DNA of 64,000 nt from Octopus sinensis (GCF_006345805.1 NW_021831859.1:87-64086); one strand, 5' to 3'. Shown: positions 1-64,000, counted from the first letter of the stretch. A program made the numbers and translations. Notes: generated by a model from the sequence alone, not told the origin.

Positions 1-29
1 CGGTTTAAAATCATTCCAGTACAATCTAA

Positions 30-660
30 AAAAGCAGAGCTCTTAACAATAATATCAGATTAAAGTTTCTGAAAACACTTGTCTGATTTTAGCACCGTAT
101 GGATCTGGGAGCTTGGTCCAAAGAGCAAAAGACACGGCCAAACTGGAAGCATTTGGAACAATGTGGCACCGAAGAGAACTGAGGGTGCGCTGGACTAATT
201 ATTGAAGATTTGTTGGAGTTAACGAAGTCTGCCATCGAAGAGGAGGAGGAAGCGCTAGATCTAGAGGAAGAGGAAGGTGGGGTGGGTCTGGCAGTCGAAC
301 GTCTGTCCGACCATTGCGTCCACAAGATGTTGGAAAGAGTTCCGAATATAAGTCCAACTAATTATTGGACTAATTATTGAAGAAACGAATCAGTCCTCGT
401 ACTTGTAGAAATAGGGAAAAAAAGAGAATTTTTAGCAACTTTCGAAGAGAAAAAAAATCTACAGTAATTTGGATCTTTCATGAGGGCCCAGAATCTCAGT
501 ATCCACATCCTGGAAATGAGGAAAGGTGGTGGGGGGCGAGAAGACATTGGCTGGCAACATCAAAGACTGGATCGGAAGACCTCTGGTTGAATATTTAATA
601 GATGAAGAGAGACGGTGCATTCATCCATGGTCCCCGACTTTCAGTAAGAACGATAAATCT
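30..660 (+). mobile_element. Degraded RTE-clade LINE, RT C-terminal region
   Basis: Broken-frame peptides IRLKFLKTLV, PYGSGS..KLEAF..RRELRVRWT and GNIKDWIGRPLVE resemble RTE YGCESW..KLEAFE..W motifs. Confidence 0.6.
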
Positions 661-937
661 TTTATTTGTTACTTGTTTCAGTCGTTACACTGTGGCCATG
701 CTGGGGCACCACATCCAGGATTTTTTATTTGAATGAATTGACACCAAGACTTATCTTTTTAAGCCTTTCGCTTCCTTTTTGCCGAACCGCTCATATTACA
801 GGGACATAAACGCACCAACACCGGTTGTAGTGCCTTAGTGGGGAGGTCAATCACGAACGCAGACACACACACACACACACACACATAACAACAGATGGAT
901 AATGTATCAATTCACTACAGCTGTTTCCAACGAACTT

Positions 938-981
<44 letters not shown>

Positions 982-987
982 CACGCA

Positions 988-1432
988 CAGTGGTTCCCCG
1001 ATATTTGTGGGGGTTACGTTCCTAGAACACCCGCAAATAATGAAAAACCGCGAATACTGGACGTGGTCCATAAAAATGCCTATAATGTCAAAATATAACG
1101 TAAAATATTATATATATATAATCTTATAAAAAATAAAGTAAAATAGTTCTCACCAATAATGAATGATATTGATTTAAGGCGATGGGGATGACATTAATGA
1201 AGGAAATGAGCGCGCACCGAAGAAGATTTAAAACTCTTCAGGTGACGCCTCTTCTTCAGGTGTTTTAGGGGATGTCGTCGTATCTCCGTGCAAGGCTTTC
1301 TTTGCGACCTTAAGAAAAATTGTGATGGGAAGTTGGTGACGTTGTTACTTCGCTGGTGGTTGGTTGAGAAGAGTTTTATATGTCCGCATGGCAGCATCGA
1401 TGGCATTTTTAAATTGGAGAGACCGAACCGTG

Positions 1433-1437
<5 letters not shown>
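988..1437 (-). mobile_element. Tigger/pogo-like transposon 3-prime fragment
   Basis: Terminus CAGTGGTTCCCCGATATTT; minus-strand peptide VRSLQFKNAIDAAMRTYKTLL..QLPITIFL resembles a Tigger transposase C-terminus as I recall it. Confidence 0.55.
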
Positions 1438-1466
<29 letters not shown>

Positions 1467-1635
1467 AAGGTGATGATGATGATGATTAAGGTGATGATGG
1501 TGATGATGATGATGACGATGATGATGATAAGGAGGAGGAGGAAGAAAAAGAAGAAGGAGGAGGAGGAGGAGGAGGAGGAGGAGCAGAAGAAGGAGGAGGA
1601 GGAGGATGAGGTGGAGGAGAAGAAGAAGAAGAATG
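1434..1635. repeat. Compound (GAT)n/(GAG)n/(GAA)n array
   Basis: Direct inspection. Confidence 0.95.
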
Positions 1636-1814
1636 ATTTCAAGTTATGGCACAAGGCCAGCAATTTCGGGGGAGGCTTAAGTCGATTACATCGACTCCAA
1701 TACTCAACTGGTACTTATTTTATCGAGCCGAAAAACAATGAGTCCAACAAACCGACGAACGAAACAGCATGCATTTTGTTGGACTCATTATTATGAATAA
1801 AAATTATATACGCA

Positions 1815-1850
<36 letters not shown>

Positions 1851-2045
1851 GACCCCAGTGTTCAACAGGTACTTATTTCATTGACCACGGAAGGATGAAA
1901 TGAAGAGAAGGGGTAAAGAAATAATAAGTAGAGAACAAATAAAGGAGAAATATAGAGGGATATGTTGCTTGAAAAAAGGGTCAAAGGCCTGGAAGTAGAT
2001 TTCTGTATTGAAGCAAAGTGCAAGGTGAACTAAATGTTCAAGCTA

Positions 2046-2315
2046 TACAGACTGGTTTTAATCACTTATATGAACTAAAGGTGTGTTTCTGCCAGTGTTT
2101 ACATTTGTAAGATAGCTCTTATAAGTGTGTTAACGAAGTGATTCTTAGAGAAGAGAATAAGGAAGAGTTCAGAGTTGCAAATGTTACAAAATCCCTTGCC
2201 CTTATCATAAGGGAAAGAGATGGACAGATGGACACTTATAGAGCGATCTTACAAATGTAAGCATTGGCAGAAACACACCTTTAGCTCATATAAGTGATTT
2301 ATACCTGTCTGAAAC
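2046..2315. repeat. Foldback inverted repeat
   Basis: About 68-nt arms at 2060-2128 and 2232-2299 with few mismatches; hairpin CCCTTAT-C-ATAAGGG in the spacer. Confidence 0.8.
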
Positions 2316-2434
2316 CGGTACTAAAATGTTCTTCATGATAAAATTATTTTAGCATTTTTCTACCTTCTCTTATTTTCCTTATACATGTCAGCTCGTGTGT
2401 TCCTTTTCAACATTATACATACTTTTTTTTCTTT

Positions 2435-2836
2435 TATCTTTTACTTGTTTCAGTCATTTGACTGCGGCCATGCTGGAGCACCGCCTTTAATCGAGCAACT
2501 CGACCCCGGGACTTATTCTTTGTAAGCCCAGTACTTATTCTATCGGTCTCTTTTGCCGAACCGCTAATTGACGGGGACGTAAACACATCAGCATCGGTTG
2601 TCAAGCAATGTTAGGGGGACAAACACGGACACACAAACACACATGCACACATATATATATACATACATATATACGACGGGATTCTTTCAGTTTCCGTCTA
2701 TCAAATCCACTCACAAGACTTTGGTCGGCCCGAGGCTATAGAAGAAGACACTTGCCCAAGATGCCACGCAGTGGGTTTGAACCCGGAACCATGTGGTTGG
2801 TAAACAAGCTACTTACCACACAGCCACTCCTGCGCC
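2435..2836 (-). mobile_element. Composite tRNA-derived SINE (CORE-like CCTTGGGCAAGT, internal microsatellite)
   Basis: Family head GGAGTGGCTGTGTGGTAAG..GGTTCAGTCCCAC, internal (TA/TG)n, tail ..CAGTCAAATGACTGAAACAAGTAAAAGAG; many copies in the window. Confidence 0.8.
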
Positions 2837-2955
2837 TAACAAAATAAAACTTATTTTATTCAAAACTGCGTTGAAAAATGAGTGCATTTTTCGCCCTTAT
2901 ATCTCCCACTTGATTTGTACGGATAACTTTACAGCACATGTTTATATATGCTTAG

Positions 2956-3038
<83 letters not shown>

Positions 3039-3429
3039 CTTTATGTATACCTGTATACATATACGAGGTATGAATTTAAAACATTTTTCTTAGCTGAGAA
3101 TTCAACAGACGCTGCTGAGACAGTGAGATAATTCTGCCAAAATATTCCAGACTGTGTGTTTTAGGCAAGAAGGGGGAAAAAAACTAACTCCTTAAATAGC
3201 TTATGTACTGTTCTCAGCTGAATGACAATAAATATTTTAAAAAGAAAGAAAGAAAGAAGGAAAGAAAGATGTTTAAATTATATACACCTTGCGTATTTTC
3301 TTGTTTCTGGTCTATAAAATTATATCTACTTAAACACCACATACAACTACATATATATATATATAGTTGTGTGTACGTATCACATATAATATGCCTGTGC
3401 GTGTATGTATATATATATATACATATATA

Positions 3430-3733
<304 letters not shown>

Positions 3734-4092
3734 GTACATTTCTTGAAGTTTATATGAACTGTCGTACAGTTGATATTTCGGCGTAAAATGCCTTAGTCAT
3801 AGCTTGGAGAAGAACAATTTTCTCGTAGAAAGGAATTAACGTATGCTATCAGTTGTTGAAACTGAGGTATAACCATGGTATCTTTCTTGTTTTGTAACTT
3901 TTGTGAAATGAAAATTCCTAAACATACACCCGACGAAAGAGTTTTATACACACACGCGCGCGCACACATCTCCTTCAGTGATTATCCTGGTGATAATGTC
4001 TCTTGATTTTGTCTCTCTTTCTTCTCTTTCATTCTTCTCTGTTTCTCACAACTCGTTATTGTCGTGCAATAGCAGCAATCAGTCTTTCTCTT

Positions 4093-4142
<50 letters not shown>

Positions 4143-4285
4143 TTCTGTAGTCACTAACAAAAGTAAACACCAAACTAATATCGTATTCACCTAACGCTCA
4201 AGATTTACATTCCGGATTAATGTCCACATCAGTCGGATTAACCTCGTCATACATTAAGGAAGCAGCAACATGCCACAATATTACT

Positions 4286-4328
4286 TCATCCTGAAGATTA
4301 GACTGTGAAGATCTAGAAACGTTGATGG
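4286..4328 (+). ncRNA. Minimal hammerhead-like motif, second family
   Basis: UCAUC-CUGAAGA-U-UAGA[cugugaaga]UCUA-GAAAC-GUU/GAUGG; core intact but 10.1-11.1 is U-A rather than the usual purine-pyrimidine pair. Confidence 0.55.
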
Positions 4329-4875
4329 TGGATTTAAGAAGCTTACTTTTGCCAATAAACTGCAAGGAAATCACCCGACAAAAACTTCCATTAGAAATGA
4401 CAAAAATACATGTTTAAAAGATATCTCTCTGCCCAAATATTCAAATATATATATATATAAAAGTACAAAGTGATGTATATATGTATATATGCATATTCTT
4501 GTATATGTGTACCTTCTTTAATATTCATATTTGCATTTTATATCTTCATTTTATACCTTTATAATTGTACTTTATAATCTCTGACGAGGCCTTGAGATAT
4601 ATATGTATAAGTAACTCATTTTTAACTGTATATTACCTCAATACATCTGACTAATATGGGCATAATGAGATACTCATATCTGTAAGATCCATTTTATATG
4701 TATTATTCTCATGGTATTATCTTACTTATTGATGTATATTGTTTTATTCTGTATTATTCTGTTGGATTTGGATGTTCCTATTTAATCTAAATAATTAGTT
4801 AATAAATTATATGAATTGGTATTATCTGGTAGTTGATGATTGAAAGAAACTTATTCCTCCATTTTCTTATTTTGT

Positions 4876-4992
<117 letters not shown>

Positions 4993-5500
4993 CGTCCAAA
5001 GTTCAAACCCCGTCGGGGTCAACTTTGCTTTTCATCCCTCTCGGACCGGCAAAATGGGGAACCAGTCAGCAACTACAGTTGATGTAATCGGTTAGCTTCT
5101 CCCATTAAAATTGGAGATATTGTACCTTAATAAAATGTGTATATGTACGTATGTATGTTTAAATGTATGTATGTATGTTCGTATGTATATAAGCGATATA
5201 CGACAACACATCCACATGCTTTATAGTATCTCAGTCGTACATAATAACCATACACAGAGAATTTTAAATTAGCTTTCATTACAACACAAACTGAAGTAAA
5301 CTACAACCAGTGCGTGTGTGACTACTGGCAATATGAACGTCCCAACGTAGAACAATATTAGCATACAGCTTCAGATCAAGAATCTTGCAAAACAACTTTA
5401 AAAAAACAATAGAAATTCACCACACCACCGCCTCCCCACTATCAGAATGCAAAAATTAAGTATTTCAGTTTGAAAGCATGCATAATTTTCCATTAACATC

Positions 5501-5565
<65 letters not shown>

Positions 5566-5576
5566 CGGGGGGAGAG

Positions 5577-5675
<99 letters not shown>

Positions 5676-6096
5676 TGTCTTTAGTGTCTTGCTTTATTCT
5701 TACTGTCCTGTTCTTGTTACCATTTTCACCCTCCGCAAAAAATCCCAAATTTTATTTAATTTGCTTTGCGGGAAGGACTGTTTCAACGAAGTCGCGTCTT
5801 GTCCTTACCTTCGTAACGCGGAGTAGATGAAACAGGGACAACTGAAGAAGGGGAATATTCCATATGTTGTATATCTTGTTCGAAAAAAGTTCGTTTCCAT
5901 ATTTTTGTTTTTATGTTTTCGTTTCTCATTGCGTTCAACGTTTTTTTTAATGTCCTGTACCCATATATGCATGTATATATACATATAGATGTAGGTATGT
6001 ACATATATGTATGTATATATGCATATATTTATATATTATTATATTATTATATGATCGAACGCCACGAAGATTTATAATAATTAAAAAAATTAAAGA

Positions 6097-6571
6097 GACA
6101 TACATACATTCATACACACATACATACATACATACATAAATATATACATACATACATACATACATAAATAATACATTCATACATACATGCACAATACATA
6201 CATACATACATACATACATAAATATATACATACATACATACATACATGCATGCATACATACATGCATACATACATACACATACATACATACATGCATACA
6301 TACATACATACATACATACATACATACATACATACACACACACATACATACATACATACATACATACATACACACATACATACATACATACATACATAAA
6401 TATATACATACATACATACATACATAAATAATACATTCATACATACATGCACAATACATACATACATGCATACATACATACACACATACATACATACATA
6501 CATACATACATACACACACACATACATACATACATACATACATACATGCAAACATACATACATACAAACAT

Positions 6572-6604
<33 letters not shown>

Positions 6605-6620
6605 TACATACATACATTTA
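6097..6620. repeat. (TACA)n array with 260-nt higher-order duplication
   Basis: Variant markers at 6131/6391 and 6166/6426. Confidence 0.9.
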
Positions 6621-7042
6621 TATGTGGTGGACATCCATACACTTTCCGTCTATCAAATTCTGAAGGCACTGATCGGCCCGGGTTTATAACGGAAGACACC
6701 TACCCACGGCGCCGTGCAGTGGGACCGAACCCGAATGACGTGGATGCAAAGCAAATTTCTTAACCACACAGCCATAGCCATAATTTCAAATTTAGGCACA
6801 AAGCCACCAACTGCATCGATAATTTATAATCAACAAAATATCGTTCATTTATTGATTAGTGTTTAAAGTTTTTGTAAATTAGAAGACTTTATGTTTTAAA
6901 GTTATCAGACATGTTGAAGATGGAGAAAAAAAACTATTCTAAATTGTATTTGTGATGCGAATATCATTTTACGTAAGAAAGAAAGAATGGAAATATCGGA
7001 GAGACTGAACGTTTGCTAGAATTGTACATCACAGTGATCGAT

Positions 7043-7323
7043 AGTGGTGGTGGTGGTGATGATGATGATGATGAGATGTGATGATGATGATGATGACGAC
7101 GACGACGACGACGACGGCGGTGGTGGTGGTGGTGATGATGATGATGAGGAGGAGGAGGAGGATAATGAAGGGGAAGATAGCGAAGAGAACGATGATGATG
7201 ATGATGGTGGTGGTGGTGGTGGTGGTGGTGGTGGTGATGATGATGATGGTGATGATGATGATGATGGTGGTGATGATGATAATGATGATGATGATGTGGT
7301 GGTGGTGGTGATGGTGATGATCG

Positions 7324-7391
<68 letters not shown>

Positions 7392-7412
7392 GTGGTGATG
7401 ATGATGATGATA

Positions 7413-7445
<33 letters not shown>

Positions 7446-7508
7446 GTGGTGATGATGATGATAATGATGATGATGATGATGATGACGGTGATGATGATAT
7501 CGATGATG

Positions 7509-7591
<83 letters not shown>

Positions 7592-7605
7592 GATGATGAT
7601 GATGA

Positions 7606-7664
<59 letters not shown>

Positions 7665-7710
7665 CGACGACGACAACGTGGACGATGACGATGAAGATGA
7701 CGATTTGTAA
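7043..7710. repeat. Compound (GAT/GGT/GAC/GAG)n array
   Basis: Direct inspection; explains the poly-M/D/H ORFs. Confidence 0.95.
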
Positions 7711-7859
7711 AAGTCAGAGAGCCCAACATAAGCTATTTATGTGAGACGTTAAGCTCTTTTGACCAATATTTTTACTTCCTATTTTTTCTTCTATATGCTG
7801 AAAGCCTGAAATTTAAAGAGGGGGATAGTCAATTATATCGATCCTATAGTCACCTGCAA

Positions 7860-8058
7860 CAAGGACAAACAAGGACAGACAAACAGATTAAGTCAATTAT
7901 ATCGACCCCAGCGCGTAACTGGTACTTATTTAATCGACCCCGAAAGGATGAAAGGCAAAGTAGACCTCGGCGGAATTTGAACTCAGAACGTAACGGCACA
8001 CGAAATACTGCTACGCATTTCGCCCGGCGTGCTAACGATTCTGCCAGCTCGCCGCCTT
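7860..8058 (-). mobile_element. tRNA-derived SINE family A (head GGCGGCGAGCTGGCAGAA, core GCCTTTCATCCTTTCGGGGTCGAT)
   Basis: Many similar copies in both orientations; B-box-like GAGTTCAAATTCC. Confidence 0.8.
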
Positions 8059-8537
8059 AGATCACGAACAAAACGTTACAAGTAACGTATAAGAGGACAT
8101 GCTTTTAAGATGCGCCGGGTGTTGAATTAATGACACAAGGGACATAACTCTTCAATACGCTTATTGGTAGAAAAAGATCAGACGTAGAAATGGTGTGGAT
8201 CCTTCCACAAATGGAAAATGATTGTCAGAGTAGCAATCCTTTGGTGCCTTAATAGGACACACAACACACAACGGCTGGCTTTCTCTTGGAAGCGATATAA
8301 GGAAGAAGAATATAGTAAAATTACACGACGTTCGCTTGGATTAGTTTGTTTTTTAATTCCTTTTAAATTGTCTCCCTTTGATTGATCCCCAAAGTTGCAT
8401 TGAGATTTCGATTCTGGATTCGATAAAATCAGAGGCTTGGATCGATCTGATCGATTCCTTTCTCGCATAAAAAAAAACGGTGAGATTGTTTTTATATTTG
8501 AAATGTTTACGAACCAAATCGAACGCGTTATAACAGA

Positions 8538-8937
8538 ACTAGCAGTATCGCCCGGCGTTGCTCGGGTTTGTTTCGACCCTTTAGAATTGGAATTTTTGAA
8601 AAGTAAAAATTTTGCATTATGTAGCTTGTTATTCTCTTTAAGTGAACATTTTTCTGGTTGAAATACACCGAAAAACGGCGACACAGCAGTCAAAAGATCG
8701 TAAAAAGAATAGGGATTTTCATAGGAAAAAAGCACCTTTTTGATGCAAATAATTTTTGGTGTTAACATGGTCCGATTTTAATTTTTTCTTCTATAGAAGG
8801 AAGAGCAAGCCTTCTTCTATCATACTCTCAATTTTGGCCAACTTGCGCTGCAGGGTCTCGGAGGAGATAGTGTTAGTTGAAGGCTACCAAACCTGCCATA
8901 CACTGAAGACAACTTCAGCTTTATATAGAAAGAGATT
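8538..8937 (+). mobile_element. Non-autonomous Helentron/Helitron-like element, copy 1
   Basis: Starts ACTAGCAGTATCGCCCGGCGTTGCTCGGG; subterminal hairpin CTGAAG-ACAA-CTTCAG; ends TTTATATAGAAAGAGATT. Confidence 0.6.
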
Positions 8938-9152
8938 AACATCCCTTGTATTTTGTATTTTTTACTTTTTTCAGTCGTCGGACTGCGACCATGCTGCAGC
9001 ACCACTTTGAAGGATTTCAGTAGAAGCGAATCGATCCCAGGACTTAGTACTTATTCCATTGTTCTCTGTTTCCGAACCGCTAAGTTATGTGAGCATAGAC
9101 AAACAAACACCAGTTGTCAAGCAGTACAAAGACACATACACACAAACATTTT

Positions 9153-9319
9153 AGGAGTGGCTGTGTGGTAAGTAGCTTGCTTACGAACCACATGAATCCG
9201 GGTTCAGTCCCACTGCGTGGCACCTTGGGCAAGTGTCTTCTACTATAGCCTCGGGCCGACCAAAGCCTTACGAGTGGATTGGATTTGGTAGACGGAAACT
9301 GAAAGAAGCCTGTCGTATT

Positions 9320-9363
<44 letters not shown>

Positions 9364-9560
9364 GGTATTTGTCCCCAAACATCGCTTGGCAACCGATGCT
9401 GGTGTGTTTACGTCCCTGTCACTTAGCAGTTCGGCAAGAGAGACCGATAGAATAAGTACTAGGCTTACAAAGAATAAGTCCTGGGGTCGATTTGCTCGAC
9501 TAAATGCGGTGCTCCAGCATGGCCGCAGTCAAATGACAGAAACAAATAAAAGAAAAAAAG
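9153..9560 (+). mobile_element. Composite SINE copy
   Basis: Same family as 2435-2836. Confidence 0.8.
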
Positions 9561-9844
9561 AAAGAATGTGTGTGTGTGTGTGATCCAGATATTGAAATCT
9601 CGGTCGCTGCACTAAATGTTTAATCAAGCGGAACGAACAAACAACATCATAAACACCCACGAGACTTTTGTCGCCCGGTGGCAATAGAAGAAAATTGCCC
9701 AAGGTGTGTCAGACAGTGGGGATTGAACCCGGAACCATGTGGTGGAAAGCGAACTTCCTCCCACGTATCGAAAATGTTTAATACGTCCATTTTGTTCGCT
9801 GGGTCCATGGGGCCGACAGACAGACGTTTTTTGTTTTTTTGTTT

Positions 9845-10262
9845 TTGGCTGTATGGTAAGTAGCTTGCTAACCAACCACATGGTTCCGGGTTCAGTCCCA
9901 CTGCGTGGCATCTTGGGCAAGTGTCTTCTGCTATAGCCCCGGGCCGACCAATCCCTTGTGAGTGGATTTGGTCGATGGAAACTGAAAGAAGCCTGTCGTA
10001 TATATGTATATATATATATGTATATATGTGTATGTGTGTTTGTGTGTGTGACTGTGTTTGTCCCCCTAGCATTGCTTGACAACCGATGCTGGTGTGTTTA
10101 TGTCCCCGTTACTTAGCGGTTCGGCAAAAGAGACCGATAGAATAAGTACTGGGCTTACAAAAAGAATAAGTCCCGGGGTCGATTTGCTCGATTAAAGGCA
10201 GTGCTCCAGCATTGCCGCAGTCAAATGACTGAAACAAGTAAAAGAGTAAAAAGAGTAAAGAG
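9845..10262 (+). mobile_element. Composite SINE copy
   Basis: Same family as 2435-2836. Confidence 0.8.
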
Positions 10263-10439
10263 ATATTACTTGTTACTCGTTTCATTCTCAAATACATTTA
10301 GAAAATAAACACAAACTCAAATACCAAAAAAGTAACAGAAAATGATAAATTAGTTTTATCTTAATTTCTGTAATGAGAAGTTATCGTTCTTATAAAATGA
10401 TATAACCAGACTAGTGTCACCATCTTTGTCGTTATAGCT

Positions 10440-10668
10440 TTAACTCTTTAGCATTTGAACTGGCCATATCCGGCCAAAAGTATTCTACCTGTTTTATGTT
10501 CAAACTGGCCAGATCTGGTCTCTCACACCAATCCTACAATATCGTTTTAAAAATTAACAGCTACCTCATCAAAATCTCATAGATCTAAGATAATGCATGA
10601 TTAGTTCAAGGCAATGTGGATAAAAAAGGATTCATTTTGGCAGAATAATGCGAACACTAAAGGGTTAA
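10440..10668. mobile_element. piggyBac-type MITE family F
   Basis: TTAA-CCCTTTAG..CTAAAGGG-TTAA type termini; other copies at 36310-36539, 47285-47513, about 55748-55973. Confidence 0.75.
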
Positions 10669-10896
10669 TGCGTCGGCCATTGTGTCGTTGTTTCTTTTGG
10701 TATTTTTCTCGGATGATTCTCATATTTGGGAATATTCTCGGAATTTCGACCTGGACTCTCTATTAAAACTCGTTCAGTTGTTATTTATTAGCAACGCTTC
10801 TGGTTGTGATTTTGTTTGTTCGTTCCGCTTCATTAAATATTTAGTACAGTAGTTTAGCTAGAGGCCGTATTTCAATATCACGATCATATATACAAT

Positions 10897-11190
<294 letters not shown>

Positions 11191-11941
11191 TTTCGGGCGG
11201 GCGGATGGATGTGTGTTCTTTTGACTAAGAAAGATAGTTTCACAAATGAGTTCCTTGGCGCAGGCTGGGACATTGCAACGGTCTTGTTTAAGCTAACAGT
11301 GAGTCCGATTGCAGAAATATGAACCATGAGAATTTACGCCGTCAACCGTATGAACTATTAAGTTGCAATCATCCCCACATGAAGGAGGTCGCGAATAGGC
11401 GACATTCCAAACCTACGCGAATACCACATGGAGTTTAACCGAAACATACACAAACAAATACCTCGGTATATATATATACACCTAGCATTGGGCTTAGTTG
11501 TCCAGCCAAATGCCCATCCCTACATTCCCCACCATACAGTATCAATGCACACATTTCAACCAAATACAAATACTAACTCCTTAATCCGGCACACACTCCC
11601 AGAAAACTCTTGTAGTCTTATGACCTCCCACATGCCATTTGATATCAAGGAATGCAACGCTTCATTTGTCTCTTGTTCAGTTCGTTTCGTCTTCTTTGAC
11701 AACAACCACAACTTGGACGTACTTTTTCACCTCTAATAACAGAGAGCAGTCGCCGCATTTTCTTACATAACTGCTAGCTCTGATGCGTGCAGGGTTACAC
11801 AATGGGGCTGTTATCTAACATCCGGTTTAACACCCAGTGCAAAACCTATTGGTAAGACCAGCCGTAATGGGTATATAATACTGTACACTTCAATATACAT
11901 ATATATATAAATATATATATGGGTTTTTTTGGCTTTTTAGA

Positions 11942-11942
<1 letters not shown>

Positions 11943-11984
<42 letters not shown>

Positions 11985-11991
11985 GGTGGTG

Positions 11992-12033
<42 letters not shown>

Positions 12034-12093
12034 CTGGTGCTGGTGGTAGTGGTGGTGGTGGTGGTAGTAGTAGTAGTAGTGGCGGTGGCGGTG

Positions 12094-12133
<40 letters not shown>

Positions 12134-12220
12134 CGGTGGTGGTGGTGGTGGTAGTAGTAGCGCTGATGGTGGTAACAGCAGCGGCGGCAGCAGTTACAGT
12201 AGTTGCAATAACAGTTGTAG
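11943..12220. repeat. Compound (AGT/GGT/GGC)n array
   Basis: Direct inspection. Confidence 0.95.
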
Positions 12221-12222
12221 CT

Positions 12223-12437
12223 AAGGCGGCGAGCTGGCAGAATCGTTAGCGCGCCGGACAAACTGCTTAGTGGCATTTCGTCCGCCTCCACGTTCTGAGT
12301 TCAAATTCCGTCGAGGTCGACTTTACCTTTCATCTTCCCAAGGTCGATAAAATAAGTACCAGTTGAATACTGGGGGTCAATGTAATCGACTAGCCCGCAC
12401 CTCGAAATTGCAGGCCTTGTGCCAAAATTTGAAATCA
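12223..12437 (+). mobile_element. SINE family A copy
   Basis: Head and core as at 7860-8058. Confidence 0.8.
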
Positions 12438-12454
12438 ATATCAGTTGTTGTAGT

Positions 12455-12858
12455 CTTTTACTTGTTTCAGTCATGTGACTGTGGCCATGCTGGAGCACCG
12501 CCTTTAGTCGAGCAAATCGACCCCAGGACTTATTCTTTGTAAGCCTAGTACTTATTCTATCAGTCTCTTTTGCCGAACCGCTAAGTGACGTGGACATAAA
12601 CACACCAGCATCGGTTGTCAAGCAAAGCTAGGGGGACAAACACAGACACACAAATATACACGCACACACATATATATATATATATACATATATACGACGG
12701 GCTTCTTTCAGTTTCCGTCTACCAAATCCACTCACAAGGCTTTGGTCGTCCTGAGGCTATAGTAGAAGACACTTGCCCAAGGTGCCACGCAGTGGGACTG
12801 AACCCGGAACTATGTGGTTGGTAAACAAGCTACTTACCACACAGCCACACCTGCGCCT
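12455..12858 (-). mobile_element. Composite SINE copy
   Basis: Same family as 2435-2836. Confidence 0.8.
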
Positions 12859-12959
12859 GTGCAGTGTTTAAATCTAAAAGAAATCCTAAACTTAAAATGA
12901 ATTTAACAGTTTTTTGTTATTTTTATTTTCTTTTTTTATGTTATTAAATAACCCTTTCA

Positions 12960-13069
12960 CAAAATGAAATATAATTTTAAATGGTTCGTGTAAAGATCCG
13001 TCACTGACCTCTGCAGTCAAGCAGTTGGTCTCTGTAGTCAAACACAACTTGTACAAAGTCAAGGACAAA
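12960..13069 (+). promoter_or_regulatory. Probable promoter / 5-prime UTR of IDH3G
   Basis: Unique sequence just upstream of exon 1; visibly more CpG dinucleotides at about 12960-13400 than in the flanks. TSS not determined. Confidence 0.4.
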
Positions 13070-13144
13070 ATGTCGGTCTGTCATTTCGTGTCAAACAATT
13101 GTCTGACTGTTTTGAGTCGTTTGGGACGTCGATGTATCTTAAAT
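13070..13144 (+). CDS. IDH3G: IDH3G exon 1 (MSVCHFVSNNCLTVLSRLGRRCILN), start of putative mitochondrial presequence
   Basis: caaaATG context, Arg-rich with no acidic residues, perfect donor GTAAGT at 13145, phase 0. Assigned by position and composition, not homology. Confidence 0.75.
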
Positions 13145-14140
13145 GTAAGTTCAAATCTATTCAAACATTCCCCCGCTTTCTCGTTAACCTTATATTATCA
13201 CAAAGGGTAAAGTTCTCGAATCCCGAAGTAACTAACGACCTCTGCTACAAAACTGAACGGACCCCAGAGAAACGACAGGCGGGTCACCGTCAATGTTTAC
13301 AAAACTGTTGAAATATGGTCTTTCATTGTTTATACGAAAAATATTCTGTAGAACGGGGATTAAGTCAGTTGGGTGTCCTCGCTTTTACATCCTAAATCCA
13401 AATTGATCTTTTAATACGGTCTTTTATGTGTATATGAAAGTATGTATATATCACATCGTGCGTGTGTATATATATATATATATATATATACATACACACA
13501 CATATATATATATATATATATATCAGCCGAAATTGCGAGGATGATCCGGTTCTTGACAGAAGATTAAAGGCTTTGAATGACCCGTCCGTGTTTTTTGTAT
13601 CGTCTCTCTGGATGTTTTGTTGTCCTCTTTTGTATCACCTAGGTGTCCGGATGTTTTGTGTTCTTGTCCCATTTCATATATATGTGTGTGTGTATATATA
13701 TATATATAAACAGTGGTGTCTTAAAACATGGGTATACTGGGCAGTTACCCGGTGGGTGGTTGCTCATGCGTCTAGGGGCCCACTTATGATCCATGTATGC
13801 CGTAGTTTGCTGTTAATAAATACTATAGGGGCCGTGTGCATCGATTTGCCGAATGCCTTGTATTGCTACGAAAACAGTCTTGTCTATAGATATCAATAAC
13901 GATGAATGAATGAACTTATTGTCTACAGTGCTCGGGTGGACGACAACCCATCAGAAAGGGTCTCTAAAAGTGTATGGACAGGGCATAGGTTAAGGGCCAG
14001 GAAGGGAACAGTGAAGGAGTAGTTTAAAGAAAAAAGTTGGTGGTACATCAGGTGTGCTATCGGCGAATTTTGGGAAGCTGGAAGTTTTGAAGGATGTAGT
14101 GTCCCGACAGGTAACAACTGATGCAGATAGTTTATTCCAT

Positions 14141-14500
14141 ACTAGCAGTATCGCCCGGCGTTGCTCGGGTTTGTTTCGACCCTTTAGAATTGGAATTTTT
14201 AAAAAGTAAAAATCTTGCATTATGTAGCTTGTTATTCTCTTTAAGTGAACATTTTTCTGGTTGAAATACACCGAAAAATGGCGACACAGCAGTCAAAAAA
14301 TCATTAAAAAATAGGGATTTTAATAGGAAAAAAAAGCACCTTTTTGATGTAAATAATTTTTGGTATTAACATGTTCCGATTTGAATCATACTCTCAATTT
14401 TGGTCAACTTGCGCTGCAGGGTCTCGGAGGAGATAGTGTTAGTTGAAGGCTACCAAACCTGCCACACACAGACAACTTCAGCTTTATGTAAAGAGAGATT
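14141..14500 (+). mobile_element. Non-autonomous Helentron/Helitron-like element, copy 2 (internal deletion)
   Basis: Near-identical to 8538-8937 with the same termini. Confidence 0.6.
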
Positions 14501-15422
14501 TCAGCAATTCTGAGTACGAGAAAAATATTTCTGAAAGTCGTGGATGCTGTATTGTTTCTTTGGGATTTGTAAGTATGTCCACTGGTGTTAAACGTATAGA
14601 ATTCAAAAAGGTGCCCAAGGTTGTTGTTGGAAAGATGGTGGGTAATATTGTGAGTGTCCACCAAGTCAGTTGTCAGACATAGAAGTTATATTAAAAACCT
14701 AATTTCAATTTAGGATCCGTTAAAGCAAGGATACCCGGTCAGTTTCATTTGTCTTAATCAAAAATTGTCTTATTGTCTTGTAAAGTGTGGAATCTAGCGA
14801 ATGTCTACAAAAATTCTAAGCTGTACCGTTTTATGTCTGTAAAATATACTGCAATTAACAGTAATTAACTCATTTTAATTAATCTTAGTTGTCATTTAAT
14901 ATAAAATGTTGATTTAATTGTAAATTGAGCGAATGTAGCATCTTTGTATGTGATCCATTCCGTAGTATTAGGCCAGTTCTGTCTTTTATCCCAAAAGGAT
15001 AAAAGACAGAACTGACCTCAGCAGGATTTGAACTCATGGGACAAATGCTGCGAGGCATTCTCTAACGAATCTGCCATCTCGCTCTTTTGTACTGAATTAT
15101 GTCCCTTTAACTACGAGATTAACTTGCAGGTAGTCACTCAACCTGCTAAAAATAGCAGCCAAATTTCGCACAAATCACAGTTCAACGTTTAATAAAAGGG
15201 TGATGTATTGGATCATATAAACTGAAATAAATTATATGAAATAAAAATGCGGAATGGTCATGGTTGGATTATTATTTTTGATCATAGACCTGTTTACTTA
15301 AAAATTACTTGAAACTAAACCAGTGAAAATACTGCTCAAAGACCTTATCAGAGTTGTTTGTTGACTGCTGTTATGTTTTAGACTAAACCTAACATCTCTT
15401 GTCTGTTCTTCGCCTCTTCCAG

Positions 15423-15500
15423 GGTACTGTTGCCAGCCGAACAAGTCAACATAAGCCTCTCCTTTCACAAGCCTATGCGACATCTGCTGCAAAAGAAAGA
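15423..15500 (+). CDS. IDH3G: IDH3G exon 2 (GTVASRTSQHKPLLSQAYATSAAKER)
   Basis: Strong acceptor ttcgcctcttccAG, donor GTGAGT, 78 nt, phase 0-0, joins exon 1 to exon 3 in frame; presequence-like composition. Confidence 0.75.
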
Positions 15501-16069
15501 GTGAGTATAGTTCTTTGAATCTTTAATTCCTTCTTCATATCTGCAGTTCCCTCTTTTGTGGTTGAGGTGGGGAGATCCAGAAAGGAGCAAAAAGGAAATT
15601 TAATTTTAATCACTGAAGTTTTCCAGAAAGGAAAACTTGGAGCTTACTTTCATATTCATTGTTGGAGATATTGAAACTTACCAGTGCCAGCGTGGCTGTG
15701 TGGTTAAGAAGATTGCTGCTGAACCTTTCGGTTTTCAGGTTCAGTTCCACTGTACAGCACCTTAGGCAAAGGTCTTCTACTATAGCCCCAAGCTGACCAA
15801 AGCCTTCTCAGTGGATTTGGTTGACAAAAACTGAAAGAAGTTCATTGTGTATAGATGATCATTTAATGACCATTTTCCACACTGGCAGGTTGGAGCGCAA
15901 CACTAGGCTCCAATTGTCTTTTATGGTTTCTACAGCTGGATGCACTTCTTAACACGATATGTGTGTGCACACACATGCACCAATGTTTGTAAACAAGCAA
16001 CACCAACACCATAGTAAAAAGCAGTGTCGTTCATTTGCAGAATTCTGTGAAACATGACTAATTCTGTTG

Positions 16070-16556
16070 CCAAATGTGTTGTGAGCTATATTATGTGGCA
16101 CGTAAAAAGCACTATCCGAATCGTGGCCGATGCCAGGGCCGCCTCGACTGGCTTCCGTGCAGGTGGCACGTAAAATGCACCAATCCGACCGTGGCCGATG
16201 TCAGCCTCGCCTGGCACCAGTGCAGGTGGCACGTAAAAAGCACCCACTACACTCACGGAGTGGTTGGCATTAGGAAGGGCATCCAGCTGTAGAAACATTG
16301 CCAGATAAGACCGGAGCCTGGTGCAGCCTTCTGGCTTCCCAGACCCCAGTTGAACCGTCCAACCCATGCTAGCATGGAGAACGGACGTTAAACAATGATG
16401 TTGATGATATATATATACATACACACACGAAGGGCATCCAGCTGTAGAAACACTGCCAGACCAGACTGGTTCCTGGTGCAGCCTCCTGGCTTCACAGACC
16501 CCAGTCGAACCATCCAACCCATGCTAGCATGGAAAAAGGACGTTAAACGACGACGA
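16070..16556 (+). mobile_element. RTE 3-prime UTR copies (tandem)
   Basis: ..GGAAGGGCATCCAGCTGTAGAAAC..CCCATGCTAGCATGG..GACGTTAAAC(GAT)n present twice. Confidence 0.8.
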
Positions 16557-16607
16557 TGTGCACGCATACACACACACACTTATCTGCGTTTCTATGTTCG
16601 TTTCCAG

Positions 16608-16696
16608 TCCCAGTATGGTGGCAGGTACACTGTGACATTGTTCAGTGGAGATGGCATCGGACCGGAATTGTTGGATCATGTCAAAACTGTCTTCAG
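16608..16696 (+). CDS. IDH3G: IDH3G exon 3 ([30 protein letters not shown])
   Basis: [15 protein letters not shown] motif typical of the IDH3 gamma subunit; tttccAG / GTTAGT. Confidence 0.95.
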
Positions 16697-16729
16697 GTTA
16701 GTTTGGTTTATTCATTATTTCCCCATTCT

Positions 16730-16795
<66 letters not shown>

Positions 16796-17431
16796 ATCTA
16801 TCTCTCTCCCTCTTTCTCTCTCTCTCTCTCTCTCTTTCCTTGTTTTGTATATAAAGACATTGAATTGAACATATACATGTGTATATCTGTGTTTACATGT
16901 ATGACTATGTATATATATATATATATATATATAGCTGCATGTGTGTGTATCTGTATGCATGTTTATATGTGTACATATACATTTATGTGTAATTGTGTGT
17001 CATCATATATATATTTATATATATATACGTGTGTGTGTGGAGGCGCAATGGCCTAGTGGTTAGGGCAGTGGACTCGCGGTTGTAGGATCGCGGTTTCAAT
17101 TCCCAGACCAGGCGTTGTGAGTGTTTATTGAGCGGAAACACCTAAGAGCTCCACGATGCTCTGGCAGGGGGTGGTGATCCCTGCTGTACTCTTTCACCAC
17201 TCTTTCTTCTGTTGGTGGCGTCATTCGAAGGCTAAACTAATGCGAACGCATTGTGACCAGCGATGTGTAACTACATCTGATGTACTGGTCGGTCACGTGA
17301 TATATATATATATACACACACATGCACACAGGATGTCTTCAAAACATTTTGTGTGTGTGTATATATATATGTATATATATATATATATATAATCATCATC
17401 GTTTAACGTTCGTTTTCCATGCTAGCACAGC

Positions 17432-17464
<33 letters not shown>

Positions 17465-17547
17465 TTGTGTATGCACAGTTACTTTCCAAATAATTTGTGT
17501 GTGTTCCTTGATTCCTTAAATATGCGTCCAACTTACCATTTCCCTAG

Positions 17548-17663
17548 GTTTGCTGGAGCACCAATTGACTTTGAAGAAATCACCATTAATGCCCGGACTT
17601 CTGAGCAGACAGACATGGAAAATGCTCTTCTCTCAGTGAAAAGAAATGGCGTTGCAATCAAAG
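17548..17663 (+). CDS. IDH3G: IDH3G exon 4 (FAGAPIDFEEITINARTSEQTDMENALLSVKRNGVAIKG)
   Basis: P-DFEE and RNGVA-KG motifs; ccctAG / GTGAGT; phase 2 to 1. Confidence 0.95.
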
Positions 17664-18001
17664 GTGAGTAGGAACTTTGAGTTTACTCCAAAGTGATGTG
17701 GGCCCCTTGCCTAGGTACCTTCATCTCCACTCTTCCATTGTGTGCGTTTGTCCGTTCCTGGAAAACCAAATTAAGGGAGCCAGCTGGCAGAATCGTTAGC
17801 ACACAGGACAAAATGCTTAGCACCAGTTCCTCTGTCTTAACATTCTGAGTTCAAATGCCACCAAGGCCAACTTTTGCTTTCATCATACTACTACTACTAC
17901 AAGTATTACTGTTACAACCACCACCATCCTCACCACCACCACCACTACCCATAGACCTCCATATTTATTTCATTTGGCTCTTTTCTGTCTTCTATTTTCA
18001 G

Positions 18002-18059
18002 GAAATATTGAAACAGCAATGGCAGACCCCAGTAAAAGGTCCATCAATGTCTCCCTCAG
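18002..18059 (+). CDS. IDH3G: IDH3G exon 5 (NIETAMADPSKRSINVSLR)
   Basis: GNIET...S-N--LR motif; ttttcAG / GTCAGT; phases fit both neighbours. Confidence 0.93.
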
Positions 18060-18199
18060 GTCAGTCAACAGTTCTCTATTTCTTCTTGACCCTCATTGGG
18101 TCTTGGGAGCTCTGCCCTTATAGCTGAGGTTGGGATGGCATGGTGGGCCCCACAGACAGCCACCATTCTTTTGCTACCCCCTACAGTCTCTTGCCGTTG

Positions 18200-18558
18200 T
18201 CATACCCTCTACCAAGGTGTCCCCCTATTCATTCATTGACTTTGTTGCTTCATCTTTCTCTTTTGTCCCCTTCAAGCCTGTTTTCCATTCTCTCCTACCA
18301 CTCAATGATGCAAGTGCAATGCTTCTGGGCCCTGGGATTGTGGCCAGAATATTCCAGTTTTTGCCTTCGCTCAATCATTCAACCAGATTCCATTCCAGAT
18401 TTGTCTCTTCCTACTGAATTACTCATTCCGTGGGCTACCTGGCTGATCCACAGCACTCACTTGTATCATGACAGTGCAAACACCCTCAATTGCTTGGTCT
18501 CAGCCACCCTTAGTGTCCATGCTTTGCACCCATACAACACTGCTGGACTTTTAGACCC
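18200..18558 (-). mobile_element. Degraded RTE-type LINE fragment
   Basis: PAVLYGCKAWTLRVAETKQLRVF matches the RTE YGCESWTL motif. Confidence 0.55.
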
Positions 18559-18819
18559 AGATGCCGGTGGCATGTAAAAAACACCATCCGAGCGTGACCG
18601 TTCGCCAGCCTCGTCTGGCACCTGTGTCGGTGGCACATAAAAAGCACCCACTACACTCACAGAGTGGTTGGCGTTAGGAAGGGTATCCAGCTGTAGAAAC
18701 ACTGCCAGATCAGACTGGGCCTGGTACAGCCTTCTGATTTCCCAGACCCCGGTTGAACCGTCCAACCCATGCTAGCATGGAAAACGGACGTTAAACGATG
18801 ATGATGATGATGCCATTTA

Positions 18820-19110
18820 CATGACACTGGTATCTGCCACAGCTGTGATTTTGATCTTTGTTGAGGAGAAATACTTATCCAAAAGTAAACCACTGTATTT
18901 GGCTTTCACTGACAGGAAGAAAGTCTTTGATATGGTCCCTTACTCTCTGGTCTGGCTGTTGCTACAAATTAGACAAATTGCTGGTGAGGGCCGTCCAAGC
19001 CATGTACTGTAGTGCTGTCAGTAAGGCAAGATTTAGCAATGGGTGCAGCAGTGAATTTAGTCTGCAAGTAGGAGTTCACCAGGGCTCCGTTCTCCCTTCT
19101 CTTCACTTTT
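18820..19110 (+). mobile_element. Degraded RTE reverse-transcriptase fragment
   Basis: EEKYLSKSKPLYLAFTD-KKVFDMVP and LVRAVQAMY..VGVHQGSVL. Confidence 0.75.
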
Positions 19111-19332
19111 TAGTACAGTGATTATATTAGACCACATTTAATTATATCATTCACTATTGATCATTCATCAATTTATGGATAACAGGGAATGCAGTGCGGT
19201 ACACCTGTGTTATTTGTCCACTAGTATAAGGTGTAGTCTGGACAGGGGTATATTCTGGCCTGGTTGTCTTGAGGAGGTATAGTTTGGGCTATTCCAGACT
19301 AGCCCCGGGTATAGTCTAGACAGGAGTATATG

Positions 19333-19369
<37 letters not shown>

Positions 19370-19428
19370 AATCTCTCTCTCAATCTCTCTCTCATTGTTG
19401 TCACAAAATTCTTTCTTTTGTGATTCAG

Positions 19429-19561
19429 GACAGAACTTGATCTTTGGGCCAGCATTGTCCAGTGTAAAACGATTCCTGGGATTTCTGTGAGACACCAAGG
19501 CATTGATGTTGTGATCATTCGGGAAAATACAGAAGGAGAATATTCCAACCTGGAACATGAG
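19429..19561 (+). CDS. IDH3G: IDH3G exon 6 ([44 protein letters not shown])
   Basis: [13 protein letters not shown] signature; attcAG / GTAAGC. Confidence 0.97.
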
Positions 19562-19717
19562 GTAAGCTTTCGTTTGACAACAGATTAACCTTACTATTGT
19601 TGTTGTTGTTGTTGCCGTCATTCAACCACCAGGTCGGCCCTGGGTCAGCATATCAAGAACCAAACATGCTCCAGCTGTAACACTCTTTTTTCCCCCAGAT
19701 ACAAGCACAACAATAAC

Positions 19718-20025
19718 TTTATTTACAATATTTGACATTTGTCCTCATCTTGTTTGTTGTTAACACAACGTTTCGGCTGATATACCCTCCAGCCTTCATC
19801 AGGTGTCTTGGGGAAATTTCAAACCTGGGTTCTCATTCCTAAGCTATTTTTCAATGTTATTATTATAATTATTCAGGTCACTGCCTGGAATCGAACTCGG
19901 AATCTTGGGGTTAGTAGCCCGTGCTCTTAACCACTACGCCATAATAACATCAAAAAAATACTTTAGTAATGAGAACCCAGGTTCGAAATTATCCCAAGAC
20001 ACCTGATGAAGGCTGCGGGGTATAT
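19718..20025 (-). mobile_element. tRNA-headed short element with hammerhead and inverted partial duplication
   Basis: A box TGGCGTAGTGG (19931-19941) and B box GTTCGATTC (19888-19896) on the minus strand, upstream of the hammerhead; arms about 19781-19866 and 19942-20025 are inverted. Confidence 0.65.
19762..19808 (-). ncRNA. Minimal type-I hammerhead ribozyme motif (Penelope-like)
   Basis: Minus strand AGACAC-CUGAUGA-A-GGCUG[gaggguauau]CAGCC-GAAAC-GUU/GUGUU: intact core, 5-bp stem II, 5-bp stem I, palindromic AACGUU stem III. Confidence 0.75.
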
Positions 20026-20539
20026 GATATGCTTCTTTCAGTTTCCGTCTACCAAATCCACTCACAAGGCTTTGGTCAGCCCAAGGTGCCACGCAGTGGG
20101 ACTGAACCCAGAACCATGTGGTTGGTAAGCAAACTACTTACCACACAGCCACTAAACTGTACACATGCAGACACAAACCTTTGGTTGTGTTGTTAAGGAG
20201 TTTGCTTTGCAACCTCATGGTTTTGAGTTCAATCCTGTGAGTTACTTGGTGACTTTAGTAGTGCCAGTGTCACAAGAAAAGCCCCCAGCACACTCTGTAA
20301 AGTGGTTGACGTTAGGAAGGACATCCAGTTATGGAAACCCTGCCAAAGCAGACACTGGAGCTTGCTGCAGTCCCCTTCCTTGTTGGACCTTCTCAAGTCA
20401 TCCAGCACATACCAGCAACCATTAAATGATGATGATTTATATCAGTGGTTCCCCCAAAGTGGTTGCTACTGTCCCCTTGGTGACAGTGGAAAATAAGTAG
20501 TGATGATGGTCTGTTTTCTTTTTATATATATACTCTTTT

Positions 20540-20940
20540 ACTCTTTTACTTGTTTCAGTCATTTGACTGCGGCCATGCTGGAGCACCGCCTTTTAATCGA
20601 GCAACTCGACCCCGGGACTTATTCTTTGGAAGCCCAGTACTTATTCTATCGGTCTCTTTTTGCCAAACCGCTAAGTGACGGGGACGTAAACACACCAGCA
20701 TCGCTTGTCAAGCAATGCTAGGGGGACAAACACAGACACACAAACACACACATACATATATACATACACACACATATATATATATGACAGGCTTCTTTCA
20801 GTTTCCGTCTACCAAATCCACTCACAAGGCATTGGTCAGCCCTGGGCTATAGCCAAAGACACTTGCACAAGATGCCACGCAGTGGGACTGAACCCAGAAC
20901 CATGTGGTTGGTAAGCAAGCTACTTACCACACAGCCACTC
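20540..20940 (-). mobile_element. Composite SINE copy
   Basis: Same family; ends about 47 nt before IDH3G exon 7. Confidence 0.8.
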
Positions 20941-20987
20941 ATATTGTTGTTTATTATTTATTTTTTGTGTGTTTCATATTTTTGTAG

Positions 20988-21121
20988 AATGTGAATGGAG
21001 TTGTTGAAAGTTTGAAGATCATCACCAGGAAACGATGCATGAATATTGCAAAATACGCATTCGATTATGCAGTGAAGCATGGACGCAAGAAGGTCACGGC
21101 TATTCACAAGGCAAACATAAT
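20988..21121 (+). CDS. IDH3G: IDH3G exon 7 ([45 protein letters not shown])
   Basis: [10 protein letters not shown] and RKKVTA-HKANIM signatures; tttgtAG / GTAAGG. Confidence 0.97.
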
Positions 21122-21843
21122 GTAAGGAGTGTTCGTACGTGTGGGTGTGTGTGAGTGTGAGTGTGTCTGAGTGTGTGTGAGTGTGTCTGAATGTGTGTGA
21201 GTGTGTGTGTGTGTGTCTGAATGTGTGTGTGTGTGTGAGTGAGTGTGTGTGTATCTGAATGTGTGTGTGTGTGTGTATGTGTGAGTGAGTGTGTGTGTGT
21301 GTGTGAGTATGTCTGAATGTGTGTGTCTGAGTGTGTATGTGTGTGTGTGTGTTGCTCCTTGTTGTTGTTTTTGTATCTTTGTTTGCTTGTTTCAATCATT
21401 GGACTGCGGCCATGCTGGGGCACTGCCCTAAAGGGATTTAGTCAAACAAGTCGACCGCAGCACTTAGTTGTTTGCTTAATAAATTCTGGTGCTTATTCTA
21501 TCAGTCCATTTTGCCAAACCACTAACTTAGGAGGACAAACATACACACACACATATATATTTCATCATCATCATCATTTAACATTCATTTTTCCTTGTAT
21601 AAGCCAGACAGAACACACACACACACACACACATATACATATATATATACACATATTTATAGGCACAGGAGTGGGTGTGTGGTAGTAGCTTGCTTACCAA
21701 CCACATGGTTCTGTGTTCAGTATTCTACTAAAGCCTCAGGCTGACCAAAGCCTTGTGAGTGGATTTGGTAGACGGAAACTGAAAGAAGCCCATCATATGT
21801 GTATATATATATATATATATGAAAATTCAACATTCTAGCAAAA

Positions 21844-21877
21844 ACTGTCCGACGAACGGGAACGTGAAACTCAGAGT
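21844..21877 (+). ncRNA. Degenerate hammerhead-like motif, third family
   Basis: ACUGU-CCGACGA-ACG[GGAA]CGU-GAAA-C-UC/AGAGU; U4 replaced by C, GNRA-capped stem II, one mismatch in stem I. Confidence 0.35.
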
Positions 21878-22281
21878 AACAGGTTTTGTTGAATTTTCTG
21901 CTGCTTTAAATAAAGCATATTACTCTACCTCTGGTATTTGAGTACTCTTTTTTTCCACCTTGTTTCACATTATGTGTTTACTCCGGTATATATATGTATA
22001 TATATATACACATATATATATGTTTGTGTTATATATATATATATATATTATATATATATATAATATATATATATATATATGTTTGTGCTTTTTATGTGCC
22101 ACCAGCACGAGAGCCAGTCAGGGGGTACTGGCATCATCCACGTTAGAATGTTGCTTTTTACGTGTGACAGTGTGACCCTAAATTTGCTAGGGAGTTGAGT
22201 GGAATGTGGCAGGAGGGAAGTGACAGTAGTGGGTAGATAAAGAGCCCTGATTATAATAATTTGCTTTTTATTTCTTTGTAG

Positions 22282-22384
22282 GAAACTTGGTGATGGACTG
22301 TTTCTAGAATGTTGCAAAAATGTTGCAGAAGAATATCCACAAATCGAATTCAATAATATGATTGTTGATAATGCTTGCATGCAG
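22282..22384 (+). CDS. IDH3G: IDH3G exon 8 ([34 protein letters not shown])
   Basis: KLGDGLFL and MIVDN--MQ motifs; tttgtAG / GTAAGG. Confidence 0.97.
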
Positions 22385-22613
22385 GTAAGGATTCCTGTCT
22401 CCATCTTTCCCTCTTCCTCCTTTTCTTTCTTCTGCTTCAGTGATAGGCTCAGTCTATCACCCTGTGTAACACCACCATGTGGCACCTTCGGTTACTTTAG
22501 CTCTTGCAGACATTGGTACAGAGGTCTCCAGATTAAGGATACTCTTTCCTTCCTTCCTCTGTCTTGGGGTCACAAGCACTGCCATTCCTTTCTGACATTA
22601 TCTTCATCATTTA

Positions 22614-23222
22614 AGGTGGCAAGCTAGCAGAAATGTTACCACGCCGGGCGAAATGCTTGGCGGTATTTCGTCTGTCTTTATGTTCTGAGTTCAAATTCTG
22701 CCGAGGTCGACTTTGCCTTTCATCCTTTTGGGATCAATAAATTAAGTACCAGTTGCGTACTGGAGTCGATCTTATTGACTGCAACCCTCCCCGAAAATTT
22801 CAGGCCTTGTGCCTAGAGTAGAAAAGAATATAAAGCAGCAAGCTGGCAGAAACATTACCATGCTGAGCGAAATTCTGAGTTCAAATTCCACCAAGGTTGA
22901 CTTTGCCTTTCATCCTTTCGGGGTCGATTAAATGAGTACCAGTTATGCACTGGGGTCGATGTAATCGACTTAATCTGTTTGTTTGTCCTTGTTTGTCCTC
23001 TCTGTGTGTAGTAAAGAAATAAGAAACTTTAGCACCCCAGGCGAAATGCTTGGCAGTATTTCATCTGTCTTTACGTTCTGAGTTCAAATTCCGCCGAGGT
23101 CAACTTTGCCTTTCATCCTTTCGGGGTCAATAAGCTAAGTACCAGTTGCATACTGGAGTCGATGTAATCGACTGGCCCCTTCCTCCAAAATTTCAGGCTT
23201 TGTGCCTAGAGTAGAAAAAATT
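22614..23222 (+). mobile_element. Three tandem SINE family A copies
   Basis: Three successive head/core units in the same orientation. Confidence 0.75.
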
Positions 23223-24046
23223 ATCTTTGTCATCATTTCTCATGCAATTGCCATGATGGCATGGGTCGGATCTGGCAAGCCATGGGCTACATCAAGTTCC
23301 AGCGTCTGCTGGATACCCTTCTTAATGCCAACCACCTTATAGTGTACCCGGGTTCTTTTTCATGACACCAGCACCTGTGAAGTCAACAAGTACAGACACC
23401 CTTCAGCTGAATGGTTTTGGAAGGGGTAGTAGAGAGGCAGGTGATTTTATGCCAGGTATCGAGACACTAAAGTATAATAAAGGGACACGCACAGGTTTCT
23501 TACTATGAAGGAGATACATTGCTACCCCACATCATATAAGGGTGGGTGGAAAGATGACGGTGATGTGGCATGAGAGTGTACTCTCAAAATACAAGATGAG
23601 TATAAGAGAGAATAGGGAGAAAGGATTGGCAAGGGGAGGTGGGTGGATAAGTCTATTAGGGTAAGAGGAAAGGGACAGATGTTTAGAGATGGGGGTGGAG
23701 GTGAGTGCCGGGAATGATGAAAAAAGCTGGAGATGTGGTGAATGGGGAAGATTAATGAGGTGAAAGAGGGATTAAAAGATACAGGAATGGCTCCGGGGGG
23801 GGGGGGGGGTAAGTGGCCATACTGGAAGGGTGGTGTGCAGTGGTTGTATGATAAAGTTGGGGATAGATAAAAAAATAGCTGGAGGAAAGAGTGAAAGAGA
23901 GAGATGTACAGTGCTGGAGATGAATGTCAGAGGTATGTAGGGGTGGCTGTAATCTAATCTATTTTCAGTGCTCCAGCCTGACCACAACTGAAAATGGGGT
24001 TGCACTGAAATCCATAAAAGACTGATCTATTCTGTTCTATTTCCAG

Positions 24047-24193
24047 ATGGTCTCCCATCCTCAACAATTTGATGTTTTAGTGTTGCCAAATCTTTATGGC
24101 AATATTCTAAGCAACGTTGCCACTGGAATGGTCGGAGGTGCTGGTGTTGTACCTGGCCGGAATATAGGAGATTCTTATGCCATTTTTGAAACT
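24047..24193 (+). CDS. IDH3G: IDH3G exon 9 ([49 protein letters not shown])
   Basis: PQQFDV-V-PNLYGNI motif; tttccAG / GTGAGT. Confidence 0.97.
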
Positions 24194-25084
24194 GTGAGTC
24201 AAAATTCAAACCAAATCAAATTTCTATAAACAATTTAAATTTTAATTAACTTTTCCTTTCTCTTGTTTATTTTAAATTTTTTATTTGTTATTTAATGTTT
24301 TTTTTTAATAGTTATTTGTTGTTTATCATCAACTGACCATAAATGTCAGGAGGTACAAGAGGTGAAAATATTTATTTGACCTCATGACATTCTTAGGGTT
24401 ACAGCCGTTTCGTAACCTTCTTCCTCATGTAATTTAATTTTAGTGCAGAAGAAATCATGTGTGCATATTCGCACTAATAGGCATGCTTGGCTTTATACAC
24501 TACAACTGTAATTTCAGAAATCAATGCAAATGAAGAAGGCTGGCTCATCAGATCACAAAACATCATTGTTAAATTGTTACATCAACAATTTGTCTGTTGA
24601 TGAATCCACCTTTTAACAGTATGGTAGTCCAATGGTACAGTAACACGCAGCTGATACCAGATGAGAACTAAGTACAAATCGAAATAACCAGCATCCCCAA
24701 CAAATATTAGGATGAGATGCGTTGAAATGGTTTCATCAGCCAGATAACTTTGATGTGAAGAAAGCAATGTTTCAAACCATTTTCTGTCCTTGATCAGAAA
24801 ATATTTTCTGAATAACCTCAAACTTCAGTTACTATTCAACAGGAACAACGTAAAGGTTAGCTAAAGCTGTTTGCAAAACATGTCAGTACCATTAAGTACC
24901 ACAATGCGTGCAAATAGACCAAGAGCGAAAGGAGATGCATGGAATTTCCAGAATACAGAGTTATTTCCCCTTGAAAGCAAATATTTAGAAAAACGTGTTT
25001 TGCTTCCCCTAGTAAAAACATACTGAAACTAAATATGGGGTTATAGAAATCACCTGTTGAAAAGATGCCTACCCCAACATAATA

Positions 25085-25770
25085 GTGCTGGTGACAAGTA
25101 AGCGAACCATCCGATCATGGCCGTTACCAGCCACGCCCCGACTGGCCTCCGTGCCGGTGGCACGTAAAAAGCACCATCCGTCCGTGGCCGTCTGCCAGCT
25201 CCGTCTGGCACCTGTGTGGGTGGCACGTAAAAAGCACTCACGGAGTGGTTGGAATTAGGAAGGGCGTCCAGCTGTAGAAACACTGCCAGATCTGACTGGG
25301 CCTGATGAAGCCTTCCAGCTTCACAGACCCCAGTTGAACCGTCCAACCCATGCTAGCATGGAAAGCGGATGTTAAACGATGATGATGATATAAGTTGTGG
25401 AGTTAAGAGACTTGCATTGTAACCACATGGTATCAAGTTCAGTCCCTGTACGTGTCCCCTTGTGCAAGTATCTTCTACTATAGTGATTGTTGCCAGGGCC
25501 AGCCTTACTGACCCCTGTGCCAGTGGCATGTAAAAAGCACCGTCTGAACGCGATCAATGCCAGTCCCACCTGACTGGCCCCCGTGCCGGCAGCACGTAAA
25601 AAGCACCCACTACACACTCTGAGTGGTTGGCGTTAGGAAGGGCATCCAGCTGTAGAAACCTTGCCAGATCAGACTGGAGCCTGGTGCAGCCTTCTGGTTT
25701 ACCAGTCCTCAGTCAAACTGTCCAACCCATGCCGGCATGGAAAACAAACGTTAAACGTTGATGATGATGT
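25085..25770 (+). mobile_element. Two RTE 3-prime UTR copies
   Basis: Same family as the 43912-45225 tail. Confidence 0.8.
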
Positions 25771-25847
25771 ATGTATACATGTGTGTATATATGCATTCCC
25801 TCACACACAGGTATGTATTTAACCTTTTGATTTCTGTGTTATAACAG

Positions 25848-25942
25848 GGTACACGAAACTCGGGTCGCTCCATCCAAGGAAAGAACATTGCCAACCCAAC
25901 GGGTATGTTATTAGCCAGCTGTGACATGCTAGATTACCTCGG
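25848..25942 (+). CDS. IDH3G: IDH3G exon 10 ([32 protein letters not shown])
   Basis: TRN-G-SI--KNIANPT--LLASC-ML is gamma-type (beta has ARHPFAQAVGRNIANP); aacAG / GTATGT. Confidence 0.95.
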
Positions 25943-26164
25943 GTATGTACCTGTGTTTCTGTCATTTACTTACACTACTACCTGTCTCCTCCTACTCCTC
26001 CTCTCTGTTTCCATCTTAATCTACAATTTTCTGTCTATACATACTCACACACACATATACATGCACACACATATACACACACATAAATATAGTTATAGAT
26101 AGATAGAGGTATTATATGTGTATATCTGTAGATATGTATGTGTGAGTTTGTGTGTGTGTGTGTA

Positions 26165-26244
<80 letters not shown>

Positions 26245-26573
26245 ATGTATGTATGTATATATGTATGTATATATATATATGTATGTATATATATATACAT
26301 ACACGTACACATGTAAAGAGCACCATTCAAGCATGATCATTGCCAGCGTCGCCTTACTGACACATTATTGAACAAATAAGTCCCTTGGGTTGATTTGTTC
26401 AACTAGAACCCTTCAAGGCTATGCTCCAGTATGGCCACAGTCAAATGACTGCAACAAGTACAAGAATAAAAGAATGCTCGCAAGTGCACAGGTTGTGATA
26501 ATTGCAATAGAGAAACAGTTTACATCGTGTGAGAGAATGTCTGCTGAAAATTCTTCCTTTCTTACCATTCCAG

Positions 26574-26634
26574 CTGCTACAGATACGCCACGATGATTCG
26601 AGAGTCAGTCATGAATGTATTGATTTCTAAGAAG
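26574..26634 (+). CDS. IDH3G: IDH3G exon 11 (CYRYATMIRESVMNVLISKK)
   Basis: Absent from the ORF track. ttcttaccattccAG / GTAAGA, 61 nt, phase 2 to 0, exactly bridges exons 10 and 12; aligns to the YA--IR-AV helix. Confidence 0.9.
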
Positions 26635-26716
26635 GTAAGAACTGGTTCTTTGAAACTTTGTCGTTGTTTTAACATCCACATTTCCATGCCTGCATGTGTC
26701 GGATGGTATTTATAGG

Positions 26717-26945
26717 CGAGTTGGCAGAAACGTCAGCACGCCGGGCGAAATGCGTAGCCGTATTTCGTCCGTCTTTATGTTCTGAGTTCAAATTCCACCG
26801 AGGTCGACTTTGCCTTTCATCCTTTCAGGGTCGATAAATTAAGTACCTGTTACGCACTGGGGTCGATGTAATCGACTTAATCCGTTTGTCTGTCCTTGTT
26901 TGTCTCTTGTGTTTAGCCCCTTGTGGGCACTAAAGAAATAGGTAT
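26717..26945 (+). mobile_element. SINE family A copy
   Basis: Head and core as at 7860-8058. Confidence 0.8.
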
Positions 26946-27412
26946 TTATGAAGGCAAATTTTCTATGGCTGGATGCCCTCCCTGTCACCAATCCTCGCCT
27001 GTTTCCAAAGCTTTGGTTGTCCTGGGGCTATAGTAGAAGGCGCTTGCTCAAGGTGCCATGTAGTAGGACTGAACCTGGTACCATGTAGTTTGGAAGTAAA
27101 CATCTTAACCACACAACCGTTCTTGCTTACAGAATACAGGGAGGAGAACGGTTGTCAGGTGCTTGATATAGAACCAGAGAAGGAATTGGTTAACCGTCAC
27201 AAGCATTTGCACTTGGTCTGCCATTTAAGGACACCTTCCCTTCCTTTTTTTAAGTCTTGGTGACCTTGTCTTGGGGTCACAAGCATTGATCTTCCTTCTT
27301 GACAAAAGGATTAAAAAGAAAAATGAAACCATTCTCGTCACGGACCAGTAATTCCTGTCTTTTAACCCTTTAACTGCTGATATAAATTTTCTTGTTATTC
27401 TAGTAATGATGT

Positions 27413-27894
27413 TTAACCCTTTTGTTACCAACCCAGCTGAAACTGGCTCTGGCTCTGTAGTACAAATGTCTTGTTTCCCAAAGTTCTGAATTAAAATCTT
27501 CCACCAAACCTTAGTCACAATTTATGTTCCTAACACTAGCTGAATTATAACAAAGTTATTTTACTAAATTCTTTGTTATATTTAAAGTAATTGAAAGAAA
27601 CACAGGGCATCTCAACAGAAATATGGTAATAAAAGGGTTAAAATATAAATAATAGAGAAACAATTCTTAACCCTTTTGATACCAACCTGGCTGAAACCAC
27701 CTCTGGCTCTGAGTACAAATGCCTTGATTTCATAAGTTTTGAATTAAAATCTTCCACCAAACCTTAGTCACAATTTATGTTCCTAACACTAGCTTAATAA
27801 TAACAAAGTTATTTTACTAAATTCTTTGTTATATCTGAAGTAATTGAAAGAAACACGGAGCATCTCAACAGAAATACAGTAACAAAAGGGTTAA
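27413..27894. mobile_element. Tandem pair of piggyBac-type MITE family E
   Basis: TIR TTAACCCTTTTGTTACC / GGTAACAAAAGGGTTAA; units 27413-27641 and 27667-27894. Confidence 0.85.
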
Positions 27895-27945
27895 TAATCT
27901 ACCAAAAAATAAACTTGTTTTCTGCAAGTTATATTGCTTCCATAA

Positions 27946-28333
27946 GTGGAGGCGCAATGGCCCAGTGGTTATGGCAGCGGACTCGCGGTCATAGGATCGT
28001 GGTTTCGATTCCCAGACCGGGCGTTGTGAGTGTTTATTGAGCGAAAACACCTAAAGCTCCACGAGGCTCCGGCAGGGGATGGTGGTGATCCCTGCTGTAC
28101 TCTTTCACCACAACTTTCTCTCACTCTTACTTCCTGTTTCTGTTGTACCTGTATTTCAAGGGGCCGGCCTTGTCACTCTCTGTGTCACGCTGAATATCCC
28201 CGAGAACTGCGTTAAGGGTACACGTGTCTGTGGAGTGCTCAACCACTTACACGTTAATTTCACGAGCAGGCTGTTCCGTTGATTCGGATCAACCGGAACC
28301 CTCGTCGTCGTAACCGACGGAGTGCTTCCATCC
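27946..28333 (+). mobile_element. tRNA-derived SINE family D, full length with 13-bp TSD
   Basis: Head GGAGGCGCAATGGCCCAGTGGTT..GGTTTCGATTCCC; ATTGCTTCCATAA at 27933-27945 and 28334-28346; partial copies at about 17038-17300 and 31068-31200. Confidence 0.85.
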
Positions 28334-28557
28334 ATTGCTTCCATAAAATTAGCCTCAACAGAAAACAGTTCCAAACATGACATTCCTCAACAAAAGATGG
28401 AATGGTAAATATACTGTTTTCCACTGTTAAAGGTTAACGAGTGAAGGTGACTAAAGCATCGTATTAAATGTGATGTGGGTCAGTATCTGTTCCACACACT
28501 ACTACAGTCTGTCTACCTGTAGATGGGAATTAAGGGCCTTCATTCCCTCACCACTAT

Positions 28558-28920
28558 CATCATCATCATCGTTTAACGTCTGTTTTCTGCGCTAGCATGG
28601 GTTGGACGGTTCGACCGGGGTCTGTGAAGCCAGGAGGCTGCACCAGGCTCCAATCTGATCTGGCAGTGTTTCTACGGCTGGATGCCCTTCCTAACGCCAA
28701 CCACTCCGCGAGTGTAGTGGGTGCTTTTTACGTGCCACCTGCACAGGTGCCAGGGAGGGTCCGGCATCGGCCACGATCGGTTGGAGCTTTTAATGTGCCA
28801 CCGGCACGGAAGCCAGCCAAGGCGGCGCTGGCAACGGCCACGTTCGGATGGTGCATTTTAAGTGCCACCGGCACAGAAGCCAGTCGGGGCGGCGCTGGCA
28901 TCGGCCACGTTCGTATTGTG
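28558..28920 (-). mobile_element. RTE 3-prime UTR copy
   Basis: Same family, reverse orientation. Confidence 0.8.
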
Positions 28921-29091
28921 ATTTCCACACACTCAGTTATTTTCTACCTACCTGTAGATGTGAGTTAAAGGCTTTCATTCTCTTATCAATACATATTGAG
29001 ATTCCTACCACCCAGTTGCAGTTTGTCCACCTGTTGATGAGAATTAAGGGCCTTCGTTACCTTACCAATATCGCTGTCTCCTTGATTTCAG

Positions 29092-29184
29092 ATCCACACA
29101 CCAGACGTTGGCGGAACCTCCTCCACCAGCGAAGTGATTGAGGCCATCCTTGATGATCTCCGACCAAAAGCCAGCAGTTGGTAA
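29092..29184 (+). CDS. IDH3G: IDH3G exon 12 (IHTPDVGGTSSTSEVIEAILDDLRPKASSW*)
   Basis: HTPD-GG--ST motif; gatttcAG acceptor. TGG-TAA at 29179-29184 overlaps the donor TG|GTAAGT at 29181. Confidence 0.93.
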   Translation: MHTPDVGGTSSTSEVIEAILDDLRPKASSW

Positions 29185-30823
29185 GTATATGAAGTTACCT
29201 AACCAACCTGACAAGGAAGCCTCTATGCAGTCACACAGTCTCCCAAAAAATAGCAGTCAAATCTCCCTCAAATCAGAACTTTCCATCTTGTAAGAGGATG
29301 AGAGTTGTTGAGGATGTAATTTTGGACCAAAATAGGAAGTAAAGTGTCTTGTCCAAGAACACAACACACTTCCTGCACCAGGATTTGAACATGCAATCTT
29401 ATGATCAAGATCCCAGTTGCCTAACCACTTGGTCAAACATCTACACACACACACAGACACAAAATGTGTGTGTTTATAATATGTATATACACCATTGATA
29501 GGCCAGTTACCATGGTATTTGTGCTGAGATAACATGTCTTGTAAATGTGCTGCATTAAGAACATAGCAGATCCGAGAAGGAGACAAAGATCATCCCAGCA
29601 GCAGCCAGCAAGAACACCAGATGCATTTCAGCGTGTTTGGGCCTCTTCAGTGCTGTGTGCTCGCAGGCAGTCACATGCTTAGATGAGAATTCATCATCAT
29701 CATCATCATCGTTTAGCATCTGCTTTCCATGCTAGCATGGGTTGGACGGTTCGACCAGGGTCTGGGAAGCCAGAAGGCTGCACCAGGCTCCAGTCTGATC
29801 TGGCAGTGTTTCTACAGCTGGATGCCCTTCCTAACTCCAACCACTCATGACAGTAAATAATATAGCAGCCAAATCTCCCTCAAATTACACTGTGAATGTC
29901 TTACAAAAGAAGGCTACATTCCAATCCATTTCTATCTACCACCGAATACGGTCGCTACAGAAACACCTTTGACCATAAATCTGCAAGTTCAATCCTTAAC
30001 CTGAGCCTCATCCTATGTCATTGTTTGAATCAGAACCAGAGACTGAAAGGCAACAAAACCCAAATATTTACTCCTTCCTCAAAAACATTATTTTTTTTTT
30101 GGTGTATTTGTGTGGTTTTTCGCTGTTTTTTTTTTCGCCCTTTTAGCTCAACATCTTCAATCATGTTTCCATGAGTATTCTACAGATGCTTATGTCCTGC
30201 TCTCTCTCTCCTCCTTAACACCATTTTTTGTGTAACTTCAGTTCTTTTTTGCAGCTGCCATATTCTTCATGTTGAGCTTGTTTTAGCCATTTTGAGCAGC
30301 TTTCGCTGATTAAAAAGCTTCACTAAATTCATTCATGGCATGGTGTTGCTGAATTCTTCCGCATCATTCTTTCATTAACAACAAGCGTTGCAAATTTACA
30401 GCGGCTAGTTCCACTGCATAACGCATTCTACGTCTGCTGCTGCGCATAAACCATTGCAAGTGTTTTCCGTTCTTCTTCTACACGCTGCTTTTCGTTGCTG
30501 AACTAACTGCTTCAACCACCTCACCATCCACAACGTGGCACTGGGATGACAGCCACAGCTGTACATCACATGCTGGTGCAACAAAAACCCTGTTTACGGT
30601 GGGTTAACCTTCTACATTTGCGGCACCTGCCAGAGGGAGTGTTTGTCCAGGATAGGACTACACAGCCAGAGCAGGAGATGTATTAGGACATGAAATGTAA
30701 AAGCCAGACTAGATTATTTTATGCGCAACTCCATTGTCTCCCGAGACAAAAAGGATGCCAACAAACAACAATCTTCACCACAGACTTAATGGGATTATTT
30801 TTCCCTTTTTCTTTTTTTATATA

Positions 30824-31024
30824 TAGGGTGTTCAAAAAGTCCCTCCGCAGTGAGTTTTTTTACATCCTGACTCTCCAAGAGTACCTTGCACTGGTATCTT
30901 CTACTACAGCCCAAGGCCAATCAAATGTGCTTGCACACACACACACACACACATATACACACAGATAAATATAATTATAGATAGATAGACATATTATATG
31001 CGTATATCTATAGATATGCATATG

Positions 31025-31071
<47 letters not shown>

Positions 31072-31370
31072 AGGCGCAATGGCCCAGTGGTTAGGGCAGT
31101 GGACTCATGATCAGAGGATCGTGGTTTCGATTCCCAGACCGGGCGTTGTGTGTGTTTATTGAGCGAAAACACCTAAAGCTCCACGAGGCTCTGGCAGTGT
31201 AGAAGAGTCAACTTATGTATTGAAAACGAAGGATGACACTTTCATCACCTCCTATAAAGTTTTTTAAAGTCTCGTAAAGACTAATATATTCTTTTGTAGT
31301 CTTATACCATCTTCTAAATATTTATTTTGCAATAAAATACTTTCTGTGGAGAGACTTTTTGAACACCCTG
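30824..31370. mobile_element. Tc1/mariner-type MITE with nested SINE fragments
   Basis: TIR (C/T)AGGGTGTTCAAAAAGTC-CTCC at both ends; TA flanks. Confidence 0.75.
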
Positions 31371-31569
31371 TACTATAGACAGGCAGTGAGGTGGACCCTT
31401 TACGGCACCTGGGGAGGGAGGGAATAAGATAACCTCAGACGAGAGAGCTGACCCCAAATATTTGGAATAGTTTGAAGTCTATTAAAAATACCCACAAGGT
31501 GATCAGGTGATTGTGTTAAGCCTGATGATGGATTGAGTCTGTCACTCGTGTAGGTCATGGTAGGATTTG

Positions 31570-32020
31570 AACTTAGAATACAGTGTTGTAGCTCACACTT
31601 CAAAGCATCTGGCCTGACATTCTTACAGTTTCGTCAATCCACCACTTTGGAATGGTACATTTTTTTTTATCAACCTTGAAAGGATGAAAAAGCAAAGCTA
31701 ACCTTTTTGGGATTTGAACTCAAAACATAAGAGTCACAACAAATACTGCAAAACATCTGGCCTGCCATTCTTACAGTTCCATCACTGCACCACCTTATAT
31801 CTTTATTGCCCACAGGAGGCTAAATACAGAAGGGACAAACAAAGGGGCTAAGTTGATTACATTGACCCCCAGTGCGTAACTGGTACTTATTTAATCGACC
31901 CCGAAAGGATAAAAGGCAAAGTCGACCTCGGCGGAATTTGAACTCAGAACGTAGCGACAGATTAAATGCCGCTAAGCATTTTGCCCGGCGTGCTAACGTT
32001 TCTGCCAGCTCGCCGCCTTA
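31570..32020 (-). mobile_element. SINE family A copies (one near-complete, plus partial)
   Basis: Reverse-complement core repeated. Confidence 0.7.
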
Positions 32021-32742
32021 GGTAAGGTCAGGTATGAGGTTGAGGGCAAAGGTCATGCACCATTGCTGCATGTTCCTGCATCCCCCATTTGTTGGTATCT
32101 GCTCGGGGCCATTCTGAGCAATCCACCATGCTGTGTTCCGGTCACTTCACATCTCTGTGAAATAAGTCTTCGTCTGCCTTGACCATGGTTGCAAGACTAC
32201 AAACTCTGAGAAGGGTAGCTTTATGCTAAGGAGATCAGGGGCTAAACTATAAAAAAAAAGGGACCAGAGCAGAACAGGGTTTTTTGTTGTTGTAGAAGGG
32301 CTACATGGCTACTCACATTTTAGGAATGAGGACAGAATGGGGAAGAGATCAAAATACTAGTGGCGATGTGTATGTTTGGACCCTACATTAAAATGTAATT
32401 GCAATCACTTCCTGTATTACATAAGCTGTGGGACTGGTCTAAACAACAATAACATCAACAACATTTACATAACACATCTGTCTCTCTTTCTCTCTCTCTC
32501 TCACAGAACACAAACATATCTTTTTATATGTTTTTTTTTCCAGCTAAGTTTACCCAACAAACTTCTTTTATGTGTGTGTTTTTTTTATTTCAATGAAAGG
32601 AAAAGGACCTAACACCTCAGCGAGGGGACAGATTAGCCAAACCCTGTCTTGCCACCTGTGGAGGTTTCTATCTTTCATCTACCTGTTCACTTTGCTTCAC
32701 CCTATGCCAGCTCACACCCATCACAAACTTCTCTTTCTGCAG

Positions 32743-32762
32743 GTTATTCTAATCCCGATTTG
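32743..32762 (+). CDS. IDH3G: Candidate IDH3G micro-exon A (20 nt; gives ...SSWLF*)
   Basis: Branch-like CTCAC at 32711, acceptor ttctctttctgcAG, exon gttattctaatcccgatttg, donor GTGAGT; TAA at 32750-32752 in frame with the phase-2 donor at 29180. Confidence 0.6.
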
Positions 32763-33909
32763 GTGAGTGAAACGGCTTTCAGAACGAAACAAGCTCCTTT
32801 ACTTTTTTTCTGTTCTTTTTTTTTTATAATTTTTCTTTACTTTTTTTCACTTTTTTTTCTTTGAAATATTATCCATGGCCCTTTAATATTATTTTCTCTC
32901 CGTTGCTCATAAATCTCCGCAGCATGTCTCCTCCTCCTCATCCTCACTTGCTCATCACCATTTCAAATGTATTTCCATTGCAGTTGCCCCCTCGTTAACC
33001 TCATAATAATTAATAAACATTTGCTATCCCCCACGCTCTTTTCCATTTTTTTTTCCACACCCCAGCTTGCAATCCAACCCCAACAGCTTTTCATGTACCC
33101 TTCGCCCTCCCGTCTCACTCCCTCCTCTCATTATCACTTCTACCGCATCCCCTCCCTCCTTTCGTCATATATATACAACCCTTAATTATCACATTTTATC
33201 ATTAATTATCATTAACTGCATGTTTCCAAAATTGAGTCTTGAGTTAATTTATGTCTACCGGTGAGTGGTATGTGTTGGTGTTGTAGTGCTGAGGTGGTCA
33301 TGAATGCTGGTGCTATGTGTTTGTGATATAGTACTGTAGTGGTATATGTGGTTGTAATAGTGTTGTGATGGATAACAGTTATATACATAGTATGTTAATG
33401 CCACAGTAGAGTAAACAGTCATAGTATGTGTTGGTGTCACAATGATATGGTGGTATGGGTAACAGTGTGGCAGTGGTTGTCATAGACCCCACATTGGCCC
33501 CTAATTGAAAAGTCCTGAATCCAATGACACTCAGAGTTGTCAGTCGAATGACAAGACATGACCCCTAAGTCCCTCTTCCCAGTTACATCATGTCAGCTCC
33601 TACTTGCTGACCATACGACACATTCTAGCAGGACATTTTTTTTTTTGTGACCCAGAGAAGATAAAAGGCAAGAATCAACCTTGCCAGGATTTGAACTCGC
33701 ATGCAGACGGTTTGAACAACTACTGCAAGCCATTCTAACCAACACTCTAATACTTCTGTTGCTTGTTTACTGCCGGCCATTACTGTACGTTTCCACTTAT
33801 CATTGGTAGTTGCGAAGGTTACCAATGTTACTGCGGTTATTTATGTGTGATTGGGATCTGGTTGAAGAGACAGTGTGAACTGGGAAAGAAGCTGCAGGAA
33901 TTTCCTGGG

Positions 33910-34420
33910 ATCGTCATCATCGTTTAATGTCCATTTTCCATGCTAGCATGGGTTGGATGGTTCGACCAGGGTCTGGGAAGCCAGGAGGCCGCACCAGGCT
34001 CCAATCTGATCTAGCAATGTTTCTACAGTTGGATGCCCTTCCTAATGCCAACCACTCCAAGAGTGTAGTGGATGCTTTTTACGTACCACCAGCACAGGGG
34101 CCAATCAGGTGGCACTGGCATCAGCTACGTTTGGATGGTGCTTTTTACATGCTACCAGCACAGGTGCCAGTTGGGCAGGCAGGGTTGCATTGACCATGCT
34201 CGGATGGTGCTTTTTACATGCCTCCGCAATAGGGAAACAGTCAGGTGGCACTGGTAACAACCCATGCATGAATGGTGCTTATTGCATGCCACCAGCACTG
34301 GAGCCAATCAGGTGACACTGGTAACAACCCATGCATGAATGGTGCTTATTGCGTGCCACCAGTACAGGAGCCAGTCAGACAGCACTGGCATGGCCACAAC
34401 TACAATTTGATTATGATTTG
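33910..34420 (-). mobile_element. Older RTE 3-prime UTR copy
   Basis: Same family, diverged; internal 67-nt duplication. Confidence 0.7.
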
Positions 34421-35417
34421 AGTTTTGATTTTGATGTTACAGGAAATGTTACAGAGGCATTTGGCAGTGATTGTTCACGTCACAGTTGTGACAGTTATTG
34501 ATGTTACTGCAGCTGTTTATGCTTGGGTAAGATCTGACGGGGGAGGAGAATGGTGTGAGGGAGGCGTTTTGGTAGAGTCTTTGGACGTTGCAGATGTGTG
34601 TGGTGTGGCGGTCAGTGTGGCGGTCAGTGTGCATGCTGTGACTGAGATTGGGAAGCTCGGAGCTTGCTGTGTCATCAATCTGTGACCCTCACAAAACAAC
34701 CCAAGCAGGACCAACATAATCATCATCATCATCATTTAATGTCTGTTTACCATGCTGGCATGGGTTGGACAGTTTGACAGAAGAACTAACAAGCCAAAGA
34801 GGTGTACCCAGCTCCAGTTATCCCTTTTGGCATGGTTTCTACAGTTGGATGCCCTTCCTAACGCCAACCACTTTACAGAGTGGCACTTGGGTGCTTTTTA
34901 CGTGGAACCGGCACAAGTGCCTTTTATAATGGATTTAATATGTTTGATGTATAACATTGTTGTTGATTCTTTGGAATTTGACCAAATACGGTTCCTGCAA
35001 GTGTTCAAAGTATGTTCATGTATTGTTTTACTTTCCTTACCACATGTTCTGTTAATGTTGTAACCACATGTTGCATCTAATTCCTAATACATTATTATTT
35101 TGCATTTTGTGTTTATGTTCCATGTTGTTTAATGCGAGAATCAGTTGTCTTTGATGTTCTCTGTTAGCACTGGTAAGGCGGGGCACAGTGGGTTTTGGTA
35201 GGTGCCAATTTAAGTCTGTTTGCCTAGAATTATCAGGTTGCTGGATTGTCTCTTTGTTGATGCCAGCTTGGAGTAATTAGACGACTGCGTCTGAGGAATG
35301 ATAGGAGGGTATGACTAAGGGTATCATACAGGGTATATATACCTTGTTGGCAGGTGAACATTTATGCCAGTGGCTCTCATACATGTACACCAGGGTGCTG
35401 TGGTGCACTATGCACTT

Positions 35418-36004
35418 TTAGATATATTCAAAAAGAGAATTGCAGCTTGCTTGAACCATTCATCATCATCGTTTAGCGTCTGCTTTCCATGCTGGCATGG
35501 GTTGGACGGTGCAACTGGGGTCTGGGAAGCCCGAAGGCTGCACCAGGCCCAGTCTGATCTGGACCGTTCTGTGTTTCTACTGCTGGATGCCCTTCCTAAC
35601 GCCAACCACTCCGTGAGTGTAGTGGGTGCTTTTTACGTGCCACCCGCACAGGTGCCAGACAGGGCTGGCAAATGGCCACGGTCGGATGGTGCTTTTTACG
35701 TGCCACCGGCACAGAAGCCAGTCAGGGCGGCACTGGCAACGGCCACGTTTGGATGGTTCTCTTATGTGCCACCAGCACTGAATCACAGATGCAATTTCCA
35801 TTGATGTTGATCGACTTCGATTTTGGTTCTGATTTCCACTTGCCTCAACAGATCTTCACAATGGAGTTTTGTGTCCCAAGAAGGAAAGGTATGCATAAGT
35901 CGACTGGCTACATCCCAGGTAGAGGCCATGGGTTATGGTCTCACTTGTCCTGCCGGGTCTTCTCATGCACAGCATACTTCCATAGGTCTCGGTCTCTAGT
36001 CATT
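35418..36004 (-). mobile_element. RTE 3-prime fragment including the ORF end
   Basis: Reverse complement of 44690-45225. Confidence 0.85.
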
Positions 36005-36309
36005 TGCAGCAAAATAATGAAGATGGAGAGCATCTCACAATACAACAAGGAAAAGTTTAATATCCTTTATATATTTCAGGCACAAAGGCTTGTCATCAGA
36101 AGTGCTGAGTCTATAGAGTACTGACCAAACATGGCTAATTTACACTGTAGACTCACATTTCTTTAATTCATTTGTTCCTGATGACGGGCTGTTCTGCCTG
36201 AAATATAAAGGTTATTAAATTTTTTCCTTTTCCCCATTGTATGAGGCTTTCCATTTTCAGTATTTTATATTTAAGGCCTTTAAGGTATCGAAAAACCCTT
36301 ATTTAATGC

Positions 36310-36539
36310 TGAACCCTTTAGCATTTAAACCAGCAATATCCAACTCAAATATTCTACCTGCTTTTACATTGAAACTGACCAGATCATGCCTCTCACATCT
36401 ACCCTACAATGTCATTCTAAAAAGTGAAAGATCACTCCATTAAAATCCAGAATCTACCAAGATGATCCATGATTAATTCAAACAGTAAGGATAAATAAGC
36501 ATTGTGCTTGACAGATTAATCTGAATGCTAAAGGGTTAA
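36310..36539. mobile_element. piggyBac-type MITE family F
   Basis: Aligns with 10440-10668; ends about 43 nt before micro-exon B. Confidence 0.75.
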
Positions 36540-36582
36540 GCTTTAAAAAAAAAAACCATTACCATAATTTTATTATATACAG

Positions 36583-36601
36583 GTGTTACTAATTAAACAA
36601 G
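36583..36601 (+). CDS. IDH3G: Candidate IDH3G micro-exon B (19 nt; gives ...SSWCY*)
   Basis: Acceptor ttttattatatacAG, exon gtgttactaattaaacaag, donor GTAAGC; TAA at 36590-36592; same layout as micro-exon A. Confidence 0.55.
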
Positions 36602-36879
36602 GTAAGCAATAGATTTTTGGTATTTTTTTTAGTTTTAAATTTTTTAAATGGATTTTTTTTTTTAGTCTTTCTATGCAAAATGCACCAATAATTTTTTGGC
36701 TTGATTTCCAATGTACTTCAAAGTGAGAACTATTGATCTATGTAGACACATCATCAGCTATAATTAACACTGAAGTTTACCTGAAAGTTAAGAGGTGTAT
36801 CCAAATTCTACAGTGTAAAGGGGTCACCAGGGCCCAGGACAGAGAAGGCACACTTTTTTTAATTAATTACTACTTATAA

Positions 36880-37100
36880 AGGCAGTGAGCTGGCAGAATC
36901 GTTAGCACGCCAGGTGAAATGCTTAGTGGTATTTCCTTTGTCTTCTGAGTGTTCTGAGTTCAAATTCCACTGAGGTCAACTTTGCCTTTCATCCTTTTGG
37001 GGTTGATAAATTAAGTACCAGTTGCGTACAGGGGTCGATCTAATTGACTGGCCCCCTCCCCAAAAATTTTGGGCCTTGTGCCTAGAGTAGAAAAGAATAT
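36880..37100 (+). mobile_element. SINE family A copy
   Basis: Head and core as at 7860-8058. Confidence 0.75.
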
Positions 37101-37126
37101 TATTACTACTTATATATATATATATA

Positions 37127-37163
<37 letters not shown>

Positions 37164-37436
37164 GCACATACAAGGCTGTGTGGTTAGAAGTTTGCTTCCT
37201 GACCACTTGGTTCCAGGTTCAATCCCACTGCGTGGTACCGTGGGCAAGTGTCTTCTTCTGTAGCCTTGGGCTGACCAAGCCTTGTGAGTGGATTTGGTAG
37301 GCGGAAACTGAAAGAATCCTGTTGTATGTATGTGTGTGTGTTTGAGTTTGTGTTTGTCCCCCCACCACCACCACTTGACAACTGGTGGTGGGGACAAACA
37401 CTTCAAAAATAAATACTGAGATCAATGCATTCAAAT

Positions 37437-37736
37437 CAAGGGTTCCCAACTGAGGTCCACAGACGCTTTAAGGGGGTCCATGAGTAAAAAATTGTAATTT
37501 GTGGGTCCATATATGAATTTTGTTTACTAGAAGAGGTTCCTGTATTTATTGAAGTTTTCAAGATTTGTATTTTGAATTTCTGTTATGAATATAAGGAAAT
37601 TGTTTCATTGTTAGTCTTTACTAACCTATTTGCAAATATTTTATTTCAAAAATTTTACATGTGTATATATGAGGGTCCACAGATAATAAGATAGCTCTCA
37701 TGGAATCCACAAGTAAAATTAGGTTGGGAACCCCTG
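37437..37736. mobile_element. hAT (Charlie-like) MITE
   Basis: TIR CA(A/G)GGGTTCCCAAC at both ends; no 8-bp TSD retained. Confidence 0.55.
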
Positions 37737-38311
37737 ACGTAGGTGATACCCTTGCTGTCGAAAAAGGGGATCATCATGAGTTTACTTTGTGTGACCCCTT
37801 TTGCCAGTGAAAAACAGGGGCTTGACGCATACAAGTTAATCCCTAAGCAGTGTGGAGCATTTCTTCAGTTCCTGAAGCATTTTTGCCGAAAACTTTATTG
37901 CAAAGCAAACTTCCAAATTGGTTTCACGGCCCAAACGTATTCCATAAACCAGTCAGTTGTGACAAGCAGTGTTTTGTAGGGTGTGTTATAGGGGCTGCTA
38001 CAACTGTCCCCTTCAGTATGGAATATCAGGATTCTGCAGGTCAGCTTATTAGATGCATAATAATGGATTACAATAATTCAGGACCCTTAGAATAACCACT
38101 CCTAACAAAAAAATGTCTCAAAACTTCTGAAATACATATTGTATATGTTAGTGTATAATTGTGTGTAAGTATGTGTGTGTGTGTTAATGTATAATTGTAT
38201 ATGTGTATGTGACAGTGTATACCTGAGTATGTGCATGTGTATAAATGAGCATGTATATATGTATGTAAGTGTATAAATGTCTCTGTGTGTGTGTTGATGT
38301 ATGTATATATA

Positions 38312-39179
38312 TGAGGGAGTACCCTAAAGAAACCAGAATTTTGCAATATTATTTTATCCCCTTAGTTTTGCATGTTTACACTTTTATCACCTTCAAAGTA
38401 TTCTCCATTTGAAGCAATGCATCGGTCGAGACACGTTCTCCACTGTTTAAAGCAGTGCTGGGGTTCTTGCCAAGTGATCTCGTTTTTTTCCTTCACCTCT
38501 TCCACATCTGCAAATTCCGTAGCACCAGCTTTCATCACCAGTGATGACCTTCGAATCAAAAGTCCAGATCAACGTCCAGCTATTCTTTCAGTCCTTGACA
38601 TGCATTCACTCGTGACTGCTTTTGATCTTCCATGACCAAACAAGGCACAATTTTGCTGCAACTCTTTTCATCCGTAATTCCTCACTCAAAATTCGTTGGC
38701 AGGAGCACCAAGACACACCAGTCATACCAACAAGTCTGTCAATTGTTTGGTGACGGTCCTCCAAGACCACTTCGTGAATTTTCCTGTATTCATTCCTTTG
38801 GGAGTTTGATGGTTTCCCTGAACGAGGTTGGTCTTCAAGCGACAAGTGACCATTCCTCGTAAACGTGTTTTGATCATGGCAGCATCCTTTTAAGCTATAA
38901 GAAGCATGACAACTGTTTTGGCCACCGTTTTCCGCAGCAGAAAACAGAATTTCATGGAAGCACACTTTTCTTCATTTCAGCCATCGCAAAACTCAGCGAA
39001 CAAAGGAGAAGCAACACAAAACAAATACGCACCATGTGTCAGTACAACTGCACTTGACAATGCTGGTCTGCAGCCTGATGCCTGAGGTTTGCATCAAGTG
39101 GTTTCTAGCAACAGAAGCCTGAACTACAATGGGCTTGTCCCACAGAAAACATTTCACGTGACTTTAGGGCGCCCCTTCA
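38312..39179 (-). mobile_element. Internally deleted mariner element (transposase pseudogene)
   Basis: Peptides LEDQPRSGKPS..RILSEELRMKRVAAK and CFKQW..RCIASNGEYFEGD; degenerate TIRs TGAGGG..CCCTAAAG; TA flanks. Confidence 0.85.
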
Positions 39180-39319
39180 TATATTTGTGCATAACTGCTT
39201 CTGTGTATTTATATATTTGTTTTGCAAGATTCTTGATGTGAAATCATGTGTTGAAACAGATGTTTGTTGTATTTAGGAATGGTCATGTTGCCAGTTTAGC
39301 CAATAAACTCTGGCCAAAA

Positions 39320-39865
39320 TCATCATCATCATCATTTAACGTCTGCTTTCCATGCTGGCATGGGTTGGATGGTTCAACTGGGGTCTGGGAAGCCCGAAGG
39401 CTGCACCAGGCTCCAGTCTGATCTGGCAGTGTTTCTACGGCTGGATGCCCTTCCTAACGCCAACCACTCCGTGAGTGTAGTGGGTGCTTTTTACGTGCCG
39501 CCGGCACAGGTGCCAGGGGAGTCTGGCATCGGCCACGATCGGTTGGTGCTTTTAACATGCCACCGGCACGAAAGCCAGTCAAGGCGGCGCTGTCATCGGC
39601 CACGTTCGGATGGTGCTTTTTGTGTGCCATCGGCACAGAAGCCAGTCAAGGCGGCTCTGGCATCGGCCACGTTCAGATGGTGCATTTTATGTGCCACCGG
39701 CACAGAAGCCAGTCGAGGCGGCGCTGGCATCGGCCACGTTCGGATGGTGCTTTTTATGTGCCACCAGCACAGAAGCCAGTCGAGGTGGCACTGGCATCGG
39801 CCACGTTCGGATGGTGCTTTTTATATGCCACCGGCACAGAAGCCAGTCGAGGCGGCGCTGGCATC
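39320..39865 (-). mobile_element. RTE 3-prime UTR copy with five tandem 67-nt units
   Basis: Units start at 39531, 39598, 39665, 39732, 39799. Confidence 0.85.
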
Positions 39866-40613
39866 TAATGTAAAAAATAAATAAAGCTGATGCAAATGAA
39901 CACCAAATATACAGTGCATGTGTTTTTATTGGCTAAACTGGCAACATGACCACCCCCAAATACAACAGTGTTTGTGTGTATTTTGGTATGTAGCTGTATG
40001 TTAGTGCGCATAAATCTATCTGCGTCGTATAATTGCCTGTATATGTAATTTGCGTTGTTACTGCATGCGTATTTGCCTGTTGCCGAAGATAAGAGGGCAT
40101 TGTTGTTGTTGTTGTCATTGATGTCGTTTTAGATACCTGCTTAATCTTTAAATCAATTGATTCCACAGCTTCCGACGACGATCCTATTGACCTAATTATG
40201 GCTCTAACCAATCAACTGTTAATTACAAGCAACACCTCATTGTCAGTGTGGTGATTGGGTAGGGTGCAAGGACACACGTGGGTGTGCGGGCAGGGCCTTT
40301 AAAAAGTGGCTGCATGCACCTGAGGCATGGCTCATCATCAGACAAGCCACGCTACTAAAAATAAAAGTGAAAGTAAATTTTTCTTTAGGCATGCCCTTCA
40401 AAAGCTCCCAGGGGCCACAGTTTGCTTATGACTGGTGTCAGGTATATATCGTATGTGCGGTGATTGTGCAAAATATGTGTTGGCTTAGATTTTACGTAGA
40501 AAATATACTGCATCAATTATTTTTACTATTCAAATTAATATCATCATCATCATCATTGTCATTTTCGTTATTATTATTATCATCATCGTTATTTTTGTTA
40601 CTATCATAATTAG

Positions 40614-40649
<36 letters not shown>

Positions 40650-40749
40650 CATTATTTATGGGTTTTTCTTCTTTCAAATTTGCTTCCATTTCTTGCCGAG
40701 TGTCTTCCCGACTCCTAGGGCAAAGAAACTCTATTATTATTATTATTAG

Positions 40750-40780
<31 letters not shown>

Positions 40781-40890
40781 GTTGTTGTTATTATTATCAT
40801 TGTTGTTGTTGTTATCATTATTGTCATCGTCATTATTGCAATGAAATATTTATATTTATGTTTATTTGTTTTGTTTTTGTTTTTTTCCAG

Positions 40891-41150
40891 AACCAGCAAA
40901 TCCAGGATAAACCTCCAAAAACCATTATTTATCTCAGTTATCCAAGATATTTACTGTTGCTGTTGTTGTTGTTGTTCCTTTGAATCTCAACTCAAGTCGG
41001 TTAATTAACTGACAGAGATAATGTATCATAAATAATCCTTAATCTTTAATCTCTTTAAAACCACGTCACAGAACAAGTATTATTTCCTTAATCCGTGTAG
41101 TAAAGATATCCTGTAAGGTTTGTTAGTAAATAGTTATTGCTTGAAAGTGT
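40891..41150 (+). other. IDH3G: Candidate terminal 3-prime UTR exon of IDH3G (end not defined)
   Basis: Very strong polypyrimidine acceptor ttttgtttttgtttttttccAG followed by unique sequence; no poly(A) site assigned. Confidence 0.35.
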
Positions 41151-42013
41151 AAGCGTGGCTGAGTGGTTTAGGATGCTTGCTTTCCAACCATGTGGCTACA
41201 GGTTCAGTCCCACTATGCACCCCGGACCAACCAGAGCCTTGTGAATGGATTTGGTAGATGGAAACTGAAAGAAGCCCATCATGTGTGTGTGTGTGTGTTT
41301 GTGTACCCATGTCTTGACATTAGATGATATTTGTAACTGAGCATCATCATCATCATCATCGTAAAAGCAATGCTGTTCATTTCAAATCCTCCACAAAAAT
41401 CACATTAGGCCATGGGGGTGGGGGGGGAGATATCACCTTGCCGGGGAACAGGTGAGGGTTGTTGACAGGAAGGGCATCCAGCCATGGAAAATCTTCCTCG
41501 ACAGATTCTTCCACCTGACCCAAGCAAGCATGGAAAGCGGGGGATATTAAAATGATAATGATTTAATCAGAGGTATGTCGTTAGTGAAATACTCTCGATG
41601 GTGGAATGGTTTCATTTATTAGCTGATAACGAGGAGGCTGGGTTACCGTTCTGACTACCTCCCACCCACTTCCAGAACCAATATTTTGCTGTTTTAATGA
41701 AACTTTTCCTTCTTGTTGTTTTAGTTCACATCACTTTACGTTCTGAGTTCAAGTGTCGCCAATGTCAGTGTTGTGTTTTGTCCTCCCGGGGCACAGCGTG
41801 GGGGGGAGGAAGGAGGGATTGAGGGAATATGATATTTGTTGTTAAGTACAGGGGGTCGATGTAGTCTGCTGTTTCCCCACCTACCTCCAGATTCCTAATC
41901 TCTGGGTCTGTCTTAGAAGCCATCCTTAATACTCTCCTCACATTGCTGAAAAATTTGGTTGTGCTGTGCTTTCGAATCCCACCCAGAGTGAAATGTGTGT
42001 GTGTGTATTTGTT

Positions 42014-42045
<32 letters not shown>

Positions 42046-42047
42046 CA

Positions 42048-42239
42048 CTTTATTTAAAGCAGCAGAAAATTCAACCAAACCTGTTACTCTGAGCAAAAAC
42101 TGTCCGATGAATGGCAACGGGAAACTCAGAGTAACAGGTTTGGTTGAATTTTCTGCTGCTTTAAATAAAGCATATTACTCTACCACTGGTATTTGAGTAC
42201 TCTTTTTTCCACCTTGTTTCACATTTATGTGTTTACTCC

Positions 42240-42240
<1 letters not shown>
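42048..42240 (+). mobile_element. Foldback element with hammerhead-like loop (same family as 21821-21975)
   Basis: Perfect 46-bp inverted repeat 42048-42093 / 42125-42170; 31-nt loop holds CCGAUGA...GAAA; 3-prime tail shared with the 21.8-kb copy; (TA)n flanks. Confidence 0.65.
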
Positions 42241-42284
<44 letters not shown>

Positions 42285-43207
42285 GCATATATGTATAAAT
42301 ATGAATATGTATACATATGTATGTATATATGTATACATATATCTGTGTGTGTATATATATATATATATATATCACTGTGATCACTGTGACCGAACAGGCT
42401 ATCAGATGTTGCTACACATCGCTGGTCACAATGCGCTTCACATTGTTTTAGCCTTCAAATGACGCCACCCCACTGGCTAAGCGAGCAGGCCAATATATAT
42501 ATATATATATTCATATATAAATTGTTTAATATTTTTTTAAAACCAAGACCAATATTGAAAAAATATTTAAAACATATATACCAGACAGTGTTTCACAAAA
42601 ATTATGCTACCTTAATATATATATATATATATATACACACATAAACATACATGTGTATATACCTATACATATTTATATTTATATATATAGCAGTTCGACA
42701 AAAGAGACCGATAGAATAAGCACTGGGCTTACAAAAGAATAAGTCCTGGGGTTGAGTTGCTCGATTAAAAGCGGTGCTCCAGCATGGCCACAGTCAAATG
42801 ACTGAAACAAGTAAAAGAGTATGTGTGTGTCAAATAGCTATACGCCTATCTAATAAATTCTTCTCTCTCACCATTTCCACCATATCTAGATTCTAAACTT
42901 ATACACAAGACATCATCAGGACCCTGCATATAGACAAAAGGGTCCTCACTAGATGCCGCTTGAGTGCAATATCAGCGCTCCAACATAGAATATTTGGATG
43001 ACCTCTCTCACACTTTTTTTTTTGTTAGAAGCGTTCATGTTGTTGTTGTTGTTGTTGTTGACACTAACGACCTGCGGATGTTTTGTTGTTTCTTTTGTTT
43101 TTTAATTAAATGATAATAAATTATTAAAGAAACATTTCACGCTTTGTTCTCTGTTGTTGTTTTTTTTGTTTGTTTTTTGATGGGGGTGTTGTTTTTTTGT
43201 AAATATT

Positions 43208-43605
43208 CGAAGGAGTGGCTGTGTGGTAAGTAGCTTGTTTACCAACCACATGGTTCCGGGTTCAGTCCCACTGCGTGGCACTTTGGGCAAGTATCTTCTA
43301 CTATAACCTCGGGCCGACCAAAGCCTTGTGAGTGGATTTGGTAGACGGAAACTGAAAGAAGCCCGTCGTATATATGTATATATATATATATATATACGTG
43401 TGTGTCAGTGTGTTTGTCCCCCTAGCATTGCTTGACAACCGATGCTGGTGTGTTTACGTCCCCGTCACTTAGCGGTTCGGCATAAGAGACCGATAGAATA
43501 AGTACTGGGCTTACAAAAGAATAAGTCCCGGGGTCGAGTTGCTCAATTAAAGGCGGTGCTCCAGCATGGCCGCAGTCAAATGACTGAAACAAGTAAAAGA
43601 GAGAA
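43208..43605 (+). mobile_element. Composite SINE copy
   Basis: Same family as 2435-2836. Confidence 0.8.
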
Positions 43606-43911
43606 AAGAGAATGCATGGGTTTGTACTTAAGAAACTCAATTTGCAACCATATGGTTTCAGGTTCAGTCCCACTCTATGGCACCTTGAGCTGTATTATAT
43701 TCTTCTATTTCTTTTATTTGTTTCAGGCATTTTGATCGCGGCCATGCTGGAGCACCACCTTTAGTTGAACAAATTGACACCAAGACTTATTCTTTGTAAG
43801 CTTAGTATTTATTCTCTAGGTCTCTTTTTGCCGAAGCGCTAAGTTTCGAGGATGTAAACACACCAACATCGGTTGTCAAGTGATGGTGGAGGGACAAACA
43901 CAGACACACAA

Positions 43912-45225
43912 GTCTTGTGTATAAGTTTAGACAAATTTAACACGCCTTCAGGTAGATGGCCCTGCTCGATCTGTAGAAAAGGCATAGGTAGGAACTCTAT
44001 AAGATGCACCAAGTGTAAGCTATGGACACATAAGAGGTGCAGCAATGTCAAAGGAAGGCTAACTAGGAAAATAGTTTTTGTATGTGGCAGATGCTCTGGT
44101 GCAACAAACACTGGAAATGCGCAGAGACCATCTTCCGTCACATTCCAGGGAGAAAAACTAGAAATAGTTGATAGTTTCCGTTACCTAGGTGACCAAGTCA
44201 GTAGCGGGGGTGGGTGTGCCGAAAGTGTAACTGCTAGAGTAAGAATAGCCTGGGCAAAGTTCAGAGAGCTCTTACCTCTGCTGGTGACAAAGGGCCTCTC
44301 GCTCAGAGTAAAAGGCAGACTGTATGACGCATGTGTACGAACAGCCATGCTACATGGCAGTGAAACATTGGCCGTGACTGCTGAGGATATGCATAAGCTT
44401 GCAAGAAATGAAGCCAGTATGCTCCGATGGATGTGTAATGTCAGTACTCATACTCGGCAGAGTGTAAGTACCTTGAGAGAAAAGTTGGACCTAAGAAGCA
44501 TCAGATGTGGTGTGCAAGAGAGGTGTCTACGCTGGTATGGACACATAGTAAGAATGGATGAAGATAGTTGTGTGAAAATGTGCCACACCCTGACGGTTGA
44601 GGGAACCTGTGGAAGAGGCAGACCCAGGAAAACCTGGGACGAGGTGGTGAAGAACGACCTTCGCTCTTTAGGTCTCACCGAGGAAATGACCAGAGACCGA
44701 GACCTTTGGAAGTATGCTGTGAGTGAGAAGACCCGGCTGGACAAGTGAGGCCATAAACCATGGCCCCTACCTGGAACATAGTCAGTGCACCTATGCTTAC
44801 CTTCCTTCTTGGGACACATAACTCTACTTGTGAAGACCTGTTGAGGCAAGTGAAAATGGACAAAATCAAAAGCAAACTGGATGAACATTAATGGAATTTG
44901 TAGTTTTGTGGTACCAGTGCCGGTGGCACATATGAAAACCATCCGAACGTGGCCGTAGCCAGTACCGCATTGACTGGCCTCCGTGCCAGTGGCACGTAAA
45001 AAACACCATCCGAGCGTGGCCATTCGCCAGCCTCGTCTGGCACCTGTGTCGGTGGCACATAAAATCACCCACTACACTCTCGGAGTGGTTGGCGTTAGGA
45101 AGGGCATCCAGCTGTAGGAACACTGCCAGATCTGAATGGCCTGGTGCAGCCTTCAGGCTTCCCAGACCCCAGTTGAACTGTCCAACCCATGCTAGCATGG
45201 AAAGCGGACGTTAAACGATGATGAT
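43912..45225 (+). mobile_element. 5-prime-truncated RTE-clade LINE: open RT C-terminal frame with PHD-like finger, 3-prime UTR and (GAT)n tail
   Basis: Frame to TGA at 44748 with C4HC3 motif, SFRYLGD, AMLHGSETL, RWYGHI-RM, GRGRPRKTW; ends GGACGTTAAACGATGATGAT. Confidence 0.9.
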
Positions 45226-45939
45226 ATGGAAACTGAAAGAAGCCCGTCGTGTGTGTATATATATATATATATATCATGTATATATATATATATATTAATG
45301 TGGTTTTAGAGTCAGATTTTGGCTGCTATTTTCAGCATGGCGGTATCTCGTAGATACCCTAAATTATAATTTTAATAATAATTTTCCATGCTGGCCACTT
45401 GATAAGATCGTTATTTGATATAAATTAACGATCTTATCCTTATTTATATATATATGCATGATGGGCTTCTTTCAGTTTCCATCTACTAAATCCACTCACA
45501 AGGCTTTGGTCAGCCTGAAGCTGTAGTAAAAGACACTTACCCAAGGTGCCATGCAGTGGGACTGAACCCTTAACTAGATGGTTGAGAAGCAAGCTTCTTA
45601 CCACACAGCCACTCCTGCAACTAAATGTATTTTCAAAATTAATTGAAATGAAGGCCAAAACATTCTTCACTGGTGCCGGTGCCACATAAAATGCACGCTG
45701 TCCACTTCGCAAAGTGGTTGGTGTTAAGGAAGGGCATACAGCTGTAAAAACCGTGCCGAAACAGACATTGGAGTTTTGTGCAATCCTCTGGCTTGCCAGC
45801 TCCTGTCAAACTGTCCAACCCATGCCAGCATGGAAAATGGATTTGAGGAGGAGGAAATGATGATGATGATGAAGAAGGCACTATACAGTATTTCATCAGA
45901 AATATCCCAGATATGATTTCGCTTTTTTTTCTCTTTTCT

Positions 45940-46457
<518 letters not shown>

Positions 46458-46984
46458 TAGATCTTTCCTTCTTGTTTACTCTTTCGGCGCCAACCAATCT
46501 GACACTGTCTGTGGCTCTTTGATACAAACTTCCTCTTCTAAAGTGATCTCTAAGTTAAAATCTTCCGTTGGAATTTCATGTTAATTCATGTTCCAAACAC
46601 CAGCTAAATAATGGCAAATTCTTCATTATTTTCAAAATCAGAACAAAGGCAGAGTATGGCGACCAAAATTTGGCATCAAAAGAGTTAAAGAAATCAAAAT
46701 TAAAACCTTCTGTCAAAATTCCTTAATTTATTTCTGAAATACCAACTTCATAATAAGTTATAAATTAGAAGAAAGGCAGAGTATTTCAAGAGAAATATGG
46801 TAACAAAAGGGTTAAATCACTTGTTAAGGTTATCCCTACGGATTCTCTTTAGAAATTATAACCAGCACTGGTTTTCTATTATGATGTTTCGTACCCAAGA
46901 TGTCTGATGTGAAGAAACAGTGAGACCAAAGATGAAAATGGGTAACGGGCATATCCGCAATATTTTGGGAGTTTCTACTCATTC

Positions 46985-47270
46985 ATCAGCACCCATAACT
47001 CATCAATCATCATCACCTGTCTAACTCATTTATTATCATCACTCATCTAACTCATTAATCACCATCACCCATTTAACTCATTAATCATCAGTACCCATCT
47101 AACTCATTAATCATCATCACCCATCTAACTCATTAATCATCAGTACCTATCTAACTCATTTATCATCAGCACCCATTTAACTCATTAATCTCAGCACCCA
47201 TCTAACTCATTAATCATCATCACTCATCTAACTCATTAATCATCATCACCCATCCAATCCATTAATCATC
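46985..47270. repeat. 26-bp minisatellite, about 10 units
   Basis: Unit CATCACCCATCTAACTCATTAATCAT with variant CAGTACC.. Confidence 0.85.
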
Positions 47271-47284
47271 CAGGAACTCATTCT

Positions 47285-47513
47285 TTAACCCTTTAGTATT
47301 TAAACCGGCCATATCCGGCCAAAATAGTTAATCTGTTTTATGTTCAAACTGACCAGATCCAGGCTCTCACACCTACCCTACAATGTTATTCTACATTAAG
47401 TAATTACACCATCAAGATCTTGAAGATATGAGATAATGCATGATTAATTCAAATCAATGGGAATCAATAGGCATTATGTTTGATAGAATAATCTTAACCT
47501 AATAAAGGGTTAA
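47285..47513. mobile_element. piggyBac-type MITE family F
   Basis: TTAACCCTTT..AAAGGGTTAA. Confidence 0.75.
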
Positions 47514-47649
47514 ACAGCCACTAAATACAGCGGTGTAGCTTTATTGGATGTACCAGTTTTACATATGAAACACATTCCTGGAAGCTGGTTCGTAAATATT
47601 AATGACCTGTAGGGACATAGTAGAGATGACCTTAACAAGTGATTTAATA

Positions 47650-48585
47650 GCACTGCCTACACTGACACCTGTGCAAGTAGCATGTAAAAAGCACCATTTG
47701 AGCATGGCCAAAGTCCAGTGCCAGTGACAGGTAGTAAGCACCATTCGAATGTGGCCGATGTGAGTGCCGCTTGACAGGCACCCATGCCGGTGGCATGTAA
47801 AAAGCACCATTCAAGCATGGCCAGTGCTGCTTGACTAGCACCTGTTCCAGTGGCATGTAAAAAGCACCCACTACACTCTCGGAGTGGTTGGCATTAGGAA
47901 GGGCATCCAGCTGTAGAAACCTTGCCAAATCAGATTGGAGCCTGGTGCAGCCTCCTGGCCTGCCAGTTCTCAGTCGAACCATCCAACCCATGCCAGCATG
48001 GGAAGCAGACATTAAACGATGATGATGAACACAGTTGAACGTGGTATTAACTTATAAAAACATTTAATATACTCTGAATTATGTTAGGGTTGCATAACAA
48101 AATACCAATTGTGTCTACAAGTCACTGAAAGGACTAAAGTGATCTAAATTTAAGCCTTCCATCAAAATTCCATTCCAAGTCTGAAATACCAGCTTAAATA
48201 ATAAGTTATTGTGCTGAGTTCATTATTTTCTAAATTAATCAGATGAAAAGCAGTGTATTTCAGCAGAAAAATGGCAACAAAGGGATTAAAATGATACATC
48301 AACATCAAAATAAGAATCAAATGGAAATTGTAGTTGTGATACCTGTGCCGGTGGCACGTAAAATGTACCATCTGAACGTGGTCGATGCCAGCGCCACCTT
48401 GACTGGCTTCCGTGCCGGGGACACGTAAAAGCACCCACTACACTCACGGAGTTAGGAAGGACATCCAGCTGTAGAAACACTGCCAGATCAGACTGGAGCC
48501 TGGTGCAGCCTCCTGGCTTCCCAGACCCCGGTTGAACCATCCAACTTGTGCTAGAGCAGAAAACGGACATTAAACGATGATGAAT
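47650..48585 (+). mobile_element. Two RTE 3-prime UTR copies
   Basis: About 47650-48030 and 48300-48585. Confidence 0.7.
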
Positions 48586-48874
48586 TGAAATCTTACGTGA
48601 AAATTTCATCTTAATTGATATTCCAAACTCCAGCTTAATATAATCCTTTGTACTAAAGGCACGAGGCCTGAAATTTTGTTTTTCATCCCTTACGTAAGAC
48701 TAAATACTGCTAAGCATTTTGTCCAACGTATTAATGATTCTGCCTGGTCCCTGGCTTAACCCTTCTGCATTCAGATTATTTTGTCGAATATAATCCTTAT
48801 TTATTCCCTTTGTTTTGAGTTAATCCTGCATTAACTCATAGCTTCCAAATTTCGATTACGTTTTCTTTTACCCT

Positions 48875-49071
48875 TTTATTTGTTTCAGTCATTTGAATGC
48901 GGCCATACTGGAGCACCGTCTTTAGTCGAGCAAATCGACACCGGGACTTATTCTTTGTAAGCTTAGTACTTATTCTATTGGGCTATTTTGCCGAACTGCT
49001 AAGTTACGGGACATAAACACACCAACATCAGTTATCAAGCGATGGTGGGGGAGACACAGACAGACACACAA

Positions 49072-49106
<35 letters not shown>

Positions 49107-49265
49107 ACAGGCTTCTTTCAGTTTCCATCTACCAAATCCGCCTACAAAGCTTTGGTCGACCCAAGGCTATAGTAGAAGATACTTGTCCAAGGTGCCACAC
49201 GGTGGGACTGAACCTGGAACCATGTGGTTGGGAAGCAAGCTACTTACAACACAGCTACTACTGTG
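48875..49265 (-). mobile_element. Composite SINE copy
   Basis: Same family as 2435-2836. Confidence 0.75.
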
Positions 49266-49434
49266 CCTATGCCCACAGCCTCTGACATTGTAGGCTAGGT
49301 GCAAGAGGTTGAATATGGTCAGTGTACATAAAACAGGTAGAATATTTACTAAATTCTTCATTTTTTTTCAAAATTATTCAAAACAAATGCAGTATATTTC
49401 AGTCGTTAAGTAACGAAGGTGCATGGCCAATTAT

Positions 49435-49622
49435 TTAGGGTTAGTTAGTTAGTTAGTTAATTTGGCTCAAAAGCAAATAGCAAGGCTATGTAGGGGGACA
49501 TGGAGTTAAGTACAGGGTGGTGTTCATGTAAAGAGTTCAGGCCACTTGAGGTCCAGGGAGGCTTTGAACAAAGCGGTCGTCGGCATCTTCACCATCTCGT
49601 CTGGCAGCTTGTTCCACGGATC
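49435..49622 (-). mobile_element. CR1/L2-type LINE 3-prime end inserted into a SINE
   Basis: PWNKLPDEMVKMPTTALFKASLDLKWPELFT* then a UTR and (TAAC)n tail. Confidence 0.75.
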
Positions 49623-50159
49623 CTGGGCCAGGCAGTATGTTGTGTTCTTAAGCAAGTCTCTTCATTCCGTGTTGCTTTAGTCTCTTCTGCTAACAATGAA
49701 CACCAATGGTAGCTAGAGATTAACTTTTCGATAGACTGGCTTCCTATCCAGGGATGCGAGTTGTCTTGACCATTCAGCTGTTTAAACGTCTTGGAACCTC
49801 ATATAGGCTCCAGCCTAAAGGCCCTCTTTTGCTCCTGGCAGATTTTAAATTTAACTTTATAATTAAGCCTGTTAGCTCCCACTTGACTATTTGCTCACCA
49901 TGCAGATGAGGGCTCTGGGAAAAGTTCATCTGCTCCTTAAATCTCACCTGCTTCTGTACAAATCTACTTTGAGGAACTATTTCTAAGATTGGCCAATAGT
50001 TCCTGGGACCACCAACAGGTTTTCAATGGTTGTCCCCTGATATTTGTGGGTCTCCGGGGTTGGGGGGGGAGTGAATTTTGGATTTTGAATTAAAACTGCA
50101 GAGATTTTACACTAAATGCTGTAAAGATTTGGTTCCAGGCTCAACTATTCCCTCTACAC

Positions 50160-51145
50160 TACAACCACAACTACCCCCTTTACTACTATTACTACAACAA
50201 CAACAACTAGTACTACAATCACCATCACTGACTATAACTGTTACTATTACTACAACTACTACTACTGTCACCATCACTTACAACTGTTACTACTACTACT
50301 ACTACAACCACCACTACTATTACTACTGCTGTTACGACTACTACTACTACTATCACCATCACTTACTACAACTGTTACTATTACTACTACTACTACAACT
50401 ACCACAATCACAACTACCACAACCATCCCCTTTACTACTACTACTATCACACTACCACCACCACCACAACTACTATTACTCCCACCACCAACACCACTAC
50501 TATTACTACTACTACTACTACCAACACCATCACTGACCACCACCACTGCAATTAAAAATTTGGGGCTGAACTTCGACCAACAGCACACACACACACATAC
50601 ACACACCATATACCCTCCCCCCACAAATTTCCCACATACCCATACACAAAATAATAATAATAATAATAATAATGGTAATAATAATAATAATGATAATAAT
50701 ATAATAATAATTATAATAATAATAATAATGGTAATAATAATAATAATGATAATAATAATGATAAAAATAATAATAATAATGATAATAATAATAATAATGG
50801 TGATAATAATAATAATGATAATGATAATAATAATAATAACAATAATAATAATAATAAAAATAATAATAATAATATTAATAATAATAATGATGATGATGAT
50901 GATGATAACAATAACAATAATAATAATAATAATAATAATAACAATAATAATAATATTAATAATAATAATAATAATAATGATGATAACAATAATAATAATA
51001 ATAATGATAATAATAATAATAATGGTAATAATAATAATAATGATAATAATAATAATAAAAATAATAATGATAATAATAATAATAATGGTGATAATAATAA
51101 TAATGATAATAATGATAATGATAATAATAATAATAACAATAATAA

Positions 51146-51176
<31 letters not shown>

Positions 51177-51414
51177 AATGATGATGATGATGATGATAAC
51201 AATAACAATAATAATAATATTAATAATAATAATAATAATAATGATGATAACAATAATAATAATAATAATGATAATAATAATAATATTAATAATAATAATA
51301 ATAATAATGATGATAACAATAATAATAATAATAATGATAATAATAATAATAATGATGATAATAATAATAATAATAATAATGATAATAATAATAATAATGA
51401 TGATAATAATAATA

Positions 51415-51457
<43 letters not shown>

Positions 51458-51530
51458 TAATAATAATAATAATGATGATAATAATAATGATGATAATAAT
51501 AATAATAATGATGATAATAATAATGGTAAT
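50160..51530. repeat. (CTA/CCA)n followed by a long (AAT/GAT)n array with about 290-nt higher-order repeat
   Basis: Variant markers offset by 288-294 nt. Confidence 0.95.
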
Positions 51531-51919
51531 AAAAGCAACAGATTTTAATAAAAACTTTCTAAACATTCTGTTCCGTTAAAACAAACTAATCCGGAAGTTT
51601 CCGTTTTGTCCCAAGACAATTGTATTTCCTCTCTGCCTGCTTATTCTTCTTATTATTATTATTTCTAGACCATTCTGAATTCCCTTTTACCCCCTACACT
51701 TCCGTCTACCACCACCCCCACACCCCACCTCCTGTCTTCATGCACCACCACCCTCCCCTCCTTACCCCATCCGTGTCTCTTTTTTTCTTATTTTCTTCTC
51801 TCTTCTTTTCCTCCTCCTCCTCCTCCTTCTTCATCTTCATCTTTCTACTTTCTGTGAGTCATATTCGGTTCCTACTTTCTCGCAGACCAACCAAAATGCT
51901 TCCATTCTTTTCAGTTTTA

Positions 51920-51954
51920 CTGTATGTGTGTGTGTGTATATGTGCATATGTATT

Positions 51955-51995
<41 letters not shown>

Positions 51996-52084
51996 ATATG
52001 CGTGTGTATATATATGTGTGTGTGTATACACATGTATCTGTATGCATGTAAACGTATATGTATTTATAAACATGCTTATGTCTA

Positions 52085-52161
<77 letters not shown>

Positions 52162-52445
52162 GCATATATATACATATACATACATATATATAAAGACATA
52201 TATATACATACACATATATATACATATATATAAAGATATATATATACACATATACATACATACACATATATATATACATATATACATACATATATATTTA
52301 TACATACACATATATATACATACATACATATATATATATATTTATTTATTTATATACGCGTGCTTTCACAGACCAACTAAAATTACTTCCATTCTTTTGA
52401 TTTGACACTATATAATATTGTGTGTGTGTGTATATGTATATAGTA

Positions 52446-52477
<32 letters not shown>

Positions 52478-52500
52478 CATACATAAATATACATACCATG
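51920..52500. repeat. (TA/TG/CA)n compound array
   Basis: Direct inspection. Confidence 0.95.
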
Positions 52501-52949
52501 CACAGACAACATCTACACATAAAGTTACGTACACTCACGCATGCGCACATACACATCTGCCTATGGAACTCATACACACAAACACATCCACAGAAATACA
52601 TTCTACTTCATTATTTTCTCCCCCCCCCACGACCACCACGACCACCACTCCTCTTCTTCTTCCCCCCCCCACCCGACCTGTCTAATGAAGTATCATTCTA
52701 ACTGGAACACTGCTGCTACTACTGCTGCTGGTAAACTCTTTGTGGATTCTGTTCTGGCATAACTTAGAGTATTTAATACTACAGACGTTTGGAGCTTTTG
52801 GTAAAAGCAGTAATAAGAATGATGGTGGCGGTGGTGATGGAGATGGTGGTGGTGGTCATGGTTGCATTGGTGGTCACAATCACGATGCTGAGTTCTGAGA
52901 CTCACCATCAACATGTTGGTTTCTTACATAATAATAATAATAATAATAA

Positions 52950-53530
52950 TAATGATTTCAAGTTTTGGCACAGGACCTGAAATTTTGGGTGGTGGGGAGG
53001 GGATAAGGTGATTACATCAACCTCAGGGTTCGACTGGTATTTATTTCATTGACCCCCAAAAGGATGAAAGGCAAAGTTGACCTTGGTGGAATTTGAACTC
53101 AGACCCTAAAGACAGCAAAATGCTGCTAAGCATTTTGCTAACGATTCTGCTAGCTCACCTCTTTGATAATAATAATAATAATAATAATCTTTTCTACTCT
53201 AGGCACAAGGCCCGAAATTTGGGGGTGGGGTAGTCAGATCGACCCCAGTATGCAACTGGTACTTAATTTATCGACCCTGAAAGGATGAAAGGCGAAGTCA
53301 ACCTCGGCAGAATTTGAACTCAGAACATTGCGACAAGTGAAATACCTCGAAGCATTTCATCCAGTGTGCTAACAATTCAGTCAGTCAACCCTAGTATGCA
53401 ACTGGTACTTATGTTAATGACCCTAAAAGGATGAAAGGCAAAGTCGACCATGGTGGTATTTGAACTCAGCACATAAAGAACTGAAAGAAAAACTGTTAAT
53501 TTTTCCAACTCACTAACGACTCTGCCATCT
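52950..53530 (-). mobile_element. Cluster of three SINE family A copies
   Basis: Repeated AAGGATGAAAGGCAAAGT..GGAATTTGAACTCAG. Confidence 0.7.
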
Positions 53531-53766
53531 CACCACCTTAATTATAATGATGGCAGTGGTTTCTGGATTTAGGCACAAGGCCTGCAATTTTGAAAGAAAG
53601 GAACATGACAGATAATACTTGACCCCAGTTCTCAGCCTGTACCATATTTCTATTGAGTCCAGAGGGACAAAATCAAAGCTGTCTTTGGCATGATTTGAAC
53701 TCAGGATGTAAAGAGCTGGAACAAATGCCATTACACAAGGTTGTTAGCAATTTTATGGAGAAGAGA

Positions 53767-54482
53767 TTCACCCTTTCCATACCAACCCGGCTGAAACCAA
53801 CTCTGGATCTGAGTACAAATGTCTTGTTTTCAAAAGTTTTGAATAAAAATCTTCCACCAAACCTTAGTCACAATTTATGTTCCTAACACTAGCTTAATGA
53901 TAACTAAATTCTTTTATTAAATTCTTTGTTATATTTAAAATTAATTGAAAGAAACACAAAGCATCTCAACAGAAATACAATAACAAAGGGGTTAAAATAT
54001 ATATAATAGAGAAACAATTCTTAACCATCTCAATACCAACCCAGCAGAAACCACCTCTGGCTCTGTTGTACAAATGTCTTGTTTTCATAAGTTCTGAATT
54101 AAAATCTTCCACCAAACACTAATACTTGCTTAATGATAACTAAGTTATTTTACTAAGTTCTTTGTTATATTTAAAATCAATTGAAAGAAACACAGACCAT
54201 CTCAACAGAAATACAATAACAAAGGGGTTAAAATATATAATAGAGAAACAATTCTTAACCCTCTTGACAGCAACCTGGCTGAAACTACCTCTGGCTCTGA
54301 GTACAAATATCTTGTTTTCATAAGTTTTGAATTAAAATCTTCCACCAAACCTTAGTCACAATTTATGTTCATAACACTAGCTTAATGATAACGAAGTTAT
54401 TTTACTAAATTCTTTGTTATATTTAAGATAATTGAAAGAAGCACAGAGCATCTCAACAGAAATACAATTAGGAAAAGGTTAA
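53767..54482. mobile_element. Tandem triplet of piggyBac-type MITE family E
   Basis: Units 53767-53995, 54021-54231, 54255-54482. Confidence 0.85.
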
Positions 54483-55006
54483 GGTAGTACCTTCAATACC
54501 AATATTTTGCTGGTACTTTATGAAAAGGAAAAAATAAATATATGAAAGAGTAAAGACAGACATTAATTAAAGCAAGATATGAAAATAACTTGGAGCCAAA
54601 ATTTGGGTCAGATACCCATACAGAGGTGAAAACTCTCCAGTGAGATTGTACCCGGGTACCTCACAACACTGGGTATATGCCATCCCTGGGAGACAATACA
54701 CACAGAAGTTCTCATAAGCATGTCAGAGGCACAAACTGGGCAAGAAGTGTCACAAGGGCTCTTGGTAGTTACACATTAACTGATCTTAGAATGCTCGTTT
54801 GTTTGGTCTGTTAGTCTTTTACTTGTTTCAGGCAATTGACTGTGGCCATGCTGGGGCACCGCTTTGAAGAATTCAGATAAACAAATCAACCTCAGTACTT
54901 TTTCTCTTATTACTTTTTTTTTTTTAAAATCTGGTGTTTATCCTGCTGGACATGTTTGCCAAACCACTGACCAATACACGTGGGGAAAAAATACAAGGAC
55001 ACACAT

Positions 55007-55096
<90 letters not shown>

Positions 55097-55189
55097 CACA
55101 CACACACACACACATGCATACATATGTGTGTGCAATAGGCTTCCACATGTACTTGTACATGTGGCGACATTCACCCTGGGTGGGTTGAG

Positions 55190-55402
55190 TCAGCTTCTTC
55201 TCCCACCCTCAAGACATCTCAAACCATGGCAGCCCATGCACAACGGTCCTGCGCCAGTTCACTGGAGATAGCAAGCCAGTCACGGTTCCATTGGCGCAGG
55301 AAGACCACCTGTGGACCCGTGAGCACGGAGAGGTCCTCCTTGATCGTCGTAACCCAGGTCTTCAGCTGCCCACCCATGCGTTTCCGCCAGCTGAGAAGTT
55401 GG
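55190..55402 (-). mobile_element. RTE-type LINE C-terminal fragment, different family
   Basis: WRKRMGGQLKTWVTTIKEDL..RQWNRDWLAISSELAQDRCAWAAMV. Confidence 0.65.
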
Positions 55403-56696
55403 TTCCACACAGTTTTCTTCTACCAAATCCACACACAAGGTATTGTTCCAGTCCAGGGCTAGACTAAAAGACACTTGTCCAAGGTGCCATACAGTCGACT
55501 GAATCTTCCATTCCACTGAAAGCCCTTAAATGACATTTGCTGCCACATGTGTGGCAACTATGCCTTCTGTCCTGGATGACCAGTTATTATAAAACCTTTA
55601 TTTCAGCCCCTTCTGCTGGGCACAACTCTGGGCTAGTTCTGTGGCCATGTATGTCTGTAGCAGACTCCACCTATTTCTGGCCACCAGCCTATATCATTCC
55701 AAAAGTAACCCTTGGTCCAGTATAGTGGAGGTCAACATTGTCGCTGACATCTTTAGCATTTAAACTGGCCATATCCAGCCCAAATATTCTACTGGTTTTA
55801 TGTCCAAACTGGCCAGATCTGGCTTTGCACACTTATCCTACAATGTCATTCTAAGAATAAGCAATCACATCCTCCAAATTCCAATGCTACAATGTCTTTG
55901 CGTGATTAATTCAAAACAATTTGATTACATAAGCATTACATTTGACAGAATAATCTGAACACTAAAGGGTTAAAGAGACCTTTGTGCTTCTCTGTCACAA
56001 ACGCTTTAGGATTACTCTTTGGTCAGGTTTGTCGTGCATTACAACTGTTTGTTTCTCCACCCCTCACACCGTAGGATGGTGGATAAGCAGAATTGGTGGA
56101 GCAGCAGAGAAAGCACCTTGTGGCTTCTTGCATTCTCGGTTCAAATCACACCAAAACTTACTTTGCTCTCATCTCATCGTCATCATCATCATCGTTTAGT
56201 GTCCGCTTTCCATGCTAGCAAGGGTTGGACGGTTCAACTGGGGTCTGGGAAGCCAGAAGGCTGCACCAGGCCCAGTTTGATCTGGCATTGTTTCTACGGC
56301 TGGATGTCCTTCCTAACGCCAACCACTCCATGGGTGTAGTGGGTGCTTTTTACGTGCCACCGGCACAGGTGCCAGGCGAGGCTGGCAACGGCCACGAACA
56401 GATGGTGCTTTTTACGTGCCAAGGTTAATAAAATAAATCACCTGACAAGTATGGAGGTCTGTGGGGTCAACTGACCCTGCCAACCTTCAAATTTGCTGGC
56501 CTTGGCCCTGAATTAGAAACCAGTAATATTATTTCTTCTGCGTTCAAATTTCTCCCAGGGGTTCATATAATAAAGTACGAATCAAGGACTGGGCTAGTTT
56601 AATCAACTAACGCATTCCACAAGTTTCAGGCCTCATGTCTATCTTAAAAACAATTATTATTATTATTATTATTATTATATTATTATTATTATTATT

Positions 56697-57109
56697 CCTT
56701 TCCACTCTAGGCACAATGCCCAAAATTTTGAGGGGCGGGGGCAGTTGATTATATCAACCCCATTATGCAATTAGTACTTAATTTATTGATCCCAAAAGGA
56801 TGAAAGGCAAAGTTGACCTTGGTGGAATTTGAACTCAGAATGTAACTGCAGATGAAATACCTATTTCTTTACTACCCACAAGGGGCTAAACACAAAGGAG
56901 ACAAACGGATTAAGTCGATTATATCGACCCCAGTGCGCGACTGGTACTTATTTAATCAACTCTGAAAGGATGAAAGGCAAAGTCGAACCTCGGCGGAATT
57001 TGAACTCAGAATGTAATGGCAGACAAAATACCGCTGAGCATTTTACCTGGCGTGCTAATGTTTCTGCCAGCTCACCGCCTTCTTCTTCTTATTATTATTA
57101 TTATTATTA

Positions 57110-57144
<35 letters not shown>

Positions 57145-57178
57145 GTTATTATTATTATTGTTATTATTATTATTATTC

Positions 57179-57213
<35 letters not shown>

Positions 57214-57445
57214 ATTATTAAGTTATAAAAGGTGGTGAGCAAGCAGAATCATTAGTACACCGAATGAAATGCTTTGCAGTATTTCATCTGTCTTCACATT
57301 TTGTGTTCAAATTCTGCCAAAGTCGTCTCTGCCTTTTTATTCTTTTCAGGGGTCGATAAAATAAGTATCATCTGAGTAATGGGGTCGACGTAATTGACTT
57401 ACCTCCTCCCCGAAATAACTGGCCTCGTGCCAAAATCTGAAACCA
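56697..57445. mobile_element. SINE family A cluster (two minus, one plus) around (ATT)n arrays
   Basis: Core motifs in both orientations. Confidence 0.7.
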
Positions 57446-57512
57446 TTATTATCATTTATTATTATTATTATTATATCTTATTATTATATTATTATTATTA
57501 TTATTGTTATTA

Positions 57513-57558
<46 letters not shown>

Positions 57559-57807
57559 ACAAAAACAACAGCGACCTGAAAACAGCAACAATTACAGCAG
57601 CAGCAGCTTCACAACAACAATAATAATAACAACAACAATAGTAACATAACAGTACAAGTAACAACAACAACCACAACAATTGCATCAGTGGAAATACTAA
57701 TCCAACATCTGTATGTCTTTAGGTATGAGTATATACACACACATACATACATATATATATATAATTATATATATATGTAATATATATATATATAAATTAT
57801 ATATATA

Positions 57808-57847
<40 letters not shown>

Positions 57848-57848
57848 A

Positions 57849-57883
<35 letters not shown>

Positions 57884-58042
57884 CGTATATATATATGTAT
57901 ATCATACATTATATTATATATATATACCATTATATAATAAAAGGCTGGAAGCAATGGGACTTTAAATAACATTTGCTTCATAGGTGGGGGCTTTTGTTGA
58001 AAGATACTGTATATACGTGTATTATATATATATATATAATAT

Positions 58043-58089
<47 letters not shown>

Positions 58090-58391
58090 CCATATATATG
58101 TTGTATGTATGTATATATATATATATATATATACCCACACATGCTGTAGATTTACTTATCATCATATAACTCTTATTCTCCTTTCACACTTTCTCTAACC
58201 CCCCCAGCACTCTCTTCTCCTTCCCTCCTCTTGTCCCTCTCTCTCTCTCTTTCATTGTCCTTCTCTTTCTCCCTCCCTCCCTCTCTGTCTATCTCTCTTT
58301 ATATGTTGGTATTCGTGTTTAATTTTTCCCTTTTCTTTAGATTTTGGATTATTAAATGTTTTGAAAATATTTATACATTCATTTGCAAACA

Positions 58392-58437
<46 letters not shown>

Positions 58438-59113
58438 CTTACATACATAAATACAACACACACACGCATATGTATAAGTTAATGAACTGTCCATCTATAT
58501 ATATTATATATATATATATATAGATACAGATGTATGCACATATGTATGTGTGTATGTATATCAACACCCACACACAAACAGTTGTATACAGTTCTATGTG
58601 TACATAATATATCTGCATGTCTTGGAGACTTACATAAGTCAGTTGGTTCCTGCCACTCTGAGACGGTAAGAGAATTCGCTTTTTAACTTTTCACCATTTC
58701 ATACAGAATTTAAGTATGTGTGTGTGTGTGCATGCATGCACACACACACAAAAGTGTATGCATATGCATACACTTATGTTGTGTATATACATTCATATAT
58801 GTATGTATATATATATAGATATATATATATACATTCATCTATGTATATATACATATATTCATATATATATATTCATCTATGTGTGTGTATACATAATATA
58901 TATTATATATATATATATTATCATTATTATATATTATATATATATATTATATATATATATATTCATCTATATAAAATATTATAGAGACAAAATATTATAT
59001 TTATAATATTTTACTATAAAATGGATTTAATCCTAAATCTGATTTTTTTCCCTGTAAATTTGGATTATTCCCTAATATTTATTATTCATCTATATATATA
59101 TATAATATATTCA

Positions 59114-59163
<50 letters not shown>

Positions 59164-59240
59164 ATTAATCTATATGTATATATATATCTATATATATCTA
59201 TATATATTCATATACATGCATATATACATTCACACATACA
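57085..59240. repeat. Block of (ATT)n, (CAA)n, (TA)n, (CT)n and (CA)n arrays
   Basis: Direct inspection. Confidence 0.9.
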
Positions 59241-59992
59241 TACCTTCGGAAACATGTAAAATACATTCCGATGCTTCACATGAAGCACAAACATGATCAT
59301 GCAGCAAAGATGATCGTTTCACACCCCACATGGTTCTAGTTTCAATCTCACCGCACAGCACCTGGACCAAGGGTCTGTTTCATTCACCAATGCCTTGGGG
59401 AGCAGAATTTGATAGGGAAAATCTGCGGAAACCAGTCAGATAAATAAATTTAATTAACGGTTTGGGCAAAATTTATCACCACATAACATTAATGGTAAAC
59501 CACATGAAGAATGTGTCTTGGAATATTTGGTGGATATTCAATGATGCTTGCAGATGTGGGATGTATTATAAATGGTCCTTCCATGTCAATGGAGTTTTAG
59601 TTTGTTTTCTCAAAGTTGTCCATCAGAACTGGTAAAGACTTTAGATATGCTGTTGTTATTCTGTATATGTGTGTATACGTGTGTGTGTATGTTTTTATGA
59701 ATGTATATATGTGTGTAGGTGTGTGTGTAAATATATGTATGTATGTGTGTGTGTGTGTATGTGTATGTTTGTATGAATGTATATATGTGTGTAGGTGTGT
59801 GTGTGTGTGTATGAATGAATGTGTGTGTATGTTTGTATGAATGTATATATGTGTGTAGGTGTGTGTATGAGTGTGTGTCTGTGTGTATAATGTATATATG
59901 TATATACACATAATATGCATATGTGTATGTGCGCGTGTTCTTGTCCCATTTTGTATTTATATATATATTACATATATATATATATGTGTATG

Positions 59993-60023
<31 letters not shown>

Positions 60024-60128
60024 ATACTTGGAAATAGATGTGTGGCATTCAATTAAATAATAATATAAATAATATATATATATATATACCTGCCTTTGTC
60101 TTTTGTTTATTTTCGTAAACCTTCCCGT

Positions 60129-60164
<36 letters not shown>

Positions 60165-60297
60165 TCCACATGTAGATGTGAGTATATGCATATCTATGTG
60201 TATGTGTGTTTATATAGATACATATATGTATATATATATGCACACACACACAGACACAATTTTTCAGTTAATCTTTTATGTCTCATCCTATTCTTGT

Positions 60298-60380
<83 letters not shown>

Positions 60381-60475
60381 ATCTAAAACTTCCCGCCTCC
60401 CCCCACTGCATTCGTTAACCCCCATCCCCACCTTCAGACATTTCTCTTAACTTCCACAGACAAGGGATACAACGA

Positions 60476-60764
60476 TATTTCATCTGTTCTACTGTTGGTC
60501 ATTCTTCATTCTGCCAGCAGCTGTGGACCATTCCAAATGTTTTATCCAGGCGTGGCCAGACAATTAAACGAGATTGCTGTTAGATTGTACCATTTTTAGA
60601 ACAAACTTTCTACACCTAATGAGGAATCGGTGCCTATTGTACCAATTTTCTTCTAAAATCTATAAAAATTCCTCAGCTGATCTTATATTGTATTTCTCTG
60701 GATTAAAAGTTTGGAATGGTCCACAACAGATGGCAGAATGACCAACAGTAGAATAGATGAGATA
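60476..60764. mobile_element. Foldback / MITE with about 55-bp inverted ends
   Basis: 60476-60537 is the reverse complement of 60710-60764 apart from a short indel and a few mismatches. Confidence 0.7.
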
Positions 60765-60797
60765 TATATTTCCCTGGTGTATATTATTTGATAGTGA

Positions 60798-61125
60798 AGG
60801 CTCATGGCTCAATGGTTAGTGTGTTGAGCTCACAATCATAAGGCAGTGAGCTCAATTTATTGACCGGGCTGAGTGTTGTGTTCTTGAGCAAGACACTTTA
60901 TTTCAAGTTGCTCCAGTTCACTCAGCTGTAGAAATGAGTTGTGGCATTACTGGTGCCAAGCTGTATCGGCCTTTGACTTTCCCTTGGATAACATCAGTGG
61001 CGTGGAGAGGGGAAGCTGGTATGCATGGGTGACTGCTGGCCATCCACAAACAACCTTGCCCTGATTTGTACCTCAGAGGAGAACCTTCTAGGTGCAATCC
61101 CATGACCCCAAAGGGGGTCATTCAG
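60798..61125 (+). mobile_element. tRNA-derived SINE with TGTTGTGTTCTTGAGCAAGACACTT core
   Basis: Head TGGCTCAATGGTTAG; 3-prime hairpin ATGACCCC-AAAG-GGGGTCAT; related pieces at about 29300-29440 (-) and 49625-49760 (+). Confidence 0.65.
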
Positions 61126-61146
61126 TTCTATATTTAAGAGATGAGG

Positions 61147-61635
61147 AATTATTTACATTTGACAGATATTTGTCCTCATCTTGTTTGTTTTTAACACATT
61201 TCAGGTGATATACCCTCTTCATCAAGTGTCTTGAGGAAATTTCGAACCTGGGTTCTCATTCCTAAGGTATTTATTGATGTTGTTTGTTTGAAGGCTGGAG
61301 GGTATATCAGCCGAAAAGTAAGGCGGTGAGCTGGCAGAAACGTTATCACGCCGGGCGAAATGCTTGGCGGTATTTCGTCTGCCGTTACGTTCTGAGTTCA
61401 AATTCCGCCGAGGTAGACTTTGCCTTTCATCCTTTCGGGGGTTGATAAATTAAGTACCAGTTACGCACTGGGGTCGATATATTCGACTTAATCCGTTTGT
61501 CTGTCCTTGTTTGTCCCCTCTGTGTTTAGCCCCTTGTGGGTAGTAAAGAAATAGGTATATCAGCCGAAACATTGTGTTAGCAACAAACAAGATGGGGACA
61601 AATATCCATCAAATGTAAATAATGTAAATAATGTA
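61147..61635. mobile_element. Second, head-to-head duplicated copy of the hammerhead element, interrupted by a SINE
   Basis: Both arms align with 19718-19866; SINE at 61317-61553 is flanked by a 16-bp direct repeat GGTATATCAGCCGAAA. Confidence 0.7.
61317..61553 (+). mobile_element. SINE family A copy with 16-bp TSD
   Basis: GGTATATCAGCCGAAA at 61301-61316 and 61554-61569. Confidence 0.85.
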
Positions 61636-62540
61636 CAAAAGGGGTCATTATTCTTTGATAATGCTGTGTATTTGTTTGGGACTGAATGTGGCGGAGTATT
61701 TATTTGGAATATTATGGATGTGATAGGCTTGCTTTTTTTGTGTAGGTTTGCTCTGTGTCCTATATCATCATCATCATCATCATATTCGTTATTTAACATC
61801 TGTTTTCTATGTTGGCATGGGTTAGAAGATTTGTCTGGAACTGGTAAGCTGTCGAGCTGCACAGAACTCCACTCTTCTTCGGCATGGTTTCCATGACTGG
61901 ATGCCCTTCCTAATGCCAACCACTCCACAGAGTATACTGGGTGTCTTAAATGTGTCACCAGCACATATATCAATTTTAAAGGGACTTCTGAAACACTGTG
62001 TATGTGCACTAATGCATGTGTGTGTGTATGTGTGCTTATACATACATATATATATAGAAATACATGAACTACACATAAAATATGTGACAAAAACCAAACA
62101 CACTAAAATTACTGAACAGATGGATATACAAGAAAAAGCCTCATAAAAACTCAACACAAAATGCATGATACCTGACTGCAAACTTAAACTAATAATATAC
62201 TGCGAAATCACACCAACCAAAAGCTTCCTTATCGATAGTGCACCACAAACATCAAAGCCTGAGGACAGGAGTTGGTGAGCTGGAGAACATAGTTTCTACA
62301 ACTGGATATCCTTTTTAAAGCCAACCACTTTACAGTGTGTACTGGGTACTTTTTAGGTGGTACTAGCACTGGTACTTTTTTATGTAGTACCGGCACCACT
62401 GACTGTAAAACTGAAAGTTACTAACTCAGGACTCTAGCTGTTGCATTGGACAGACTTGTACAAGACTGTCATTTTGGCTCACTATGCATTTGCAATATAC
62501 AGCTATACCACAACATTACTCCACATATCACAAAATGAAG

Positions 62541-62757
62541 TTAACCCTTTCATTACCAACCCGGCTGAAACCAGCTCTGGCTCTGGAGTACAAATGTCTT
62601 GTTTGCATAAGTTTTGAATTAAAATCTTCCACCAAACCTTAGTCACAATTTATGTTCCTAACACTAGCTGAATGGTAACTAAGTTATTTTACTAAATTCT
62701 AAGTAATTGAAAGAAACACAGAGCATCTCAAAATAAATACAGTAACGAAAGGGTTAA
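62541..62757. mobile_element. Solo piggyBac-type MITE family E
   Basis: TTAACCCTTT..AAAGGGTTAA; body aligns with the 27.4-kb copies. Confidence 0.8.
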
Positions 62758-63077
62758 ATGCAAAGATACTTGTGAAATATATCAATTTTTATAAAATTCT
62801 ATACAAAAATACAAGATTAATCCTGGAAACCATATTCATGTGGCAATACAATGCTAAAATTAACATCCAAACACACACACATCAAAAAAATTAACATGTG
62901 ATTACTGATTTAAAGAAAATAAAAAACCTAATGGTCAAAATTTCACCATGACAGACAAATCAACAAGTGACTGCCAATGCATGATGTTAATGGTCAAAAA
63001 ACTTTCAGCAGGAAAGCCATACTCTCAATTCTTGGAAATGAGACTGTGAAGTTCTAGAAACGTTGGATATATTATTT

Positions 63078-63480
63078 TATTCTTTTACTTGTTTCAGTCA
63101 TTTGACTGTGGCCATGCTGGAAAACTGCCTTAAAGGATTTTTAAGTCAAAGTAATCAACCCCAGGACTTATTCTCTATAAGCCCAGTACTTATTCTATCG
63201 GTCTCTTTTGCCAAACTGCTAAGTTAGGGGGACATAAACACACTAACATTGGTTGTCAAACAATGGGGTGGGGGGCAAACACAGACACAAAGATGCACAT
63301 ACACACATAAATATATATGTATACGATATGTTTCTTTCAGTTTCCGTCTACCAAATCCACTCACAAGGCTTTTGGTCAGCCCAAGGTTATAGTAGGAGAC
63401 ACTTGACCAAGGTGCTACGCAGTGGGACTGAACCCAGAACCATGTGGTTGGGAAGTAAGTTTCTTAACACACAACCACAC
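63078..63480 (-). mobile_element. Composite SINE copy
   Basis: Same family as 2435-2836. Confidence 0.75.
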
Positions 63481-63499
63481 TTGTGTCTATATATACATA

Positions 63500-63835
63500 C
63501 ATACATATATATATATATATATGTGCCGGTGGCACGTAAAAGGCACCATTTGAGCGTGATCGTTACCAGCATCGCCTTACTGGCACTTGTGCTGGTGGCA
63601 TGTGTAAAAAGATTTGAGCGAGTTCGTTGCCAGTATCGCCTGACTGGCCCCCGTGCCGGTGGCACGTAAAAGCACCCACTACACTCTCGGAGTGGTTGGC
63701 ATTAGGAAGGGCATCGAGCTGTAGAAACTCTTCCAGATCATGATTGGAGCCTGGTGCAGCCATCTGGTTCACCAACCCTCAGTCATTCGTCCAACCCATG
63801 CCAGCATGGAAAGCGGACATTAAACAATGATGATA
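63500..63835 (+). mobile_element. RTE 3-prime UTR copy
   Basis: Same family as the 43912-45225 tail. Confidence 0.75.
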
Positions 63836-64000
63836 TATATATCTGTGTGTGTATGTGGACTGGTGATACATATATATATATATATATTTATATAAATATA
63901 TGTATATGAGAGAGAAATAAGGATAAACACAAATCTTCTGCCATAATTACATAAACCAGTGTTTATTCTTACTTCTTGTACATTGTCTCTCTTGTTCATA

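What the first reader, a model, noticed from the sequence alone, without database searches (positions are those of the whole stretch)
29179..40900. IDH3G C-terminus may be switched by two look-alike stop-codon micro-exons
Seen: the last coding exon ends TG|GTAAGT, so the stop (TGG TAA) overlaps a perfect donor. Two tiny candidate exons follow, each with a good acceptor and a GTRAG donor: A 32743-32762 (g tta ttc TAA tcccgatttg) and B 36583-36601 (g tgt tac TAA ttaaacaag). Both supply the G completing Trp, add two codons, stop with TAA, and splice out 10 or 9 nt later; 8 of their first 11 nt are identical, suggesting exon duplication. A strong acceptor at 40890 gives TG|A, an immediate stop, if both are skipped. 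Inference: up to four tails (SSW*, SSWLF*, SSWCY*, SS*), one carrying a Cys. The stops lie under 50 nt from the next junction, so they should escape junction-dependent NMD. If both exons are included, A dominates. Knowledge: tissue-specific C-terminal splicing is known for vertebrate IDH3 regulatory subunits; I know of no report of this two-micro-exon layout.
Basis: partly seen in the sequence, partly recalled or inferred. Interest (0 to 1): 0.8.

Follow-up and report, generated by a model that had tools for sequence, protein, structure and literature searches.

The report
Octopus IDH3G tail-switching micro-exon, already annotated

Summary
The window is Octopus sinensis contig VCDQ01003560.1 and carries a 12-exon IDH3G gene.

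Two of the four predicted tails are already RefSeq isoforms, and I rebuilt both exactly from window junctions:
- X3 (...SS) uses 29180|40891.

Exon A is a genuine, ancient cassette micro-exon. It is recognisable in O. bimaculoides, Argonauta and cuttlefish genomes. Six cuttlefish RNA-seq contigs differ by exactly its 23-nt homologue. Cuttlefish also has a second, 14-nt stop-carrying micro-exon, but that one matches the start of the octopus 40891 exon, not exon B.

Exon B (...SSWCY) has no annotated isoform in either Octopus species and no counterpart in Argonauta or Sepia. Its acceptor tract is weak. Chance alone would give about 0.2-0.7 such sites in this intron. Its perfect conservation in O. 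bimaculoides is not an outlier. The proposed A/B duplication is not significant.

Verdict: real, but ordinary and largely already annotated. Exon B remains an open, testable candidate.

The parts
13070..13144 (+). IDH3G coding exon 1 (start codon at 13070)
   Evidence: tblastn of the P0062 N-terminus. These boundaries are the only ones that rebuild P0062 exactly. The recorded gene range starts at 13070.
15423..15500 (+). IDH3G coding exon 2
16608..26634 (+). IDH3G coding exons 3-11: 16608-16696, 17548-17663, 18002-18059, 19429-19561, 20988-21121, 22282-22384, 24047-24193, 25848-25942, 26574-26634
   Evidence: tblastn probe, splice-site search, assembled model with canonical AG/GT at every boundary, exact match to the RefSeq proteins
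29092..29180 (+). Last common coding exon (exon 12). It ends ...AGC AGT TG, a phase-2 boundary inside a TGN codon.
   Evidence: It is identical around the donor in O. bimaculoides. The same TG|GT boundary is found in Argonauta, Sepia and Mya.
29181..29186 (+). Donor GTAAGT. If the intron were retained, TGG TAA would give ...SSW*.
32600..32742 (+). Upstream extension of exon A from the alternative acceptor ...caatgaaag|G at 32599/32600. It encodes G AAA AGG ACC TAA, the ...SSWKRT tail of RefSeq isoform X1.
   Evidence: Pattern search and exact rebuild of P0185. The acceptor and the extension are conserved in O. bimaculoides, with perfect runs of 43 and 58 nt. That X1 uses the 32762 donor is inferred, not shown.
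32743..32762 (+). Micro-exon A (20 nt): G TTA TTC TAA + 10 nt. Cassette exon giving ...SSWLF (RefSeq isoform X2).
   Evidence: Homologues: O. bimaculoides 19 nt, Argonauta 72 nt, Sepia pharaonis 23 nt. Inclusion and skipping are seen in Sepia RNA contigs.
32763..32815 (+). Donor GTGAGTGAA plus conserved intronic motifs (GCTTTCA, ACAAGCT, T-run) downstream of exon A
   Evidence: Alignment A1. Sepia vs Octopus local score 62 against a shuffle maximum of 34. A regulatory role is inferred.
36583..36601 (+). Candidate micro-exon B (19 nt): G TGT TAC TAA + 9 nt. Its use in splicing is unverified.
   Evidence: The sequence is present. It is identical in O. bimaculoides within a 78-nt perfect run, but runs of 76, 63 and 62 nt occur elsewhere in the intron. 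No annotated ...SSWCY isoform exists. No homologue in Argonauta or Sepia. Chance expectation is 0.2-0.7 per intron.
40891..41000 (+). Start of the 3' terminal exon. Its first base, A, completes TG|A and so gives ...SS (RefSeq isoform X3). Bases 40891-40905 (AACCAGCAAATCCAG) are the likely homologue of the cuttlefish 14-nt micro-exon B' but lack its donor. The exon's 3' end was not determined.
   Evidence: The CDS range ends at 40891 and at the homologous base in O. bimaculoides. B' alignment p about 0.006. UTR similarity to Argonauta around 40940-40995. Candidate AATAAA at 42164.

Best explanation
This is the 3' end of the Octopus sinensis gene for the gamma (regulatory) subunit of mitochondrial NAD-isocitrate dehydrogenase. 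The last coding exon common to all isoforms ends with the first two bases (TG) of a codon, so the first base of whichever exon is spliced on next decides the outcome.

- Joining the 20-nt cassette micro-exon A (32743-32762) gives TGG = Trp, then Leu-Phe-stop (...SSWLF).
- Using an acceptor 143 nt upstream (32600) gives Trp-Lys-Arg-Thr-stop (...SSWKRT).
- Skipping straight to the terminal exon at 40891 gives TGA, so the protein ends ...SS.

These three products are the three RefSeq isoforms. Exon A, its splice sites and a stretch of intron after its donor have been kept since before octopuses and cuttlefish diverged, and cuttlefish mRNAs show it both included and skipped. It is therefore a regulated alternative exon rather than noise.

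Exon B is most likely a fortuitous pseudo-exon, or at most a minor or untranslated-region exon. It is not needed to explain any annotated product.

Shown: the junctions, the isoform identities, the conservation, and alternative use in cuttlefish RNA. Inferred: that the choice is regulated, that the conserved intronic motifs control it, and that the tails change enzyme behaviour.
For: - Gene identity. The protein is 100% identical to O. sinensis IDH3G isoform X2. It scores 458 bits to human IDH3 gamma, against 371 to beta and 274 to alpha.
- Isoforms. The cluster holds O. sinensis X1 (396 aa...SSWKRT), X2 (395 aa...SSWLF) and X3 (392 aa...SS), and O. bimaculoides X1 (...SSWLF) and X2 (...SS). 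All three O. sinensis proteins are rebuilt exactly from window junctions 29180|32600, 29180|32743 and 29180|40891.
- CDS range. It ends at 40891 and at the homologous base in O. bimaculoides.
- RNA evidence. Sepia contigs from six sequencing runs differ only by the 23-nt GTTGTTTTCATAGACCAGATTTG. In the S. pharaonis genome this is a free-standing exon with AG/GT boundaries.
- Conservation. Exon A is conserved in O. bimaculoides, Argonauta and Sepia.
- The same TG| boundary occurs in the bivalve Mya arenaria, followed by a C-L-A-stop exon. Mollusc-wide, annotated tails diverge right after this position.
Against: - No octopus RNA reads or transcript contigs could be examined directly. For Octopus itself the evidence is RefSeq model proteins plus homology.
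- Relative abundance and tissue distribution of the isoforms are unknown.
- A 0-4 residue difference beyond the conserved fold (the alignment to human gamma ends at ...DDLR) may have no biochemical effect.
- Exon B cannot be excluded. It is perfectly conserved in O. bimaculoides, and the scan that finds it gave no false positives in about 34 kb of the homologous Sepia and Argonauta intervals.
Confidence: 0.85

Rival explanations
1. Exon B is a genuine second cassette micro-exon, so Octopus makes a fourth, Cys-containing tail (...SSWCY) when A is skipped and B is included.
For: - B has a canonical CAG|G acceptor and a GTAAGC donor.
- It is one of only two hits of the fixed-criteria scan in the intron, and the other hit is real.
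- The same scan returned only verified exons in the Sepia and Argonauta intervals.
- B lies in the longest perfect Osin/Obim identity run of the intron, 78 nt.
- Cuttlefish shows that a second stop-carrying micro-exon can exist in this gene.
Against: - No ...SSWCY isoform exists in either annotated Octopus species, although both the A and the skip isoforms are annotated in each.
- The polypyrimidine tract is weak and A-rich, 8/14, against 11/14 for A.
- Argonauta has no counterpart. The cuttlefish second micro-exon aligns to the 40891 exon (p about 0.006), not to B (p about 0.37).
- Identity runs of 76, 63 and 62 nt occur elsewhere in the intron.
- Chance expectation is 0.2-0.7 sites per intron.
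Confidence: 0.2
2. Exon B is spliced, but only downstream of exon A, as an exon of the 3' untranslated region. It changes the mRNA and not the protein.
For: - With A and B both included, the protein is still ...SSWLF.
- Protein-level data cannot see such an exon.
- In Sepia the second micro-exon is present in all six contigs, whether or not A is included.
- B is conserved in O. bimaculoides.
Against: - X3 requires a direct 29180|40891 junction, so B is at least skippable.
- Each O. sinensis isoform appears with a single XP accession, so there is no sign of extra transcript variants encoding the same protein.
- The other points against B in the previous rival apply here too.
Confidence: 0.15
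3. The tail differences are functionally neutral. What is conserved is an mRNA-level device (where the stop lies relative to the last junction, 3' UTR composition, or splicing-coupled regulation of expression), not a protein switch.
For: - Tail sequences vary among cephalopods (WLF, WLSA, WLFS, W, or none) and among molluscs.
- The non-coding 10 nt after the stop and the intron after the donor are at least as well conserved as the codons.
- The skipped form ends ...SS in Octopus but ...KSW in Sepia.
- The tails lie outside the region that aligns to solved IDH3 gamma structures.
Against: - The Trp immediately after the boundary, and a hydrophobic residue after it, recur widely in molluscs. That suggests some selection on the peptide.
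- No expression or stability data are available.
Confidence: 0.35
4. The annotated isoforms are gene-prediction artefacts. The real mRNA simply reads through or ends after 29180, giving ...SSW*.
For: TGG TAA is in frame at the donor. I could not inspect any octopus RNA directly.
Against: - Independent annotations of two Octopus species agree.
- Assembled cuttlefish and squid-like transcripts are spliced exactly at the homologous TG| boundary and contain the exon A homologue.
- Exon A and its splice sites are conserved across cephalopods.
Confidence: 0.03

Closest known systems
RefSeq gene models for Octopus sinensis IDH3G (XP_036354753.1 X1, XP_029654669.1 X2, XP_029654670.1 X3) and O. bimaculoides (XP_014772031.1, XP_014772038.1)
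   Same: These are the same locus and the same junctions.
   Different: They are computational models. I found no paper describing them.
Cuttlefish (Sepia) IDH3G 3' end: 23-nt micro-exon A plus 14-nt micro-exon B'
   Same: The last coding exon ends TG. It is followed by tiny exons that start with G, carry an early stop, and end 10 nt after that stop. A is alternatively included in RNA contigs.
   Different: In Sepia the second micro-exon gives ...KSW* and appears in every contig seen. Its octopus counterpart has lost the donor and become the start of the terminal exon, with first base A instead of G, so the skipped form ends ...SS. Octopus exon B is not its homologue.
Vertebrate IDH3B alternative C-termini (beta isoforms A/B; own knowledge: Kim et al. 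1999, J Biol Chem 274:36866. The PDB uses the name 'Isoform A of ... subunit beta')
   Same: A regulatory subunit of the same enzyme whose C-terminus is changed by alternative splicing at the 3' end of the gene.
   Different: It is a different paralogue (beta, not gamma). As I recall, the vertebrate tails are tens of residues long and come from alternative last coding exons. Here the tails are 0-4 residues, set by a 20-nt cassette and by a stop codon completed across the junction. I did not test the vertebrate gene structure.
Conserved bilaterian micro-exons (3-27 nt) regulated by SRRM/eMIC factors (own knowledge: Irimia et al. 2014; Torres-Mendez et al. 2019)
   Same: Very short cassette exon, deep conservation, conserved flanking intron, and a UC-rich tract with UGC next to the acceptor of octopus exon A.
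   Different: Classical neural micro-exons keep the reading frame inside proteins, whereas this one carries the stop codon. Neural-specific inclusion was not testable here. Argonauta lacks the UGC next to its acceptor.

Membership tests
IDH3 gamma subunit (NAD-isocitrate dehydrogenase regulatory subunit) | Iso_dh (PF00180) fold across the protein | tested here: met
   Precomputed PF00180 on P0062 and all hits, and on the gene in the locus.
IDH3 gamma subunit (NAD-isocitrate dehydrogenase regulatory subunit) | Closer to gamma than to the beta or alpha paralogues | tested here: met
   458 bits to human gamma chains, against 371 to beta and 274 to alpha. The top named hits are all 'subunit gamma'.
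Alternative cassette micro-exon | Exon of 30 nt or less with canonical AG and GT on both sides in genomic DNA | tested here: met
   Exon A is 20 nt. Homologues are 19 nt in O. bimaculoides and 23 nt in Sepia. Argonauta is an exception at 72 nt.
Alternative cassette micro-exon | Both included and skipped mRNAs exist | tested here: met
   Sepia RNA contig L004 skips it and L005-L009 include it. For Octopus this rests on RefSeq isoforms X2 and X3 only, because no octopus RNA was reachable.
Alternative cassette micro-exon | Conserved across species beyond the intron background | tested here: met
   Exon A. Exon B: conserved only between the two Octopus species and not above background, so inconclusive for B.
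Tandem exon duplication (A and B as paralogous exons) | Sequence similarity of the exons and flanks beyond chance | tested here: not met
   4 of 7 unconstrained positions match, P about 0.08. The only local alignment of the flanks is through T-runs, p about 0.06.
Escape from nonsense-mediated decay (NMD) by the 50-55 nt rule (vertebrate exon-junction model) | Stop codon less than about 50 nt upstream of the last exon junction | tested here: inconclusive
   Distances from stop to junction: exon A 10 nt, exon B 9 nt, Sepia A and B' 10 nt each. X1 is about 150 nt if it uses the same donor, and Argonauta is 59 nt. Whether cephalopod NMD depends on junctions cannot be tested here.
SRRM/eMIC-dependent neural micro-exon | UGC next to the acceptor with an upstream UC-rich tract | tested here: inconclusive
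   Octopus has ucucuuucugcag|G. Sepia has UGC further upstream. Argonauta has UC-rich sequence but no UGC next to the acceptor. The motif definition is recalled from memory.
SRRM/eMIC-dependent neural micro-exon | Inclusion enriched in nervous tissue and dependent on the factor | not testable with these tools
   No tissue-resolved octopus RNA data were reachable.

The most novel reading that the evidence does not exclude
The TG-ending last exon is a molluscan Trp/Cys/stop switch that is regulated by tissue. In this reading, exon A belongs to a conserved, possibly neural, micro-exon programme and sets a functional hydrophobic tail on the allosteric gamma subunit. Octopus has in addition evolved exon B as a lineage-specific third option with a Cys-containing tail. 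That would tie alternative micro-exon splicing to control of a TCA-cycle enzyme in cephalopods.
Probability: 0.12. Interest if true: 0.5.

Novelty: already known. Interest (0 to 1): 0.22.

Why it matters
As it stands this matters little. The verified part restates existing RefSeq isoforms of a housekeeping gene, and the tails differ by only 0-4 residues outside the conserved fold.

The comparative picture is a tidy example of how a codon split by an intron lets splice choice decide between Trp, Cys and stop. It also shows how a stop-carrying micro-exon of about 20 nt, together with its flanking intron, can persist from before the octopus-cuttlefish divergence.

If the tails turned out to alter allosteric regulation or assembly of IDH3, or if inclusion were tissue-specific, this would become a compact model for micro-exon control of mitochondrial metabolism in cephalopods.

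Tried and rejected
- Octopus transcript evidence. Exact look-ups of X2 and X3 returned nothing and X1 returned only the genome contig. A short C-terminal query carrying ...SSWCY found no candidates. A 131-aa C-terminal query found no octopus fragments other than P0040. So octopus RNA could not be examined.
- P0040, a degenerate IDH3G-like O. bimaculoides protein, might be a retrocopy that preserves an old mRNA 3' end. Its locus is not on record.
- A homologue of exon B in Argonauta. Sensitive blastn gave only low-complexity hits, and the pattern scan found none.
- Exon B as the homologue of cuttlefish B'. Rejected: alignment p about 0.37, against about 0.006 for the 40891 exon.
- A/B exon duplication. 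Rejected as not significant.
- Two-species conservation as proof of B. Rejected, because perfect runs of comparable length occur elsewhere in the intron.
- Literature. Three searches and one paper read gave nothing on cephalopod or molluscan IDH3G tails.
- tRNA-like elements in the interval. ARAGORN found none.
- Mya arenaria isoform X2 (...RTDT). I could not locate its acceptor, and the recorded range end at L012 48589 is not preceded by AG. Only the TG| boundary and the C-L-A exon are claimed for Mya.
- My first attempt at the short query failed on the 40-aa minimum. Two scripts failed on trivial errors.

Full report
**What is in the sequence.**
- The last coding exon ends ...GCC AGC AGT TG|GTAAGT at 29180/29181.
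- Exon A is ctttctgcag|GTTATTCTAATCCCGATTTG|gtgagt (32743-32762).
- Exon B is tatatacag|GTGTTACTAATTAAACAAG|gtaagc (36583-36601).
- A strong acceptor, tttttttccag|AACCAG, puts an exon start at 40891.

**The gene.** I probed the window by tblastn with a remembered human IDH3G sequence, used only to locate exons. A splice-site search then gave a clean model with canonical AG/GT at every boundary. A protein search identified it as Octopus sinensis IDH3G at 100% identity. The window is contig VCDQ01003560.1 shifted by 86 nt. The gamma assignment is supported by scores of 458 bits to human gamma chains, 371 to beta and 274 to alpha. With the two 5' exons, the full coding model is 13070-13144, 15423-15500, nine internal exons, and 29092-29180.

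**The tails are already annotated.** The 90% identity cluster of this protein holds three O. sinensis RefSeq isoforms and two from O. bimaculoides.

| Species | Isoform | Length | Tail |
|---|---|---|---|
| O. sinensis | X1 | 396 aa | ...SSWKRT |
| O. sinensis | X2 | 395 aa | ...SSWLF |
| O. sinensis | X3 | 392 aa | ...SS |
| O. bimaculoides | X1 | 395 aa | ...SSWLF |
| O. bimaculoides | X2 | 392 aa | ...SS |

I rebuilt all three O. sinensis proteins residue for residue from window junctions.
- X3 is 29180|40891, where TG|A makes the stop.

The recorded coding range of the gene ends exactly at 40891, the A that completes the stop. In O. bimaculoides it ends at the homologous base. No database protein ends ...SSWCY, and none in Octopus ends ...SSW.

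**Exon A is real, alternative and old.**
- In O. bimaculoides, the 32600 acceptor, exon A and the GTGAGT donor are all conserved. Identity there is about 95%, against 86% for the aligned intron as a whole.
- Argonauta keeps the TG|GTGAGT boundary. About 3.4 kb downstream it has cttctctttc...ccaccag|G TTG TCT GCC TAA ... CTTG|gtgagtgaa. The acceptor tract and the donor are recognisably the same as in Octopus, with a TAA-rich insertion that swells the exon to 72 nt.
- Cuttlefish RNA-seq contigs from six runs give direct RNA evidence. One reads ...AAAAGCTG|GTAAACAAATCCAG... (...KSW*). Five read ...AAAAGCTG|GTTGTTTTCATAGACCAGATTTG|GTAAACAAATCCAG... (...KSWLFS*).
- In the Sepia pharaonis genome that 23-nt insert is a free-standing exon, ttcttcacag|...|gtgagtgcag, 11.7 kb after the last coding exon.
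- A squid-like contig carries the same exon.
- Sepia and Octopus align through the exon and into the intron after the donor, including the motifs GCTTTCA and ACAAGCT. The score is 62 against a shuffle maximum of 34. Conserved flanking intron is typical of a regulated exon, but that role is inferred.

**A second micro-exon exists in cuttlefish, but it is not exon B.** The 14 nt GTAAACAAATCCAG present in all six Sepia contigs is its own exon in the genome, tatatttttttcag|GTAAACAAATCCAG|gtaagt. When A is skipped, it supplies G + TAA. With its flanks, however, this exon aligns to the start of the octopus 40891 exon (tttttttccag|AACCAGCAAATCCAG|gataaa; p about 0.006). It does not align to octopus exon B (p about 0.37). 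The likely history is that the octopus lineage lost this exon's donor (GT to GA), so the exon now runs on as the terminal exon. Its first base is A, so the skipped form stops at TGA instead of reading Trp then TAA. This history is inferred.

**Exon B.**

In its favour:
- It has canonical splice sites.
- It is one of only two hits of a fixed-criteria scan of the interval.
- The same scan returns only verified exons in about 34 kb of the homologous Sepia and Argonauta intervals.
- It lies in the longest perfect-identity run between the two Octopus species, 78 nt.

Against it:
- No annotated isoform uses it in either species.
- Its pyrimidine tract is poor, 8/14.
- Argonauta has nothing like it.
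- Identity runs of 76, 63 and 62 nt occur elsewhere in the same intron.
- Chance gives 0.2-0.7 such sites per interval.
- The supposed A/B duplication fails. Four of the eight shared bases were fixed by how the exons were chosen, and the remaining 4 of 7 matches give P about 0.08. The flanks align only through T-runs, p about 0.06.

I could not reach any octopus RNA, so B stays open. I put about 0.2 on B being a coding cassette and about 0.15 on it being a UTR-only exon.

**Wider context.** Across molluscs, the annotated gamma proteins share ...KPK-x-x-W and then diverge, often with several isoforms per species. In the bivalve Mya arenaria the last common exon ends ...GAC ACA TG|GTGGGT, and a downstream exon cattacag|C CTA GCA TAG gives ...DTCLA. 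The split TGN codon at this boundary is therefore older than cephalopods. I could not locate the acceptor for the Mya ...RTDT isoform.

The tails lie beyond the part that aligns to solved human gamma structures, which ends at ...DDLR. Any effect on the enzyme is therefore conjecture.

**NMD.** The distances from stop to junction are 10 nt for A, 9 nt for B, and 10 nt for both Sepia exons. They are about 150 nt for X1, if it shares A's donor, and 59 nt in Argonauta. Whether the vertebrate 50-nt rule applies to cephalopods is not known to me.

**Comparison and verdict.** The closest known things are:
- the RefSeq models of this very gene;
- the cuttlefish arrangement described here;
- from my own knowledge, the alternative C-termini of vertebrate IDH3B and the conserved bilaterian micro-exons.

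Literature searches found no description of the cephalopod layout. The verified core is already known at database level and biologically ordinary. The only part that could be new, exon B and a Cys-containing tail, is unproven and more likely fortuitous.

Noticed in passing
window 32763-32815 (also L003 27596-27660, L010 65541-65600): The intron just after the exon A donor carries motifs shared by Octopus, Argonauta and Sepia: GTGAGTG.A, GCTTTCA, ACAAGCT, then a T-run. The rest of the introns is unalignable at that distance. This is probably a splicing control element.
   Followed up: partly
window 32725-32742: The exon A acceptor is preceded by ucucuuucugcag, a UC-rich tract with UGC next to the AG. 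As I recall, this resembles the cis code of SRRM/eMIC-dependent neural micro-exons. It is a lead only.
   Followed up: no
window 39075-39150 and 33193-33255: Perfect-identity blocks of 76 nt and 63 nt between O. sinensis and O. bimaculoides, deep in the intron, with no obvious exon features. Unexplained.
   Followed up: no
window 37170-37231 and many other intron sites (e.g. 29690-29846, 34715-34914, 39319-39670): Repeated SINE-like elements, some with a tRNA-like core (ggttcaatcccactg), hit several places in the O. bimaculoides locus. ARAGORN calls no tRNA in 29-42 kb.
   Followed up: partly
window 40905/40906: A CAG|G inside the terminal exon, homologous to the cuttlefish B' exon end, would give a 34-residue Cys-rich tail (...SSWINLQKPLF...CCCCCC...) if used as an acceptor. 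Not annotated.
   Followed up: partly
L003 27524-27595 (Argonauta hians): The exon A homologue is expanded to 72 nt by a TAA/TAATAA repeat insertion between the stop and the conserved 3' part. This puts the stop 59 nt from the donor.
   Followed up: partly
L010 53808-74292 (Sepia pharaonis): The same 3' architecture is spread over about 20 kb, with introns of 11.7, 6.1 and 2.6 kb, and contains a 14-nt exon, one of the shortest free-standing exons one is likely to see.
   Followed up: yes
protein P0040 (O. bimaculoides, 118 aa): A degenerate IDH3G-like protein, 53% identical, spanning several exons' worth of sequence without the middle of one of them. It may be a retrocopy or pseudogene. Its locus could not be fetched.
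   Followed up: partly
window 43858-44745 (+): A 296-aa open reading frame downstream of the gene, with only sub-threshold PHD/C1 zinc-finger matches. Probably a transposon remnant.
   Followed up: partly
L012 46281-48503 (Mya arenaria): The bivalve IDH3G shares the TG|GT phase-2 boundary and has a C-L-A-stop exon 2.2 kb downstream. The acceptor for its ...RTDT isoform was not found, and the recorded range end (48589) is unexplained.
   Followed up: partly
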